IMG/VR virus record: IMGVR_UViG_3300035698_022389
Span: 1 to 64,000 of that record
DNA from: a virus
Reading direction: 5' to 3' (one strand)
Length of the DNA: 64,000 nt
Position numbers and translations under genes: made by a program. Below the pieces are notes generated by a model. It searched no databases and was not told where the DNA came from. It saw nothing but the letters and a program-made list of their open reading frames with translations. Shown one piece after another: positions 1 to 64,000 of the stretch (within the stretch, counting starts at the first letter, position 1; every line of letters starts with the position of its first letter).

Positions 1-2
1 TT

Positions 3-323
3 GAGTTTGTTAGAGATGTTTGCATTCTTTTGGGTATTGGGGTTTTCAGTATTAGAGGTCACACTAGAATATCTAATATTACAGAACGTCCTTTCACTAT
101 GTATAAGCTGAAATTTTTACGAAGTACCCTTGATGAGGATTTCTTTGTTATTCCTCATCATAAGAAGGCTTTCCTGAAATTGGGAGGAAGTAATGTAAAA
201 CGTAATGCCATGAATTGGACTGTGATCTCGGTTGAACCGACAGCTCGTGTTGAGAAAGTTTTTTGTGCTACCGTGGATAAACATCGGGATTTTGTTTTGG
301 GTGGTAATCTGGCTACGGGAAAT
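3..323 (+). mobile_element. C-terminal part of an intein in terminase
   Basis: EFVRDVCILLGIGV resembles the end of an intein endonuclease domain. Block F/G KVFCATVDKHRDFVLGGNLATGN ends at Asn 321-323, followed by Cys(+1) at 324-326. Confidence 0.8.
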
Positions 324-1673
324 TGTGACTTCTTTGGTCCTTATACGGCCAATAACACGATGTCTTACGCTAGGTTCCAGACCCCCAAGGACATTGACAA
401 GTATGGCAGATATTCAGAAGACCCAACGGCCAGAGCTTCTCTGAGAGTTACGTTCAGGTCGTGTATTGCCAAAGGTCTTCGTGGTGCTGGTAACATTGTT
501 ATTATTATGGATGAAGCAGCTCACTTTACAGACGGTGGTCAGTCCTCGGCAGCCAGTGTGTACGATGCTGTTACTCCTTCGGCAGCCACATTCTCCCCAA
601 AAGATCAGAATGACAAGAAAATCCCTATAGGTGATGTTGAAGGCCGTGTAATTTCAATTAGTTCCCCACTTGGTAAACAGGGGCACTTTTACGAACTTTA
701 CCAGCTTGGGTACACTGGAACAACAGCAGCTACAAATATGCTGTGCATCCAGGCTCCAACCTGGGAAGTCAACCCAACTCTTCCTCTTTCCGAGTATGAG
801 AAATTCTATTATAAAGATCCCGTAGTGTTCTTTACAGAGTTTGGTGGCCACTTTACAGACCGTACTCGTGGTTGGTTAGAACGGGAAGAAGATTTGCTGG
901 CATGTGTGGATAACTCATTACGACCTTTAACTCAGGCACCGGCCAGACGCCCTCACTTCATCGGAATTGATGTTGGGTTAGTAAAAGATGGCTCGGCTGT
1001 AGCTATTGGTCATACGGAGCGTGTTAATGGCAGTGAAAAAATTGTGGTTGATTTAGTTGATCAGATAAAGGCAGGTGAAGGAAAATATAAAGATGTTAGT
1101 AGATTAGAATTTGATCAGGTGGCTGACTGGGTAGCAAAATTATCTAAGAAATTCTATATTGTGGATGGTATATTTGATCAATGGGCAGGGATTCCATTTG
1201 AACAGGCACTTATAAAACGAGGGTTACGTCAAATTAAAACTGTTCATATGACTAGACAGATTAACTCAGACATCTTTAAAAACTTTAAAGATGCCATGTG
1301 GGAGAAGTGGTTAATGTTGTATGATTGGCCTATTCCACAAGATCCCGGAGAAGGCATACATTGCCCCTACATTGCACAACTGTTGGAAATGCAAGCCCAG
1401 TATCTCTCTAAGTACATAACACTCGTCCAGGCTCCCCAGGTGGCTGGGAAACATGATGATATGGTAGATGCTTTAGTTAGAATGGTTTGGACGGCTAGTC
1501 ATAGCCTTGGTACATCTAAAATTATCTCAGGTGTTCGAAATCCAAATGCCATTGGTGGGGCAACAGGTCATAGGGCCTCTCGGCGCGCTCGGCTGAATGC
1601 TCGAAGGACAGGTTCCAGTCCCGATCGGCAACCTTCACGAGTTAATAGGGGTTGTGTAAGGGGTCGTAGATGA
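3..1673 (+). CDS. terL: Terminase large subunit, 5'-truncated by the window edge; begins inside an intein
   Basis: Frame is open from the window start. Walker B-like VIIMDEAAHF; RNase H-like nuclease motifs FIGIDVG, FDQW and KHDDMVDAL; lies upstream of the portal gene. Confidence 0.9.
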   Translation, partial: EFVRDVCILLGIGVFSIRGHTRISNITERPFTMYKLKFLRSTLDEDFFVIPHHKKAFLKLGGSNVKRNAMNWTVISVEPTARVEKVFCATVDKHRDFVLGGNLATGNCDFFGPYTANNTMSYARFQTPKDIDKYGRYSEDPTARASLRVTFRSCIAKGLRGAGNIVIIMDEAAHFTDGGQSSAASVYDAVTPSAATFSPKDQNDKKIPIGDVEGRVISISSPLGKQGHFYELYQLGYTGTTAATNMLCIQAPTWEVNPTLPLSEYEKFYYKDPVVFFTEFGGHFTDRTRGWLEREEDLLACVDNSLRPLTQAPARRPHFIGIDVGLVKDGSAVAIGHTERVNGSEKIVVDLVDQIKAGEGKYKDVSRLEFDQVADWVAKLSKKFYIVDGIFDQWAGIPFEQALIKRGLRQIKTVHMTRQINSDIFKNFKDAMWEKWLMLYDWPIPQDPGEGIHCPYIAQLLEMQAQYLSKYITLVQAPQVAGKHDDMVDALVRMVWTASHSLGTSKIISGVRNPNAIGGATGHRASRRARLNARRTGSSPDRQPSRVNRGCVRGRR

Positions 1674-1927
1674 CTACACTAGATCCTCAAAGTCCTGTTC
1701 GTGCTGATCATAGGTTTATAAAAAAACTGATGGCTTCGGTATTAGCTGGTAAAGTAAGCAATAGACCCGAGGAGTTTGACGCAATCTCTAAAAACTTCTC
1801 GGCTAAAGGGGGTTCATGGGTTCGGCTATTTAATGGTTCCCCTACGGATTTTAGTTTGTTAAAGAATATTATTAAAGGTGCTTTTGATAAAGATTTGTTG
1901 ACTAAGAGTCCAGAATGGAGTGCTTAA
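1670..1927 (+). CDS. Hypothetical protein (85 aa)
   Basis: ATGA overlap with the terL stop; abuts the next gene. Confidence 0.6.
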   Translation: MTTLDPQSPVRADHRFIKKLMASVLAGKVSNRPEEFDAISKNFSAKGGSWVRLFNGSPTDFSLLKNIIKGAFDKDLLTKSPEWSA

Positions 1928-2260
1928 ATGTCCAAGATGCGTGGCCGAAAGGCTCCTTCCCCCGAGGAACAGGAGCTAAATCAGCAGTTAGTGATTGCTG
2001 AGCAGGCATTGTTACGGGCAGCTACAGCCTGTCAGAGAATTGGTAAACAAGATCGGATTGTGGGCAGAAGAGCTTTACAGGCTTCTCGGAATATACACGC
2101 TGCAATTAATTCTATTGGAGAGATAGGGAATATGGTTCCAAATATTGATTCTTCAGACCCTGATATGATGTCCGAAAAGCAGCGGATTGCTTTATTTAGG
2201 GAGATACGGAACGCCCGATTGGAAAAACATAAAAAAACTCGTCTTAGGAGATCTGAATAA
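1928..2260 (+). CDS. Hypothetical protein (110 aa)
   Basis: Tightly packed ORF; its stop overlaps the portal start (TAATG). Confidence 0.65.
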   Translation: MSKMRGRKAPSPEEQELNQQLVIAEQALLRAATACQRIGKQDRIVGRRALQASRNIHAAINSIGEIGNMVPNIDSSDPDMMSEKQRIALFREIRNARLEKHKKTRLRRSE

Positions 2261-5200
2261 TGGCAAGAAGAAAAAAACAACAACAAGATGCTGTTGAGGT
2301 TCGAAAAGTCCCTAATAAAAAAAAGGGAGCTCAAGCAGGTAAACCTGATAAGATTATGACTGGTGCTATGAGGATGAAAACAGCTTTTTCAATGGCTTCG
2401 GGGACGACCGTGGGAGCAGGGGGTAACTTTTACTCTCCTGAATTATCCACAGATTTCCTTGAACTGCCCCAGAGTATTGATGAGCAGCGGAATTTTTATC
2501 GTCATTTCTATAAGCATGAGCCATTTGTAGGCCAAGCTATTGATCTTCATACAGAACTCCCGCTTTCAAAGCTTCGGGTGAGTCTGCCTATAACTAAAGA
2601 TCGTCAAATGGCCGAGAAGGCTTTGAGATTTTGTGAACAATGGTCAAAGAAAGTTCGGCTTCTCCATCGACTCCTGGAAATTACACATGAATATCATCTT
2701 CTCGGTGAGGTGTTTATTTTCTGTGAGGACATTAACCCTAATATTCCTAGAGAAATTAGGGAAGAACCTGTTCGTGAGATTACGTCTGAGGGTAAATTAC
2801 TGGAGTCTTGGGTTCCTTATGATGATGCAAATGCTCGTGAAGTAGCTTGGTTGAAGAACAATTACAAAGGGTGGACTGCTATTAAGACTCTCCCACCAGA
2901 GCAGATTCAGATGGAATCCTTCCCGTTTACGGATGAGCATCTGTTTGAGTTGGTTCCTGATTCTAAATCCAAAGATGTTGTGAATAAAGCTCAACAGGGT
3001 GATATTAGAGCCGCTGGGATTGTTGATTCGATGTCCGCAGATATTGTGGGTGCTATCCTTGCAGGTGAGAACCTCCCTTTGAATACGGATCCTGATGCAG
3101 GGTCCTTCGTTTATTATCTGGCCAGAAAACGTAGTCAATATGAAGAACGTGGAAGTTCTATTCTTCAACGTTGCCTACTCCCAGGCACTCCTATATGGAT
3201 TAAACGGGATGGTATTGTTCAACAAGTTTCCGTCGAAAATGTAAATGAAAACACTGATACAATGCTGACACATAAAGGTCGTTTCAAACCCTGTAAAGCA
3301 GGATCACGTCCCGTAAATGAGGTTATAACAGTATTGGATATTGCGGGTATTACTGAAAATCTTAGTTTAACTTCTGATCATGAAGTTTTGAGGGTTAATG
3401 GGGATGGGACAGAAGACTGGGTTGAAGCAGGTAAATTACAACCTGGAGATATGGTTAGAGAAGGTCATATTGTTCCTGATGGTGATCCTATAAAGACTAT
3501 TAACTTGGTAGACTGGTGGCAGAACCATTTCTTAAGTTCAGTTAAACGGGGTAGACCTGATATGGGTTTGCCTGAAACATGTCGGGAGTTGGTTGTCCAT
3601 AAAGCTTATTCCAATGAGGAAGGGCTTACTGTAACGTTTCATCATGACAACGATAACAAAAACAGGGTTAAAGCCACCTCTGTACTGGAGAAGATACTTA
3701 CATGGGCTAAGAGCCTAGTTACACCTATTACGATGCCTCAAGCTGCCGTAGCGGTTGCTGCAGGGGTGTCTGAACGGGATGTACGTGTATATACCCCCCG
3801 TCTTCGGAAAGAAGGTATGCTGAGGGTTGAAACTAAATCTCTAGGTAGGGGGAAAGGACAATCCTCAACGTGGTATCCAGCAGATACTGATAAGCTACCT
3901 CCTGTTATAACAGAAATGGTTTCCCCCATTAGTGAAATTATTATTAATGAAGATTTCTGTTATTTACTGGGTACTTGGATGGGTGACGGTTGTGTGTGGA
4001 CTGAAACAGAGAGCTTGTTGAATGTTCATAGCATAGGATGGTCTTTACATGATAAAGATATAGCAGCCCATGTAAATAATCTGGCTGGTCGTTGTTTTAA
4101 AGGGTCTGATATAAAAAAAGGGTGTTTGGTTAGTAAAGTTGCAAAATCTAATGACATCCGTATTGAGGACCCTCTCTTAGCTCGCTGGTTCAAAGAAGAA
4201 TTTGGGCATACTGCCCAAGGAAAACATTTGCCAGAATGGGTTTTCCACCTGTCTGACAAACATATTATGGCTCTTTTGCAAGGTCTTTTGGATACTGATG
4301 GTTGGTTAGGTGTAGGTAAGGCATATCGAATTGAATTTGCTTTGGATAATAAGGTTTTGATAGATCAAATTCATCTGCTTTGTAACAGGGTTGGGATAAA
4401 ATCTAAGGTTGGTATTGATCATAAGAAAGCACGGTCATGGACACGTACTTGGGATACCAAGGATGGCACTCGTACAAAGACATATCATTATGAAGCTAAA
4501 GATTTTCCTAAATTATCATGTTCTCGGTCCGAAGATGTAAGACGTTGGGCAAAAGGAAGTATAAAAGGTTCTCGTGCAATTTGGGATAACAGGGGTGTTG
4601 ATAAACGTGGTGGCCCAAAAACCATAAATGGTTGGATGGTACATAAGATAAAATCTGTTTCACATGTTCTTTATAAAGGTCCTGTTTATTCGTTCAATGT
4701 GGAGGGAGATACTTCACACTTTACTTTAACTATCACCCATAACTGTATGAGAACACTAGTTTTTAGAGATAAAGTTAGACAGTCGATGACTAGCATAGCT
4801 TCTCGTCATATGACTCCTTATAGGCTCGTATGGGCTGAGGATATGAATGATGATCAGACAGAAGAATTGCGTGAGCAGGTAGACTTGGCTCTTCAAGATC
4901 CTGATTACTCTATCATTACTTCTTTCCAGGTCAATTGGGAGGAAATGGGAGCAGATCAGCGACTACCTGATTGGAGTTGGGTTTGGGATTTCACTGACCG
5001 TCAGCTATATGCTGGGTTGGGTGTAACCGAGGGTTTGTTGTCTGGTGAGAGTTCTTATGCTGGTGATAGATTGCATTTGGAAGTCATTAATACAAGATAT
5101 ATGTTGCTTCGAGAATTGCTTCAAGATTTGGTGGAAGAGTATTTCTTCAAGCCTATGTGCCGTCGGATGGGTTTTGTTGAAGAAGATCAGGATGGAAACT

Positions 5201-5532
5201 TGGAAGTAGTTGTTCCTCGGTTGTCATTCACTCGATTGGCACTTCGAGATAATGCTGATACGTTTGATGCTTTGTTCAATTTGTATCAGAAGGGTTCTTT
5301 GGACATTGATACTATCCTCGACCTTCTGAATATCGATCCCGTCACCACAAAAGAGAAACTCCTTCGTGATTTTGGAACTCTCAATGATGCTACCTTTAAT
5401 GAAGTGCTTCGAGGTGCTTATAGCCGTGTAGGTGAGGGATTAGTGGAGGGTTCCAACTTGACTGAGAAAGTTGCTTCTGGTCTAGGATTACAGTATACGA
5501 AACCCGTGGAAGAAGGTAGCGGTCGTTTCTAA
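2260..5532 (+). CDS. Portal protein with a cis-splicing intein
   Basis: Follows terminase. Portal-like segments PFVGQAIDLHTELP, 'LREQVDLALQDPD' and 'QLYAGLGVTEGLLSGE'. Removing the intein leaves about 566 aa. Confidence 0.82.
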   Translation: MARRKKQQQDAVEVRKVPNKKKGAQAGKPDKIMTGAMRMKTAFSMASGTTVGAGGNFYSPELSTDFLELPQSIDEQRNFYRHFYKHEPFVGQAIDLHTELPLSKLRVSLPITKDRQMAEKALRFCEQWSKKVRLLHRLLEITHEYHLLGEVFIFCEDINPNIPREIREEPVREITSEGKLLESWVPYDDANAREVAWLKNNYKGWTAIKTLPPEQIQMESFPFTDEHLFELVPDSKSKDVVNKAQQGDIRAAGIVDSMSADIVGAILAGENLPLNTDPDAGSFVYYLARKRSQYEERGSSILQRCLLPGTPIWIKRDGIVQQVSVENVNENTDTMLTHKGRFKPCKAGSRPVNEVITVLDIAGITENLSLTSDHEVLRVNGDGTEDWVEAGKLQPGDMVREGHIVPDGDPIKTINLVDWWQNHFLSSVKRGRPDMGLPETCRELVVHKAYSNEEGLTVTFHHDNDNKNRVKATSVLEKILTWAKSLVTPITMPQAAVAVAAGVSERDVRVYTPRLRKEGMLRVETKSLGRGKGQSSTWYPADTDKLPPVITEMVSPISEIIINEDFCYLLGTWMGDGCVWTETESLLNVHSIGWSLHDKDIAAHVNNLAGRCFKGSDIKKGCLVSKVAKSNDIRIEDPLLARWFKEEFGHTAQGKHLPEWVFHLSDKHIMALLQGLLDTDGWLGVGKAYRIEFALDNKVLIDQIHLLCNRVGIKSKVGIDHKKARSWTRTWDTKDGTRTKTYHYEAKDFPKLSCSRSEDVRRWAKGSIKGSRAIWDNRGVDKRGGPKTINGWMVHKIKSVSHVLYKGPVYSFNVEGDTSHFTLTITHNCMRTLVFRDKVRQSMTSIASRHMTPYRLVWAEDMNDDQTEELREQVDLALQDPDYSIITSFQVNWEEMGADQRLPDWSWVWDFTDRQLYAGLGVTEGLLSGESSYAGDRLHLEVINTRYMLLRELLQDLVEEYFFKPMCRRMGFVEEDQDGNLEVVVPRLSFTRLALRDNADTFDALFNLYQKGSLDIDTILDLLNIDPVTTKEKLLRDFGTLNDATFNEVLRGAYSRVGEGLVEGSNLTEKVASGLGLQYTKPVEEGSGRF
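3172..4743 (+). mobile_element. Portal intein (524 aa) with LAGLIDADG homing endonuclease
   Basis: Starts CLLPGT, has block B LTSDHEVL, LAGLIDADG helices YLLGTWMGDGC and LLQGLLDTDGW, block F VYSFNVEG, and ends THN followed by Cys(+1) at 4744. Confidence 0.93.
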
Positions 5533-5570
5533 CCCTATAAGACCCTTATATCAGGTACTGGGTTTTCCAG

Positions 5571-6998
5571 ATGGAAGGGTTTGTGATGAATACACATCAG
5601 CAAAAACAGGCAAAGCAACTTGCATTCCGATGGATTCGGAAGACGGCAAGTGGGTGGGAAAAACGAGTATCCCACCTTACTGACAGGTATTTTTTGTTGA
5701 AGACGGGCAAGGAATTCCCTACGGGTGAGGCTTTGCAGAAGTACCTTGAGGAACATCCGAAAGCTGATAAACGCCGTCATTGGGTCACAGATGAAAAGGA
5801 AAACAAAAAAGTTGAAGAGGGTAGTAAATCTAACCCTGAGATCGGATACGTCCGGAAATGGGGGAAAGCCCGCGCTTCAAAATTAGAGTCCATGAGAACA
5901 GGTTCTTTTACCCCCACTCCAATTTCAGGAACTTTGGGAGCTAAATCAGTTAAAGGCATCCAAAAAAATGCAAAAAAACTTCTCCGAACCTATTCAGCTC
6001 ATCTTCCTGGTGATGATGTGGATAATATGCGGGATTTCATTGACGATCTAGGGGACACCCTGGATTCGGCCCTTTCCTCTGGGGATTTCAAAGGGGTTAA
6101 GGCATCTGCCATGGACAAGATTATGCATGATGCCATTGAGGATCTTGTGTTTCAAACACATGAATCCTACAAACGTCAGCTCGGTGATCATGGTATTCGA
6201 CATATCGTTGGGAACATTAAGACTCAAAATCAGGTTTATGATGCTTTGGATAAGGCAGGTAAGAAAATTTCTGCTGCCGATAGGCTCAAAGCCATGTTGA
6301 TAATGGTTAACCATGACCTTGGATACACAGCTGCCCCTGCTGCAACAGATCTTAAATATACAGGTAAACACAAGGAATATGGGTCAAAGATTTTCAAGAG
6401 TGAGCGGGGGGATAACTATCAAGATTTGTTTGGTGATGGTTTAGATGAGTTTGTCCATCTGATTGAGACCCATGATTCTGATGAGATTGATTGGGATAAA
6501 GATCCCGTTGGTAGTGGCATTCGAGTTGCCGATAATCTTAGCCTCTATGCTAAAGATAAACTTCCTGGGCTATTCCGTCTGGTTCCAGATGGCCTTGATG
6601 TATTAGAAGAATTGGGGAGAGCTGCCACGGCAAAACCCCCTGATGATGATGAAGTGGAGAGAATCAAAAAGTCTTTAAAAGAAAAGGTTCAAAATACAGG
6701 GCTTTCTAGTGCTTTAAAAGATGCACTTCTGAATGCTGCCCAAGAAGTCAGTAGGTTCACTCCTAGATTTACGTTAGGTATGCTCGGTGGCCATGTGGGT
6801 TCAATAAATTTTAAGGATGGTTCCTTGGTGGTGAAGGTGAAGAAGGATGCCTATGACACCCAGCTCCAGAAATTATTTGACATGGGGCAGTCCCAGTTTA
6901 ATAAATTAGCTAAGTCTTATGGGGTTGATAAAGTTACGGATAATAAGTTTGAGTTGTCTAAGAACGGCAAGTCTGTCCTGAAACTTAGTATTGGATAA
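5571..6998 (+). CDS. HD-domain metal-dependent phosphohydrolase-like protein (ATG at 5586 is a possible start)
   Basis: HD-superfamily spacing: DHGIRH, VNHDLGY, ETHD, VADNL. Confidence 0.7.
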   Translation: MEGFVMNTHQQKQAKQLAFRWIRKTASGWEKRVSHLTDRYFLLKTGKEFPTGEALQKYLEEHPKADKRRHWVTDEKENKKVEEGSKSNPEIGYVRKWGKARASKLESMRTGSFTPTPISGTLGAKSVKGIQKNAKKLLRTYSAHLPGDDVDNMRDFIDDLGDTLDSALSSGDFKGVKASAMDKIMHDAIEDLVFQTHESYKRQLGDHGIRHIVGNIKTQNQVYDALDKAGKKISAADRLKAMLIMVNHDLGYTAAPAATDLKYTGKHKEYGSKIFKSERGDNYQDLFGDGLDEFVHLIETHDSDEIDWDKDPVGSGIRVADNLSLYAKDKLPGLFRLVPDGLDVLEELGRAATAKPPDDDEVERIKKSLKEKVQNTGLSSALKDALLNAAQEVSRFTPRFTLGMLGGHVGSINFKDGSLVVKVKKDAYDTQLQKLFDMGQSQFNKLAKSYGVDKVTDNKFELSKNGKSVLKLSIG

Positions 6999-9900
6999 AT
7001 TAATGAAACCTGAAAAATACTTCGGTGCTGCATATGGCAAAAAAACAGGAGATGGGACGGGAGTAGGTCTTTTTATCCCCCTCCCCGAACCTTTGGCTTC
7101 TCAATTCCCTAGTTTGGGGGATGCGGATACGAGTCCTTCCCATTGTACATTTCTGTATATTGGAGCTGTCAATAAAGACCAAGAAAAATTGTTCCTGGAT
7201 ACTTTGACTCAGGTGTTCACCGGTTGGGATAAGTCGGTGATGGGTGTTCTGGATTACCTTGATTATTTCATCCACCCTGAAAAAGAACGCCATGTTGCAG
7301 TAATGAAAATCCGTTTCAACCAACGGATGGATGAAATTCGTTGGAAACTTCGAGATGCCCTGATTGAAGTTGGTATCCATGTAGATGATGGTTTTCCTTT
7401 GGTTTATCAGCCTCATGCAACACTTGAATACATTGGCTGCCTTGACACTCCTTATGTGGGCACAGTTCCTTCAGGGAGTTGGACTTTCAATAGCATTGAG
7501 GTTTGGGGACTTCCAAAGCTCCATGTGATTCCATTCCAGCAAACACCTACAGACAGAATGGCTTCAAAATACATAGCGTCATTAAAACACCAGACATCTA
7601 TCGAATTGATGAAGTTCTTGGCAAATGCTGTGAACAAACTTGGTGCAGGGAGGCATGTCTATGTAGTTGGGGGAGCCGTCAGGAATTTCATTATATCAGA
7701 GCCTATAAAAGATATAGATATCGTTGTGGATTCCATTGGGGCAGGGAAAGATTCAGCTTGGTTGGCCAAGAAACTTCAGAAAGCCATTCCCACCCGAACC
7801 AACTTGGTGACAAATCAGTATGGTGTTGCCATAATAACAATCAAAGATGACTGGTTCATCGGGGATTCCAATTTGAAGGGTGAAACTATCGAGATAGCTA
7901 ATGCCCGTAAAGAGTCTTACGGGGGGGTAGATGGCAAAGGGTACAAACCTCACATGGTGGAACCCTCGACTATTCAGGAAGATGTAGTTAGAAGAGAGTT
8001 TACTTTTAACACATTATTGTGGCAGATGTCTGAATTAGCCAACGGTCCTGAGAAGGCTGAGATTCTAGATATGACGGGATGTGGCAGGAAAGATTTGGAT
8101 GAAGGGATGATGCGTTGTCCCAGTAATCCAAATAAGACGTTCACAGAGGATCCATCACGAATGATTCGTGCCATAAAATTCCTTATTAAGTATGGGTTCA
8201 AGATAGCTCCTGATGTGAAAGCTGCTATCAAACGGAATGCTCCGAAGTTGAAGAATATTCCATCTGGGCATTTGAGTAACATGATTGTCAATTTGTTTTT
8301 TGAGCCTGGATATGGTTCTAAGGCTTTAGTTGAGATGAAAAAATTAGGACTTTTGGATGTAGTTCAGGAGATTGCGGTTAAAGATAAGTCATTTAGGGAA
8401 GCTCTGGCAAATTGGTCTGATCGAAGTGCCAAGATAGATTTCCTGTTTGAACTGATGGACTATAATATGCCTACAGGACGTAGGTTGAAGTTCCTTAGTA
8501 AAGCTGATTTAGTGAAGCTCAGGGATATTACAGCTCCAATGTCTTCCGATGAAACCGAGAGACTCATTGCTCCGTTGGAGCAGCCTGGTAAACTTGTGAA
8601 TATGAAAGCTCTGATTTCAGAGTTTGGGTTGAAGGGTCAGGAAATCAGGCAATTGACGGATGTTATCCGTCAGGCCATCTTAAAAGATCCTCGGATGGTT
8701 ATGACCCCAGCTCGTCTGGAGAGGGAAACCCGTAAACATATGGGGAAGACAGCTAAGGTTTATACAGAGGCCGATCTGTTTCCAGCTCTACGAAAGTTTG
8801 AGGATGCCGTTGAACAACTGGATAAATATTATGCCATAATCCATGTCTATGTGGAATCTTTAGGTGATAAGGGTGGTGAAAAACAGTTGCAATTGGCTTT
8901 TGAGAGGGGTGTCCGACGGTATTGGGAATATGTTATTAATGCAGGTGCCGAATTGTCTCGGATAGTTCTTGACCAGAAAGCTATCCCTGCGGGGCAGGCT
9001 AAGAAAATTGAGATGGCAGCCCGATTGTTTATGTCTGCCCTGCGTTTCCCAAAGAAGTTTGACAATTGGATGAAAAAGAATACTAGGCATATCAAGTACC
9101 TAGAAGAAGCTGCTAAGAAATGGAAAGACAAAGAAGAAGGCGATGAGCTGTTTAAGATTGGACCTTTTGATGTTCATAATACTATAGGGGCATCTGATAA
9201 GGATCTTGAAGGAATCAAAACACTGGTTTCAAAAGGAATCTCTTTGGTCAAGAAAGCTAGTGGTGCTCTCACAGGTTACAAGAAGACTTTGTATGGTGAT
9301 GTTTTCGTCGTTGGTAAACTTCTGAAATCCCATACGATGGCTTGGTATGAGATAGGGGATGATTCTGTTTATATGAGGCTTATGAAAAAGGTTGATTATG
9401 ATGATCTTCAGTCCTTGCTTCATGAGTTAGCTCATCGGTATTGGAGAAAATTCTTATCCCATGGTGTAAAAACCCGCTGGCATGTTCATCACAATGCTGT
9501 TGGAGGATCAATGGCAGGTAAAGTTGATATGCCTGAAGTTGGGGACATTCTCCCATTTTCTGTCAATAAAACAAAAAAACCAAAAGTACTGGGGATTGAA
9601 TCTGGTGTTTATATTTTAGAAGCCCGTTCCGGTAATCCTTTAGCTGTGCAAAAGATGACTTTATACAAATGGATGCAGCAGGAACAGAAAACTGGAAAAT
9701 ATCCGACTAGATATGCAGCCACGGATGCAGAAGAACATTTCTGTGAAGCTATGGCTCTTTACGCTTTGGGGAAATTAGGTCCTGAGCATGTTAAGGCTTT
9801 AGAAGAATCTTTAACAGGGAAAGAGGATGAGCTTTCGTTCATTCAGAAAGATGTTGCTGCAATGACAGATCAAGCTATTGAGCGGGTAGCCAAAGGATTC

Positions 9901-12900
9901 AAGAAACGGGCTTCATATTTCAGAGCTGGTGACCCTATTTTCTTCGGTAAATACAAGAATAAAAAGGGCATAATCAAAGGTTTCGGGCAAAATTCAAAGA
10001 ATCAGTCTGTAACTGTTATCATCGAGCTTGACCCTAAAGGCAGAAAACAGGAGAAAGCAATCAGTTTGTACAACATCTGGCATCGGGACATTGAACGTCG
10101 TGCCTCTGTTGACCGCCTGGCTATCAAGTACGAAGCTCGTGTCAAAGAGCCTTGGAAGATGACTTTTAATGAATTCAGGAAATCTGTAAAAGTTCAGAGA
10201 GTTGAATGGAAAGCTGTCCAGACTTTCCAGGACTTCTTGAAGGCCAAACGGGTTAACCCATCAGATATTCCAACAGAAGCTGAGGAAGCAGATGCTATTG
10301 GTGGGTTGGTATTTAGGCGTCCTAATATGACAACTCAGCAAATAGGGCGTTTGAAGACATTAGTTCGTAAAAAATTGTATAAGGATAAATTATATAAGGA
10401 ATGGGGGACTACTGTTGATAGAGTTGAGTCCCGTTCAGATTTGGATTTAAGCAGGGCTGATGATAAAGCCTATTTGAGAGTTGAACATAAACGGGCAATT
10501 CGTAAAGCTCTCCATCATCGAAAACATGTCCCAGATAAAGTTTTGATTGAGTATCCTGAATTGACTGCTGTAGACAGGATTGCATCCAGGAGCTTAAAAG
10601 CTAAGGGTACTCATAACTTTTTACGGATAGAGAAACTTATGACAGATCTTCGTGAGGAATTACCACGAGGTTTTTATAGGAATACCCCTATAAAGGAAAG
10701 TCAAGTAAAAGATATTCAACGAAAAGCTCGTGCTTTGTATGATGCCCTTGTCTTTGATTTCGAGGGGACACGGGCTGCTTTCCTTTATAAAAAGAAAGCC
10801 CATCGTAAAATCGAGAATTTTCGTAAGTTCTTTTTAGCACTTACCAAAGTAACAGGTCCTGAAGAAATGATGGCATACCTCCAAAAATGGGGTGGTAAGA
10901 CTAAAGGGTACTTTGAAAAGTTTTGGGACTCCATGCGGTTTACTTTAGGTGTCATTCAAGCACTTGATGTGGAACGTATTGATTCTTTCTCAGTTGGTAA
11001 GTGGAATGTCTCATTATGGACATCTCCCCGTGCTGATTGGGATGATGGTAAGGTTGGTCGTTTGCAGTGGGTTTTGGACAGGGCTGATAAAATGACTACC
11101 TCTAAGGGGTTTGGGGGTGTGTCTTACGGTCGGGTAAATGCCTATCCCTCGGGTAATGTTCCAGTATCAGGGCATGGAAGTGGTTCAACCATGGCAATGT
11201 ATAACCCCTCAACTGATTTGGTCAGTTTGGGTGCAGGGAAAGATGTTAAGAGGACTCTCTTGGATTTAATCCATGAATTAGGTCATCGTTATTATTTCAA
11301 AAAAATGGGGTCACGGGGACGTGCCGCATGGGAGGAGTTTTTTGAAGCCTCTCAAGGTTCTCCCAATGTGGATAAGCTAATTGCCGATTGGGAAAGATAT
11401 GTTAAGAATGCAACTGGATGGGATGGTAAGAAATACGGTCGGTATCTGTTTCAGTATTACTCTTATTTGAAGAAAAAAGACCCTGAACAAACCATGTGGC
11501 TTGAAATGGTTGCAGATAAAATAGATATTAATGAGCCTTCCAATGCTTATGGTCCTAAAAAGGGGATTACCCCTGGCCTTGATCAGTTGATTGCACGTAA
11601 AGGGGAAGCTAATGTTTTCCTTCACCCTGTAACGGCTTACAGTGCTACAAGTCCATCGGAACTATTTGCTGAAACCTTCTCTCATGCAATCTTTTATGGG
11701 CCAAATACGATTCCCGAAATAGTCAGGGATGTGTTCAAGCGGGCAGCCCCTAAAGCAAAAATGGCCTCTGATAGGCAGATTAATCGCATTGCATCTAAGT
11801 TTCAGAAGAAAAAAGAAGTCCCTAAAGCAGATGGCAAAGGGACAACCACGGTCTATGAGTACAGTGAAGGTCAGATTCAGAATCGGAACAGGGACAAAGC
11901 CAAACGAATAGAGGCTCTTCGGGGGAAACTGGATAAACTCCATACGTCTATTAAGAAAGACCTGAAATCCAAAGATGAACAGACCTGGATGACTGCTCTG
12001 GCTATTGGGCTTATCAATGATACATTTGAGCGGGTTGGTAACTCAGGTTCAGCTAATGACGGCCATTTTGGTGTGACTGGCTGGCAGGCCAAGCATGTAA
12101 CTTTGGGGCCTGGAAAAGCTACTTTCAAATACGTCGGCAAATCAGGTGTGAGTCAGTCCAAGACAACCACCGATAATGGCCTTGTGAGTGCCCTGAAAGC
12201 AGCAATGGAGGGTAAGACGGGTTCTGACCCTATATTCAAGGCAGAGAGCTTCACAGTGGATTCAGGGAAGATTAACACCTATCTGAAGCCCTTTGACATC
12301 ACAGCTAAGGATGTCCGGGGTCTTCATGCTAACAGGCAAGTCCAGAAGGCTCTTAAATCCATCCGTTCTGCCGGTGGGAAATTACCAACGGATCCAAAGG
12401 AAAAAGAGAAGAAGTTGAAGGCTGAATTTCAGTCTGCCCTCGAACAGGCAGCAAAAGCTGTCGGTCATGAGGCTGCCACCTTGAAGAATCAGTATTTAGT
12501 TCCAGGATTGGAAGATAATTATCTGAAAGATGGGACTGTTAAAGAGAACTTGGCCAGACAGAAAAAGGCAACTAAAACCCACGGGGAAAGAGATGACGAG
12601 GAAACTGCTAAACTCGTAAAACCTCTCCCTAAGAAGAACCCTCCACGGTATGATCTTAGAAACGAACGGGTTAATGTGGATAAGGACAAGGATACAGGGG
12701 GCAATAAGGCTGATAATGATAAGGACATGAGCCTGAACTACAAGAGGGTTGCTATAGACCGTCTGGCTGACCGTTGGTTGAGACACGCTGTTGAGGCAAA
12801 GAAACCTGGGGATATCTGGAAAACGAACAAAGGTTATTCAGTTAAATTGGATGATGACACTATCCGACAGACGGACTCTGGGGCCAAGGCTAAAATTATA

Positions 12901-14586
12901 CTGGAGAAATTCCGTAGTGGGAAGAAACCCGAGGATGATCCGAGCGGGAAAAAGAAACCTCAAGAGGTACCTGGCAGTGTTGAGAAAGCTCTGATCAAAG
13001 TTGAGGAAGATAAAGCTCAAGCCAAAGTTGATGAAGCAGCTGCGAAGGCTGATGAAGTTCCTCAAGATGAAGAACCTGCTTCCAAGGAGGAAGCTATTTC
13101 AAAACAGCCTGAAATCTCGAAGTCAAAGAAACAGAAACGATTTGATGAGGTCGCTGCTGTTTATAATGGTTTTATTGTTGATATGGGGAAAGATAAACGG
13201 TTCAAATCCGTATTAAAAGAAATTAGTGATTTTGATAACCCACAGGAAGTTATGACAGCTTTCCAAACTCAAGTTACCGATATTAGGGCTGAGATAGATA
13301 AAGGAAACCTTTCTCCTGAAACCATTCAGGCTGCTTCAGATGCATTAGAAAACCCAGGTGGTGATGGCATGGCCAATGCCAAAATGGTTGGTCAGACTTT
13401 GGCATTGGCTATGATAGCCAAGAAATTAATAGCTAATCCTCTTTATAGAGGTGGTCAGTCTTCTGGTTTAGATGCTGAAGGTACGGTATCTGATTCCCGT
13501 GATCTAACAAAAAAAGCCAGGGAAACTGCAAATTATTACAGTTCCTTAACTCCGATTCTCCGACAGGAGGCTATTGCTGAAACTAAGAAGCTATTTACGG
13601 GGTTAGAGGGAGGTTCTACTCAGCGTCATGAATTGGATAAGTTAGCTGATGGTATTCATCATGCTGCTAGTGTTCAGGGAGATTACGATGATCCCCGAAG
13701 TGGTAATGCTTCTTTAAGGCCACCTCCAGGGCCAGGCCTTCGGAGTGTCTTGCAAGTTTTGGCCACTAAAGGTGAAGACCAGGATATTTTGGATATTATA
13801 GTAAATAGCTCAAAAGGTGGCCTGGGTTCAGATGATGCCAAGCTTAAAATCAAAAGTGCTTTGGACGATTTATCTGATGATGATTTGTATGAAGCTTGTG
13901 GTGGGGAAAATGGCCCAGATGCACTTACTATAGATTTGTTGCAGAATGGGGGTCTGTCTTCTAAGGAACTGGAATATGTTAAGGATATGTTAGTAGGTGG
14001 TTTGGTAGATAGTATTTCCTCTCATGATGAGATAACTGCCCGTATAACGCAGGGTGATAAAGTAATTCAACAGTTAGTAGACCTTGAAAAAACTCAAGAC
14101 CAAAAACCAGAAACTAAAACCCTAGGGGACTCTGAAAATTCAACCCTTCACGGGGACACAGAATATTGTTGGACATGTCCCCGTGAAGATGGAGCACCTT
14201 CTTCACAAGAACTGGTTAACAATATAGAAAATGGTGCCCGAAAGGAGACTGATGAGGAGCGGTTTAAGTTGGCTGAGTGTCTGAAAGAGGCTAAGAGTCC
14301 TGAGCGTAAGCAGAAGTGTCTCGATAAATTGAATAGGGTGCCCTTAGATAAATTAGCTAATGATAATGAGGATTTACGCCCAGAAGATCCTTGGCAGGAC
14401 GCATGTAATGTTTACCGTTTGAGCTTAGCCGAGGCTCGATTAAAGTTTTTTGAAGAAACTTTCGGTGAACTTCCTATAGATGACCCTTTTAAAGTCCAGA
14501 TTCAAACAGCAATCAAACTTTATGATGCTGAAGAGTTGGACAAAAGATACATCCGAGAGGGTGAGAAGTTAGGAAACTTATTTTAA
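6991..14586 (+). CDS. Giant multidomain 'polyvalent'-type protein: 2H phosphoesterase + CCA/poly(A)-polymerase-class nucleotidyltransferase + two HExxH metallopeptidase-like domains + type IB topoisomerase + acidic C-terminal region (ATG at 7003 is a possible start)
   Basis: HCT (7141) and HAT (7414); VGGAVRN, DIDI, RREFT, EDPSRMIRAIKF; LLHELAH (9421) with YAATDAEEHFCEA; LIHELGH (11272) with YSATSPSELFAETF; TopIB pentad ERVGN / GKSG / KDVR / GH-x8-Y. Confidence 0.85.
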   Translation: MDKLMKPEKYFGAAYGKKTGDGTGVGLFIPLPEPLASQFPSLGDADTSPSHCTFLYIGAVNKDQEKLFLDTLTQVFTGWDKSVMGVLDYLDYFIHPEKERHVAVMKIRFNQRMDEIRWKLRDALIEVGIHVDDGFPLVYQPHATLEYIGCLDTPYVGTVPSGSWTFNSIEVWGLPKLHVIPFQQTPTDRMASKYIASLKHQTSIELMKFLANAVNKLGAGRHVYVVGGAVRNFIISEPIKDIDIVVDSIGAGKDSAWLAKKLQKAIPTRTNLVTNQYGVAIITIKDDWFIGDSNLKGETIEIANARKESYGGVDGKGYKPHMVEPSTIQEDVVRREFTFNTLLWQMSELANGPEKAEILDMTGCGRKDLDEGMMRCPSNPNKTFTEDPSRMIRAIKFLIKYGFKIAPDVKAAIKRNAPKLKNIPSGHLSNMIVNLFFEPGYGSKALVEMKKLGLLDVVQEIAVKDKSFREALANWSDRSAKIDFLFELMDYNMPTGRRLKFLSKADLVKLRDITAPMSSDETERLIAPLEQPGKLVNMKALISEFGLKGQEIRQLTDVIRQAILKDPRMVMTPARLERETRKHMGKTAKVYTEADLFPALRKFEDAVEQLDKYYAIIHVYVESLGDKGGEKQLQLAFERGVRRYWEYVINAGAELSRIVLDQKAIPAGQAKKIEMAARLFMSALRFPKKFDNWMKKNTRHIKYLEEAAKKWKDKEEGDELFKIGPFDVHNTIGASDKDLEGIKTLVSKGISLVKKASGALTGYKKTLYGDVFVVGKLLKSHTMAWYEIGDDSVYMRLMKKVDYDDLQSLLHELAHRYWRKFLSHGVKTRWHVHHNAVGGSMAGKVDMPEVGDILPFSVNKTKKPKVLGIESGVYILEARSGNPLAVQKMTLYKWMQQEQKTGKYPTRYAATDAEEHFCEAMALYALGKLGPEHVKALEESLTGKEDELSFIQKDVAAMTDQAIERVAKGFKKRASYFRAGDPIFFGKYKNKKGIIKGFGQNSKNQSVTVIIELDPKGRKQEKAISLYNIWHRDIERRASVDRLAIKYEARVKEPWKMTFNEFRKSVKVQRVEWKAVQTFQDFLKAKRVNPSDIPTEAEEADAIGGLVFRRPNMTTQQIGRLKTLVRKKLYKDKLYKEWGTTVDRVESRSDLDLSRADDKAYLRVEHKRAIRKALHHRKHVPDKVLIEYPELTAVDRIASRSLKAKGTHNFLRIEKLMTDLREELPRGFYRNTPIKESQVKDIQRKARALYDALVFDFEGTRAAFLYKKKAHRKIENFRKFFLALTKVTGPEEMMAYLQKWGGKTKGYFEKFWDSMRFTLGVIQALDVERIDSFSVGKWNVSLWTSPRADWDDGKVGRLQWVLDRADKMTTSKGFGGVSYGRVNAYPSGNVPVSGHGSGSTMAMYNPSTDLVSLGAGKDVKRTLLDLIHELGHRYYFKKMGSRGRAAWEEFFEASQGSPNVDKLIADWERYVKNATGWDGKKYGRYLFQYYSYLKKKDPEQTMWLEMVADKIDINEPSNAYGPKKGITPGLDQLIARKGEANVFLHPVTAYSATSPSELFAETFSHAIFYGPNTIPEIVRDVFKRAAPKAKMASDRQINRIASKFQKKKEVPKADGKGTTTVYEYSEGQIQNRNRDKAKRIEALRGKLDKLHTSIKKDLKSKDEQTWMTALAIGLINDTFERVGNSGSANDGHFGVTGWQAKHVTLGPGKATFKYVGKSGVSQSKTTTDNGLVSALKAAMEGKTGSDPIFKAESFTVDSGKINTYLKPFDITAKDVRGLHANRQVQKALKSIRSAGGKLPTDPKEKEKKLKAEFQSALEQAAKAVGHEAATLKNQYLVPGLEDNYLKDGTVKENLARQKKATKTHGERDDEETAKLVKPLPKKNPPRYDLRNERVNVDKDKDTGGNKADNDKDMSLNYKRVAIDRLADRWLRHAVEAKKPGDIWKTNKGYSVKLDDDTIRQTDSGAKAKIILEKFRSGKKPEDDPSGKKKPQEVPGSVEKALIKVEEDKAQAKVDEAAAKADEVPQDEEPASKEEAISKQPEISKSKKQKRFDEVAAVYNGFIVDMGKDKRFKSVLKEISDFDNPQEVMTAFQTQVTDIRAEIDKGNLSPETIQAASDALENPGGDGMANAKMVGQTLALAMIAKKLIANPLYRGGQSSGLDAEGTVSDSRDLTKKARETANYYSSLTPILRQEAIAETKKLFTGLEGGSTQRHELDKLADGIHHAASVQGDYDDPRSGNASLRPPPGPGLRSVLQVLATKGEDQDILDIIVNSSKGGLGSDDAKLKIKSALDDLSDDDLYEACGGENGPDALTIDLLQNGGLSSKELEYVKDMLVGGLVDSISSHDEITARITQGDKVIQQLVDLEKTQDQKPETKTLGDSENSTLHGDTEYCWTCPREDGAPSSQELVNNIENGARKETDEERFKLAECLKEAKSPERKQKCLDKLNRVPLDKLANDNEDLRPEDPWQDACNVYRLSLAEARLKFFEETFGELPIDDPFKVQIQTAIKLYDAEELDKRYIREGEKLGNLF

Positions 14587-14691
14587 GAAGTAAACTTTTT
14601 CAATCTTTCATCTATATTTGAGGATACCTAAGTAGAGGGCATAGTGCGCCTCGTTTTAACTTGAGTATGGATGACCTTACAAGGAGGACAT

Positions 14692-15735
14692 ATGATGACT
14701 ATGACGTTGACTAAAAAGGGCGCACGGCAAGTGACTGAAACATTGGATAAGGTTGCAACCTTATTTCAGAATGACCACAAAACCCTTGGGATTGACCCAA
14801 AAATTGCCACTGATTTTGCTCACCGTTGTGATGTTCTTTCCGACCATGTTGAGAAACGTGCCGGAATTAACCGTACAGCTCTGACAGAATACGATCCTGT
14901 AAAAGAAACAGGATTCAATCCCGAAGAAATCGGGATTGAAAGATCGGGTCCCCTTGAAATGGTGGATTCAGATGAACCTTTCATGAACGGTGAGTTCACT
15001 CAGCAAGAGAATCGTGAACTTCGTTATGACCAGCAAAGTGGTAAACTCGGTCCAGACCGTACTACTCTTGCCCCACAAAACATTCCTGCAGGCAAACAAG
15101 CATTCGAGAAAATGGGTCGTGAAACTGTCATCAACAAGATGAGTATGATGAATGACACTCTGCATAATACAGCTTTGAAATTAGCTGCACTTAACCAAAG
15201 CATTTTGGCTGATGGTGTGACTAAGCTAGCCCAAGCTGTGATGGATACCCAAGTAGGCATCTCTCTCGGTATCGTGACTGCTGCTCAAAGCACTGAAATC
15301 ATGGATTCTTTCGAACTTGTGATGCCTCACATTGCTGCTGTAAGTCCTCAAACTCAGTCTAAAGTTGCTAGGATGATTGATCTTGCACTTCATATCGCAA
15401 AAAAAGCGGAAGAAGATGAAGATAATGACGACAAGAAGGACGACAAGAAGGACGACAAGAAGGACGACAAGAAGGACGACAAGAAGGACGACAAGAAGGA
15501 CGACAAGAAGGACGATAGTGGCAAATCTTTCTTTGAGAAGATGGAAGAAGCCAAGGCTAAGAAAAAGGCCAAGAAATCTGGTGAAGATGAAGATGACCTT
15601 GATGATGATGATGATGTAGAAGGCAAAAAGAAAGCAGCTAAGAAGTCTGATGAAGATTCAGAAGCTGAAGAGGACGATGATGATGTGGAAGGTAAAAAGA
15701 AAGCCTCTCACGGATTCATTCTGAACGCTGACTAA
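14692..15735 (+). CDS. Acidic/lysine-rich head scaffold-like or internal protein
   Basis: AAGGAGG RBS before ATG 14692; low-complexity D/E/K C-terminus; upstream of the prohead protease. Confidence 0.6.
   Translation: MMTMTLTKKGARQVTETLDKVATLFQNDHKTLGIDPKIATDFAHRCDVLSDHVEKRAGINRTALTEYDPVKETGFNPEEIGIERSGPLEMVDSDEPFMNGEFTQQENRELRYDQQSGKLGPDRTTLAPQNIPAGKQAFEKMGRETVINKMSMMNDTLHNTALKLAALNQSILADGVTKLAQAVMDTQVGISLGIVTAAQSTEIMDSFELVMPHIAAVSPQTQSKVARMIDLALHIAKKAEEDEDNDDKKDDKKDDKKDDKKDDKKDDKKDDKKDDSGKSFFEKMEEAKAKKKAKKSGEDEDDLDDDDDVEGKKKAAKKSDEDSEAEEDDDDVEGKKKASHGFILNAD
15427..15510 (+). repeat. Perfect 12-bp tandem repeat x7 (GACGACAAGAAG), encoding (DDKK)7
   Basis: Read directly from the sequence. 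Confidence 0.97.
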
Positions 15736-15756
15736 ATCATCTACAAGGAGCATCTC

Positions 15757-16407
15757 GTGGCAAAAACAGCAGCTATCGTCAATTATCAAATCCGGGGAGC
15801 ACAGTTCGCTGTTGGCGATGTGGTTTACCCGTTTTTGGACGGCAGTTCTGACTTGAACGGTCGAGTTGTAGCCGTATGGCCAGCCATTGGCATGGTAGAT
15901 GTGGAATGGCCTCACGGGTCGGAACGTCTTCCTGTTGAAGATATTCAGAAAATATCTCCTGATTCTTTCTATCAACCCCCTGAAGTGGCACCTGGTGAAA
16001 GTAGTGTACCCGGTGGTGCTGAAAGTGTCCCTGTATCAACGGGTCCTTCGGAAAAAGCTGTTATTCCTGAAGAGGAACAAGTAACTCGGTTGACTGCTGC
16101 TTTCATCAAAAAAGCTGTATGGCAGAATTCCCAATTACCTGAATTCCGACGAAGACTTGGCCTTTATTGGGCTTCTCGTGACCGACGGTATAGAGCCCGA
16201 AAAATTGAATTGGGTGACGGTGTTTATCATTGTCCAAAGTGTGCTGGGGTTGAATTACGGAAAGCCATCTATAAACGACGTGCAGGTGAAAGCTTGCATT
16301 TATTAGGTTGCCCAAATTGTCTGTTCCTTATCAAGAAATCTGACATTATAGGTGACCCAACTTATACTGAGTTTGACATTACACCCAATCGGAAACGGAG
16401 GTTGTAA
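15757..16407 (+). CDS. Hypothetical protein with C-terminal zinc ribbon
   Basis: GTG start after AAGGAG; CPKC...GCPNC; stop overlaps the next ATG. Confidence 0.7.
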   Translation: MAKTAAIVNYQIRGAQFAVGDVVYPFLDGSSDLNGRVVAVWPAIGMVDVEWPHGSERLPVEDIQKISPDSFYQPPEVAPGESSVPGGAESVPVSTGPSEKAVIPEEEQVTRLTAAFIKKAVWQNSQLPEFRRRLGLYWASRDRRYRARKIELGDGVYHCPKCAGVELRKAIYKRRAGESLHLLGCPNCLFLIKKSDIIGDPTYTEFDITPNRKRRL

Positions 16408-18023
16408 TGGCATTCATGAAGTATGCAACAGCTACCGTTGTTCAACCACATGTATCGGCCAATGTTTGGAGTAATATTCGGACGGCAGGGGATGTGGCCA
16501 GGTCTGGTGGAAACTTGGACAAGAATCTTATTGTTCGGGCTTCCGACTTGTTTGAGCAGGACTTTAAACCGAGTGAGTACCTCTTAACTCATGCTACTAT
16601 TATTGCTTCAGTTGACACATTTGCTCCAGTAGGATCAAAGGTTGGTTCTCAACTGGTGGATGGCTTCCAGGTCAATCGTAAGTACCCTGACTTTAGAATC
16701 ACAGCAACCACTGATAAATTTATCAACAATAATAGTGATGCCTGGTCACGAGATGTCCTCATGAAGTCCTATCAGACTTTCGTGGGGGGTCATAATTTCG
16801 TGGAGCATATTCAGGTGGAGGAGTTATCCCGGGGACGAATCATTGATGCCGTGTCTCGTGATATTGGTGATTCCATCTATGTTGACATCCTTATTGCTAC
16901 AGATAGAAAACACACAGACCTGATTCAAGCAATTGAAAATGGGAAAATGTCAACCTTATCGATGGGTTGTTCTGTCGACGGGACTATTTGTAGTAAGTGT
17001 GGGCATTGGGCAGCTGATGAAACCGAAATGTGCCCACATATCAAATACGAGAAGGGGAATACATTCTTTGATAACCAGGGGCGTCAGTCACGGGTAGCCG
17101 AACTTTGTGGGCATGGTACAATAGACCCACATGGTGGCGTTCATTTCGTTGAAGCCTCTTGGGTAGAGCAACCTGCATTTACTGGGGCTGTTTTACGGAA
17201 TGTGTTGGAGCCTACTCCTATTACAACTGCTAAAGTACAAGAAGTTTTGGCTTCAGTACCACCTCAATGGTCGGAGACTGACTATTTGAAGGTTGCTGGC
17301 TTCATGCCCCTCGTTGAAGAAGTGCTCGACACCAAAGTAATTGATAATGTTGGGCAAATCCGTCATGACGGGGCTTTAGTGGGGGCCATTGGCAAAACTC
17401 AACGTGCTGCCATTTATGGTTCCGCAGACCCCTTCCTGGCAGGTTGGGACGATGAGGGTGTTGAAGAGGGGGCTGAAGAGGGGGCTGAAGAGGGGGCTGA
17501 AGAGGTCAGTGATACACCTCCAACTGGAGAGCCTGCTAAGAGTCCTTTAGAGGATGCTGAAGAAGATCTTGAAAAACATTTAATGAACCGAGTAGTTCAA
17601 AGAATGAAAGACAAGATGAAGGATAAAGTTGTGGATGATGCTATTGGTGGGGAATCCTCAATGGCTCCAAATGACACCCTTATTAAAGAAGGCTCTGCTG
17701 GTAGGATGTACAAAGCAGCTTTGAATACGATTGTTTGGAAAACAGCAAGTGATGCTGATCTGGTGAATTCCTTAGCTGAGTATCATCAGAATATAGGTAT
17801 TGACATTCCTGTGGACATCTACAGGGCGTCATTAGTAGTAGGGTACCATAAGAAATATAGTTCGGTTGATTCGTTCTGGGATGCTTGCTGCCGAGTTCTA
17901 GGACGTGTGCCGAATCATTATGAGGCTAAAACAATTTTACGAATTTCCAAATTGTTGACCCAGAGAAAGTCTTTGGGCTGCAATTCTTCTCACTCAGGCA
18001 GTCGCTATAAGGAGGATCAGTAA
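16407..18023 (+). CDS. Prohead maturation protease with a Cys/His insert
   Basis: HK97/assemblin-like order of motifs: NNNSDAW, FVEH (His), GRIIDA, LSMGC (Ser), FVEASWVEQPAFTGA. Insert CSKC...CPH...C. Located before scaffold and MCP. (EEGA)3 repeat at 17463-17498. Confidence 0.8.
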   Translation: MAFMKYATATVVQPHVSANVWSNIRTAGDVARSGGNLDKNLIVRASDLFEQDFKPSEYLLTHATIIASVDTFAPVGSKVGSQLVDGFQVNRKYPDFRITATTDKFINNNSDAWSRDVLMKSYQTFVGGHNFVEHIQVEELSRGRIIDAVSRDIGDSIYVDILIATDRKHTDLIQAIENGKMSTLSMGCSVDGTICSKCGHWAADETEMCPHIKYEKGNTFFDNQGRQSRVAELCGHGTIDPHGGVHFVEASWVEQPAFTGAVLRNVLEPTPITTAKVQEVLASVPPQWSETDYLKVAGFMPLVEEVLDTKVIDNVGQIRHDGALVGAIGKTQRAAIYGSADPFLAGWDDEGVEEGAEEGAEEGAEEVSDTPPTGEPAKSPLEDAEEDLEKHLMNRVVQRMKDKMKDKVVDDAIGGESSMAPNDTLIKEGSAGRMYKAALNTIVWKTASDADLVNSLAEYHQNIGIDIPVDIYRASLVVGYHKKYSSVDSFWDACCRVLGRVPNHYEAKTILRISKLLTQRKSLGCNSSHSGSRYKEDQ

Positions 18024-19552
18024 TGTCAAGAAAGCAGCGTGAACGTATGACGTGGGCTGTGGGCCATCAGGCGAGTGCCCCGCCCGCAACTCCTGGTTAC
18101 AACGTGGAAGACCAAGACCATCCTGCAAAGCAGGGGCCGGACCCGGACATGCATAAGTATGAAGACGGGGACACCTCAAGCTGGGCAGAAGATGTCCGTC
18201 AACCCCCTTACCCGCAGGGCAACCCTCCTGCAATTCCTGGTTATGATGCCGAAGATCAGGATCATCCTGCACATGAATCTCCACCTCGTGTGTCTCTGAC
18301 GGCAGCTGTACGGAAACGTGCCAGTAAATGTTTGAAGCTTGCTACCATTCAGTTGGTTGGTAAGAAAATGACCAAAGCTCAAGTTGAAGACCATGCAATG
18401 GATTTGATGGAGTTAGGTGATTCTCAAATTGATAACATGTTGGAACGTTTTGGTGGTGGTTTCCTTGCCGATGAATTGGAAGTTGATGACGACCTTTTGG
18501 CAATGGATGACATGGACGACCTTTTGGCAATGGATGATATGGATGACATGGCTCTTGAAGAGCCTATCCTTGCTTCCAATGACAATATCATGGCCAAGCT
18601 TGAAGCTCTGACTGCTGAGGTTGTAGCTATGAAGAGTGGGTCAGATGACGATGAGGACGACGATGAGGACGGCGATGAGGACGGCGATGTAGAAGGTACT
18701 CAGAATGACCCTAAAGGTCCTACTCTTTGTCCAAAAGTGAAAGCATCCGACGACCCTATTGTCCAGGAATTCGATTCATATGATACGGGTAAAACTGGAT
18801 TCGTTGGCATCGATGAATGGAAGGGCAGCAAAACTGTCTTTGCAGCACTGGATACTGACAATGACCAAATTCTGGCTCGTGTTGACCTCATGACAGCATG
18901 TGGTGAGGTTCCTGCTACCATTGAAGCAGGTTTAGAACCTGAAGAAATGGCTATGTTGGCTGAGATGTCCATTGATCCAATTGATCCAATTGATGAAATC
19001 CTCGAAGATGAAGTCCTCGAAGATGAAGTCCTCGAAGATGATCCAATGGAACTGGAGCTTATGGATGAGCCTATTATCGAAGAACCTATGATTGTCGCTG
19101 AAGACGATGCTGGTATGTTTGGTATGACTCATGACCCAATGGGTTTGTCCGACAATGCTCCTGTTATGTCTTCTGAAGACGATGCTCTACTTCAAGAAAT
19201 TTTCGGTGGTAAGGTTGCCAAGAAATCTGACGATGACGAAGAAGTTATCGAAGAAGAAGTTGAAGGCAAGAAGAAAGCCAAGAAATCCGATGAGGACGAA
19301 GAAGTTATCGAAGAAGAAGAAGTTGAAGGCAAGAAGAAAGCCAAGAAATCCGATGAGGACGAAGAAGTTATCGAAGAAGAAGTTGAAGGCAAGAAGAAGA
19401 AAGCAGCAGTCCAACGACCTCAACCTCGTAAAAAGAGTGCTGGTGTTCAGCAGGTTGGTAACATGACCAAAGCTGCTGCCAACAGTGAGATGCTTGAACT
19501 TCAAAACATGTGGGCATCTTCCCCTGACGTGTCCAAAGTTTTCGGTAGCTAG
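18023..19552 (+). CDS. Acidic scaffolding-like protein with two EF-hand-like loops
   Basis: Very D/E-rich; between protease and capsid genes; internal repeats PGYxxEDQDHPA x2 and KKSDxDEEVIEEEVEGKKKA x3. Confidence 0.65.
   Translation: MSRKQRERMTWAVGHQASAPPATPGYNVEDQDHPAKQGPDPDMHKYEDGDTSSWAEDVRQPPYPQGNPPAIPGYDAEDQDHPAHESPPRVSLTAAVRKRASKCLKLATIQLVGKKMTKAQVEDHAMDLMELGDSQIDNMLERFGGGFLADELEVDDDLLAMDDMDDLLAMDDMDDMALEEPILASNDNIMAKLEALTAEVVAMKSGSDDDEDDDEDGDEDGDVEGTQNDPKGPTLCPKVKASDDPIVQEFDSYDTGKTGFVGIDEWKGSKTVFAALDTDNDQILARVDLMTACGEVPATIEAGLEPEEMAMLAEMSIDPIDPIDEILEDEVLEDEVLEDDPMELELMDEPIIEEPMIVAEDDAGMFGMTHDPMGLSDNAPVMSSEDDALLQEIFGGKVAKKSDDDEEVIEEEVEGKKKAKKSDEDEEVIEEEEVEGKKKAKKSDEDEEVIEEEVEGKKKKAAVQRPQPRKKSAGVQQVGNMTKAAANSEMLELQNMWASSPDVSKVFGS
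19217..19400 (+). repeat. Tandem repeat of about 60-63 bp x3 (AKKSDxDEEVIEEE(E)VEGKKK)
   Basis: Units start at 19217, 19277 and 19340. Confidence 0.93.
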
Positions 19553-19566
19553 AACCTGATTTTTGT

Positions 19567-19602
19567 AACCTAACCGGAGGCTTTGTACTCCGGTTAGGTT
19601 TT
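19567..19602 (+). terminator. Stem-loop, probable intrinsic terminator
   Basis: AACCTAACCGGAG / 8-nt loop / CTCCGGTTAGGTT: 13-bp perfect stem right after the scaffold stop; short U tail. Confidence 0.65.
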
Positions 19603-19696
19603 CCACAATGTTTGATTGTGGATGATTGACAATAGAAAAGTTAATTTTTTATCGGTAAAGACATTATATTTACCGACATCTTAGTAGAAGGTCCTT

Positions 19697-19768
19697 ACCG
19701 TAACATTGGGTTACGGTGGATTGAAACAGTGATGGTTAAAACCATCCCAACCAACCCTGTAAACAGGG
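19697..19768 (+). promoter_or_regulatory. Three tandem hairpins in the leader of the capsid operon
   Basis: ACCGTAAC/GTTACGGT, GATGGT-TAAA-ACCATC and CCCTG-TAAA-CAGGG, immediately 5' of the AAGGAGG RBS. Confidence 0.5.
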
Positions 19769-19787
19769 AGTCAAAAGGAGGCTCAAA

Positions 19788-20486
19788 ATGCCTATTGGAC
19801 TCGGACAGGCCAGTGGTGGGTGGACTGAATCGTCAGCAGCTCTGAGAATACTATATGCTGGTATTCGTAATACAGAGGGTTTGTTGACTGATGATGCCTA
19901 TACCCAAACTAATCCACCGGCAGTGGCAACAAATGTATCCACAAAAGTTGATACCACCATCAATGGTGTTCTCAGCGGCAGTGTAGCATTTGCTCGCCCA
20001 GATGTAGGAGCTGATTCTATCGGTGGTGCCGGCAGTGCAGCCAATCAGTTGGCCATGCAAAATGCTGTTGCCCAAGCAATCGGTTTTAAAGCTCTCGGTG
20101 TGTTCATCAACACGGCAATCGGTAATGCCTATGAGAACCAGCCTGGTGTGGCAAGTGGACGTGGACCGTATATGTCCCAAATGGGAACCTACGGTAACCA
20201 ACTGTATGAAACAGCCCTGATCGGTGATTCGGTCGGTGGTGACCCAGCAGCTGGTGCAGCCATTGTGTATTACACGGGTGTCGGCCTCATTGCATCACGA
20301 AACGGCTATCTAACCCCTGCTCAGCAGTTGAACGCAGCTGCTAATGCCATTATCTCTTGTGATGATGTCACGATAGCAGCCGAATCGTATGTATTGAACA
20401 CTGATAATTCTTCAACCCTGCTTGGTATCGTAAAGATGCCACCGGATGCGACTCAAGCCGAAGTCGTGTACGACCAGCGTATATAA
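19788..20486 (+). CDS. Probable head decoration / minor capsid protein
   Basis: G/A-rich structural composition, strong RBS, directly upstream of the MCP. Function inferred from position. Confidence 0.55.
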   Translation: MPIGLGQASGGWTESSAALRILYAGIRNTEGLLTDDAYTQTNPPAVATNVSTKVDTTINGVLSGSVAFARPDVGADSIGGAGSAANQLAMQNAVAQAIGFKALGVFINTAIGNAYENQPGVASGRGPYMSQMGTYGNQLYETALIGDSVGGDPAAGAAIVYYTGVGLIASRNGYLTPAQQLNAAANAIISCDDVTIAAESYVLNTDNSSTLLGIVKMPPDATQAEVVYDQRI

Positions 20487-20496
20487 GGAGGTACTC

Positions 20497-21369
20497 ATGT
20501 CTATTGATAATGCCGTGAAACAAAGGCTGATCGGTGAGTACATCAAGACCCCTGCAGGTCGTGCTAAACTCGCTGCTTCTATGACTCAACCCCTTCGTAC
20601 TCGTCGTGATTACGCCGCTGTGGGACGTAAGACCTTTTTGGTCGAACAACTCCCTGATGGTGCATTGCCTCTGTACGATAAAGACCCTGATGTGACAGCA
20701 TTCGTGGTTGGTGAAGAAGGTCAGAATATCCTGGCTGTTACCAAACCAAGACGAGTCATTTTCCCTCTGTTTGAAGTTGCTTCAAATCCAGAGATTCCTC
20801 TTACCCAGATTAAAGAACGTAGATTTGATCTCATTGAAAGAGCCCAAGAATTGGCCCGTGCCCAAATTCAGGCTGCTGAAGATGAGAGAGTGTTTGCAGT
20901 TCTTGACAGTATTGCCACAGCAGGTTTCGACTCTCTGCCAGCTCAGATGAACGCTGACATCCCAGTCATCGCTCCTATTACTGGTCAGATTCTTGCCGAT
21001 GCCTTTTCCCTAGTGGAACGTCATGACCTTCGTGTAGCTCGTGTGTACATGAATGCCCGTGACTATGCTGATCTCCGTAAGTTCGGTCGTGACATCCTGG
21101 ACATCGAATCACAGGCTGCTTTGCTTAAAACTGGTTTGATGGCTACCCTCTGGGGTGCCCAGATTGTCACAAGCCGGTTGGTCCCCGTTGGCACCGTGTA
21201 CATTTGTTGCGAACCGGAGCACTTTGGCAGAATTCCCGTTAGAACGGAGCTCACCGTTTTGAGTGCTGATGATCCGAAGGCTCGGACAATAGGCTTCTCC
21301 GTTTTCGAAAATTTGGGTATTGGCGCCTTCAACCCTCGGGGTCTGGCTCGACTGACCATCACCAGATAA
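20497..21369 (+). CDS. Major capsid protein (290 aa; HK97 fold expected)
   Basis: AAGGAGG RBS before ATG 20497. KLAASMTQPLRTRRDY...LPDGALPLYDKD, 'AQIQAAEDERVFAVLD' and GAQIVTSRLVPVGTVY resemble large-phage capsid proteins; followed by a strong terminator. Confidence 0.85.
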   Translation: MSIDNAVKQRLIGEYIKTPAGRAKLAASMTQPLRTRRDYAAVGRKTFLVEQLPDGALPLYDKDPDVTAFVVGEEGQNILAVTKPRRVIFPLFEVASNPEIPLTQIKERRFDLIERAQELARAQIQAAEDERVFAVLDSIATAGFDSLPAQMNADIPVIAPITGQILADAFSLVERHDLRVARVYMNARDYADLRKFGRDILDIESQAALLKTGLMATLWGAQIVTSRLVPVGTVYICCEPEHFGRIPVRTELTVLSADDPKARTIGFSVFENLGIGAFNPRGLARLTITR

Positions 21370-21403
21370 ACTTTTAATATAACTAAGGTTTTTAGGTTAA
21401 GAG

Positions 21404-21440
21404 ACATGAGCCGGATTTTCTGGCTCATGTTTTTTTTTCT
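21404..21440 (+). terminator. Rho-independent terminator after the MCP
   Basis: ACATGAGCC...GGCTCATGT stem followed by a T run. Confidence 0.85.
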
Positions 21441-21448
21441 TTTTATGC

Positions 21449-21478
21449 TTGACACCTTTGAGATTGTTCTGTTATACA
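21449..21478 (+). promoter_or_regulatory. Sigma70-like promoter
   Basis: TTGACA-N18-TATACA with an extended -10 TG, upstream of ATG 21533. Confidence 0.6.
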
Positions 21479-21532
21479 TGTGTTACGAGGTTTTGTTTTT
21501 TTGTGTTTACATGTGTTGTGAAAAGAGGGTGT

Positions 21533-24100
21533 ATGGGACAATTAACTCCTAAGTTGTTAAATATTTTGTATAGTCAAGAAGGTCGGATTGAATCTTCTAT
21601 TGCAAAAGAATTTGGTCTTAGTCAGGTACAGGTAGGTAGGTTACGTAAAAAATGGGGAATACCTACAATGACTAAAGGTGAGAGAATTTCTTTATCTCTG
21701 CCTAGTGTGACTACTCAACAATGGGAATTGTTTATAGGTTCTTTGTTGGGTGATGGTAGTATGAGTCAAACCAGTGAGCTTTCTGCTCGTTTCATGGAGG
21801 GTCACAGTTTAAAACAAGAAGAGTATTTAAACTGGAAACATCATATCTTAAAGCCCTTTTCAAAGAAGATTTTTAATATTCAGAAAAGAGAGAATGGGAA
21901 AATACATAGAGGGAAAGGTTTTGTAACCAGCTCCTGTACCAAATTACGTATTTTTTATGATATGTTTTATCCAGCACCTTTACGGAAAAAGATTTTCCCT
22001 AGGAATTTACCTGCATTGATGACTCCGTTGGTTTTAGCTATTTGGTATATGGATGATGGGAGTATTACTTCAAAGGGTAAACCTAGGATTCATTTTGGGT
22101 TGGATAAGGTGAGTGAGGACAGGGCAGTAGCTGCTCTAAAGAAGTTAGGTTTGAAGCCTTGTCTTTATGGGATAGAAGGCGGTGACAGAACTTTTCATTT
22201 TCCAGGGCAAGCTATGAAATTTAAATCCTTGGTAGAACCTTATATACAGGAAGTTGTTTGTTTACAGTATAAGATACCTACAGAAACTAAACGGCAACAA
22301 GGGGACCGGCAAGCTAAGGCATTAACCCCTGAAAGGGCTTTGGTTTTGTATGATGCTGGTATGTCTATAACTATGATTGCTAATGTGTATGGTGTTGGTA
22401 CGTCTACTGTACGTAGACGTATAGGGTCAGAGAATTTACGTTTTTCTGGCCCTGTAGTTTTGAAACATTCTTTATCTGAAGCTAATATGATATTAGAATG
22501 TTTTAGCCCCGAGGATTGGTCGACTTTTTCTGAGGTTGAACAAGATCAGTTAGTCGCAGATATTATGAAAATACTACGAAACACCCCTTTCCCAATAGAA
22601 CCTTCTAAAGAATATCCTATGACTGTTGTAAGTAAATTAAGTAACACTTTTTTTTATCTGGAAAATGGGGATGTGATAAGACCTAAGAATCATATAGGGA
22701 CCTCATTCTGTGCTTCTCTTTTCCCTAATCGGTATAGGGCTTCTTCAAAAGGTGGCCCTACTGCTTTTGAGTCGTGGTATGACGATAAACAATTAGAGTG
22801 GGCTGTTCGTTTTCAGTTGAGATCCGGTGATCCGGTATTACCTTATAGAGTGTTAAAATCAATTACTATGAGATGTCGTACACCAACCGTCTTTAGACCT
22901 TCTGTGGCTGCTTTTATGTGTAGGAGATATCTTCCTAAAGGTGGTGTGTGGTGGGACCCTTGTGCGGGGTATGGCGGGCGTTTATTAGGGGCTTCTTCAG
23001 TGCCTGGGGTCCAGTATATAGGGACGGATGTTGATCCTGAAACTGTGAAGGGTAATTTGAAATTAAAATCGGTATTAGGGTATGTTAATTCTGAGGTTAT
23101 AGAAAAACCTGCTGAGAAGTTTGACCCGCCTCCGTGTGATATGGTATTTACGTCCCCTCCTTATTTTGATAGGGAGAGGTACTCCACAGGAGAAGATCAA
23201 TCATGGGTTAAGTATAATACTTTTTCTAAGTGGTGTAGTGAGTTTTTAGTCCCTATTATGAGGACGGCTTTTGAAAAATTAAATGAGGGGGGTGTTTTTG
23301 CTTTAAATGTTGCAGATATACGTAAAAATGGAGAAGTGGTTCCGATAGAGAAGGCCGTAAAAACCTTAGCAGTGGAGGTTGGTTTTGAGTTACTTGAGAC
23401 TTTAAAAATGCCATTAGCTGCTATGAACAGAAAAAACCCTACGGAACCTATTTTTGTTTTTAAGAAGTCTTTGAATCTGGGGGGTTCTAAAGATAGTTAT
23501 TATATAGATAGAGGGTGTAAGGGATTAGAAAAACCTGAAGGGAAAGGGCTTTCGGATCTTGGGGAAAAGCCTGATGAACCTGAACAAGTGTTGGGTTTTT
23601 TGCCCAGTCTGGGTATATGTTCCGTTTGTGGGAAAACTTTCCCTACTATGGAGCTAAGGAATGGCAACTGCCCTTCTTGTCTTGTTAAGGGTGTAGAGAT
23701 TGCTGTTTGTAAGGGTTGTGGTAAAGAGTTTGTTAGGAAGAACAAGCTTCATGAGTTTCATTCTGCTAATTGCAGGGCCCGTTATGATAGGAAAGAATGG
23801 AGAAAGACACATCCTGTGAAGGAAATACGTATTTTCACTTGTAAGGTTTGCGGGGTTAGTTTTGAAACGAGTCTACTTGGAAATTTCACTATATGCAATA
23901 CATGTAAAGAAAATAAGGATATTGCAAATCGAACCAGGATATGCAAATATCGTGAATGCCAGATGTCCTTTGTTGATACTTCTTCAAAAAATGGTATGAA
24001 CTATTGTTGTGAGGAGCATCGTCGAAGGGAGAAACTGTTTAGGTCTGGGAAACTATCGTCTGTTTCTCAATTCAGAAAGCCCGATCCGATCAATCCTTAA
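21533..24100 (+). CDS. Fusion protein: HTH + LAGLIDADG endonuclease + HTH + amino-DNA methyltransferase + multi-CxxC zinc ribbon
   Basis: FIGSLLGDGS (21731) and LAIWYMDDGS (22034); SAM motif WDPCAGYGG (22949); catalytic SPPY (23153); many CxxC pairs at about 23617-24020. Confidence 0.8.
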   Translation: MGQLTPKLLNILYSQEGRIESSIAKEFGLSQVQVGRLRKKWGIPTMTKGERISLSLPSVTTQQWELFIGSLLGDGSMSQTSELSARFMEGHSLKQEEYLNWKHHILKPFSKKIFNIQKRENGKIHRGKGFVTSSCTKLRIFYDMFYPAPLRKKIFPRNLPALMTPLVLAIWYMDDGSITSKGKPRIHFGLDKVSEDRAVAALKKLGLKPCLYGIEGGDRTFHFPGQAMKFKSLVEPYIQEVVCLQYKIPTETKRQQGDRQAKALTPERALVLYDAGMSITMIANVYGVGTSTVRRRIGSENLRFSGPVVLKHSLSEANMILECFSPEDWSTFSEVEQDQLVADIMKILRNTPFPIEPSKEYPMTVVSKLSNTFFYLENGDVIRPKNHIGTSFCASLFPNRYRASSKGGPTAFESWYDDKQLEWAVRFQLRSGDPVLPYRVLKSITMRCRTPTVFRPSVAAFMCRRYLPKGGVWWDPCAGYGGRLLGASSVPGVQYIGTDVDPETVKGNLKLKSVLGYVNSEVIEKPAEKFDPPPCDMVFTSPPYFDRERYSTGEDQSWVKYNTFSKWCSEFLVPIMRTAFEKLNEGGVFALNVADIRKNGEVVPIEKAVKTLAVEVGFELLETLKMPLAAMNRKNPTEPIFVFKKSLNLGGSKDSYYIDRGCKGLEKPEGKGLSDLGEKPDEPEQVLGFLPSLGICSVCGKTFPTMELRNGNCPSCLVKGVEIAVCKGCGKEFVRKNKLHEFHSANCRARYDRKEWRKTHPVKEIRIFTCKVCGVSFETSLLGNFTICNTCKENKDIANRTRICKYRECQMSFVDTSSKNGMNYCCEEHRRREKLFRSGKLSSVSQFRKPDPINP

Positions 24101-24211
24101 TCAGCCTGGCCTCTGAAAGACAAAGAACCCGACCTCTCACAAGGGGCCGGACTTTTTTAACCTTCCTTGGGTATTGTCCATAGTGTCCAATAAACATCAG
24201 GATGCTTTCAA

Positions 24212-24436
24212 ATGGACGTAAAGAATATTGAAGATGTAGAAATATCCCCCAAAGCCAATGCTTTTCGAGTGTTGGACGATGGTAATGGGGCAAGTTGTTT
24301 TCTGGATTTTCTGGAGTATAGCCAAGAAAAAAACAAGGCTCGTGTTTTATCCCGAATCCATATAAACCGTGGATTTCTTTTAATAATTCTAGACAGGTTG
24401 AACTTATCCCTGAAAGAAATAACTGAGGACAGCTAA
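24212..24436 (+). CDS. Small protein resembling DUF3467-like proteins; paralog of 32956..33333
   Basis: ANAFRVL...CFLDFLEYSQ...ARVLSRIHI aligns with ADAFRII...CVLDFLSLSQ...ASVVARIRV. Confidence 0.55.
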   Translation: MDVKNIEDVEISPKANAFRVLDDGNGASCFLDFLEYSQEKNKARVLSRIHINRGFLLIILDRLNLSLKEITEDS

Positions 24437-24536
24437 TTTTTACAATCTGTTTTTGGTTTCATCGGTAAGGTATGAGGTGTGAAGGCTATGTCATTTTTTA
24501 AGTCCACAAGTATGTGGATTACTAACGGAGGAAAAC

Positions 24537-25523
24537 ATGACCCAGATAGTTCATAAGCGTGGTGTATTTCGTAAATTTCGATCCTTGAGTAATATTCATA
24601 TGGGAGCCTATGAAATGGATCTCCCTGCCCAGTCTGAAGTGGAGTTTGATGGGATGGTACTAAGATGGGGGGATGAGAAATATAATCTCCCATTGTTTGC
24701 TGGGGCTATCAATGCAAAATGGGCTGTTCCTATTGAGGATAATGTCAGTAGATACATTCCTCAGCCTGCTGGGATTGAAGTCCGTCCTGCCACATCGGAT
24801 GGCCCTGAACGTGGTGCCCCGATGGAGGTAGGCAAAGCTCCTGATGAGGAAGATGTTTTGGTTGGGACGGTAGAGGGTAACAATGCCCGTCGAGAAGCTG
24901 TGAACCATCCCCCGATACCTGTTGGTTCACAAGAATCAATGGACAGGGCAGCCTCTTTAGCCGAAGTTCGTCGACAACAGGCTGCAGTGGCCCAAGCAGC
25001 AGTTCTGGCAGAGGAAGCTAAAACTGCCAAAACCACTGTGGGTGAAGAACCTGTGGAGCTTCCCAGTATTCAGCATTCGGATGATGATGATCCAGCAGAA
25101 ACTGTGATTCAATCTAAGTTTTTTGATGATACACCAAAAGTTACTCATAATGGGATGGAGATTGTTTCTGAAGATCAGCAGGCTGTTCCTGTTGCTACTA
25201 TTGGTAGCAGAAGTTCAGCTACCGTCGGAACCAATGCTCTTGGTGGGGCGCGTACTGTTTTATCGAATGCTTCTCAAGCAGCAACAGCTGTGAGAATGGC
25301 TAAAGCTACCCGACCTATACGGACGGCTAAGGTTCCTGTTGTACCAGCCCCAAAACCAACCTCAAAGGTTAAATGGAAACGAACAGGGTTGAAACCGGCA
25401 GAACGTGCCGTGGTTGCTGTGGATAAGTACGGATCAAACCCAGATTCTCTGAAACAGGTTATGAAACAAGAAACGGATCAGGTACGCAGACTGATCCGTA
25501 AAAAGATTAAAGACAGGGTTTAA
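24537..25523 (+). CDS. Hypothetical protein (328 aa)
   Basis: GGAGG RBS and a long ORF; no recognised motif. Confidence 0.7.
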   Translation: MTQIVHKRGVFRKFRSLSNIHMGAYEMDLPAQSEVEFDGMVLRWGDEKYNLPLFAGAINAKWAVPIEDNVSRYIPQPAGIEVRPATSDGPERGAPMEVGKAPDEEDVLVGTVEGNNARREAVNHPPIPVGSQESMDRAASLAEVRRQQAAVAQAAVLAEEAKTAKTTVGEEPVELPSIQHSDDDDPAETVIQSKFFDDTPKVTHNGMEIVSEDQQAVPVATIGSRSSATVGTNALGGARTVLSNASQAATAVRMAKATRPIRTAKVPVVPAPKPTSKVKWKRTGLKPAERAVVAVDKYGSNPDSLKQVMKQETDQVRRLIRKKIKDRV

Positions 25524-25601
25524 ACCCCCACTTGTATCGGTTATCTTTCAATGATAAGCCTCTGTTAGGAGCATGATGTTTTCTAATGGAGGTTTTTCGT
25601 T

Positions 25602-26069
25602 GTGATACAGAATAAACAGGCCAGTAGTCAAGCGGCATGGGCACTCTTAATGGGTGGTGTTGCACACGCCCGAGTGGATGCTCATCGTTTAAAACATCTG
25701 ATAAATCGGGCAATACGTTTGGTTGATGCTTCTGAGGAAAAGGAGCATCTTTATCAGGTAGCTGGGGATATTATTGTGGGCATCCCAAAACGACTAGGCC
25801 AATTAGAAATAGACTTAGACAGGACAGGTTTGGCATTATCCAAGATGGGTGCTGAATTTCTTTCTGCTAGATTATCTTTATCAGACAAGGCAATGGTGGA
25901 TGAAGCTGTGGAACCTGCTTTTGGCAGATCCACACCAAAAGATTCTGATGTGGATAAATTGGCAAGGCGTTTTATGATGGCAGGCACTAATTCTAACTTC
26001 CCTAAAGCTCCCGAAGTTCTTCAGGGTGTCCTGACAAAACTTGATATGTCAGGGGCAAAAGTGACGTGA
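25602..26069 (+). CDS. Hypothetical helical protein
   Basis: GGAGG RBS with GTG start; carries a VDKLARRF motif. Confidence 0.65.
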   Translation: MIQNKQASSQAAWALLMGGVAHARVDAHRLKHLINRAIRLVDASEEKEHLYQVAGDIIVGIPKRLGQLEIDLDRTGLALSKMGAEFLSARLSLSDKAMVDEAVEPAFGRSTPKDSDVDKLARRFMMAGTNSNFPKAPEVLQGVLTKLDMSGAKVT

Positions 26070-27628
26070 AACTACACAGTTACAGTAGACCTACAGAGGA
26101 ATTATCCGGTTATAAGACGTTTGTACGTCCTGACACGGCTGATAACCCGAAGGACATTAAACCAATACTTCCTTCTCCTCCATGGTCTCGCAGTAAGCCC
26201 TCTCCACCTTTAGGATTTGGTAAGCCTGCTCCAGGGAATCAAAATTATAAAATCCCGAATAAACCAGGTGATGATTCTCCCGTACCGAACCCTGCTCCGA
26301 GTACAACTGTGCAACGTCGTCCCGAGGTGAATTCGGCTGTAGGTCGTCCTGGGCCACCTTCGGCAAAGAAAAGGCAGAAAGATCAACGTGGTCAAGCCAA
26401 GATGTACCACAGGAAATATTATCAAGGACACAAAAGTAAAATTAAACATCAGATGGAAGTTTGGTATACTAAGTGGAAAAACAAATTTAATTATAAGAAA
26501 GATCAACAAAAACGTCGTAAAAATCCCCAACAGTTCGAGAGAAAACCAGGTGGGGGGGTTAAGGAGAATAAGAATCGGGCTGAGCAGGATCGTAAAAAGA
26601 CTGCTGAAATGATATATCTTCCAACGGCTAGTTTGTATTCTATTAGAACTGGACAGTATGGGTTGATGTTGGGTGCCGAGCCTGATACAGGCTATATTAT
26701 GATTTATTTTGATAATCATGAAATAAGGGAAGTTCCTTTTGACATATTCCTTAATGACTATGTGATGCTTTCAGAAGAAGATATTGAAATTGCTCTTGAT
26801 AATCTGGATGCCGCTTTTGGTATTGATGAAGAAGCTGAGGCACTCGAACGTGTTGTTGCTAAATATGCTGACTTCTTATATGAGAAACGACCTCCTCAGA
26901 TGGATCCTGATACTACCTATGACCGTGGTTCCGAACGTCAAAAGAATGATGATTCACCTATACCTGGTAGGATGCCTAATTATTATATCAGGGATAATCC
27001 AGGGTCAGCTAAAGTTATCCCCGAGAATAAAGATTTTGTTAATAACAAAGCTGCTATTAAAGTAGCTTCTCGAATTTCGGATATTAGGGATGCATGTAGC
27101 TCTGAGTTACGGGCAAAAGCAGGAGGAGTAAGTATTCGTTTGGCCAAAGCAGATGCTCGAAACGCATTATGGTTGTTTGATGCTACTGGTTTTGGTGGAA
27201 AGAAATACCGAATTAGAATTAAGGCAGTACCTAAAGGAAATGTTCGAGATATGAATAAGGTTGATATTTTGGTATCGTGTACTTGTCCTTATTGGCAATG
27301 GCAGGGTCCTGAATATTATGCCCAGCAAGAAGGGTACTTGTTTGGTAAACCCCGAGGAACTGCCTCAAAGCCGGACGTTAAAGACCCAAATGGCCACCAC
27401 AAGGCATGTAAACATATTCTTGCATGCTTAGATAAGGTAGCAGGTTATAAGGTGCCTAAAAAGCCTGGGAAAATTAAGAAATTGGCTTCTGCTCTTCAGT
27501 ATTTGGCTAATCTCATTTCCCAGGGTGAAGTGGCTGTCGTTTCTAGTAATCAAATGGAGTTGGAGTTGCTTCTTCATCGGTATAGTCTAAAAAAGGCTTT
27601 TGAAGGAGAAAACCATGCCAATTTATGA
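26066..27628 (+). CDS. SWIM-type zinc finger protein with Pro-rich and basic N-terminal region
   Basis: VSCTCPYW...ACKHILACL (CxC...CxH). Confidence 0.65.
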   Translation: MKLHSYSRPTEELSGYKTFVRPDTADNPKDIKPILPSPPWSRSKPSPPLGFGKPAPGNQNYKIPNKPGDDSPVPNPAPSTTVQRRPEVNSAVGRPGPPSAKKRQKDQRGQAKMYHRKYYQGHKSKIKHQMEVWYTKWKNKFNYKKDQQKRRKNPQQFERKPGGGVKENKNRAEQDRKKTAEMIYLPTASLYSIRTGQYGLMLGAEPDTGYIMIYFDNHEIREVPFDIFLNDYVMLSEEDIEIALDNLDAAFGIDEEAEALERVVAKYADFLYEKRPPQMDPDTTYDRGSERQKNDDSPIPGRMPNYYIRDNPGSAKVIPENKDFVNNKAAIKVASRISDIRDACSSELRAKAGGVSIRLAKADARNALWLFDATGFGGKKYRIRIKAVPKGNVRDMNKVDILVSCTCPYWQWQGPEYYAQQEGYLFGKPRGTASKPDVKDPNGHHKACKHILACLDKVAGYKVPKKPGKIKKLASALQYLANLISQGEVAVVSSNQMELELLLHRYSLKKAFEGENHANL

Positions 27629-27998
27629 ATTTCAGTGTAAAAAATGTTTCAAAAACTTTGAAATGATCTTACCAATTACGGAGTACAGTGCAGCTCAAGT
27701 CTGTCCTGAATGTGGCAACCCTGCAAAGAGATTAGTGTCTCTTTCTGATTTTATTTTGAAAGGTGATGGGTGGTATGGCAAAGCCCAGCGGATTAAAGGG
27801 CAGATGAAAAAGAAGAATGAAAAGATTCTGGAACGGCAGAAAGATAGGTATCATGGGACTCAACCGAGCATTCAGCCGAATGTGGGTGGGAAACCTGTTG
27901 ATTCCTGGTCTGATGCCCAGCAAATAGCAAAAGAACAAGGCAATCTGGCTGAAACCTATCAGCCATTGGTAGATAAAGAAAAAAGAGGTGACTCATGA
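27615..27998 (+). CDS. FmdB-like zinc ribbon protein
   Basis: MPIYEFQCKKC...CPECG...KRLVS; AAGGAG RBS. Confidence 0.75.
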   Translation: MPIYEFQCKKCFKNFEMILPITEYSAAQVCPECGNPAKRLVSLSDFILKGDGWYGKAQRIKGQMKKKNEKILERQKDRYHGTQPSIQPNVGGKPVDSWSDAQQIAKEQGNLAETYQPLVDKEKRGDS

Positions 27999-28855
27999 GT
28001 AGCTATGGCCCATTCGATGCTCGTATAGGTGTATTGGAGCGTTTACCACACTTCGTTGACCTTATTACCAGGAACAAACCAGGGGTGACTCAGTATCGCC
28101 TTTGGGGTGCTCGTAACATCAATGATGCTTATGGGGATTTGACCGATAGTGGTGTTGGGGGTACAGGTCCCACGTTGATGATGACAGCAAATTTTGCTGG
28201 TCAGCGTGTCCAGAGTCCTGAACTTGTCCGTCGAAAAGCAGGGATGGTGGAAGAAAGCCGTAAAGGTCAAACCTCATTCCAGTTTGACATCGTTGATTTC
28301 TTGGCTCCAGCAGCCCCTCAACCGTTTGGACCTGACGAGGAACCTGTGTTTGTACGTCTGCAAGAATTCAGGCAAGCTACAGGTAGTTGGCAGGCCGTTC
28401 CGATAGGGGCACCTATTAATCCAGGTGAACCTATCCTTGGGCCCACTCTGGTAGTTCCAGGCTCTCGGCAAAATAAATCAATTTCTACGGAAGTTGTCGG
28501 TATTGCCCCTGCTGCTACAGGTTGTATGGAGATGTATCCTCCTAACTTTGATGAAACCCTCCAGCAACCCATTCCTATGCATGTCGTGTTCCCTAGACCT
28601 GTGGATAATGTTGTCATTCGGAATGATGCTGAGGATGCTGACACTTGGCTTTTGGTGTCTTACGGCCTTGGCCAACCGATGTTTGCTATCCCTGGTGGTG
28701 GTGGTAATGTCAGCACGGTATCTTATGATTCAGCTCAGGGAAGCATCGGTGAGATGATTTTTGCTTGTGATACAGCAGTTCCTGCTGGTTCTGTCGGTGG
28801 TGATCCAGGTTGCCCCTTTACGGTTGTTGTTATTTCACCAAGCTGGCGTCCCTAA
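27995..28855 (+). CDS. Hypothetical, probably structural protein
   Basis: GAGGTG RBS, ATGA overlap, G/P-rich. Confidence 0.6.
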   Translation: MSSYGPFDARIGVLERLPHFVDLITRNKPGVTQYRLWGARNINDAYGDLTDSGVGGTGPTLMMTANFAGQRVQSPELVRRKAGMVEESRKGQTSFQFDIVDFLAPAAPQPFGPDEEPVFVRLQEFRQATGSWQAVPIGAPINPGEPILGPTLVVPGSRQNKSISTEVVGIAPAATGCMEMYPPNFDETLQQPIPMHVVFPRPVDNVVIRNDAEDADTWLLVSYGLGQPMFAIPGGGGNVSTVSYDSAQGSIGEMIFACDTAVPAGSVGGDPGCPFTVVVISPSWRP

Positions 28856-28960
28856 CATAGTCAAACTATTGGGGACATTCTCGATTTAATAAACTGCTAT
28901 AGTTAAGTGAGCAGGGATGGTCCCTGCTTGTTCGGATGACTTTCTTTTTTTGAGACGGAG

Positions 28961-30151
28961 GTGGAAAATATGCCTTATATCTGTCTGACAAGAAGTGACA
29001 TCCCGGACGGAACCTTGCAAATTTTGGATTTGCTCCCAAATGCATCGCTACGGCATCCGGGTTATGACCCCCCTGCCCAAACGCGTTACATTAACCGAGT
29101 TCAGAACGAAGCATTGGCTCTAGTCAACGGGGTGTCCTATGGGGTAAAAAATGGGTTGGCAGCCTATATCCTGGACAGAGTGGAGCCTGGAGGCCTACAA
29201 TTTGGGTCGGCTGAAGTGGACTTGGATGCTCCTGGAGCAGTACTGGCTGGTGATATTATTGCCATTGGTGGAGTCCCTTTCACGGCTACAGATGGTCTTT
29301 ATGATCCTGCATTGCAGGAGTTTTACTCTGATGTAGGTGGTGGCTCTGACGAAACAGTCATGGCTAATTCACTTATTGATGCCGTGAATGATCCAGCTTC
29401 TCAGGCATTGCTCCTGGCAGCTGGTGGGACCTGTACAGCTTCGGCTGGTGGTTCTTTGGGTGCAGGGGAAGTTACTTTGACGGCTGATACAGCTGGTGCA
29501 ACAGGAGCTTTGACTCTGACAGAAAGCACAGCAGGTGCCCGAATTGACATTTCGGAAGATCACCTGTCCAGAGCATTTGAGGCTTTTACGGCAGCCCATG
29601 CTTACAACATTGCCGTTCGAATCATCGCCCGATTGGATGCTGCTTCTGCTTTGACCGCAGCCGATGTAAACACAGCAATCAATGCCGAACCTGGTGTTTC
29701 CGGGTGTGCTATTGCCAGTGTTGGAACTCTGGGATCTCTGATAGAGGTACTCTCAGTGTTAGCAGGTCGTGGATACCGTCTGCCTGATTTGTCTTCTATC
29801 TATACGGGAGCCGGATATGACATCTGGCATACCGCAGCAGCTGGAAGTTTTGACATTTCCCATTTAGTGAACGACAGTCGGATGGTAGCCGGTGAACTCG
29901 TACCGAATACGATTGGTGGTGACACTGCGCAGATTCCGGTGAAGGGTATCACGGACACTTTCCACAGCTCCACATTGGACATTTCTCTCCTTGAGGGTGA
30001 TTTGTCAAAAATGGGTGCTGGAATCACTCTCTGGCCGGACAGTGACCCTACTCCACATTTCCCGTGGACATATCAAAAAGGGACTGCCTATACTCAAATA
30101 ACCGCCCGCGTCGTCACGGTCTATGATGATGATGGCTCAGTTCTCGTTTAA
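28961..30151 (+). CDS. Probable virion structural protein, paralog 1 of 3
   Basis: Shares LQILDLLPN, GLAAYILDRV, GSLIEVLSVLAGRGYRLP and C-terminal VTVYDDDGSVL with the next two ORFs. Confidence 0.7.
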   Translation: MENMPYICLTRSDIPDGTLQILDLLPNASLRHPGYDPPAQTRYINRVQNEALALVNGVSYGVKNGLAAYILDRVEPGGLQFGSAEVDLDAPGAVLAGDIIAIGGVPFTATDGLYDPALQEFYSDVGGGSDETVMANSLIDAVNDPASQALLLAAGGTCTASAGGSLGAGEVTLTADTAGATGALTLTESTAGARIDISEDHLSRAFEAFTAAHAYNIAVRIIARLDAASALTAADVNTAINAEPGVSGCAIASVGTLGSLIEVLSVLAGRGYRLPDLSSIYTGAGYDIWHTAAAGSFDISHLVNDSRMVAGELVPNTIGGDTAQIPVKGITDTFHSSTLDISLLEGDLSKMGAGITLWPDSDPTPHFPWTYQKGTAYTQITARVVTVYDDDGSVLV

Positions 30152-30166
30152 AAGGAGGGTACAGAC

Positions 30167-30973
30167 ATGGCATATGCGTATATCGTACTTAACAGAAATG
30201 ACATTGCAGACAATCTTCTGCAAGTATTTGACATCAAACCCAACACCAGTCAGCTCGGAATCTATGATTCTGTGTGGGCTAATCAAGGTGGACAGACAGG
30301 TTATTTGACTTGGTTGTCACAGCATGATGTCGTGGCTACAACTGCCGGTGCTGGTGCTATCGAAGTCACTAATGCCGCTTACAAAGGTCTAAATGCCTAC
30401 CTGCTTGATAACGTCGAGGACGTTCAGAACGGTAACTTGGCTTTGACCGACACTTTTGCCATTGCAATTGGTGATGCCATCCGGGATAGACTCTCGGCAG
30501 GTGGAACTTTGACTTTGGCAATTATCAATGGCCTTATTAACACTGCCCTCGGTGGTGCTGCCAGTTCTGATCTGGATGGTACGGCTGTTGCTTCCTACTC
30601 AACAGGCACAGTCGAAGAAGTTCTTCGTATTCTGGCAGGTGAAGTTTACCGTGTCCCTGCAGCCGCTCAGGTTGGTGATGCAGCCAATGCTTTCCCAGGT
30701 CATGGTGTAGCCCACGTCAGGCTCGGTGCTTATGTGGCTACTACAGACAGTGAATACCGTTATGTCCGTAGATTTGCCAATACAGGTTCTCTGAATCTGT
30801 CGTGTTTATCGGGTAATATGTCCAAGATGAAAGCTGCTACCTATTCTTGGCTGAATCCTTCGTACACTTACGGAGCAGCTGGGACAGCCGTGACATTGGA
30901 TGGAACCCAAATCCCAGCAACAGGAGTCGCAGCAGCCGTTGCGGTTTTCATAAACGACGGCACTTTGCTGTAA
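30167..30973 (+). CDS. Probable virion structural protein, paralog 2 of 3
   Basis: LQVFDIKPN, GLNAYLLDNV, GTVEEVLRILAGEVYRVP, VAVFINDGTLL; AAGGAGG RBS. Confidence 0.7.
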   Translation: MAYAYIVLNRNDIADNLLQVFDIKPNTSQLGIYDSVWANQGGQTGYLTWLSQHDVVATTAGAGAIEVTNAAYKGLNAYLLDNVEDVQNGNLALTDTFAIAIGDAIRDRLSAGGTLTLAIINGLINTALGGAASSDLDGTAVASYSTGTVEEVLRILAGEVYRVPAAAQVGDAANAFPGHGVAHVRLGAYVATTDSEYRYVRRFANTGSLNLSCLSGNMSKMKAATYSWLNPSYTYGAAGTAVTLDGTQIPATGVAAAVAVFINDGTLL

Positions 30974-30988
30974 GAAGGAGGTTAACTC

Positions 30989-31936
30989 ATGGCACATAAA
31001 GCTTATGTTCTTGCCCAGAGATTCGATGTGGGTGGGATGAATATTCAGGTTTTAGACCTTAAACCAAATTCGAGCCAAAAAAGTAGCTCATATGATGGTG
31101 ACGGGCAAACCTTTTACCTGAATTGTATGGATTTACCTGGATCAACTCATATGATCGCTAATGGATATGAGTCAGGTAGTCGTCAAACTGAACTGGCTGC
31201 TTTCTATGAAGCTGTAGCTGATGACACCACGGGTGGTGGTAATGATGTATTAGCAAATCAGAACGCTTGCCTCGGGTTAGCATCTTACCTTCGTGAGCGT
31301 GTTCAACCTGGTGGTGTGGCTTTGGCAACGGCTGGTCGGATGACAGTGGCTCATGCCAATGACCAGGCACTCGGTATTTTCACCCTGGTTCGGGCAGGTA
31401 CTGCTCTAACAGTAGCCGGTATCAATGTCGTATTGTCAAGTGTACCTGATGGGGGTATAGCAGCTACTGATCTTGATGGTGCTGCAGCCTTTTCCAGGTC
31501 TTTCGGTTCCGTAGACGATATCCTTAGAATCCTCTCTGGTGAAATCTATCGGTCGCCGATGAATTGTATCATCTGTAATGTTGCTAATCAGTTCCTGACT
31601 CTGGCAGATCGAGACATTTTGGTAGCAGCCCAAGTTAGTGTAACTACAGGTCAAACCTTCGTGTCTCAGGGTGGATTTTTGACTAATCTGGAAAATGGTT
31701 ATGAAAAGATTCCTACTCTGGCCATTACAGGTGACATGTATGCTTCAATAGGTGGTGGTTATTTGTTCAAAATGGAAGCTGGGATGACCTTCAAAAATCC
31801 TAACTTTGCATATGCAGCAGCAGATGTGACCCCTTATAAGCCTCTTGCTCGTTCAATGAATGGTACACCCATTCCGGCAACAGGAACTCTGGGGACTGTG
31901 CGTGTGTACAATTATGAAGGAACTAATCTGCTTTAA
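30989..31936 (+). CDS. Probable virion structural protein, paralog 3 of 3
   Basis: IQVLDLKPN, GLASYLRERV, GSVDDILRILSGEIYRSP, VRVYNYEGTNLL; AAGGAGG RBS. Confidence 0.7.
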   Translation: MAHKAYVLAQRFDVGGMNIQVLDLKPNSSQKSSSYDGDGQTFYLNCMDLPGSTHMIANGYESGSRQTELAAFYEAVADDTTGGGNDVLANQNACLGLASYLRERVQPGGVALATAGRMTVAHANDQALGIFTLVRAGTALTVAGINVVLSSVPDGGIAATDLDGAAAFSRSFGSVDDILRILSGEIYRSPMNCIICNVANQFLTLADRDILVAAQVSVTTGQTFVSQGGFLTNLENGYEKIPTLAITGDMYASIGGGYLFKMEAGMTFKNPNFAYAAADVTPYKPLARSMNGTPIPATGTLGTVRVYNYEGTNLL

Positions 31937-31961
31937 AAGTAGGTTCCTGTTTTAAATCGAG

Positions 31962-31994
31962 AACGGAGACCACTTGTGGTCTCCGTTTTCTTTT
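31962..31994 (+). terminator. Rho-independent terminator
   Basis: AACGGAGACCA-CTTG-TGGTCTCCGTT followed by TTCTTTT. Confidence 0.8.
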
Positions 31995-32066
31995 AATAGC
32001 CTACCCTATTATAGGAACCCCGTTTTTTGTGGACGGTGGGAAAATAAACAGACAAGGAGACATACA

Positions 32067-32312
32067 ATGGAAACAAGGAAAGAGTTTAGAACTTCAGACC
32101 TTTACTTTGCAGCATACTTAAAAGTGGCTGGTGTGGAATTCAGGGGAACAACCAAAGAAGGAACCCGAGTTTTTTTCTTATTTGAGCCAGGAGATGGGAT
32201 ATCTGACTTGAAGACACAGTATTTCAACAGGTTTGCAAAAGTTCCTGCTCTGACATTCGTTGATGAAATTCGTTCAATGAAGGGTCTGACCTACATGGAA
32301 AATGGAAACTAA
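32067..32312 (+). CDS. Small protein resembling DUF5659-like proteins
   Basis: TSDLYFAAYL...G...RVFFLF; AAGGAG RBS before ATG 32067. Confidence 0.55.
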   Translation: METRKEFRTSDLYFAAYLKVAGVEFRGTTKEGTRVFFLFEPGDGISDLKTQYFNRFAKVPALTFVDEIRSMKGLTYMENGN

Positions 32313-32671
32313 TGGCAACTGTCCTTGTTAACACCCCATTCACATTTCAGGTTTTATTCCTGGATGTGGATAATATCCCCATTGTGGCATTGAACCCAAC
32401 GATTACTATATTCAGTTTCAGTGATCTTGGGGTAAAACAGGAGTTGGTCGCTGCCACTGTAATGACCCCAGCTACCCCTGTGGAAGTTGGACGTTATACT
32501 CACACATATACCGTGCCCAGTGCATTCGGAGATGGAGATATGATTTATGGTGAAATGACTGGAGAACATCCTGTCAGTGGAGACTTTCTATGGTATAGTG
32601 AGGAAGTCTCGGTGGTAACTTTGCCACCAGGGTCACAAGGATTGTCATGGAATACTGTTAAAGGTGGTTGA
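32312..32671 (+). CDS. Hypothetical beta-rich (Ig-like) protein
   Basis: Alternating hydrophobic strands and VGRYTHTYTVP; coupled to its neighbours. Confidence 0.55.
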   Translation: MATVLVNTPFTFQVLFLDVDNIPIVALNPTITIFSFSDLGVKQELVAATVMTPATPVEVGRYTHTYTVPSAFGDGDMIYGEMTGEHPVSGDFLWYSEEVSVVTLPPGSQGLSWNTVKGG

Positions 32672-32955
32672 AAATGTGGGTTATTTATTTATTGGCTACT
32701 TATGGCATCGTGTTTATGCTCCAGAATAAATGGGAGATTAGATTCTTTTGTCACTCTGACTTCTTTGAGAATCTATTGGATTGTGCCTTTTGTTTAGGGT
32801 TTTGGCTTGGGGGTTTGGTCTGGATTACCGTTCCGATATTTTCAAATCTTATCATAGACACGGATACAATCCTTGGTTTCTTTTTCTTCGGCCTCCTGTG
32901 GTCTTTTGCTTCAGCAACATTCTGCTACGTTGTAGATAAGTTCATGGAGGATTGA
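32668..32955 (+). CDS. Small membrane protein (DUF1360-like CxxCxGFW)
   Basis: Two to three hydrophobic segments; CAFCLGFWLG. Confidence 0.55.
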   Translation: MKMWVIYLLATYGIVFMLQNKWEIRFFCHSDFFENLLDCAFCLGFWLGGLVWITVPIFSNLIIDTDTILGFFFFGLLWSFASATFCYVVDKFMED

Positions 32956-33333
32956 ATGACTGATATGCGGATAGATTGTAAAGTGGATGTACCTGTAGAG
33001 CTGCAGGGTGGTAATTATGCGGACGCCTTCCGAATTATCTCCTTAAAAGGTGATGTTGAGTGTGTCTTGGATTTCCTGTCGCTGTCACAATGCCGTACTC
33101 AAGCCTCTGTAGTAGCTAGAATTCGTGTGGAAAAGAAGTTCCTAACTTCTATCAGGGATCGGCTGGAAGCAACACTGGAAGAAATACAAGAAATACAAGA
33201 TATCAGTTATGGCAACCTGACATCTGAACAGGTTGATTCTATTTGGGATCAATCCGAGGTTTTTGATTCCGAAATTGAAGGTGAAGGGGCTATACCATTA
33301 ATATGGTTCATATTCCCAGAAAAGGTGGGTTAA
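32956..33333 (+). CDS. DUF3467-like protein; paralog of 24212..24436
   Basis: Motif alignment given for 24212; acidic C-terminal extension. Confidence 0.55.
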   Translation: MTDMRIDCKVDVPVELQGGNYADAFRIISLKGDVECVLDFLSLSQCRTQASVVARIRVEKKFLTSIRDRLEATLEEIQEIQDISYGNLTSEQVDSIWDQSEVFDSEIEGEGAIPLIWFIFPEKVG

Positions 33334-33334
33334 A

Positions 33335-33835
33335 ATGGCAGTAGCCTTTATTCCGGGAGAAACAATATCAAGAGGAGACTTAGACATCTTCTTGCAGAAT
33401 AGTTTAGGGAATCCAGCAAATGCTGCAGAGATTTACTACACTCTTTACTATGTAGCTCCAGGTCCTCCTGAATCCGAAGTACAGGTTGGCCAACCTCAAC
33501 GAATTCCCGTAAATCCTGCCGTCGGGGAGTATTACGCTTCTCTTATGGTTCCCCAAGGTTCAACCCCAGGAACATATAGAATTCGATGGACATTCAGAGA
33601 ACTTATCAATTCACCCCAACAGCAAGTCGTTCAGGAATTTGCTATCGTGACAGCAGCTGGCTCCTTATTGGTTCCTGGATATGATCAGGCTCAGACAGCA
33701 ATGATGAGAAGCCTTCGGATGCTTTTAAGAGATCAGTGTGTTGGTGGTGAAGTTACAGTAGAAGTGGATGCCGATGGTGAATTGATGGTTGTGTCCATGA
33801 AAGATTTATGGGAGGCTTTGAAAGATGAAGTCTAA
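33335..33835 (+). CDS. Split gene part 1: N-extein (134 aa) + short N-intein 1 (32 aa)
   Basis: ...MLLRDQ | CVGGEVTVEVDADGELMVVSMKDLWEAL*, intein block A starting at Cys 33737. Confidence 0.8.
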   Translation: MAVAFIPGETISRGDLDIFLQNSLGNPANAAEIYYTLYYVAPGPPESEVQVGQPQRIPVNPAVGEYYASLMVPQGSTPGTYRIRWTFRELINSPQQQVVQEFAIVTAAGSLLVPGYDQAQTAMMRSLRMLLRDQCVGGEVTVEVDADGELMVVSMKDLWEALKDEV

Positions 33836-34307
33836 CCAGCCACATCAAAAATTATTACCTTTATTAAAGAAATATGAAGTTTTTCCATATGGACAGAAAA
33901 AGATAGGTTGAAAAATGTTAAGTGTGCATGATAAACTGAGAAATGCTTTTCGTGTAGGGAAGTTAAAAACGAGATCAGTATCACCTGAAGGAAAAATGGA
34001 ATGGAAATGTGTAACAGATGTCCATAGGGCTGAGGTTCCTTGGGAAGAAATTCGGAGGGTAGATACTAAATATGGTCATGCTTATTTAACTAAAGGGCAT
34101 AGAGTTTTTGTATCTCCTGTAATAAAAAAGAATGCTGGGGATTTAGTAGAGAATGATAGTGTTCTTGGCATAGATGCTTCAGATACTGTTTTTTATCCTA
34201 GTTTAACATCTATAGCTGTTAAACCCTCTCGTAAATATATGTATGATTTAACTGTTGCTGACTGGCATAATTTTGTTTTGTTTGATTCACGGATGGTTAT
34301 CAGTAAT
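33737..34307 (+). mobile_element. Atypically split mini-intein 1 (IntN 33737-33832, IntC 33915-34307)
   Basis: Block A is in one ORF and blocks B/F/G are in the next; no endonuclease domain. Confidence 0.8.
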
Positions 34308-34679
34308 TGCCCTGACAAATTTTATCATTTCAGGCCACCTGAGTACGAAGGGGATATCGGACAGTATAATCGAATATTTGGTCAGATATGGGAAGACGAG
34401 GAACTTTTGGAGTACCTGCTGAGGTCTTTGGATTGGTTCAACATGTTCCCCCCACTAACTCAGAAGATCAATACTTTGACCATTCTGCTTCAAGCCATGC
34501 CCGCATGGAGGACAGCCATCCTGTGGGGTGCTATTACTCATGCTTGTTTTGCTTTATCGATAAATTGGGTCGCGGACGAATTTTCTGTTCGTGGTGATCA
34601 GGAGGTAACTGTAGTAACTAAATCAGGTAAAGAGATTTCTTTATCGATTCAAGAATTGTATGAGATATGCAAGAACTAA
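33915..34679 (+). CDS. Split gene part 2: C-intein 1 (131 aa) + middle extein (92 aa) + short N-intein 2 (31 aa)
   Basis: LTKGHRVF, MYDLTVADWHNF, VISN | CPDK... (34308) ...ADEF | SVRGDQEVTV...SIQELY* (34584). Confidence 0.85.
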   Translation: MLSVHDKLRNAFRVGKLKTRSVSPEGKMEWKCVTDVHRAEVPWEEIRRVDTKYGHAYLTKGHRVFVSPVIKKNAGDLVENDSVLGIDASDTVFYPSLTSIAVKPSRKYMYDLTVADWHNFVLFDSRMVISNCPDKFYHFRPPEYEGDIGQYNRIFGQIWEDEELLEYLLRSLDWFNMFPPLTQKINTLTILLQAMPAWRTAILWGAITHACFALSINWVADEFSVRGDQEVTVVTKSGKEISLSIQELYEICKN

Positions 34680-35160
34680 TTAGTAAACGACAATTTATGG
34701 TAGGCAAAAGGGACTTGAAAAAGACTCCAGATATTTGTGTAGCTAGGGTGCAGGAGGTATTATTACAATGTTGAGAATAAAAGAACAATGTGAAATCAGA
34801 GAATCTTTTAAGGAGGGTACTTTACAGGTAAAAAGTGTTGACCCTGTTACAAAAGGTGTGGTATTACAGCCTATTATTGAGGTGTTAAAACATAAAACCC
34901 CTGATAAAGTTATGTTAGAAGTGGTTACCGATTGTGGGACGGTGGTTACAACACAAGATCATTCTTTGTTTAAATCTGATATGGTATCTGTTGAAGTTTC
35001 CAATTTAAAAGAAGATGATGAAATAGCCTGGGTGGATGGTATTTATAAACCCATGAAAGTCAGAAAGATCAATGTAGTCCCTAATGAAGTTTTTACTTAT
35101 GATTTAAGTGTCCCTCCTTTTCAGAATTTTACACTCTCTAATGGAGCTGTAGCACATAAT
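34584..35160 (+). mobile_element. Atypically split mini-intein 2 (IntN 34584-34676, IntC 34768-35160)
   Basis: Ser1 block A ends ORF 2; blocks B/F/G ending His-Asn with Ser(+1) are in ORF 3. Confidence 0.82.
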
Positions 35161-35451
35161 TCATATAGCATAGGCGGGGTATCCTTGGATATTGAGAAAT
35201 CCTCAAAATACGAATCCTTGAAACAAAATGCTGAAGGTCAATTAGAGAAAGCAGCTGAAGCAAAACAACGAACTGTTAAATTTATCCGAGGGTTACAGCA
35301 GCCCAGATTCGGCCTCGGAGTAAGGAGCAGTTTTGGCCCACATGTAGGTAACGGCATACTTAGCCCTCGGAGTTTTATGGCTTGGGCTGTTGCTGTTTTA
35401 ACACCTGCATTAGTTTTTGTTAGTTCTGCCAACAGTCTAGGTTTGGTCTAG
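34768..35451 (+). CDS. Split gene part 3: C-intein 2 (131 aa) + C-extein (96 aa)
   Basis: AGGAGGT RBS; TTQDHSLF, TYDLSVPPFQNF, VAHN | SYSIGG... (35161). Confidence 0.85.
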   Translation: MLRIKEQCEIRESFKEGTLQVKSVDPVTKGVVLQPIIEVLKHKTPDKVMLEVVTDCGTVVTTQDHSLFKSDMVSVEVSNLKEDDEIAWVDGIYKPMKVRKINVVPNEVFTYDLSVPPFQNFTLSNGAVAHNSYSIGGVSLDIEKSSKYESLKQNAEGQLEKAAEAKQRTVKFIRGLQQPRFGLGVRSSFGPHVGNGILSPRSFMAWAVAVLTPALVFVSSANSLGLV

Positions 35452-35535
35452 GTTTTCGGTAAAAAGTTAATTATTTTTTATTAGTGTAGTTTGAGGTTGC
35501 TTGGAGAGATTATAATCTAGTGGTGGAGGTTTAAT

Positions 35536-35961
35536 ATGAGTGTTTCTGTAGAAAGGTTAATTCATCGGTATATGCAAGCATTTGTGTCTAAACAATCCCC
35601 GAAGGCCGTTGTTTATATTAGTAAAGACTCTGTATATTTTCAGGGTGCCCTTCCTTGTGGGGTTATGGGGTCTATTAAAGATATGATGAAAACTCATAAG
35701 AAGGGGTTGGATTTGTGTAAACAGACGGTTTTAGCATTACGCAAGGCATTTCCAACATGTAAAGCATGGAAATTACCCACAAAAGATTTTGATTATCTTG
35801 CAGGGGAGACTTCAAGTAGACTTTTCCCTTTGTTTTTTTCAACAGGACAACCAGCTTCTTTAGGGGTGTTTCAATTTGAACTTATGGATGTAGATGAAGT
35901 TGAGGCCATCACTCTTAAAGTGATGAAACATTTGGGTTGGGAAATTAAAATAATGGAATAA
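35536..35961 (+). CDS. Hypothetical protein
   Basis: GGAGG RBS; N-terminal VERLIHRY motif. Confidence 0.65.
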   Translation: MSVSVERLIHRYMQAFVSKQSPKAVVYISKDSVYFQGALPCGVMGSIKDMMKTHKKGLDLCKQTVLALRKAFPTCKAWKLPTKDFDYLAGETSSRLFPLFFSTGQPASLGVFQFELMDVDEVEAITLKVMKHLGWEIKIME

Positions 35962-35968
35962 GGTAGTT

Positions 35969-36451
35969 ATGAAAAAACAAACATCTTTTCAAAAATTCAG
36001 TCCTGAAGGATTAAAGCAGGCATTAATTAAATTAGCTTCTGATAATCCTGAACTAAGGAAGCATTTAGTACCCCTTCTGAAAGAAGCTGGGTATAAACGT
36101 AGACCTGAGTTTACAATGGAGATTTCAAGGGGGGGCGCTGAATTTGGGTTTTATTACCCCTACGTGAAAACCAACATGGAAGAACAAAAAGAGAAATGCT
36201 GGGAAGAATTTAAGGCTATTGTAAAAATCATTTTTAAGAAATATAAGGGTAGGAAACTATATTTTAATTCTAATTTATCTGATATAATAGTTTTACCAAA
36301 AGAGTTTATGTTACATAAAAACAAAAAACCTAGTATTAGTGTCCCTGATGTGTTTAAGCATAAGAGTTTAAACATTGAAAAAGAAGTAAAACAGATTGTT
36401 AATCGCTTTGGTTGGGTTTTAGATATTGGTTGGGTCGCATATTATCATTAA
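35969..36451 (+). CDS. Hypothetical protein with N-terminal LRKHLVPLLK motif
   Basis: LIKLASDNPELRKHLVPLLKEA. Confidence 0.7.
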   Translation: MKKQTSFQKFSPEGLKQALIKLASDNPELRKHLVPLLKEAGYKRRPEFTMEISRGGAEFGFYYPYVKTNMEEQKEKCWEEFKAIVKIIFKKYKGRKLYFNSNLSDIIVLPKEFMLHKNKKPSISVPDVFKHKSLNIEKEVKQIVNRFGWVLDIGWVAYYH

Positions 36452-36499
36452 TCCAAGTCTGCAAATAAAGTTGGCCAAGGAAAGTATATGGTGTTTTAA

Positions 36500-37177
36500 A
36501 TGAAAAACTTTATCAGACATGCAACTTTGAGGGCATCCTCTAAAAAAGTTATTGATGCTTTTATCTTAAAGAAACCCCTTGAAAACCAATCTATGACTTC
36601 AACGGGGAAAGAACTCTCAAGTATTTCGATGGGTGGCCAACTACTTGCCAAATGGGTAGGCCGAAAAATAGCATTTGTAGGATTAGAGTCTTCTCGGACT
36701 GTATCCTCTATAGTTAGGTATCTTACGAAAAAGGCTGGTCACTCAATGGTGACTTTCGATTATGACCGAAAGGGTTTTAATCGGTCTATTCATTTTCAAA
36801 CGGGTGGGGATGTAAACGGTCCTCAGTATGATGGTTATGTTTATGCCAGGTTGCCTTGGCGGGATAACCAGTTTGTGGGCCAGTTAACTTGGACTGAGTA
36901 TCAGGATGAGTACAGTGTCCGAATGATTGAGGTTTTACCTGAATACCGAAGGACTGGTATTGGTAAAGCTCTGATGGAGTATTTTATGAAAGATCAAAAG
37001 ATTACTAAATCTGATATTAATACAGGGATGAGAACTCCTGATGGTTCTAAATTTTGGGATAAGTTATCCAAAGGGATGGAACACCCTGAGAATTTAAGAG
37101 CTAAAGTAATTAAGCTGGCTCACGAGAACCCTAAGTTACGAAAGCATTTAGTTCCTATTTTGAAAGAGGCTGAATAA
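36500..37177 (+). CDS. GNAT-like acetyltransferase domain protein with C-terminal LRKHLVPILK motif
   Basis: VRMIEVLPEYRRTGIGKALME (GNAT motif A); VIKLAHENPKLRKHLVPILKEA at the C-terminus. Confidence 0.7.
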   Translation: MKNFIRHATLRASSKKVIDAFILKKPLENQSMTSTGKELSSISMGGQLLAKWVGRKIAFVGLESSRTVSSIVRYLTKKAGHSMVTFDYDRKGFNRSIHFQTGGDVNGPQYDGYVYARLPWRDNQFVGQLTWTEYQDEYSVRMIEVLPEYRRTGIGKALMEYFMKDQKITKSDINTGMRTPDGSKFWDKLSKGMEHPENLRAKVIKLAHENPKLRKHLVPILKEAE

Positions 37178-37437
37178 TGGGAACTGGTAATAATAACAAC
37201 GATATAACATTTTTTGATTCTGGCCCAAACAAAACGAAATACATGCTAGCTACAGTAAATTCTACTATAAATAGCGATAAAGATACAAACAAGTATCCAC
37301 CGACTGAAAGACTAATAACGACTGAAACTATTGAAGTATATATTGGGGTTGGTGATCGTGCAGAATTTGTTACACATATTTTTGATGCAAAGAAGGCTGA
37401 AAACCAAAGGTTAAATAGAAAACTGAGTTCTTATTAG
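37177..37437 (+). CDS. Hypothetical protein (86 aa)
   Basis: TAATG coupling to the upstream gene; no motif. Confidence 0.45.
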   Translation: MGTGNNNNDITFFDSGPNKTKYMLATVNSTINSDKDTNKYPPTERLITTETIEVYIGVGDRAEFVTHIFDAKKAENQRLNRKLSSY

Positions 37438-37464
37438 GTGGAAAAGGGAAGGAAACCTTTCAAA

Positions 37465-38763
37465 ATGTCTAAAGATTTATCAAAGTTAGTAAAGAAGTTA
37501 GCTTCTGATAATCCTGAACTAAGGAAGCATTTAGTACCCCTTCTGAAAGAAGCTGTTGTACCTATTAAACAAATGGCAAAAAAGGCTTCAATTAAAACAG
37601 TGGAGCAGTTTGGATTATTTAAAGTTTATGGGCCTTATACAGATATAGCTCCTTTGATTAAGTCTTTGAAGCAGTGGGGTTTTAGATATGAGCCTGTTCA
37701 TAAAGTTTGGGAGATGCCTTTAGAAAAGGTAACCCCAGCTTTACGTAAAAGATTGGATAAATTAATTGCAAAACAAACTCCTTGGGAGGATATTTTGCAA
37801 CAGGCTGTAACAAACGGTTGGGTTTTAAGTTTTGTTTATAACGAGGAATTGATTCAAGATGCTCGCAAATTAAAAGGGACTTGGGATAAAAAACATAAAT
37901 ATTGGGTATTCCCGACAGCAAGGGCTTATAAGGAGATGTCTGATATTGTTAAAGATAAAGAAGACATTTTGAATGAGATACTAAAAAAGAAAGAGGGTTA
38001 TCTGCAACAAAAAAAGGAGGCCCTGCGTAAGGGTTGGTTTGTACAGTTTGATTATGATACAGATTTGATAAAAGAAGCCAAATCTTTAAATGGCTTATGG
38101 GACACTAATCAGAAGGTATGGGTATTTCTTGATATTTCTGATTATAAGAAAATGAAACGTGCCATACATGAGGATGATGATAAAGATGTCCCCTCAAATG
38201 CTATTGTACGCAGTCAATCTAGTAAGAACAAGACTCCTCGTTTTCAAAAAGGAGATTCCTTTAGAGACCCTGAAAATCATAAGGTTTTAACAGTTTTCAA
38301 CATAATGTCCAAATACTATGCTGAGGATGGAAGGTCCTTTGGTTTGGGTATGGATAGAGGTTGGGCACATTCGTTTTATTGTAAACTGGCCGGAAAAAAA
38401 GGGGTGGCTGAAGTAGAATTACAAGAATTTAAAGAATTGTCTCGGCAGCAAATGGTTAAGGCATACCAGAATATGGTTAAGATGTTTAAGAAAAAAGGGA
38501 AATTCCCCAAACCTGGCTCAAAATTGATAACTTTACGTGGGAAAAAACATATGGAATCCGATACCTCCTCTATTCTTTATGGTGGCGGGCATTGGTTTGT
38601 GGTTGAGAGTGGTAAAATATGGTATGTAGAGAACAACGGGGCAGATGGTGATAATTGGGCTCATAACAATATTGCCACATCTGGTGCGGGGGCATTAGGG
38701 TGGTATCTCCCTTATTCTGAGGGGTTAGCTGAGGAGCTTAAAATTATGGATAAGAAACTTTGA
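37465..38763 (+). CDS. Tagged protein with three internal repeats (DUF5710-like A(K/R)xLxGxWDxxxKxW)
   Basis: N-terminal KLASDNPELRKHLVPLLKEA; repeats WGFRYEPVHKVW, ARKLKGTWDKKHKYW, AKSLNGLWDTNQKVW. Confidence 0.7.
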   Translation: MSKDLSKLVKKLASDNPELRKHLVPLLKEAVVPIKQMAKKASIKTVEQFGLFKVYGPYTDIAPLIKSLKQWGFRYEPVHKVWEMPLEKVTPALRKRLDKLIAKQTPWEDILQQAVTNGWVLSFVYNEELIQDARKLKGTWDKKHKYWVFPTARAYKEMSDIVKDKEDILNEILKKKEGYLQQKKEALRKGWFVQFDYDTDLIKEAKSLNGLWDTNQKVWVFLDISDYKKMKRAIHEDDDKDVPSNAIVRSQSSKNKTPRFQKGDSFRDPENHKVLTVFNIMSKYYAEDGRSFGLGMDRGWAHSFYCKLAGKKGVAEVELQEFKELSRQQMVKAYQNMVKMFKKKGKFPKPGSKLITLRGKKHMESDTSSILYGGGHWFVVESGKIWYVENNGADGDNWAHNNIATSGAGALGWYLPYSEGLAEELKIMDKKL

Positions 38764-39140
38764 TGTGGTGGGTTTATGTAATTCAATCTCAAGAAGTCCG
38801 GACAGGTAAAAAAGGAAATATTTTACCAGGGTTTCATTATGTAGGGTGTACTACTGATCCGGCTCGAAGGTTGCGTGAGCACAACGGTTTGTTGTCTGGG
38901 GGCGGGAAATATACCAGCAAGCACCGTCCTTGGGTGGCCCGAAGTCTTTATGGTCCTTATTTTGGCAGGTCTGAAGCAATGAAGGCTGAGTATGCTTTAA
39001 AGCATGGGAAACGCAGTACAGCTCGAACACGGTGGTCTGTAGAAGATTCCCCTTGGTGTCGAGGATTAGGTCCGAACGATCCGTGGGTGGTCAACGGTAT
39101 TTTTCCTATAGAACTCTGTAAGAAGGAGGAGTTTTTATAA
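38760..39140 (+). CDS. GIY-YIG nuclease, SLX1-like
   Basis: WVYVIQS...HYVGCTTDPARRLREHNG..GGGKYT..HRPW...EAMKAE. Confidence 0.82.
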   Translation: MMWWVYVIQSQEVRTGKKGNILPGFHYVGCTTDPARRLREHNGLLSGGGKYTSKHRPWVARSLYGPYFGRSEAMKAEYALKHGKRSTARTRWSVEDSPWCRGLGPNDPWVVNGIFPIELCKKEEFL

Positions 39141-39180
39141 GGTGTTGGCTGAAATAAAAAGAAAGCAAGGAGAAGTTAAA

Positions 39181-39705
39181 ATGAGTAATTTACGTTCAGA
39201 ATTAGTGAAGCTAGCCAGTGACAACCCTGGGTTTCGAAAACACCTGGTTCCTATTCTGAAAGGGGAGCCTAGAAGTATGAAAAGGGCAAATGTTATGAAA
39301 AAAGAAGCTGGTGGTATGGCTAGCGCCTTAGATTTAGTGTTTTTGATCATAAGTCAGGAATCCTCTTCCAAAGGTCAGAAGATGTTTATGGATACTAAGA
39401 AAGCTCTTGAGTCTGATGAGCAGTCCAAGAAATTGATGTCCGAGGTGTTAAGGGGGGTGGCAAGATCCTTAATACTTGACCAAAAGGAAAACACGGCTTT
39501 AAACTACATCCGTATGGCAATGAAGAATGTTAGATCCGCCGGATCTGCCAGGAATTCTATTTTCAAGGCTGCTCATGCTCTTGGTATCAAACTTCCAAGT
39601 TCTATATTTGCATCTAATGACTCTGAATTACAGGAACAATTACAGAAGCTGGCCAATGAGAACCCAGAAGGTATCAGGAAGCATTTGGTTCCTCTTTTAA
39701 GATAA
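39181..39705 (+). CDS. Hypothetical protein with the tag at both ends
   Basis: AAGGAG RBS; N-terminal LRSELVKLASDNPGFRKHLVPILK, C-terminal LQKLANENPEGIRKHLVPLLR*. Confidence 0.7.
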   Translation: MSNLRSELVKLASDNPGFRKHLVPILKGEPRSMKRANVMKKEAGGMASALDLVFLIISQESSSKGQKMFMDTKKALESDEQSKKLMSEVLRGVARSLILDQKENTALNYIRMAMKNVRSAGSARNSIFKAAHALGIKLPSSIFASNDSELQEQLQKLANENPEGIRKHLVPLLR

Positions 39706-39792
39706 CTTGGACTTTGATTTAGGTGGTTAGAAGATTACTTAAGTGAAATTGAGTTGGAAATTATAATACTTTCTATGTGAAAGGGTGGTGGA

Positions 39793-40581
39793 ATGAGTGA
39801 TACAAAATATTTACAGTTATTTCCAGTAATAGATAAAGCAGTAAAGAAATATTTATCTAAGTCCAAATATATAAAACGAATTAGGCTCAAAGGCAAAGAT
39901 AAACATTCTATTCTATATAGTGTGGATTGGGCATTTGAACCTCATAAAGATGCTCCAATCCCAGAATACTTTGCGGTAACTAGCACAGGGAGAACTCTTT
40001 ATTTGGAGTTGAGTGTCCCAGGGTTCTTTAGTTATTCATCACCAACTGAAATGTCTATGGATTTAGAGATTGCTCTTATCAACCCTGTTAAGGTTGAACA
40101 GAAGATTAAAGAGATTGCAAGAGCTATTGACCCTATAGCTTCCAAGGTGTTGACCGAAATAAAAAGAAAGCAAGGAGAAGTTAAAACGAGTAATTTACGT
40201 TCAAAGTTAGTGAAGTTATCCAATGAGAATCCTGATGGTATCAGGAAACATTTGGTTCCATTGCTGAAACAGGCTTTGGCTGGTCCAGATAAGAGTGGTC
40301 GGAATTGGAAAGAAATCAATGATTCCAAAGGTCATCGGTGGATGTGGTCTGGTAAACCTGGTCCTGTATTTGGGGTTTACGAATTTGAAGGCCCAGGAAT
40401 CCCTCTATACCGTCTTCAGACAATTTTAGACGATGGGGGTATGCTGAAATGGAAACGTCAGGTGAAAGACCCGAAAATGGCTTTTGCTCAAGCAGCCTCC
40501 GTTTGGAAAATGTTCCATGCTGATGGGACTATGGGCGGCAATCTTTTAATGGGTTGGAAAAGGATGGCTTCTAATAGATGA
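39793..40581 (+). CDS. Two-domain hypothetical protein with an internal tag
   Basis: Internal LRSKLVKLSNENPDGIRKHLVPLLKQA separates two regions. Confidence 0.7.
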   Translation: MSDTKYLQLFPVIDKAVKKYLSKSKYIKRIRLKGKDKHSILYSVDWAFEPHKDAPIPEYFAVTSTGRTLYLELSVPGFFSYSSPTEMSMDLEIALINPVKVEQKIKEIARAIDPIASKVLTEIKRKQGEVKTSNLRSKLVKLSNENPDGIRKHLVPLLKQALAGPDKSGRNWKEINDSKGHRWMWSGKPGPVFGVYEFEGPGIPLYRLQTILDDGGMLKWKRQVKDPKMAFAQAASVWKMFHADGTMGGNLLMGWKRMASNR

Positions 40582-40622
40582 ACGCTATTTAGAATTATTT
40601 CTAGTTATTTAAGGAAAATACA

Positions 40623-41519
40623 ATGAGTAATGGAATTAAAGACCTCAAAATATTGTTGGATATTAATGCTACATATCCTAAATTTGGTTCCCCTGAGTAT
40701 GAGCAGATGGTTACAAAGGCTGTTCTGCTCAAGAAGCCCTTGTTAGTAGCTTATACAAAGTTTGTTCAAAAAGAGGCATCTAAAGACAGGTCTGCCGATC
40801 CTGCAATGGTGTTCTTAGGTTCTATGGCTATGAATATTAATAGGGATTTTACAAAGCTGATTACCTCCACATCCAAGAACTATCCTGATTGGATATCTTT
40901 GTACAATGGTTTGGTTCCTAGAGGTAGAAAAATAGGTGGTAAAGCATATAAGTCAGCTTTTGCTAAAGGATTTGATGCAGCACATGGTCGAGGGACATTT
41001 GTTAGGGCTGAATTAAACAACAAGAAACAGAGGGCTTCTAGTAATTTACGTTCAAAATTAAGCCGTGATGAGAAAATACCAAGATATACAGAGTTATTAT
41101 CAGCCAGGATTTCCAAATTGGCTTCGGACTATCCTGAGTTACGAAAGCATTTGGTCCCTTTATTGAAACAGGGTTCCATTTTCAAATATGAGTCTTCTAC
41201 ACCTATAGACAAAAGGGTTCTGGTTAGAAACCTTAATAAAGTCCTTGGGAATGTTTCTAGAGGATTCTTCAATGATGAGCATTGGAGAGGGCCTAAGAGA
41301 GTATGGGATGCTTTGAATAAGATAGGTATAACTTGGGAGCAGACAAAGAACTTCTATGATGGGAAAATGCCCCCACAATCAAAGACTTGGAAGTTTGAAG
41401 TTGAGTTCACCTCTAAAAAAGGTAGGGCAGCTAAATTATATGGTCACATGGTAGCATCTGGTGCTGGTTCTGTAAATGACCCCTTGAGCCGTTATGATAT
41501 TGTCGTTTACGTAGGATAA
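40623..41519 (+). CDS. Two-domain hypothetical protein with an internal tag
   Basis: SNLRSKL...ISKLASDYPELRKHLVPLLKQG in the middle. Confidence 0.7.
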   Translation: MSNGIKDLKILLDINATYPKFGSPEYEQMVTKAVLLKKPLLVAYTKFVQKEASKDRSADPAMVFLGSMAMNINRDFTKLITSTSKNYPDWISLYNGLVPRGRKIGGKAYKSAFAKGFDAAHGRGTFVRAELNNKKQRASSNLRSKLSRDEKIPRYTELLSARISKLASDYPELRKHLVPLLKQGSIFKYESSTPIDKRVLVRNLNKVLGNVSRGFFNDEHWRGPKRVWDALNKIGITWEQTKNFYDGKMPPQSKTWKFEVEFTSKKGRAAKLYGHMVASGAGSVNDPLSRYDIVVYVG

Positions 41520-41538
41520 AATTTAAGGATAAATTAAG

Positions 41539-41991
41539 ATGAGTACTTTACGAGATAAAGTAATAAAACTTGCCCACAAGAATCCTGAACTTAGGAAACA
41601 CCTGGTTCCGTTACTAAAGAGTGCTGGTGGTGGGATATATCAAATTTTCTTTAATATATTTAAGGAAGCCTTTAAAGAATCTTGTACTAAACTATACACT
41701 CAATTTTACCGTGATTATCGTTGGGAGGATATAGAAGGAGTGTCTTCAAGTATCCAACCAGGACTTTGGCAAGTTGTTTCTAAATATAGTCCTATGGTTG
41801 CAGTTTCTTATCATGTGACTGGTACGAAACTGACTATTACTTGTAGTCTTTTAAATCTTCATCATTCTCTATCTAAAATGGAAAAGGTTATTCCTTTGGG
41901 GGAATTTCTAGCCCGTGATATGACTGAAAAAGACATGCAAATCCTTATTATGAAATTCATTATTAGTTGTGCTAAGAGGGTTTGGAGATAA
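41539..41991 (+). CDS. Hypothetical protein with N-terminal tag
   Basis: LRDKVIKLAHKNPELRKHLVPLLKSA. Confidence 0.7.
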   Translation: MSTLRDKVIKLAHKNPELRKHLVPLLKSAGGGIYQIFFNIFKEAFKESCTKLYTQFYRDYRWEDIEGVSSSIQPGLWQVVSKYSPMVAVSYHVTGTKLTITCSLLNLHHSLSKMEKVIPLGEFLARDMTEKDMQILIMKFIISCAKRVWR

Positions 41992-42139
41992 GAATCCTAA
42001 ACTCCGACCTCATCTGGTTCCATTATTGAAAATAGCAGCTATTTTCAATAATGATTTCTCTGAGCTAATCGATAAAAGGATTCTGGTCAGGAAACTTAAT
42101 AAGGAGAATCTTATTATACAGGATGTAAGTTATAAATGA
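41969..42139 (+). pseudogene. Remnant tagged ORF (not in the supplied ORF track)
   Basis: Frame from 41990 reads KNPKLRPHLVPLLKIA...IDKRILVRKLNK...*, resembling IDKRVLVRNLNK in 40623..41519. Only a GTG at 41969 is available as a start. Confidence 0.55.
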
Positions 42140-42175
42140 CCACTAAAATGGGATTAACCTCAAGGAGAAATTACG

Positions 42176-42706
42176 ATGAGTGATTTACGTTTAAATTTAG
42201 TGAAGTTAGCCAATGATAACCCTGATGGTATCAGGAAGCATTTGGTTCCTCTATTAAAACAGGCTAAAACCTATGACTTTGAGGAAGGGGACCCCATAGG
42301 AACTAATGAGAAAATGTGGGCTGAATATAAACCTAGTCTTAAACTTCAAGTACAGAAGTTGGAGCAGCTCGGTCTGAGATACATTAAAGTGCAACGTCAT
42401 GGTATGTTGGCTTTGTCATTCAAATATAAGAAATGGACAATTGAGATATCAATCCTTCGGTTATTTGAGTTGAGAAACGTAAAAGGTCTGGGTGCTTTTG
42501 CCAGTCGTTTCGGTAAATTAGAACAGTTAATCGAAGACGAGATCCAAAATATCAAGCTGGCTGGTGGCCCACGTCAATATTCCCCGTTCTTCTCAACCTA
42601 TTATAGTAAGGTGAAAGCCATCATGGGAGGGGCAAAGACCAAAGGTTTGGCTATATCTTTTGTTACAGAAGTTATCAAAGAGATGGGTGTTCGGATTTGG
42701 ACATAA
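42176..42706 (+). CDS. Hypothetical protein with N-terminal tag
   Basis: AAGGAG RBS; LRLNLVKLANDNPDGIRKHLVPLLKQA. Confidence 0.72.
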   Translation: MSDLRLNLVKLANDNPDGIRKHLVPLLKQAKTYDFEEGDPIGTNEKMWAEYKPSLKLQVQKLEQLGLRYIKVQRHGMLALSFKYKKWTIEISILRLFELRNVKGLGAFASRFGKLEQLIEDEIQNIKLAGGPRQYSPFFSTYYSKVKAIMGGAKTKGLAISFVTEVIKEMGVRIWT

Positions 42707-42764
42707 TGAAATTTTAGGTTTTCAAAGTTAAAAAAAGTTTTGTAAGATATATAGCTTCTCGTAA

Positions 42765-42808
42765 AATGGCAAAACCCAGCAGGAATTAACCTGACGGGTT
42801 TTGTCGTT
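42765..42808 (+). terminator. Long stem-loop closing the tagged-ORF cluster
   Basis: AATGGCAAAACCC...GGGTTTTGTCGTT outer stem with inner CAGG/CCTG. Confidence 0.6.
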
Positions 42809-42934
42809 TGTGGTTTTGGCTGTGGATTTTTCTATGGAGACCTTAATTGGGTGCTGCTGTCAGAGTCTGATGTTCTGAATAGGTTCCTTATAATCCATAG
42901 GTAATAGGGGCTGTTTCCAGTATTGGAGTTTAGC

Positions 42935-43195
42935 ATGGCTGATAAAAAAACAGCAGGAGTTGCAAGTCGTCGGGTATATTCATATGTGGCTGATGATGGA
43001 ACTGTCTTTTATTCGTTTACAAAGACGAGACAGACGGTTTCCACTGGCAAACGATTAGTATTGCAAAGTCGGAATGGAACCCCTCTGCTCCCGTTCATGG
43101 TTTTCATGAGAGGACAGGCAGATAAAGAAGCTTCCGTCGAGGATGATTCTCGGCTGGAAAAAACAGAACAAATGAAAGGACAAACAGATGATTGA
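42935..43195 (+). CDS. Hypothetical protein
   Basis: GGAG RBS before ATG 42935; overlaps the next gene. Confidence 0.6.
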   Translation: MADKKTAGVASRRVYSYVADDGTVFYSFTKTRQTVSTGKRLVLQSRNGTPLLPFMVFMRGQADKEASVEDDSRLEKTEQMKGQTDD

Positions 43196-43643
43196 AGACA
43201 CTCAAGACATGGCCTCCGTAACCCAAGACTCCGAAATCAAAGAAGCACCTGCTTCAAGTCTTCCAACAGGGGAAGCTCTTGCTAACGATGACCCGCCCAC
43301 ATCAATTGGTGATGAACCCGAGGGTGGCAATTCTGACCCTTCATTCTTGGGCACTGTTGAGAAATCTGAACAAGACAGCATTATGGCTTTGCAGCAGAGT
43401 CATCAACAGCTTGTGTTTCAGCTGGGGAATACCGTTCTCCGTATATTTGAAACAGTGAATCGGGTTGGTGGCCTTGAAGATCAGATTCAGGGTGTTTACC
43501 AGGCCATCGGTAAGCGTTTGAATATCGGATCAAAAACTCGTTGGTCAGTGATGCAGGACGGATCAGTCCGAATCATCCCTGAGCAGCCCAGTGGTCCACA
43601 GGTCGTTCCTCCGCCGTCGGAGGGTGATAAATCGGAGGGCTAA
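43188..43643 (+). CDS. Hypothetical protein with a coiled-coil segment
   Basis: AAGGA RBS; tightly packed. Confidence 0.6.
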   Translation: MIEDTQDMASVTQDSEIKEAPASSLPTGEALANDDPPTSIGDEPEGGNSDPSFLGTVEKSEQDSIMALQQSHQQLVFQLGNTVLRIFETVNRVGGLEDQIQGVYQAIGKRLNIGSKTRWSVMQDGSVRIIPEQPSGPQVVPPPSEGDKSEG

Positions 43644-45056
43644 ATGTGTGCAGCAGGATGGGGACCAGCCCCAGGTGATCAACCACTTCCACCTCAAAAT
43701 GGGTCCGTAATAAGCCCATACATTGCAGGAGTTCTTGACCTTAATTGGGATGACCCATCCCTGCTGGCTAAAAATGCTGCTTGGGTGGTAGTAGGGGTTA
43801 ATATCTATCGGAGTGATGTCTCTGATAGAGGCCCCTTCTACCGCATTAATGAATTCCCTGTCGGGGGGACTTTTTATCGAGATTGGACTCAGAATGTTCA
43901 AGTTACAGAAACTGTAGCTTGGGCAGCTTGGACATATAAGGGTACAGGCCCTAATACCCGACAGTATTCATTTTCTACCACACAACACCCAGTCGTCAAA
44001 CAAGTACCTGAGCCTCCCTACGATAGGCCAACTCCTGCAAACATGCCCTCAGATGTGACTATCGTCATTGATGGTGTAGAAGTCCCCGTTAATTCCGTAT
44101 TCGGCCCCACAGGGGAGATTGTCCTCATTAATCAAGGTGTTTTCAACGTGGCTACGGAGAAGATTGAACCTGCATTACTCCCAACGGAAGATGCTGTAGT
44201 GGAGATATCATATTGGGTGAGTAAGAACCATATCCGTTCCAGCCTTGATACCAGCTTGTTTTACCGTTTGACTACTGTAGTAATAGATACCAGTACTCCG
44301 AGCGGTTATAAAGAAACTGAATTAGAATGGTGTAAGCCTATTTTGACCGCCACGGTTGAGGATATGGATTACATTTGGAGAGAGGCTGTCCGACGAAATG
44401 CCTGGATTCTACAACAGGGTGGGGAACGGGTAAAAATCTTCATTCGACGAACAACTGGGGTTCCTTGTAGCTGTGGACTTGATCCGAAGACAAAAGAGTA
44501 TTTAGGGCAGCACTCACAAAGATGTGTTTCCTGCTATGGCACAGGTTTTATTGGTGGGTTTGAGGGTCCCTATGAGGCAATTATTGCTCCCGATGACTTT
44601 GAGCGTCGGATGAGTCAAGGTCCTACAGGTCGTCGTAAAGAGCATACTGGTGAAGTTTTCATGGGGCCAAGTCCCGTTGTAACCCAACGCGACCTTATCG
44701 TGAAACAGACCAATGAACGGTATTCGATTGCTCCTTCCAGACGGCCTACTAACCGTGGTAATATGCTTCAACAGCATTTTACCATTGGGTATTTGGATGA
44801 ACAGGACATCAGGTACAAAGTACCTATTGATGGTGTGGCTGATCTCGTCCGTCCTCAGACTCGATATGGTTTCCGACAATATCCTTCGATGCCAGTGGAC
44901 GGGGAACTTTCATTCCCAGAATCCACAGCTCCTGATCAGGCAGCCTATCCTGAAGGTCCTGACTCTCAAACCCCGATGCAGACAGATAAGCAACCATGGG
45001 CAGAAGGGACTCAACAGAGAGGGCGTTCGCCGGTTTGGGAAAACCAAAACGAATGA
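43644..45056 (+). CDS. Probable neck / head-closure protein with zinc-binding insert
   Basis: GGERVKIFIRR...PCSC...RCVSCYGTGFIGGF; lies between head and tail genes. Function inferred. Confidence 0.55.
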   Translation: MCAAGWGPAPGDQPLPPQNGSVISPYIAGVLDLNWDDPSLLAKNAAWVVVGVNIYRSDVSDRGPFYRINEFPVGGTFYRDWTQNVQVTETVAWAAWTYKGTGPNTRQYSFSTTQHPVVKQVPEPPYDRPTPANMPSDVTIVIDGVEVPVNSVFGPTGEIVLINQGVFNVATEKIEPALLPTEDAVVEISYWVSKNHIRSSLDTSLFYRLTTVVIDTSTPSGYKETELEWCKPILTATVEDMDYIWREAVRRNAWILQQGGERVKIFIRRTTGVPCSCGLDPKTKEYLGQHSQRCVSCYGTGFIGGFEGPYEAIIAPDDFERRMSQGPTGRRKEHTGEVFMGPSPVVTQRDLIVKQTNERYSIAPSRRPTNRGNMLQQHFTIGYLDEQDIRYKVPIDGVADLVRPQTRYGFRQYPSMPVDGELSFPESTAPDQAAYPEGPDSQTPMQTDKQPWAEGTQQRGRSPVWENQNE

Positions 45057-45089
45057 TTTTCTTAGTAATATCAAGTACTTAGGTGGGTA

Positions 45090-45704
45090 ATGCCTCGTAT
45101 AAATTACAATCGAATCAGGGCTACCTATGGGAAAACATGGGCTAAGACAGGTGAGATTGAGATAGATGCCAGTATTCTTCAATTGATTGGGGAAACACTA
45201 GTGTCTGTGGTTAAAGTTGAGGCCAAGAATGATTTTGCAAAACGGGAGTGGTCACAGAATGACCCAATGGGAGGTCCTTCTATCGGTGATTCTTTCAAAT
45301 ATGAAATTTTAGGAGAGCGGACAGTCGTCCTCAAATCCAGTTTTTATGGGTTAGCTCAGTTGACTTCCAGGGAAGGAATTCCTGAACGAAAAATGACTTG
45401 GTTGACTCAGCAGGGTCAGATGAGGAATATTAAGAAACCTAAAGAGTTTGGTGAAGTCTCTAATGTTAAGTCTACATCTTCAAGCTCAAAACCCTTAGTA
45501 GTGCCTCTGACTACTAGCACAGGGGAGGTTATTTTCAGGATGGCACCGTTACGAACAGCAGATGCTTGGATTCATCCTGGTATTGCCAGATTTAATTTCA
45601 TGGAGAGGGCTGTTAGGAAAGCCAAGATTCAGGTAGATAAGATTATGACTGAATACTGTGGTAATGTCATAAGTGCAGGGATCGCCGAGGTTTTTAATGA
45701 TTGA
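45090..45704 (+). CDS. Probable tail-completion / neck protein
   Basis: Position; basic C-terminal WIHPGIARFNFMERAVRKA typical of HK97 gp10-like proteins. Confidence 0.45.
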   Translation: MPRINYNRIRATYGKTWAKTGEIEIDASILQLIGETLVSVVKVEAKNDFAKREWSQNDPMGGPSIGDSFKYEILGERTVVLKSSFYGLAQLTSREGIPERKMTWLTQQGQMRNIKKPKEFGEVSNVKSTSSSSKPLVVPLTTSTGEVIFRMAPLRTADAWIHPGIARFNFMERAVRKAKIQVDKIMTEYCGNVISAGIAEVFND

Positions 45705-46332
45705 AGCTCAGATTATTTGCACTTGCCCATCCATATGGATACAAGATTTGAACTTAAATATGAAACGTGGCCAGTCGGCAATGGTTTCAGAATCTAAAGC
45801 TAAGGCTTCAACGGATTTGGGTTTAGCACGTAGGAATGGTGGCGTTAGTATTACGTATGTACAACGATTTCAGGAACTTAAACCCCCTCAAGTAGAACCT
45901 GTGGTTCAGGTATCGAAGAAAGTACCCTTACCAACTCCTTTGCATCAACCTGAGTCTCCTGTCCTTCCTGCTGAAAGAGTCAGGGTGGAGAGAATGACCT
46001 TGGACGAGGATGCTTTGGTGGATAAACTGGCAGCCAAAATGAATTCATTACGAAGCAGTAACACCAATTCTTTAATAGATTCTTTGATAGGTGAAGTTCA
46101 GGCCATGAGGAAAGAGTTCTCAGAGGGTCAAAAGAACCATGGTCAGATTGTGAAAGAGGTTGTTCATTCTGAGGGTAGGGTAAAAGAAGATGTCCCTATG
46201 TTTATCCCTAAGACTATTATGGGGAAAAAAGCAGGGGATGTTAAGATAGAGATTGAAGAAACTACTTCAGAAAGCACTGTGGATGAGGCTTCGGAAGCTT
46301 TACGTGCTTTACGGAAAAAGGAGAAATCATGA
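45697..46332 (+). CDS. Hypothetical protein
   Basis: GAGG RBS before ATG 45697; ATGA overlap with the next gene. Confidence 0.6.
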   Translation: MIEAQIICTCPSIWIQDLNLNMKRGQSAMVSESKAKASTDLGLARRNGGVSITYVQRFQELKPPQVEPVVQVSKKVPLPTPLHQPESPVLPAERVRVERMTLDEDALVDKLAAKMNSLRSSNTNSLIDSLIGEVQAMRKEFSEGQKNHGQIVKEVVHSEGRVKEDVPMFIPKTIMGKKAGDVKIEIEETTSESTVDEASEALRALRKKEKS

Positions 46333-47348
46333 CAGATGAAAAAACACCTGTGATTCCAGTACCTTTTGGCGTGGGGTGTGATATTGGGACTATGAATATT
46401 GTGTCTGCCCGTCGTGGAAAAGAAGGGATTACGACCAAACGTATGCGTGATGTCTTCATCGATTTGCCTATAACTGCCAAGAAGATGTTGAAATTGTCTT
46501 CTACCAGCTTTGTTGAACGAGAAGACGATGTTTTGATTCTTGGGGATGCTGCTTTGGAGACGGCTAATGTTTTTGGAACCCCTCCTCGACGCCCACTTTC
46601 GGATGGAATAATCTCGGCTAGTGAAATAGACAGCTTGGAAGTCCTTGGTATGCTTATCAAGAATGTGCTGGGTAAACCCAGGACTCCGAACGAGGCTTGT
46701 TATTTCTCTGTACCAGCAGAACCGATAGATAGGCCTGACAAGGACATAATTTACCATCGTGGAGTATTTGAACGAATTGTTGCTGAGTGTGGATATACTC
46801 CATATGCAGCCAATGAAGCTATGGGTATTGTGTATTCTGAAACAGCTAATGAAGGATTTTCTGGTGTAGGAATCTCTTTTGGTAGCGGCATGACGAACGT
46901 TGCCCTATCCATCAACACCATTGAAGGTCTGACGTTTTCCATTGCCCGTGGCGGCGACTGGATTGATGCAGGTGCTGCTAGTTCTGTCGGCCAGACTCAG
47001 GCACGTATATGTGCATTGAAAGAGAAGGGTTTTGATTTGATGAAGCCTGAAGGTCGGGAACAAGAAGCTCTGGCCTTCTATTATAAGTCGGCCATTGACT
47101 ATGCTCTGGATAACATTGAAGAACGTTTCAAGGCCATTCAAAATCAATTTGTTTTGGCTAATCCTGTCCCCCTCGTAGTGTCAGGTGGTACGAGTTTAGC
47201 AGGTGGGTTCATGGAGTTTTTCAAGTCTGTCTTTGAGAAACGGAAGAAGTTCCCTATCGAGATTTCCGAGATTCGACATGCTCAGGAACCCCTGAATGCC
47301 GTTGCTTACGGTTTGTTGATTCAAGCTATCCAAGAACACGAGGATTAG
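46329..47348 (+). CDS. Actin-fold ATPase (MreB/FtsA/ParM-like)
   Basis: Phosphate-1 GCDIGTMNIV, connect-1 NEAMG, phosphate-2 SFGSGMTNV, GGDWID, adenosine VVSGGTS. Confidence 0.8.
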   Translation: MTDEKTPVIPVPFGVGCDIGTMNIVSARRGKEGITTKRMRDVFIDLPITAKKMLKLSSTSFVEREDDVLILGDAALETANVFGTPPRRPLSDGIISASEIDSLEVLGMLIKNVLGKPRTPNEACYFSVPAEPIDRPDKDIIYHRGVFERIVAECGYTPYAANEAMGIVYSETANEGFSGVGISFGSGMTNVALSINTIEGLTFSIARGGDWIDAGAASSVGQTQARICALKEKGFDLMKPEGREQEALAFYYKSAIDYALDNIEERFKAIQNQFVLANPVPLVVSGGTSLAGGFMEFFKSVFEKRKKFPIEISEIRHAQEPLNAVAYGLLIQAIQEHED

Positions 47349-47365
47349 AAAGGAGTTTATTATGA

Positions 47366-47842
47366 TAGGCAAAAGGGACTTGAATAAACATTAAATAATT
47401 TAACATAGTTATGAAAATAAACAAAGCACATAAAATTAGACTTTATCCAAATAACAAACAGGAAACTTATTTCAAAAAAACTTCTGGAATCTCAAGATTC
47501 GTTTATAATTGGGGACTCTCTGAATGGAAATCCCAATATGAATCAGGTTTAAAACCCTCCTCCTATAAATTAGTTAAACAATTTAACTCCATAAAACATC
47601 AACAATTTCCTTGGGTTTATGAATGTTCGGAGTGTGGGTTAAAGATGGATTGTGATTTAAATGCATCAATTAATTTAAAACAACTCGCTGAAAGTCATTC
47701 AGAGAGGATAAATGCTTGTGGAGATGAAAGCTCTGGTCACTGCGTTGCCCCAAGGGCAAGCAAGGACGAAACTATTATCTATGAAGCAAGAAAAGGGCAG
47801 TTGTTAACCCGTTTGGTTAACAGTTCAAGTCCCTTTTGACTA
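47366..47842 (+). mobile_element. Non-autonomous IS200/IS605-family remnant bounded by a 19-bp inverted repeat
   Basis: TAGGCAAAAGGGACTTGAA (47366-47384) and TTCAAGTCCCTTTTGACTA (47824-47842), 1 mismatch; subterminal hairpin followed by TTCAA. Confidence 0.75.
47411..47839 (+). pseudogene. tnpB: Internally deleted tnpB
   Basis: N-terminal AHKIRLYPNNKQ...RFVYNWGL joined at PWVYE to C-terminal ECSECG..DCDLNASINL; RuvC core absent. Confidence 0.85.
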
Positions 47843-47848
47843 GATATA
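47690..47848 (+). ncRNA. Candidate TnpB omegaRNA (right-end RNA) with adjacent guide
   Basis: GCTTGTGGAG...ATGAAGCAAGAA scaffold-like motifs, hairpins TTGCCC/GGGCAA and GTTAACC/GGTTAAC, end TTCAA. Boundaries are approximate. Confidence 0.5.
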
Positions 47849-47961
47849 AATATTTATAAAAGTCGTGTACTGAGTTTACTTTTATTGTAATTGCCCTTGT
47901 TGGTGATACTCAACATGCTGCTTTACTAGTAACTATTCGAAAACTTCTTTATCTAGGACTG

Positions 47962-48351
47962 TTGTCAGGTTATATCCTTTTAACCGGTTTTATTTTGACT
48001 GCATATTCAGTTATTTCAGGGCTTTCATCTACAGGAAAATTTAAGCTGATTGCTTCACGCCCCAAATTATTTAATCAAATCACAGATGTTTTTAATTCAG
48101 GGTTTATCTATTTAATGATTGCAATCGTAGTTGTTGTTTTTTCACTTGTTTTTGATACAGGTGAATTTGATAGTCTGCCCCCCATAATTAATGTTTGCAT
48201 TTTTATCTTTGTTCTCATGAAATTGATAGGGTGTTTTAAAATGCTGGATAAAATTACTTCTCTAGCATCCCAACCTTCTACAGACCGTATTGGTCCAGAT
48301 AAAAGATATAAAACGCTTGATCAGGCTCAGATTGAAGATGATGATATATAA
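47962..48351 (+). CDS. Hypothetical membrane protein
   Basis: Three hydrophobic segments; TTG start, uncertain. Confidence 0.5.
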   Translation: MSGYILLTGFILTAYSVISGLSSTGKFKLIASRPKLFNQITDVFNSGFIYLMIAIVVVVFSLVFDTGEFDSLPPIINVCIFIFVLMKLIGCFKMLDKITSLASQPSTDRIGPDKRYKTLDQAQIEDDDI

Positions 48352-48566
48352 AAACATTTTCAGTTGCTTAATGTTTCAGTATTTCTTGAGAAGCCCCCTT
48401 TACCCAAGAACCCAAAGAACTTTAATATTGGTCAAACACGGGAGGTGACCCGTGTCATATTAGATAATCCTGATGGAGAAGAATTTGAAACAGGTCTTAT
48501 GACGGCTACTATTAGCGGGGAACTGCTCGACGAATAATTCCCCTATGAAAGCACCTACATAAGGAG

Positions 48567-49772
48567 GTGCTCATGTACTTCAGATTAACCGAGGCATTAA
48601 AAAAACGACTCATCATGGAACTGAGGAATTATTGGTCTTACCATCCTCTATATCCAGACCTGCCTGACCACATCATTGGGAAATACTCATTTAGAGAACG
48701 CCCTTCAACTGGCATTATTGTAAAAACTGGTGGTGGGAGTCATGTTTCGTTGTCAGCTGACAACTACATAGGTATTCAAGAGAGCTATGTCAATTTGACC
48801 AGGTACAAAAACAAACCAGGACTGGCCATTGAATGGGTCAGAGAAGATGCTGTTGCTATCCAGAAAAATAATGGAGTTTTCCCAACCCCACCTGGTGTTT
48901 ATTATGTCCAATTGACTGAGGACAGGGAATTCTGGGTGGATGCCCTTGTTAATATTTACAATGAGATTCTGACTCCTGTAGACACCTTTACATACTCCAT
49001 GACAGCAGATCCTTTACAAGGGACTCTCCGTATCTTTGAAATGCCTGCTCGGTATCAGCTGGTGGAGGATGAAAATTACACCGTTGAGGTGGATGGCCAA
49101 GGGAAACCCACAGGTGAGATTACTCTGAAACAAGCTCTGACAGGGAATAGATATTTGGTTGCCGACTATAAACATCCAATCGGTTCTCAGGGTCCTTATA
49201 CCATCGACCCAGGCTTTGCAAACAATACAGCAATTCCAGGAGTCGTTCTGGCTTTTGGTCGACGAAACAAAAAAGGAGATATTCAGGCTGTCGTCGTGGA
49301 TGACGTTCGAAGGTCATCTGCTCAGGTTTATGGGGGTAAGTGGGAAATCTCAATGGAGTTTGATGTTGTGGCTAGAGATGTCTATGCCCAGCAGGAAATT
49401 GCTGACCAAACCGTCATTTATTTGTGGGGTATCCTTAGACCTCGGTTATCTTCTGAAGGTATTGAAATGTCCGAGATTTCTCTTGGTGGGGAGTCTGAAG
49501 AAGTTTATGATGAGAGTGGTGATGATTATTTCTATAACTCATCGTTTTCGTTGACAGTTACGACGGATTGGGAAGTCCATATCCCATTGAGTGCTTTCCT
49601 CCGTCAAGTAACCCCAGCCAGCCGTGAGTATACTGAATATTTGGCTACAATTTCTGATGACCAATTGAGAGAAGCTGGGGCAGGGATACGTCAAGCAGGT
49701 GAGATGGGATTGGAAGTTATGAGGGATCCTTATTTCGTTGGGAGGACAGCAACATTTGAAGTAATTCGGTAG
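48567..49772 (+). CDS. Probable tail terminator / tail-completion protein
   Basis: AAGGAGG RBS; upstream of the sheath; C-terminal 'MEFDVVARD...QEIAD' pattern. Function inferred. Confidence 0.5.
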   Translation: MLMYFRLTEALKKRLIMELRNYWSYHPLYPDLPDHIIGKYSFRERPSTGIIVKTGGGSHVSLSADNYIGIQESYVNLTRYKNKPGLAIEWVREDAVAIQKNNGVFPTPPGVYYVQLTEDREFWVDALVNIYNEILTPVDTFTYSMTADPLQGTLRIFEMPARYQLVEDENYTVEVDGQGKPTGEITLKQALTGNRYLVADYKHPIGSQGPYTIDPGFANNTAIPGVVLAFGRRNKKGDIQAVVVDDVRRSSAQVYGGKWEISMEFDVVARDVYAQQEIADQTVIYLWGILRPRLSSEGIEMSEISLGGESEEVYDESGDDYFYNSSFSLTVTTDWEVHIPLSAFLRQVTPASREYTEYLATISDDQLREAGAGIRQAGEMGLEVMRDPYFVGRTATFEVIR

Positions 49773-49815
49773 TTTTTTAATTTTTCATATCTTCTTAGAG
49801 AAAGGAACCAGATAA

Positions 49816-50265
49816 ATGCCCGTATATACATATCAATGTGGTTGTGGAATTCGATTTGAGGGTTCGGCCAGCATGGCTAAACATTCTAAACCTCATAAAT
49901 GTCCTGACTGTGGGGAGATGGCTGATCGATTGATGCCCTCAGATGTAAATGGTGTTTTCAATCAGGAAGTTTCAGGACCTGTTCCTCAGAATACTGGTGT
50001 GGATGGTTTGGATGCCCATATTGACAGGGTGATAGGTCAGTCCGCAGAACAAGGTCGAAAAGCTCATGTGGCTCGTGTCGATACTAAGAAAGAATTGTTA
50101 CGGGATAATCCTGGGGCAACTGGAAAAGACATTACGAAAACCTCTGATGGGGAGTTTCATTTGATGTCCTTGGAGGAACGGGATGCCCGAGATACAGCTC
50201 TCTCTATCAATAATCAGGCTATGAATGCCATTGAACAGGAGAGGATGAAATCCGCTCCTAAATAA
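49816..50265 (+). CDS. FmdB-like zinc ribbon protein (second copy)
   Basis: MPVYTYQCGC...CPDCG...RLMP. Confidence 0.7.
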   Translation: MPVYTYQCGCGIRFEGSASMAKHSKPHKCPDCGEMADRLMPSDVNGVFNQEVSGPVPQNTGVDGLDAHIDRVIGQSAEQGRKAHVARVDTKKELLRDNPGATGKDITKTSDGEFHLMSLEERDARDTALSINNQAMNAIEQERMKSAPK

Positions 50266-50444
50266 AACTAGACCACAAGTGGTCGTGGACAAAACATACA
50301 GATGAAAATATGGACTAACATTTTGAGCTTAATTAACCGCCTTTGGCTGGAGATACATACGAACTTACGGATAAACAAATGAAAAGGTTTGAGCTGAAAC
50401 TTCACATTTGACTTGTGGAATGAACTAAAATTAAGAGGTGTAAA

Positions 50445-53400
50445 ATGGCCTTTCCAGGAAAAAACTACAGCCCGCCAGGAGTTTATACTCGAACACTTTT
50501 CGAGAATCCCGTTTCTGGAGCTATTGACAGTTTCAAAATCCCGATTTTCATCGGTGAGGGGAACGAATTTTTAACCCAGAATAATCTGGAGGTCGTTCGG
50601 GGATCATCCCAGAAAGTTGACCAAAAGATTGTAGGTGAAGATGAGGCAGGACGTGCTGTGGTCAGCACTACCCAAGCAGGTGTCATCACATTGGGAGATT
50701 TTAACGGAGTCTTGGACACGATTCAAGTCCGTAAATACCCCATTGTAGATGGGCAAGGCTCGGGTGTAACTACGAACAGCCGGGCGGATGTGGTAGTTAC
50801 CATCAATAACCAGATTATGGTTGTTCGACAGGTGACTGGGGCTACAGGAGTCGTCAAGTTGGCTCAACCCCCACAAGTTACAGATGAAATCCGTGTTACT
50901 TACTTTTTCAAACGCACGGATACTCTGACTACTGATGATGTCAGTGCCCAAGTCAACCCGAATCCTGCAGTTGTCAGGGGTGTTGATGGTATTGCCGACA
51001 TAGACTCCCCAGTCGGTCAAGAAGGTTCGGTTGGTTCCAGCATAGTCATTGATTTGCATGGGGACATCACGAATGCCTCCGGTCAGGTTGTTGTTCCAGC
51101 TAACAATGTTCTCAATCTAGTGATTGATGGTGTGGCATATGTTATCACCATTGCTCCTCGGAATGATTACACAATGGCTCAAATTGCTGCATCTATTACG
51201 GCAGCTAACAAGGGAACTCTGACTGCTGGTGCTTTCACTAATAATTTTGGTCTTTCGGTACTTTTATTAAATGCTAGTGGTAGCATCGTAGTGAAAGCAG
51301 GCTCAGCTAATGCTCCTTTGGGGCTCATAACTGGTTCTGCAGACACTCGAACTACAACTTTCTATACCTACGAAGGTCCTATCGTTGATGGTTCTAACGG
51401 TGGTGTTGCAACAACAGACCCCGCAAAAGTAGTGGTTAAAGTCAATAACAGTCAGGTCATTCCAGTATCAGTGAATGGAACCACACGGACAGTTACTTTG
51501 TTAGCAGCTCCTAAAGCTGGTTCAACTGTGACCATCCAATACTGGTTTAATGCCTGGCAGGATACCTTTGATTACTTGCTACATAATGGCATCACTGAAA
51601 TTACTCAGTGTGGTGTTGCTCCGGATTCTAAATCTTACATCCAGGATGCTGATTTTGTCCTGAAAGATGATAAGATTGTCTGGGGTACGGCAGCATTGAT
51701 AGCCAGTGGTGTTCATACTACAGGTGCTGTTTTGTTTGGGGAAACCCAAATTACTAGCACCTTGGTAGACAACAAGACATTCCTTTCAGTTTGTACCTCA
51801 GTCGTACAGAGCAGTGGTGGTATCTCCTCTGATAACCGTATGGATTTCACACTTCCTTTCCAACCAACTCTGGGTAATGGACGAAACACCCCCTTGGGTC
51901 AGAGTTTGTTCCAGACGGTTTCCAATGGACGTATTGATCTTCCAACCAACCGCCCTGATGTGGTGGATGTATATTGGGGTTACGATGTTCAGGATGCTCT
52001 CGAAAGAGGTGGGGTGGCTGTAGATAAAGTGGAAGGTATCACTGTTACGTTGGCTGAGGCTGTTCCAGTCGGGGCCACCGTGTTTGCATCCTTCTGGTAC
52101 AATCTCCTGACAGACACTGAATTCACCTTGTCTTGTGTGAACCCCGGAGCTTCAGGCATCGGTACATATACCGTTGAAGATAAAGGTGACAACACTGTCT
52201 ACAGTGCTACATATAACACCAGTACAAAGGGTTCCTCTCTTAATGGTGTGACTCTGGAATTCCCATCAGGTTCTGAATTGACACCCGATCTTCACTTTGA
52301 AGGTTTGTCTGGTGATGATTTTGTTGGGCCTGTTGAAGAAATCGTGACAGTACAGTTTGCTTCTCGTGTAGCAACTCCAGCAAAATGGACGCTGCCTGGG
52401 AACGGACCTTATGAGTTCATTAAAGAGTACTCTGATAGACTCAGGGTTAAACTGCACACTTACGAATCCGTTAGTGCCGCGGGTCTGAATCTTGATAATC
52501 CTTCTGGTAGTGCATCCGTTCCTGGACATGGTGGTGGGTTCTTTGCTTCCATCGTCGGTGATGAAGTGGATTACACAGGTGGAACCAGTGCAACTATTGG
52601 TCAAAGTTATTCTTTGGCAGCTGCTGAAGATTTCTACCTTCAAGTAGATGATGCCAATATTCTGGTGAAAACATCCAGTACAGTAACCAACGTAGATGTT
52701 AGCTACTTTGCAGATGTCATCAACGAAGCTGCCAGCGGTCATCAAGACATAGCCGTAGCAGGTGGTGTTAGCACTATTGAATTGCCGCACACCAAATCCG
52801 ACGTGAATAATTATTACGTTGGCTGGAGAGTGGTTATCGGTAATCATGCTCTTGGTGGAGCAACTCAGGGTCAGTACAAAACTATCACAGCTTATGATGG
52901 AACTGCTTGGATAGCAACTCTGGATTCTGCTTGGGCTGGTGGGGCTGTTGCAGTAGGAACTCCTTACTTCATTTATAACCCTGATGCCCGTTCTACAATG
53001 GTCGGTGCAACAGAGTTTAATGGCCCCGTAACAATCACAGCCTCTGCCCATGACAAACTTAAAGTGGGTTATATTGGTGATGTTGTCGGTACAGAAGGTT
53101 TCGAGATTACATTGGGTGCCGCAGCTTATGCTACCCCAGCTCTCTTGGCTGCCCATATCCAAAGTAGAATTGACACAGCTATTATAGCCCGTGTTTTGAT
53201 CACACCAAATCTGGCTGGTTTCAATATTGAATGTACGGCTAATGCTCAAGCTAAGTTGCAGTTTAAATTGCAGCTTCCAGGGTTAGACAATGCTGGTTAC
53301 ATCCAGTTCCTCGATGCTACCAATGCTCCTGTTGAAGATTTTGCAGTGGTTGCAGGCTTAGATACAGGGGCAGCAATTGGTGACGGTCAGGCAGCTCTCC

Positions 53401-55775
53401 TTCAGGCTCCTATTGCAAGGTCTTACCTTTGCCCATCGGGTACGGGTGACCGCAAACTGTATGACAGACTTATTATTCGTAACCGTCTGTTGCCTGGTGG
53501 TGGTCCTGATAGCAGTATGGATGCTCATGACATCGAATCACAGACTCAGCTTCAAGTTCTGACGGGTAACACCAAAGCAGGACTGGCTTCAGGTTTGTAT
53601 GGAACAGCCAGTCGTTCGGCAACAGTCCGATCTTCTACCGTGAGCGGGCAGGTTGGTTTTATCGGTGGTATGGATGCTGACAGTGAACCCGAGGTCATAT
53701 TCTATGATGGTACTGGGACTGTGGCAGTAAATAATATCTTCAAGTTTGATGTGGATGGAACTCCTGTAGAAGTTATCTTCGATGCTACTGCTACTGGGAC
53801 AGCTACCAATCTTGGTCCAATTTCAGATGATGATTCTGTTTTGGGTCAAATTAAAGTGGCAATGGCAGATGTACCAGGTGCCCCGTTTGGCAACGCAGCC
53901 AACATCGTGAGTACTTTTATCCTACGTCAAGAAGGTGCCGGCTTCCGTATCACAGGTGTTGAAACAAGCTCCCTGTCCAAAGTGTCCGTCAGTAATGGTT
54001 CGGCCAACGGTGTATTGGGTGCTTCTTCAGGGACAGTGGCACTTCGAGAAACTGTATCGGTTAGAAAATTGGCTTCTGCTTTAATGGCAAATCGGCACAG
54101 CAATTTTACCACTTGGATGCTGACTCTTTCTGCTGCTGACCTTTCCTTTTCCCGAGACGGCTTGGCTAATGTTGAAGAAGACAGTGTTGGTGGTCAATTC
54201 CTTTATGTGCAGGATGCTCCGATACTCGTATCCGAATTGGGAACCCAATCTTCGGTCGAAATCAAGAACACCTTGAGCCAAATTGATGATGCTTTAGCAT
54301 ACAACACAGGTCTGAATGCTAAAGATAGTGATGGTGCTTCTGGTGAACCTGCTTTGGACGGATTTTTCGTAAAATCCAGTGTGTCTGATGGTTCAGGTAC
54401 AATCAATGAATCCCAACTTAATCCTTCTGGTGACGGTACGGGTCAAGATGGAATCGTTGGTCAAACTTATCGGGATGAAATTACAGGCTTGGTTTTCACC
54501 CTTCTACCTCGTGGTTGGAGTACAAATCCAAATGGTCCGTGGCTTCAGTACCCAACAGGTGCTAACTCTACATTCCGTATTCAGATCAGCGGAACTTTCT
54601 TGACGGATGCCAATATCCCTCATAATGCTTTCAATGGTGTGGAACTGACTGTAGCTAACACTGTTGATGTTGGTGTCAGTGACACTGCCTTGGTTGAAAC
54701 CTTCAAACGTGGGGGTAATGAACCATCTATCGGTGACTTGTACTATACATCGTACATTTACCAGAAACAGGACTTCACAACGACGTTCTACACTAAGATG
54801 AGTTCCATCGAACAAGCTTATGGGAATATTGGTGTAGATGCTCCGTTAACAATGGCATCAGATTTAGCTGTGTTGAATGGTGCTGTCCTATTGGGTCTAA
54901 AACAAGTCCCTCGGGAATCAGGTGAGCCTTATGCTAGCCTGACAACGTACAGGGACGCCATTCAGGAGCTGGAAGGTACTTTGCCTGGGTTCGTTAACCC
55001 TGACATTATTACTCCACTTCGTGGTGATTCTACGGACTTGTATCAGTATCTGAAACAATCTAATGAACTGATGTCCTCTATTCGGTATAAGTCTGAAAGG
55101 ACTTCTATCATAGGTATGGCCGCAGGTTCCTTGCCTGAAGCATGTGGTAACTTGGCACAAGCCCTTGAAAATACTCGTATGCGACTGGTTTACCCTGATG
55201 TTGCAGTGGTTTCTATCACGGATGCCTTGGGGAACAGCACAGATGAGTTAATGGATGGTCCCATGTTAGCAGCAATGCTGGTAGGTTCTGTTGTCAGTCC
55301 AAATCTTGATGTGGCAACACCATGGACAGGCCGACGATTGGTTGGTGTCCAACAGCTCGGACGTATCCTTGATGCAGTAGAGCAGAATCTGCTGGCCACG
55401 AAAGGTGTTACCGTGTTGGAAGACAAACCTCCGTTTATTCGTGTACGTCATGGTTTGACAACTGACATGACTAATGTCTTGACCAAGCTGCCGACTATTG
55501 TGTTGATTGCAGATGAAGTCCAACGTCAGTCACGACAGCTTTTGGAGAACTTCATAGGTATCAAATTCTTGCCTGGTATCCTGTCACAGATTGAAGGTCG
55601 GATGGCAATGTTGATGAAGCAACTGGTAGCTGCTCAAATCATCACGGCTTACACAGGCATTAAAGCATCTACACAGGCAGATGATCCTACATCTGCCGAA
55701 ATTGCTGCTTACTATGCACCGGTTTTTCCATTATTATATCTGCTCTTGACCTTTCACCTCCGTTCCAGCTTATAG
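50445..55775 (+). CDS. Tail sheath protein, very large (1,776 aa)
   Basis: N-terminal YSPPGVYT; sheath C-terminal core RVRHGLTT...IVLIADEV...YYAPVFPLLYLLLTF. Confidence 0.88.
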   Translation: MAFPGKNYSPPGVYTRTLFENPVSGAIDSFKIPIFIGEGNEFLTQNNLEVVRGSSQKVDQKIVGEDEAGRAVVSTTQAGVITLGDFNGVLDTIQVRKYPIVDGQGSGVTTNSRADVVVTINNQIMVVRQVTGATGVVKLAQPPQVTDEIRVTYFFKRTDTLTTDDVSAQVNPNPAVVRGVDGIADIDSPVGQEGSVGSSIVIDLHGDITNASGQVVVPANNVLNLVIDGVAYVITIAPRNDYTMAQIAASITAANKGTLTAGAFTNNFGLSVLLLNASGSIVVKAGSANAPLGLITGSADTRTTTFYTYEGPIVDGSNGGVATTDPAKVVVKVNNSQVIPVSVNGTTRTVTLLAAPKAGSTVTIQYWFNAWQDTFDYLLHNGITEITQCGVAPDSKSYIQDADFVLKDDKIVWGTAALIASGVHTTGAVLFGETQITSTLVDNKTFLSVCTSVVQSSGGISSDNRMDFTLPFQPTLGNGRNTPLGQSLFQTVSNGRIDLPTNRPDVVDVYWGYDVQDALERGGVAVDKVEGITVTLAEAVPVGATVFASFWYNLLTDTEFTLSCVNPGASGIGTYTVEDKGDNTVYSATYNTSTKGSSLNGVTLEFPSGSELTPDLHFEGLSGDDFVGPVEEIVTVQFASRVATPAKWTLPGNGPYEFIKEYSDRLRVKLHTYESVSAAGLNLDNPSGSASVPGHGGGFFASIVGDEVDYTGGTSATIGQSYSLAAAEDFYLQVDDANILVKTSSTVTNVDVSYFADVINEAASGHQDIAVAGGVSTIELPHTKSDVNNYYVGWRVVIGNHALGGATQGQYKTITAYDGTAWIATLDSAWAGGAVAVGTPYFIYNPDARSTMVGATEFNGPVTITASAHDKLKVGYIGDVVGTEGFEITLGAAAYATPALLAAHIQSRIDTAIIARVLITPNLAGFNIECTANAQAKLQFKLQLPGLDNAGYIQFLDATNAPVEDFAVVAGLDTGAAIGDGQAALLQAPIARSYLCPSGTGDRKLYDRLIIRNRLLPGGGPDSSMDAHDIESQTQLQVLTGNTKAGLASGLYGTASRSATVRSSTVSGQVGFIGGMDADSEPEVIFYDGTGTVAVNNIFKFDVDGTPVEVIFDATATGTATNLGPISDDDSVLGQIKVAMADVPGAPFGNAANIVSTFILRQEGAGFRITGVETSSLSKVSVSNGSANGVLGASSGTVALRETVSVRKLASALMANRHSNFTTWMLTLSAADLSFSRDGLANVEEDSVGGQFLYVQDAPILVSELGTQSSVEIKNTLSQIDDALAYNTGLNAKDSDGASGEPALDGFFVKSSVSDGSGTINESQLNPSGDGTGQDGIVGQTYRDEITGLVFTLLPRGWSTNPNGPWLQYPTGANSTFRIQISGTFLTDANIPHNAFNGVELTVANTVDVGVSDTALVETFKRGGNEPSIGDLYYTSYIYQKQDFTTTFYTKMSSIEQAYGNIGVDAPLTMASDLAVLNGAVLLGLKQVPRESGEPYASLTTYRDAIQELEGTLPGFVNPDIITPLRGDSTDLYQYLKQSNELMSSIRYKSERTSIIGMAAGSLPEACGNLAQALENTRMRLVYPDVAVVSITDALGNSTDELMDGPMLAAMLVGSVVSPNLDVATPWTGRRLVGVQQLGRILDAVEQNLLATKGVTVLEDKPPFIRVRHGLTTDMTNVLTKLPTIVLIADEVQRQSRQLLENFIGIKFLPGILSQIEGRMAMLMKQLVAAQIITAYTGIKASTQADDPTSAEIAAYYAPVFPLLYLLLTFHLRSSL

Positions 55776-55989
55776 GTCAGTGATTTCAGGTACTTACAAA
55801 CCTGAGTGACACAACTTGAAAACCTTCTTGGGTCTTGGTATTCTGACTCAAGGAGGTTTTCTTATGGGTGGTCCAAAATCAAAAGCAACCAAAGAAGAAA
55901 AATTACGGTAGCATTTCACACAGAGGAGCTTTATGATAATGTTGATTATCATAAAGGTCGGTTGGTGCAGGCGGGCATTCTTTCAAGAT

Positions 55990-56021
55990 AAAACCCCCTG
56001 GGAATATTCCCAGGGGGTTTT
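55990..56021. terminator. Perfect 32-bp palindrome, probable bidirectional terminator
   Basis: AAAACCCCCTGGGAATATTCCCAGGGGGTTTT between convergent genes. Confidence 0.8.
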
Positions 56022-56038
56022 TGGTCTCCAATTGAGTT

Positions 56039-57352
56039 TTATTTACCGAAGCCTACTTCTTTCAGTTGTTTTTGCAGTTGTTTTTGCATCTGCTTTTTTG
56101 AAGCTTGGACGGCTTCCACACTTTTTGCAAGGCCTAGTGTTATCGCATGTGTGATTATCTCTGCACGAGTATATCCTGTGTTTTTTTCTAGCAGCTTGAT
56201 CTTTTCATGGGTGTCCAGAGTAAGTCCCATTGTGATTTCTGGACGAGGTTTCGTAATAGGGGTAGTCATATCAAGGATAGCCACGGCAGGTTTTACGACA
56301 GGAACCACGAGGGATTTCACGACAGGAACCACGATGGATTTCACGGTGGGTTCTAGTTTGAGGCTTTTTTTCGGGATCATAGCTACGTTGGACAAATTTT
56401 TGTTGTGCATCCATATCACAAACTCCTTTAATGCTGAGTGTACTGAATGCATTGTTGAGTCAGCGTATCTTAATTGTATAACATTGAAATGTTGTACAAT
56501 TGAGTTGCCTGTGATGTCCTTAATTTTAGTGTCTTTTCCTACCGTTTCCATGAAATCAAGAATTCTTGATTTGTGTTTTTTGATGTTGGCTGGTCTAGTT
56601 TTTTTGACTCTGACAGGCAGATCCCTGAAATATGCTTTGATCACAGCTTGCAGAGTGATCTCTGGCACTGTAACCGGGGCAATGGCATCGGCTTGAGCAG
56701 TATCGGCCTTGCCTTCGGTTGTGGCTGTAGCGTCGGCAGCAGTGGTAATTTTATCCTTTTTTGAGGTAAATTGGAATGTGATTTTTCTTTGTTCGTTGTT
56801 AGTGTTTTTTGGTCCCATGATTTTTTTTACATCTCCGTTATTAATAAGTTGTGTGATACCTTTTTGTGCATCCTCTTCTGAGATTTTGAAAAAGGCTGTT
56901 ATATCGTTAAGTTCTGGGGTTTTGGGGTATCTGTGACCTTTTTTCACCCCGTTGGAACAAAAACGGATATAATTTTTAATAATTTGTTTTTGCCATGAAT
57001 TTTTGAAATCGGGTGTGAACGGGTCGATTGCATAACATGCCCCGAAACAAACCCTTGCAATACGCCCACGTAGAAACGATGAGGGTTTATATTCAAGTTT
57101 TGAATCCTTTATTTCAGTGTCGATAAATTCTTTTGAGGTTAGCAATTGCATATAACTTTCTAGCTCTTTAACTCGTACCGTCCGATACCAATTTTTTGAC
57201 AATTTATCCCCTAGTGATTTTTCTTTTTTCTTTTTTTCTTTTTTTAGCATATTGTGAATTTGCTGGCTTGAAAATCTTTCCCCAAATGAGTCTCCTGCAT
57301 TAAGGATTACGGACATAATTTCGAAACTTTGTCGGTTTAAATCTTTTCTCAT
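56039..57352 (-). CDS. DNA-binding protein: integrase core-binding (SAM-like) domain without catalytic domain, plus C-terminal RHH-like segment
   Basis: IKDITGNSIVQHF...YADSTMHSVHSALKEFVIW; C-terminal ITMGLTLDTHEKIKLL...TRAEIITHAI; no R-H-x-x-R/Y motifs; (KSxVVPVV)2 repeat. Confidence 0.55.
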   Translation of the reverse strand: MRKDLNRQSFEIMSVILNAGDSFGERFSSQQIHNMLKKEKKKKEKSLGDKLSKNWYRTVRVKELESYMQLLTSKEFIDTEIKDSKLEYKPSSFLRGRIARVCFGACYAIDPFTPDFKNSWQKQIIKNYIRFCSNGVKKGHRYPKTPELNDITAFFKISEEDAQKGITQLINNGDVKKIMGPKNTNNEQRKITFQFTSKKDKITTAADATATTEGKADTAQADAIAPVTVPEITLQAVIKAYFRDLPVRVKKTRPANIKKHKSRILDFMETVGKDTKIKDITGNSIVQHFNVIQLRYADSTMHSVHSALKEFVIWMHNKNLSNVAMIPKKSLKLEPTVKSIVVPVVKSLVVPVVKPAVAILDMTTPITKPRPEITMGLTLDTHEKIKLLEKNTGYTRAEIITHAITLGLAKSVEAVQASKKQMQKQLQKQLKEVGFGK

Positions 57353-57396
57353 TTTTTTAGTCCTTTTATTTTAAGTCCAAAAATTGGTCATGTCTA

Positions 57397-57436
57397 TTAG
57401 TCATAAGGTCTTAGTCATAAGGTCTTAGTCATAAGG
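57397..57436 (+). repeat. 14-bp tandem repeat, about 2.9 copies (TTAGTCATAAGGTC)
   Basis: Read directly; abuts the right end of the second tnpB remnant. Confidence 0.9.
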
Positions 57437-57762
57437 GATTTGAACTGTTAACCCTACTGGTTAACAATGGCCCTTTTCTTGCTTCATAGATAATAGTTTC
57501 GTCCTTGCTTGCCCAAAGGGCATTGCAGTGACCTGAGCTCTCATCTCCACAAGCATTTATCCTCTCTGAATGACTTTCAGCGAGTTGTTTTAATTTAATT
57601 GAAGCATTTAAATCACAATCCATCTTTAACCCACACTCCAAACATTCATAAACCCGTTCCTATAATGTCAGGTCCTTTTTGACAGGTCCTTTTTGACATT
57701 ACCACATCCTGAACAAGTTTTGGAACTCGGGTAAAACCGATCGGCCTTAATTACTTCTACCC
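57426..57762 (-). pseudogene. tnpB: Second tnpB 3' fragment with right end / omegaRNA region
   Basis: Minus strand reads EVIKADRFYPSSKTCSGCGNVKKDL, then a 14-bp duplication (57669-57696) and TAG, then ERVYECLECG..DCDLNAS. Closely similar to 47613-47842. Confidence 0.82.
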
Positions 57763-57817
57763 GCAAAAAAATATATTATCCAAACAAAATAAAAAAATAA
57801 TAAAAAAATGTTTTAAC

Positions 57818-57847
57818 TTGACAGTAATGTGACACCTAATGTAGTAT
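57818..57847 (+). promoter_or_regulatory. Sigma70-like promoter for the T5orf172-MerR / VIT-vWA pair
   Basis: TTGACA-N18-TAGTAT preceded by an A-rich UP-like tract; AGGAGG RBS follows. Confidence 0.6.
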
Positions 57848-57864
57848 ATTTTTAGGAGGTACTT

Positions 57865-58551
57865 ATGGATTACATTTATTTTTTACATGATCGTACATCT
57901 AATGCTATCAAAATTGGATGCTCAAAATATCCAGAACAACGGATGAGGGAAATTCAAATAATGATTCCTGGTGATGCCTTTCCTTTGAGGTATGTTGAAG
58001 TGGCTGGGAATGGGTTTGATGTTGAGCGTACTTTACATATGAAGTTTCGGGGGATTCGGATAAAAGGAGAGTGGTTTAAAGCAACACCTGAGCTTTTGGA
58101 TTTTGCTGAATCAGGAGTTCTTCCTAATTCTACAAAAGTTGAAGTAGTTTTAACACCTTCAACTCGTGTGTCTGTCCCACGGTTATCTTTGAAAGAGCTA
58201 ACTGCTCAAACAAAGGTGGCAGCTAGGACTGTCCGTTATTATGTTTCTGAGGGGTTACTAAAACCTCCTGTTACTTCGGGGAAGTACGCTAAATATACAG
58301 AGGAGCATATTAAAACTATTAATGATATTCAAAACATGCAAGAGGAAGGGATGTCTTTGGGAGAGATAAGACAACGAATTTCACCTGCGGAGTTAGTTAT
58401 AGATATTCACAAGAAAAGGGCAACCTGTGTTACTCCTGTTGTAGGAGTGAAAATGATAATTGATGAAGATGTCCCATCACATATCAGTCATGCATTTATT
58501 AAGGCTGTGGTAGATGCAGCCAAGACATTACCAACATACAAAGGAGATTGA
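57865..58551 (+). CDS. T5orf172/MUG113-like GIY-YIG domain fused to a MerR-type HTH
   Basis: YIYFL...IKIGCS..PEQR...LH..F...RIKGEWF; LKELT....AARTVRYYVSEGLLKPP...YTEEH. Confidence 0.75.
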   Translation: MDYIYFLHDRTSNAIKIGCSKYPEQRMREIQIMIPGDAFPLRYVEVAGNGFDVERTLHMKFRGIRIKGEWFKATPELLDFAESGVLPNSTKVEVVLTPSTRVSVPRLSLKELTAQTKVAARTVRYYVSEGLLKPPVTSGKYAKYTEEHIKTINDIQNMQEEGMSLGEIRQRISPAELVIDIHKKRATCVTPVVGVKMIIDEDVPSHISHAFIKAVVDAAKTLPTYKGD

Positions 58552-58552
58552 A

Positions 58553-61033
58553 ATGAGACACTTTATGGAAGAATCTGTAGGAAACGTCCTGACAGAAGCA
58601 GGGACGGGGCTAACTATCCCGCTCACAATGCAGAGGCTGGATTTGGTTGGCCGAGTGACCCCAGTAGGAGCAATGCTTCGGGTAACTCATCGGTTCAAGA
58701 CTGAGGGGCAGATTGAGCCTATGGAGGCCCTTTATACATTTATGTTGCCCCGTAATGGCACACTCAGACGATTCATCGTTAAAGGTGAAAATTTCAAGGT
58801 GGAATCCAAACTCGAACCTCGTGCAGAAGCTCGTGAAGCATATGAAGAAGGCATGGAAGCAGGGCATTTATCGGTATTGGCTGAAGCCAATCAGGATGGC
58901 ATGGTTTCTTTGTCTGTTGGTCAAGTGCAGCCTGATGAAATCATAACTGTTGTTATGGATATAGTGTCAGGTGTTGAAATCAAAGACAATATTTACCGTT
59001 TTCGTTTTCCCTTCACTCTGGCTCCCAGCTATCATGCTCGTGCAATAGTTACTTCAACCAAAGACGACGGGAAGATGACATTACCTTCGGATGTATTTGG
59101 TGACATTATACTTCCTGAATGGAAAAATGATGCTTCTGGTCTTCATCGGGTATCTTTCAGAATGAATGTTGAAGCTGCCGGCAAACTAGATTCAGTATCG
59201 TCTCCATCTCACAGGATTCTGGTCCGACCGAGTGGCGAAGGTTCTGCCGAAATTGAATTGTCAGGTACAGGAGATGTTCCAAACCGTGATCTGGTGATTG
59301 ATGTGCAGGCAAAAGAAGTTGAAGCTTCTGTGTTTGCTGATGCCAAGTTGGTTTCCAAGAAATCCAGCAAAGATGACCCCAAGGTTATGAAGGGTGCATC
59401 TCGATGGACGGTTGTTGTCCCATCGAGCCTGCTCCCTAAATCAAAGAAAGTTTCCAGAAAAGTCTGTTTCGTCTTGGATGACTCTGGTTCAATGGGTGGT
59501 CAGCCAATTGAACAGGCAAAATTGGCAGTCCGAGCCTGTTTATCGGCTCTTAGGCCAACAGATGAATTTGGTTTGATTTACTTTGGGTCAAGCTACACCG
59601 TTTTCGATGCTAAAATGGCTAAGGCCACAGATGTAAGTCGGAAACGTGCTGACCAATTTATCAGTAGAATACATGCAGGCAGTGGTGGAACCAATTTGGC
59701 TGATGCTCTTGGTGCTGCTATTAGTGTTCTGGGTGGTTCTGGTGGGGATATTTTCTTGATGACAGATGGCCAAGTGTTTGAAACAGGCACTATTGTTGAG
59801 CAATGTGCTGCAGCAGGGGCGAAAGTTCATGTTTTGGGCATTGGTTCAGCCAGCCAAGACAGGTTTCTTTCCAGCCTTGCTCGTCGGAGTCATGGTGTAC
59901 AGAAGATGGTGGGTGTGACTGAAGATGTGACAGCCAGCTCTTTGGAGTTATTCAATGCTGTTAGACGGCCCATTCAGATTGACCTGAAGGCATATGTTAC
60001 AGGCAAGAAGATGTCTCAGGAACATCAGGTTGATACCATTTGGGATGGTTATCCTGTATTGCTGACAGATGATGGTACTACAGGTCTGAATCTCCCACAA
60101 ACCGTGACGTTTACTTGGGGCTGTGGTAAATCAGTTAAGAAGGTCAAAGTTCCTGTGAACTGTATTCAAGAAGTTCCAAATGGTTTGTCTGGTCTTTTAC
60201 ATGCGGGACGACAGGTGGAAGACCTTGAGGCTGCTTTGGATGCTGCTCTGAAAGATGGCCCTGAGAAAAAAAATATAGAAGCTCTCCTGAAGGTTGTTTC
60301 CATAAGTTATGGATTGGCCAGCCGGTTGATGTCTTTGATAGCCATCGTAAAACGTGCTGGTGACCAAGCAGGCACACAGGTGAAACAACAGGTCGTTGCT
60401 GTGGGTATCCCTGAAGGAATGGGTGGTGCAGGTATATTCCGTGGGTGTGGTGGCCAATCTTTTAGTTCCTATGTTCCTGTTAGTTCCTGTGTTTCTGAAA
60501 GCATCCTGAATTATGGTGCTTCTGAAAGCATCCTGAGTTATGGTGCTTCTGAAAGCATCCTGAGTTATAGTGCTTCTATGGACGGGATGGGACAGGAACC
60601 CGTGGAAGCTTCTTCTCTAAGAGGTTTTCAGATGAAGGGTGTTTGTGACTTTGCTGTTACGGACACCGATGATATCGTGGACAATCCCTCTGAATTGTTT
60701 GGGTCTTTGACAAAATTACAATCTGATGGTGGTTTGCCTGGTGAAACTCGGAAGAAACGTGCTCATGAGACTGTGATTCTGGCATTGGCAGCTTATATGT
60801 CTGATAAAGACAGTGATGCTCCCAAGTACAATCTCCACATTGAACGGATGCTGGAATTCTTGAATCATTATCTTGACTTGAATGTTGGGAAAGACCCCGA
60901 CATGGCCAAAATGGTTGGAATCATTGAGGTAGGGCTGGTTCGGGTGAATGAGGAATGTATGCAAATCCTTAGAAATCCCCTGGCAGGTGACCCTGAAACT
61001 AATTGGGTTCGGCTGTCAAGTGTTCTAGTTTGA
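58553..61033 (+). CDS. VIT + von Willebrand factor A domain protein
   Basis: VIT-like EALYTFMLP...AREAYEEGMEAGH; MIDAS VLDDSGSM, GGTNL, FLMTDGQ; AAGGAG RBS. Confidence 0.85.
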   Translation: MRHFMEESVGNVLTEAGTGLTIPLTMQRLDLVGRVTPVGAMLRVTHRFKTEGQIEPMEALYTFMLPRNGTLRRFIVKGENFKVESKLEPRAEAREAYEEGMEAGHLSVLAEANQDGMVSLSVGQVQPDEIITVVMDIVSGVEIKDNIYRFRFPFTLAPSYHARAIVTSTKDDGKMTLPSDVFGDIILPEWKNDASGLHRVSFRMNVEAAGKLDSVSSPSHRILVRPSGEGSAEIELSGTGDVPNRDLVIDVQAKEVEASVFADAKLVSKKSSKDDPKVMKGASRWTVVVPSSLLPKSKKVSRKVCFVLDDSGSMGGQPIEQAKLAVRACLSALRPTDEFGLIYFGSSYTVFDAKMAKATDVSRKRADQFISRIHAGSGGTNLADALGAAISVLGGSGGDIFLMTDGQVFETGTIVEQCAAAGAKVHVLGIGSASQDRFLSSLARRSHGVQKMVGVTEDVTASSLELFNAVRRPIQIDLKAYVTGKKMSQEHQVDTIWDGYPVLLTDDGTTGLNLPQTVTFTWGCGKSVKKVKVPVNCIQEVPNGLSGLLHAGRQVEDLEAALDAALKDGPEKKNIEALLKVVSISYGLASRLMSLIAIVKRAGDQAGTQVKQQVVAVGIPEGMGGAGIFRGCGGQSFSSYVPVSSCVSESILNYGASESILSYGASESILSYSASMDGMGQEPVEASSLRGFQMKGVCDFAVTDTDDIVDNPSELFGSLTKLQSDGGLPGETRKKRAHETVILALAAYMSDKDSDAPKYNLHIERMLEFLNHYLDLNVGKDPDMAKMVGIIEVGLVRVNEECMQILRNPLAGDPETNWVRLSSVLV
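60494..60577 (+). repeat. 27-bp tandem repeat x3 encoding SESIL(N/S)Y(G/S)A
   Basis: Units start at 60494, 60521 and 60548. Confidence 0.93.
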
Positions 61034-61060
61034 TTCTGAAATAAAAGCTTCAATTTGTAG

Positions 61061-61096
61061 AATGGGGTGGTTTTTTACGAGACCACCCCATTTTTC
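61061..61096 (+). terminator. Rho-independent terminator
   Basis: AATGGGGTGGT...ACCACCCCATT followed by TTT. Confidence 0.75.
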
Positions 61097-61196
61097 CGTC
61101 CTGGGTGTTCGTTAGGGAGCCTATATTATAGCATTAGTTGTAAGGGTTGATGATTGTGTACCTAATTCGAGCTTTCCAATGACGGAGGTTTTTAAC

Positions 61197-62039
61197 ATGC
61201 CAAATACAGATAATAGTACTGCAAACACGGGGGTGGGCGGGACTTCGTACATGTACGATTATGGAACTAGCCCCAATACTCGAACAGCTGTCAGCCAAAA
61301 GGTTCGTATTCTGACACCTCATATGGGGAATACGACCACAATGGCTCAGATGGGTGTGCTTTCACAATTCAATCCTAGCCAGAGTCGTACCGTAGAACCT
61401 GTTCGAGGAGTTGGTTTTGGTGATCAAGTTGCTGAATTGGTGCCCTCTGTAACGGAACCAACTACAGGCAACTTTGAAAGAGCACTCTTGTACCTATGCA
61501 ACTTGTGGCAAGCCTCTGGTTATGCTTCAGGTATAGATGGTCCTGTTCGTTCTTTAGCCCATCATAAATGGCCTTTCGACATTGAACAGCAAGTTGTTTT
61601 CAGTACGTTGGCCGATGTGGACATGGGTGTACCAAATGAAGGTATTGGATTCGAGGCGGGTACTTTCCAAGGTGGTGTAGATCAAATTAAATACGGTGCG
61701 GTTACTCCAAACCCAAATGTTACTAATACTCAGGGTAACGGTGATGAGCAAGGGCATTCTGCCATTATCACTGTATATGAAGCATGTTGGTTCACCAGTT
61801 GGTCCACGACATTTGCTAAAGATTCTGGCCTTATCATGGAATCTGGTGACGTAACCGTCAGTGATGTCCATGATTTTGCTTCTGTCTATGGTGAGTTCTT
61901 GGCAACAGGTAATGATCCAACAGTTGGACAGCTTGGTTCTATTCGATATGCTGAATCCGGTTATGACGTAGCTGGTGCAGCTGGTCGTCAGACCATTGGT
62001 GCAGCTGGCCAAGGCGTTTTTGCCGTTGGTGCTACTTAA
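61197..62039 (+). CDS. Tail tube protein
   Basis: GGAGG RBS; RGVGFGDQVAELVP, KWPFDIEQ, TVYEACWFTSWS...IMESGDVTV typical of contractile-tail tube proteins; follows the sheath. Confidence 0.75.
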   Translation: MPNTDNSTANTGVGGTSYMYDYGTSPNTRTAVSQKVRILTPHMGNTTTMAQMGVLSQFNPSQSRTVEPVRGVGFGDQVAELVPSVTEPTTGNFERALLYLCNLWQASGYASGIDGPVRSLAHHKWPFDIEQQVVFSTLADVDMGVPNEGIGFEAGTFQGGVDQIKYGAVTPNPNVTNTQGNGDEQGHSAIITVYEACWFTSWSTTFAKDSGLIMESGDVTVSDVHDFASVYGEFLATGNDPTVGQLGSIRYAESGYDVAGAAGRQTIGAAGQGVFAVGAT

Positions 62040-62265
62040 TCCAGGCTTTCCTTGATTGCTTGGGTAAAGTACAGGTAAACCTGGGATACAACCCAGCAGC
62101 CTGTTAAGACAAACAGATGGACAGATGGACAACAACTTGAGCTTTTTTCCCTCCTTCTTTTTTTGGGGGTGGTCTGACTTACCTATTGAAACTAACAGAC
62201 AAGCTCAAACTTGTGCTATCCAGGGCTGCGAGGTTGTTTCCTTTAACAGAAAGGGAATAACGATA

Positions 62266-63600
62266 ATGGAACAAATTACACTTGACGCTCTGGAGAGTGC
62301 TCTTGCCCCTATCGAAGCCATCGGTAAAAGTGAGATAACTTTCGACGTTCTGGGGACGAAATCAAACCCTGGTACACCCGTCACACTACGAATTCTTCTC
62401 CCTGAAGAAGAGATTATAGCTCAGAGATATGCTTCTGAAGCTTTGGCAGATACCAACGAAAAGAAAACTCATGATGCCTTAGAGTATCTGGAGCGTTTCA
62501 AGGTTGGTATCTTGTCGTATTCTATCGTGGCTGTCGGCTCCCTTGATTTCCATGATGTAGATTACATTGCCACAGGGGAAATTCTGGAGAACGGCCAAGC
62601 TGTCAAAGAACCCAAACATTTGGCCATGAGAAAACTCCTTTTCCGATGGACTCAAGATATTAGAACTAGGATGCTCAACAAATACAATGAGTTACTGCTC
62701 AAAGTGGAGTTGAAGTCCGAGAAAGCTATTGTTTTCGACCCTGTAGACCTGGCAACAGAGATTGAACGGGTTGAGAAACGGCTGGGAGAATTGAAGAAGG
62801 CTCAGGAGAAAGATAGCAGTATTACTACTTCGGCTATCCATGATCAAGTGAAAGAGATTGCAGAGCTTGATAAAGCAGATAGTCGAGACCGTAGGGCTGC
62901 CGTTGATGCAATGGCCTCAAAACGGGCTGGTGTCGCCCCACAGGTAGATGAAGATGTAGCTTTACCTGAAAATGTGGATGCCTCTCCTGCACTGGGTCCC
63001 CAACGAACAGAATCAGTTGAGTTGAAGCCTGCTGTCTTCCATGAAGCAGCCACCCCACCTCCTGAGCGAGCGGTGGAGCAACAAGTAGTTCCAACACCAC
63101 CTATCACTCAGGAAGCGCCCCAAACACAGCCTGTTGAGAATACAGAACCTCCATTACCTGTATGGGAGGATGACTCTTTCGTGGATGCCAGTGATGTTGA
63201 TGGGATGAAGGCTGCTGTTCATGCTGAAAACCAGAGACTTTTGGCAGCTAGACGTGGGCAAGTTCCTCCTGACCAAGGAGCTTTAAATACCATGAGGGCA
63301 GAGCAAGCTGCCAAAGGCCAGCCTGTGATGCGTCCTGGTGTACAACCTCCTCATATTGGAGCTAAGGCCGTAGCAGATGGATTAGAGTCCGAAGAAACCC
63401 AGATTCTGGATGCTTCACGGAAAGCTCTGAAAGAATCCTCTGGTAAAATAGGTGATACAGATGTTTATCGTCAGCCCGTTGAAATTTTGGATAGAATGGA
63501 GCCAACCAAACCTGCTCCACAGCAACCGGCAGTTTTGAATAGTGGCCCTGCAACTCAATCTGTCAACCCGAGGTTCCAACCTGTTAATCGAAAGCCATAG
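62266..63600 (+). CDS. Probable tail assembly chaperone with Pro/Ala-rich extension
   Basis: After the tube gene; VTLRILLPEEEI...YLERFKVGILSYSIVAVG...MLNKYNEL pattern. Confidence 0.55.
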   Translation: MEQITLDALESALAPIEAIGKSEITFDVLGTKSNPGTPVTLRILLPEEEIIAQRYASEALADTNEKKTHDALEYLERFKVGILSYSIVAVGSLDFHDVDYIATGEILENGQAVKEPKHLAMRKLLFRWTQDIRTRMLNKYNELLLKVELKSEKAIVFDPVDLATEIERVEKRLGELKKAQEKDSSITTSAIHDQVKEIAELDKADSRDRRAAVDAMASKRAGVAPQVDEDVALPENVDASPALGPQRTESVELKPAVFHEAATPPPERAVEQQVVPTPPITQEAPQTQPVENTEPPLPVWEDDSFVDASDVDGMKAAVHAENQRLLAARRGQVPPDQGALNTMRAEQAAKGQPVMRPGVQPPHIGAKAVADGLESEETQILDASRKALKESSGKIGDTDVYRQPVEILDRMEPTKPAPQQPAVLNSGPATQSVNPRFQPVNRKP

Positions 63601-63603
63601 CCT

Positions 63604-64000
63604 ATGGGAATGTTGCCGACGACAACTCCCGAGCAACGGGCAGCGTTCTATGAGGACGTTGAAGATTTCACCAGTGTGGGATTTATATCTCATTCATTGA
63701 GTCTTGCAGGTGCTCGTTTGTCATTTCGGTCTTTGTCTGCTGGAGATTTGTTTTTAATTAGAACCCATGGTGATGACGAGGATTGGCAGGCATGGATGGT
63801 AGCTTCTTCTATCTGGATGGTGGATGGTTTCAGCCTTCTGGGAGAAACTAATTCTCCATATCATATCCATAAAATGTTGAAAGACATACCTCGGTCAACA
63901 ATGGCTATTTTGTTCAGTATTGTTAAGGGGTTGTTTTCTCGGCAGGATCAAGCTATCGGAGCAGTTGAGGCATATTGTTATGAAAATGCTTCACGTTTTC
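63604..64000 (+). CDS. Partial ORF, probably a second tail chaperone-like protein, truncated by the window end
   Basis: MGMLPTTTPEQRAAFYEDVEDF...LSFRSL...SSIWMVDG..., open to the edge; in frame with the upstream gene. Confidence 0.55.
   Translation, partial: MGMLPTTTPEQRAAFYEDVEDFTSVGFISHSLSLAGARLSFRSLSAGDLFLIRTHGDDEDWQAWMVASSIWMVDGFSLLGETNSPYHIHKMLKDIPRSTMAILFSIVKGLFSRQDQAIGAVEAYCYENASRF

What the first reader, a model, noticed from the sequence alone, without database searches (positions are those of the whole stretch)
35969..42706. A 25-aa peptide tag (L-x-x-x-L/V-x-K-L-A-x-x-N-P-x-L/I-R-K-H-L-V-P-L/I-L-K-x-A) grafted onto many unrelated small proteins
Seen: 10 copies in 9 ORFs or remnants (about 36030, 37100, 37500, 39190, 39640, 40200, 41110, 41550, 41990, 42185). 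It occurs at the N-terminus, the C-terminus, both ends, or between two domains. The attached cargo domains are unrelated to each other (a GNAT, DUF5710-like repeats, several unknown folds). Seven of 10 copies end in K-x-A. Known: T4 internal proteins carry a short capsid-targeting sequence removed by the prohead protease. Inference: this may be a modular capsid-loading/ejection address, with K-x-A as the protease site, creating a plug-and-play arsenal of injected effectors. Position independence fits a binding tag better than a folded catalytic domain.
Basis: partly seen in the sequence, partly recalled or inferred. Interest (0 to 1): 0.88.

Follow-up and report, generated by a model that had tools for sequence, protein, structure and literature searches.

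The report
Portable helical tag in huge phages
Nine neighbouring small genes of an uncultured huge phage carry the same ~27-residue helical peptide at the start, end or middle of otherwise unrelated proteins; relatives put it on well over a thousand protein families, so it looks like an undescribed docking label, most plausibly for loading proteins into the phage head, though that function is untested.

Summary
There are exactly 10 copies of the motif (L-R-x-x-L-x-K-L-A-x-x-N-P-x-L-R-K-H-L-V-P-L-L-K) in 9 ORFs at 35,969-42,706 and none elsewhere in the 133-kb record.

- **Selection:** it acts on the peptide. In the 8-codon core, 204 codon differences are synonymous and 25 are not.
- **Cargo:** 12 cargo modules fall into at least 10 families. 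One cargo family carries the tag at the N-terminus, the C-terminus or both.
- **Spread:** a profile finds 1,352 protein clusters (50% identity). Genomes tested hold 5-18 tags each. All belong to one uncultured huge-phage clade whose capsid protein is 84-91% identical. No tag was found in Bacillus phage G, in Tunturiibacter phage Tunturi_5, or in a strict-pattern scan of 185,579 prokaryote genomes. No Pfam, PHROG or PDB family covers it.
- **Function:** head loading is plausible but only circumstantial. Tags sit in late structural hot spots, on homologues of head-module polyprotein pieces, and on paralogues of a scaffold-like head protein.
- **Cleavage:** K-x-A as a protease site is not supported.

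This scan has reported other shared tags in other huge phages. This one is longer, helical and position-independent. I class it as a new variant of a known kind (address tags). Confidence in head loading is about 0.4.

The parts
35999..36091 (+). Tag copy 1, near the N-terminus of o35969 (ORF 35969-36451, 160 aa)
   Evidence: HMM E 1e-17; alignment A1
37082..37174 (+). Tag copy 2, at the C-terminus of the GNAT protein o36500 (ORF 36500-37177, 225 aa)
   Evidence: HMM E 5e-17; GNAT Pfam E 4e-7. The same GNAT-then-tag order is seen in P0003
37465..37557 (+). Tag copy 3, N-terminal in o37438 (ORF 37438-38763). The likely true start is ATG 37465, giving M-S-K-D-L.
   Evidence: HMM E 8e-16; 58-bp exact repeat shared with copy 1
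39178..39270 (+). Tag copy 4, N-terminal in o39142 (ORF 39142-39705). The likely true start is ATG 39181, behind a GGAG ribosome-binding site.
   Evidence: HMM E 2e-17; leader comparison
39619..39702 (+). Tag copy 5, at the C-terminus of o39142
   Evidence: HMM E 3e-15. Relatives of this cargo carry the tag at N, C or both ends
40186..40278 (+). Tag copy 6, internal in o39793 (ORF 39793-40581). It arose by fusion: the leader of copy 4 is kept, with ATG changed to ACG.
   Evidence: HMM E 6e-17; alignment of the leaders
41085..41177 (+). Tag copy 7, internal in o40623 (ORF 40623-41519), between two modules
   Evidence: HMM E 2e-16. P0118 is tag plus the C-module alone; P0070 joins the o39793 N-module, a tag and the o40623 C-module
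41539..41628 (+). Tag copy 8, at the exact N-terminus of o41539 (ORF 41539-41991)
   Evidence: HMM E 3e-18
41954..42040 (+). Tag copy 9, truncated (first helix lost, K to P), in the remnant ORF o41969 (41969-42139)
   Evidence: HMM E 2e-14; the remnant matches the o40623 C-module at E 4e-4
42176..42268 (+). Tag copy 10, at the exact N-terminus of o42176 (ORF 42176-42706)
   Evidence: HMM E 8e-18; AF2 model of the tag with pLDDT 85-92
35536..35961 (+). o35536, an untagged first gene of the island. Its relatives in other phages carry an N-terminal tag.
   Evidence: BLAST to tagged P0103, L009|9169 and L015|11872; profile link to the o35969 cargo at E 2e-4
38760..39140 (+). Small GIY-YIG protein inside the island, with no tag, conserved in the islands of relatives
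   Evidence: Pfam GIY-YIG E 4e-10; 69-87% identical in L009, L011, L012, L013, L015 and L019

Best explanation
The tag is a small, basic, two-helix docking module: helix 1 is L-R-x-x-L-x-K-L-A, there is an N-P break, and helix 2 is L-R-K-H-L-V-P-L-L-K. It addresses diverse accessory proteins to one shared partner encoded by this phage clade. The most likely partner is the assembling head, either the acidic scaffold-like core proteins or the inner face of the very conserved capsid protein. Tagged proteins would then be enclosed in the procapsid and could enter the next host with the DNA.

Shown: the tag is portable, position-independent, under strong peptide-level selection, restricted to one clade, and a site of recombination that shuffles cargo. 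Inferred: the partner, head loading and delivery. I see no sign that the tag must be cut off.
For: Portability: one cargo family has the tag at the N-terminus (L026), at the C-terminus (L020/P0221) or at both ends (this window). There are mosaics joined at tags (P0070, P0118, L009|7134). There are tandem and multi-copy forms of up to 5 tags.

Selection on the peptide: 204 synonymous versus 25 non-synonymous codon differences in the 8-codon core.

Shape: AF2 gives helices at residues 2-14 and 16-36 with pLDDT 85-92, followed by a low-confidence linker. The tags are basic, pI about 9.4-11 for 8 of 10.

Link to the head:
- The island lies between the neck gene and conserved late genes in 8 related loci. 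A second hot spot lies just upstream of TerL.
- In G005, a 342-aa homologue of two modules of this phage's portal-to-capsid polyprotein ends in this tag, and its neighbour carries one too.
- In L044, a tagged ORF directly follows the capsid gene.
- Multi-tag proteins (P0005, P0008, P0051, P0067, P0086, L032|9980) carry the F-D-P-x-E-I-G...G-E-F-T-Q-Q-E-N motif of the scaffold-like protein next to the prohead protease (window 14671-15735). L032|9980 also has its D-D-K-K repeats.
- 16 tags are followed directly by a second module (E-A-L-K-K-Y-L..H-P.A-D) that also occurs in window 5571-6998, between the portal gene and the polyprotein.

Clade restriction: the capsid protein is 84-91% identical in the six tag-bearing genomes compared. 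Tags are present in 3 of 4 further records of the clade and in LR745208.1. They are absent from phage G and Tunturi_5.
Against: There is no direct evidence that any tagged protein is in a virion; the clade has no cultured member. In more complete genomes (G001, G002, G008, G009) tagged genes are scattered on both strands, mostly away from recognisable structural genes. No protease-type cleavage motif flanks the tags. The cargo is almost all of unknown function, so an effector role is not shown. The uniformly basic pI of the island proteins in this window (10 of 10 at pI 9 or more, against 21% elsewhere, p 2e-5) is weaker across the wider family (p 0.04) and may partly reflect the island's low G+C.
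Confidence: 0.4

Rival explanations
1. The tag docks the proteins to a common partner that is not part of the virion. Candidates are a host hub (nucleoid DNA, RNA polymerase, ribosome), a phage-made intracellular structure such as the conserved actin-like (volactin-type) filament, or a chaperone or translocase.
For: Tagged genes are scattered across both strands in near-complete genomes. The tag is basic and helix-break-helix, which is compatible with binding nucleic acid or an acidic surface. A volactin-like gene is conserved 4 kb downstream. Some cargo has DNA-related domains (WGR, FUR, DUF2958).
Against: It does not explain why tags occur on paralogues of the head-module scaffold-like protein, or on homologues of the portal-to-capsid polyprotein modules. 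It also does not explain why the hot spots sit inside the late structural block.
Confidence: 0.27
2. The tag is a homotypic association module. Tags bundle with each other, so tagged proteins co-assemble into one multi-protein body. This could itself be the head core, in which case the reading merges with the best explanation.
For: Many proteins have 2-5 tags, including tandem pairs and tags at both ends. Scaffold-like low-complexity proteins carry 3-4 tags. The hydrophobic spacing in both helices suits helix packing.
Against: Most tagged proteins have a single tag (144 of 228). The o39142 model gives only moderate or low confidence for its two tags. No contact information was available to test pairing.
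Confidence: 0.18
3. There is no shared function. The motif is the conserved remnant of one diverged paralogue family, or a DNA cassette (leader, ribosome-binding site and first codons) spread by recombination or by the island's GIY-YIG endonuclease.
For: There is a 58-bp exact repeat between two tags. A conserved ~40-nt leader with a ribosome-binding site travels with the tag. A GIY-YIG gene is conserved in the islands.
Against: Synonymous differences dominate in the core (204 against 25). The peptide is therefore conserved and the DNA is not. Tags occur at C-termini and inside proteins, where a leader cassette makes no sense. They sit on a GNAT fold and at least 10 unrelated families. The family has 1,352 clusters.
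Confidence: 0.05

Closest known systems
Capsid targeting sequence (CTS) of phage T4 internal proteins IPI-III and Alt (Mullaney and Black 1996; reviewed in PMC3012670 and PMC5694885)
   Same: A short conserved peptide shared by otherwise diverse accessory proteins of one phage. In T4 it directs them into the scaffolding core of the prohead.
   Different: The T4 CTS is 10-20 residues, strictly N-terminal and removed by gp21. The gp21 site, after L/I-x-E, is cited from my own knowledge. This tag is about 27 residues, helical, found at either end, internally or repeated, and has no conserved cleavage motif beside it. There is no sequence similarity.
C-terminal helix-turn-helix coat-binding domain of the phage P22 scaffolding protein (my own knowledge; also used to load foreign cargo into P22 particles)
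   Same: A small, basic, two-helix unit that docks onto the inside of an HK97-fold shell. It can carry unrelated cargo. Here the tag also occurs on scaffold-like proteins.
   Different: No sequence or fold match was found. Binding to the capsid protein is not shown here. In P22 the domain sits on one scaffolding protein and not on hundreds of families.
Cargo-loading (targeting) peptides of encapsulins (my own knowledge)
   Same: Terminal peptides on unrelated cargo enzymes that bind the interior of an HK97-fold shell. They occur at the C- or N-terminus.
   Different: Encapsulin peptides are about 10-residue extended motifs (G-S-L-type) in cellular operons. This tag is a 27-residue helical unit confined to one phage clade.
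Polyvalent proteins of phages and conjugative elements (Iyer et al. 2017, PMC5512222, as cited in PMC7824862)
   Same: Large multi-module proteins thought to be delivered with the DNA; GNAT modules occur in them. Some tagged proteins are such chains, with a tag at each joint (P0003 with 5 tags, P0004 with 4).
   Different: Most tagged proteins are small single-module proteins. I found no description of this tag in the papers searched.
Other shared peptide tags noted by this scan in other huge phages (M-N-R-Y-D-I..., M-N-W-Y-K..., R-V-A-x-R-aromatic)
   Same: The theme is the same: one short peptide on many unrelated proteins of a huge phage. The R-V-A-x-R-aromatic helix occurs in this very phage's polyprotein. 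It sits 22 residues before this tag in one G005 protein.
   Different: Those tags are 8-14 residues and mostly locked to the N-terminus. This one is twice as long, predicted with confidence as two helices, and position-independent. The two tags co-occur in one protein, so they are probably not redundant.

Membership tests
T4-type capsid targeting sequence (CTS) | Located at the extreme N-terminus only | tested here: not met
   In 228 tagged proteins, 171 tags are N-terminal, 122 internal and 41 C-terminal. In the window the split is 6 N-terminal, 2 internal and 2 C-terminal.
T4-type capsid targeting sequence (CTS) | Length of 10-20 residues | tested here: not met
   The conserved block spans about 27-30 residues. 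CTS length is taken from PMC5694885.
T4-type capsid targeting sequence (CTS) | Followed by a prohead-protease site (L/I-x-E in T4, A/S/G-x-E in SPN3US and phiKZ) | tested here: not met
   After the tag the consensus is K/R-x-A-A/G. E at the required position occurs in only 96 of 334 tags (3 of 10 in the window). No motif lies upstream of internal tags.
T4-type capsid targeting sequence (CTS) | Directs the protein into the prohead | not testable with these tools
   There is no cultured member of the clade, so no proteomics is available.
P22-type scaffold coat-binding helix-turn-helix | Small basic two-helix unit | tested here: met
   AF2 gives helices at 2-14 and 16-36 with pLDDT 85-92. Tag pI is 9.4-11 in 8 of 10 copies.
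P22-type scaffold coat-binding helix-turn-helix | Sequence or fold homology to the P22 domain | tested here: not met
   The profile found no PDB sequence match at E<0.2. Foldseek found no match.
P22-type scaffold coat-binding helix-turn-helix | Binds the major capsid protein | not testable with these tools
   This needs a binding assay or a structure.
Encapsulin cargo-loading peptide | Terminal peptide shared by unrelated cargo next to an HK97-fold shell gene | tested here: inconclusive
   The peptide is shared by unrelated cargo, and the shell is HK97-fold (phrog_2522). However, genes are often far from the shell gene, and the G-S-L-type consensus is absent.
Any curated protein family (Pfam, PHROGs) | A model that covers the tag | tested here: not met
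   No Pfam or PHROG hit covers the tag in 9 window proteins or in about 160 tagged proteins.

The most novel reading that the evidence does not exclude
The tag is the docking hairpin by which this clade's scaffold-like core proteins bind the procapsid. It has been co-opted as a plug-and-play, position-independent head-loading address for more than a thousand accessory protein families. Recombination at the tag itself keeps shuffling the cargo between genes and polyproteins.
Probability: 0.3. Interest if true: 0.85.

Novelty: new variant of a known kind. Interest (0 to 1): 0.64.

Why it matters
If the tag is a head-loading address, it gives a sequence-only way to list the protein cargo that an abundant, uncultured group of ~400-540-kb phages carries into its hosts. 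That cargo would be mostly proteins of unknown function, and candidates for early host takeover and counter-defence. It would also be a compact tag that works at either end of a protein, useful for packing foreign proteins into phage-derived shells. Even if the partner turns out to be something else, a 27-residue module under this much selection, present on 1,352 protein clusters and absent from every curated library, marks an undescribed interaction network in huge phages.

Tried and rejected
- **Complex prediction**: tag against capsid protein, scaffold-like N-terminal part and protease N-terminal part. It gave no verdict (score 0.00, the partner's own fold uncertain). This counts neither for nor against binding.
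- **Fold search of the o39142 model** and **of the tag model**: no usable match.
- **Protein atlas look-ups**: nothing usable.
- **PDB sequence searches:** tag profile, the 470-aa downstream protein and the protease. No relatives were found, so the protease family and its likely cleavage preference stay undefined.
I used the search for related loci for context instead.
I repeated it with a 42-aa alignment.
- **Promoter and terminator scan of the island**: promoter-like sites are at chance level (31 against 28.8 expected); terminator-like sites are about twice expectation (17 against 8.6), but none marks an operon boundary.
- **Scaffold-like protein against Tunturi_5 gp329** ('virion structural protein'): no similarity.
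- **Same motif as the polyprotein's R-V/L-A-x-R/K-aromatic helix:** rejected. The first helix looks superficially alike (L-I-K-L-A-x-x-N), but the HMM gives only E 0.6 at one polyprotein site, and both motifs occur side by side in one protein.
- **RNA or DNA element:** rejected on the excess of synonymous differences.
Full report
**Setting.** The window is the first 64 kb of a 132,879-bp IMG/VR virus record that CheckV rates as 25% complete. That implies a phage of roughly 500 kb. Nearly all genes are on the + strand. I could place the following genes:

| Gene | Coordinates |
|---|---|
| Large terminase | 3-1673 |
| Intein-bearing portal | 2260-5532 |
| 2,531-aa polyprotein | 6991-14586 |
| Prohead protease | 16407-18023 |
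| HK97-type major capsid protein | 20497-21369 |
| Volactin-type actin homologue | 46329-47348 |

I did not re-test that, but its homologues flank the island in relatives. The finding lies directly after the neck gene.

- A loose regex and a profile HMM built from the copies both find exactly ten copies. All are on the + strand between 36.0 and 42.3 kb, each at E 1e-14 to 1e-18.
- The next best match in all six frames of the whole record has E 0.6.
- The invariant positions are L5, P17, R20, H22, L23, V24, P25 and L27. K11, L12, N16, K21 and K28 are nearly invariant.
- Six copies are at or near N-termini. For o37438 and o39142 the likely true starts are ATG 37465 and ATG 39181, which put M-S-x-x-L at residue 1.
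- Two copies are C-terminal (the GNAT protein o36500, and o39142). Two are internal (o39793, o40623).

**The peptide is conserved, not the DNA.** In the eight core codons (R-K-H-L-V-P-L-L), 204 of 360 pairwise codon comparisons differ synonymously and only 25 differ non-synonymously. Leu, Pro, Arg and Val each use three to five codons. This excludes an RNA or DNA element and shows strong purifying selection on the peptide.

**The cargo is unrelated.**
- With tags masked, the twelve modules of 50 residues or more show no pairwise BLAST similarity.
- Iterated profiles link only o35536 (untagged) to o35969 (E 2e-4). The remnant o41969 matches the C-module of o40623.
- One module is a GNAT (E 4e-7). 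One has DUF5710-like repeats, below threshold in Pfam but matching phrog_24323 at 5e-7. The rest match nothing.

**Portability and shuffling.**
- The o39142 cargo family ends in a conserved M-F-A-S. It carries the tag only at the N-terminus in L026, only at the C-terminus in L020/P0221, and at both ends here.
- P0118 is a tag plus the o40623 C-module alone.
- P0070 and L009|7134 join the o39793 N-module, a tag and the o40623 C-module. This is what a deletion between two tags would give.
- The internal tag of o39793 keeps the ~40-nt leader and ribosome-binding site of o39142, with ATG changed to ACG. It therefore arose by fusion of a tag-led gene to its upstream neighbour.
- Tags 1 and 3 share a 58-bp exact repeat, a sign of recent conversion.

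**A large, clade-restricted family.**
- The 30-position profile finds 1,352 clusters (50% identity) at E of 0.001 or less among 1.84 billion representatives, 58 of them at E of 1e-10 or less.
- In 228 retrieved proteins, 171 tags are N-terminal, 122 internal and 41 C-terminal. Among single-tag proteins the split is 109, 27 and 8.
- N-terminal tags start M-S-x-L-R, with the Met three residues before the conserved Leu.
- Chains with up to five tags exist. One of them, P0003, starts with a GNAT followed by a tag, as o36500 does here.
- Per-record counts range from 5 to 18 tags:

| Record | Size | Tags |
|---|---|---|
| Two complete genomes | 536 and 436 kb | 8 and 7 |
| 94%-complete genome | 497 kb | 18 |
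| GenBank LR745208.1 | 485 kb | 11 |

- The capsid protein is 84-91% identical in the six tag-bearing genomes compared, although their terminases are only 55-64% identical.
- The nearest cultured phages by capsid protein are Tunturiibacter phage Tunturi_5 (50%) and Bacillus phage G (39%). Neither has a tag.
- A strict-pattern scan of 185,579 prokaryote species genomes confirmed none.
- No Pfam, PHROG or PDB entry covers the tag. I found no paper describing it.

**Anatomy.** With a 42-sequence alignment, AF2 predicts residues 1-30 at pLDDT 85-92 as two helices (2-14 and 16-36) broken at the N-P. The chain then falls to low confidence. The tag is basic. After the tag the consensus is K/R-x-A-A/G (A in 173 of 334). 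C-terminal tags stop right after P-L-L-K/R. Internal tags are preceded by a K/G/A/S-rich linker with helix-capping S/A-S. I read K-x-A as the helix end and linker. It is not an evident protease site, and nothing resembling the Glu-P1 sites of T4, phiKZ or SPN3US proteases is conserved there.

**What ties it to the head.**
1. *Synteny.* In eight related loci the tagged genes occupy the same slot, between the neck gene and three conserved genes (homologues of 42923-43195, 43188-43643 and 43644-45056). The content varies from two to nine tagged genes while the flanks stay 85-94% identical. A second hot spot lies just upstream of the terminase.
2. *Polyprotein homologue.* In G005 the space between portal and capsid holds split versions of this phage's polyprotein. 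A 342-aa protein homologous to polyprotein residues 444-590 and 974-1080 ends with V-K-K-V-A-A-R-W, the other helix tag noted earlier in this scan, followed 22 residues later by this tag. The next gene also carries a tag. In L044 a tagged ORF follows the capsid gene.
3. *Scaffold-like paralogues.* The acidic protein at 14671-15735 sits two genes before the protease gene (15757-16407 lies between), and its orthologues hold this place in every head module examined. It carries an F-x-P-x-E-I-G...G-E-F-T-Q-Q-E-N motif and D-D-K-K repeats. The motif recurs between tags in multi-tag proteins with charged low-complexity linkers (P0005, P0008, P0051, P0067, P0086). L032|9980 has the motif twice, the D-D-K-K repeats and a diverged N-terminal tag.
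4. *Second module.* Sixteen tags are followed at once by E-F-x-S-P-E-A-L-K-K-Y-L-x-x-H-P-x-A-D-K-S-K-H-x-V. This module also occurs in the protein at 5571-6998, between portal and polyprotein, where the other helix tag precedes it.

**What weakens it.**
- No tagged protein has been seen in a virion.
- In the more complete genomes most tagged genes are scattered on both strands among genes I cannot place.
- The cargo is almost all unknown: GNAT, WGR twice, DUF2958, DUF7007 and FUR among about 160 proteins.
- The island proteins here are uniformly basic: 10 of 10 at pI 9 or more, against 21% elsewhere (p 2e-5). Across the wider family the bias is weak (p 0.04). The island is also low in G+C (0.355-0.40 against 0.42-0.47), which by itself favours Lys-rich proteins.

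**Verdict.** The reading as a portable docking tag is well supported. Head loading is the best single explanation, and I put it at about 0.4. The rivals are a non-virion partner (0.27), tag-to-tag co-assembly (0.18) and no shared function (0.05). The tag fails the defining features of the T4 CTS (position, length, adjacent cleavage site), so it is not a member of that family. It may work like it, and perhaps more like the P22 scaffold's coat-binding helix pair or an encapsulin loading peptide. This scan has already reported other shared tags in other huge phages. One of these was later given low odds for its bold reading. That tempers the score but was not used as evidence here.

Noticed in passing
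window 38760-39140: A 126-aa GIY-YIG (URI-type) protein sits inside the tag island, overlapping the stop of o37438. It is 69-87% identical in the islands of six relatives, far better conserved than the tagged genes around it. It may drive the recombination that shuffles the island.
   Followed up: partly
window 42021-42053: A 33-nt near-perfect palindrome (15-bp stem, 3-nt loop) overlaps the 3' end of the truncated tag in remnant ORF o41969. It is unique in the window. It could be a terminator-like hairpin or a recombination scar.
   Followed up: partly
window 5727-5800 (in ORF 5571-6998) and 16 tagged proteins elsewhere: A second short conserved module, E-F-x-S-P-E-A-L-K-K-Y-L-x-x-H-P-x-A-D-K-S-K-H-x-V, follows the tag directly in 14 of 228 tagged proteins and is repeated at three successive joints of P0004 (two of them behind an HMM-scored tag, the first behind only a degenerate one). 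It also occurs in the protein between portal and polyprotein. No Pfam family covers it.
   Followed up: partly
window 14671-15735 and 18023-19552: Two very acidic proteins flank the prohead protease (pI 4.9 and 4.1). Both have low-complexity repeats and share the unit V-E-G-K-K-K-A. The first also has the conserved F-N-P-E-E-I-G...G-E-F-T-Q-Q-E-N motif that is kept in all head modules of the clade. They are likely scaffold or core proteins.
   Followed up: partly
window 20497-21369: The 290-aa capsid protein is 88-91% identical in the clade genomes searched (over 1,800 clusters in the protein database, the 120 listed at 87-100%), while terminase is 55-64% and most other genes are 30-60% identical. 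That is unusually strong constraint on a capsid protein.
   Followed up: partly
window 35500-42800: The island has the lowest G+C of the window (0.355-0.40). All ten of its ORFs of 100 aa or more have pI of 9 or higher, against a median of 5.25 for the rest of the record.
   Followed up: yes
window 19788-20486: The 232-aa Ala/Gly/Asn-rich protein just upstream of the capsid gene occupies the position of the capsid decoration protein gp26 of Bacillus phage G.
   Followed up: no
window 46329-47348: A full-length volactin-type actin homologue (Pfam E 1e-72) lies 4 kb downstream of the island. It is 71-87% identical in five related phages.
   Followed up: no
window 14342-14392 (polyprotein residues 2452-2467): The polyprotein C-terminal region has L-D-K-L-A-N-D-N-E-D-L-R-P-E-D-P. 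This resembles the first half of the tag but is not significant (E 0.6).
   Followed up: yes
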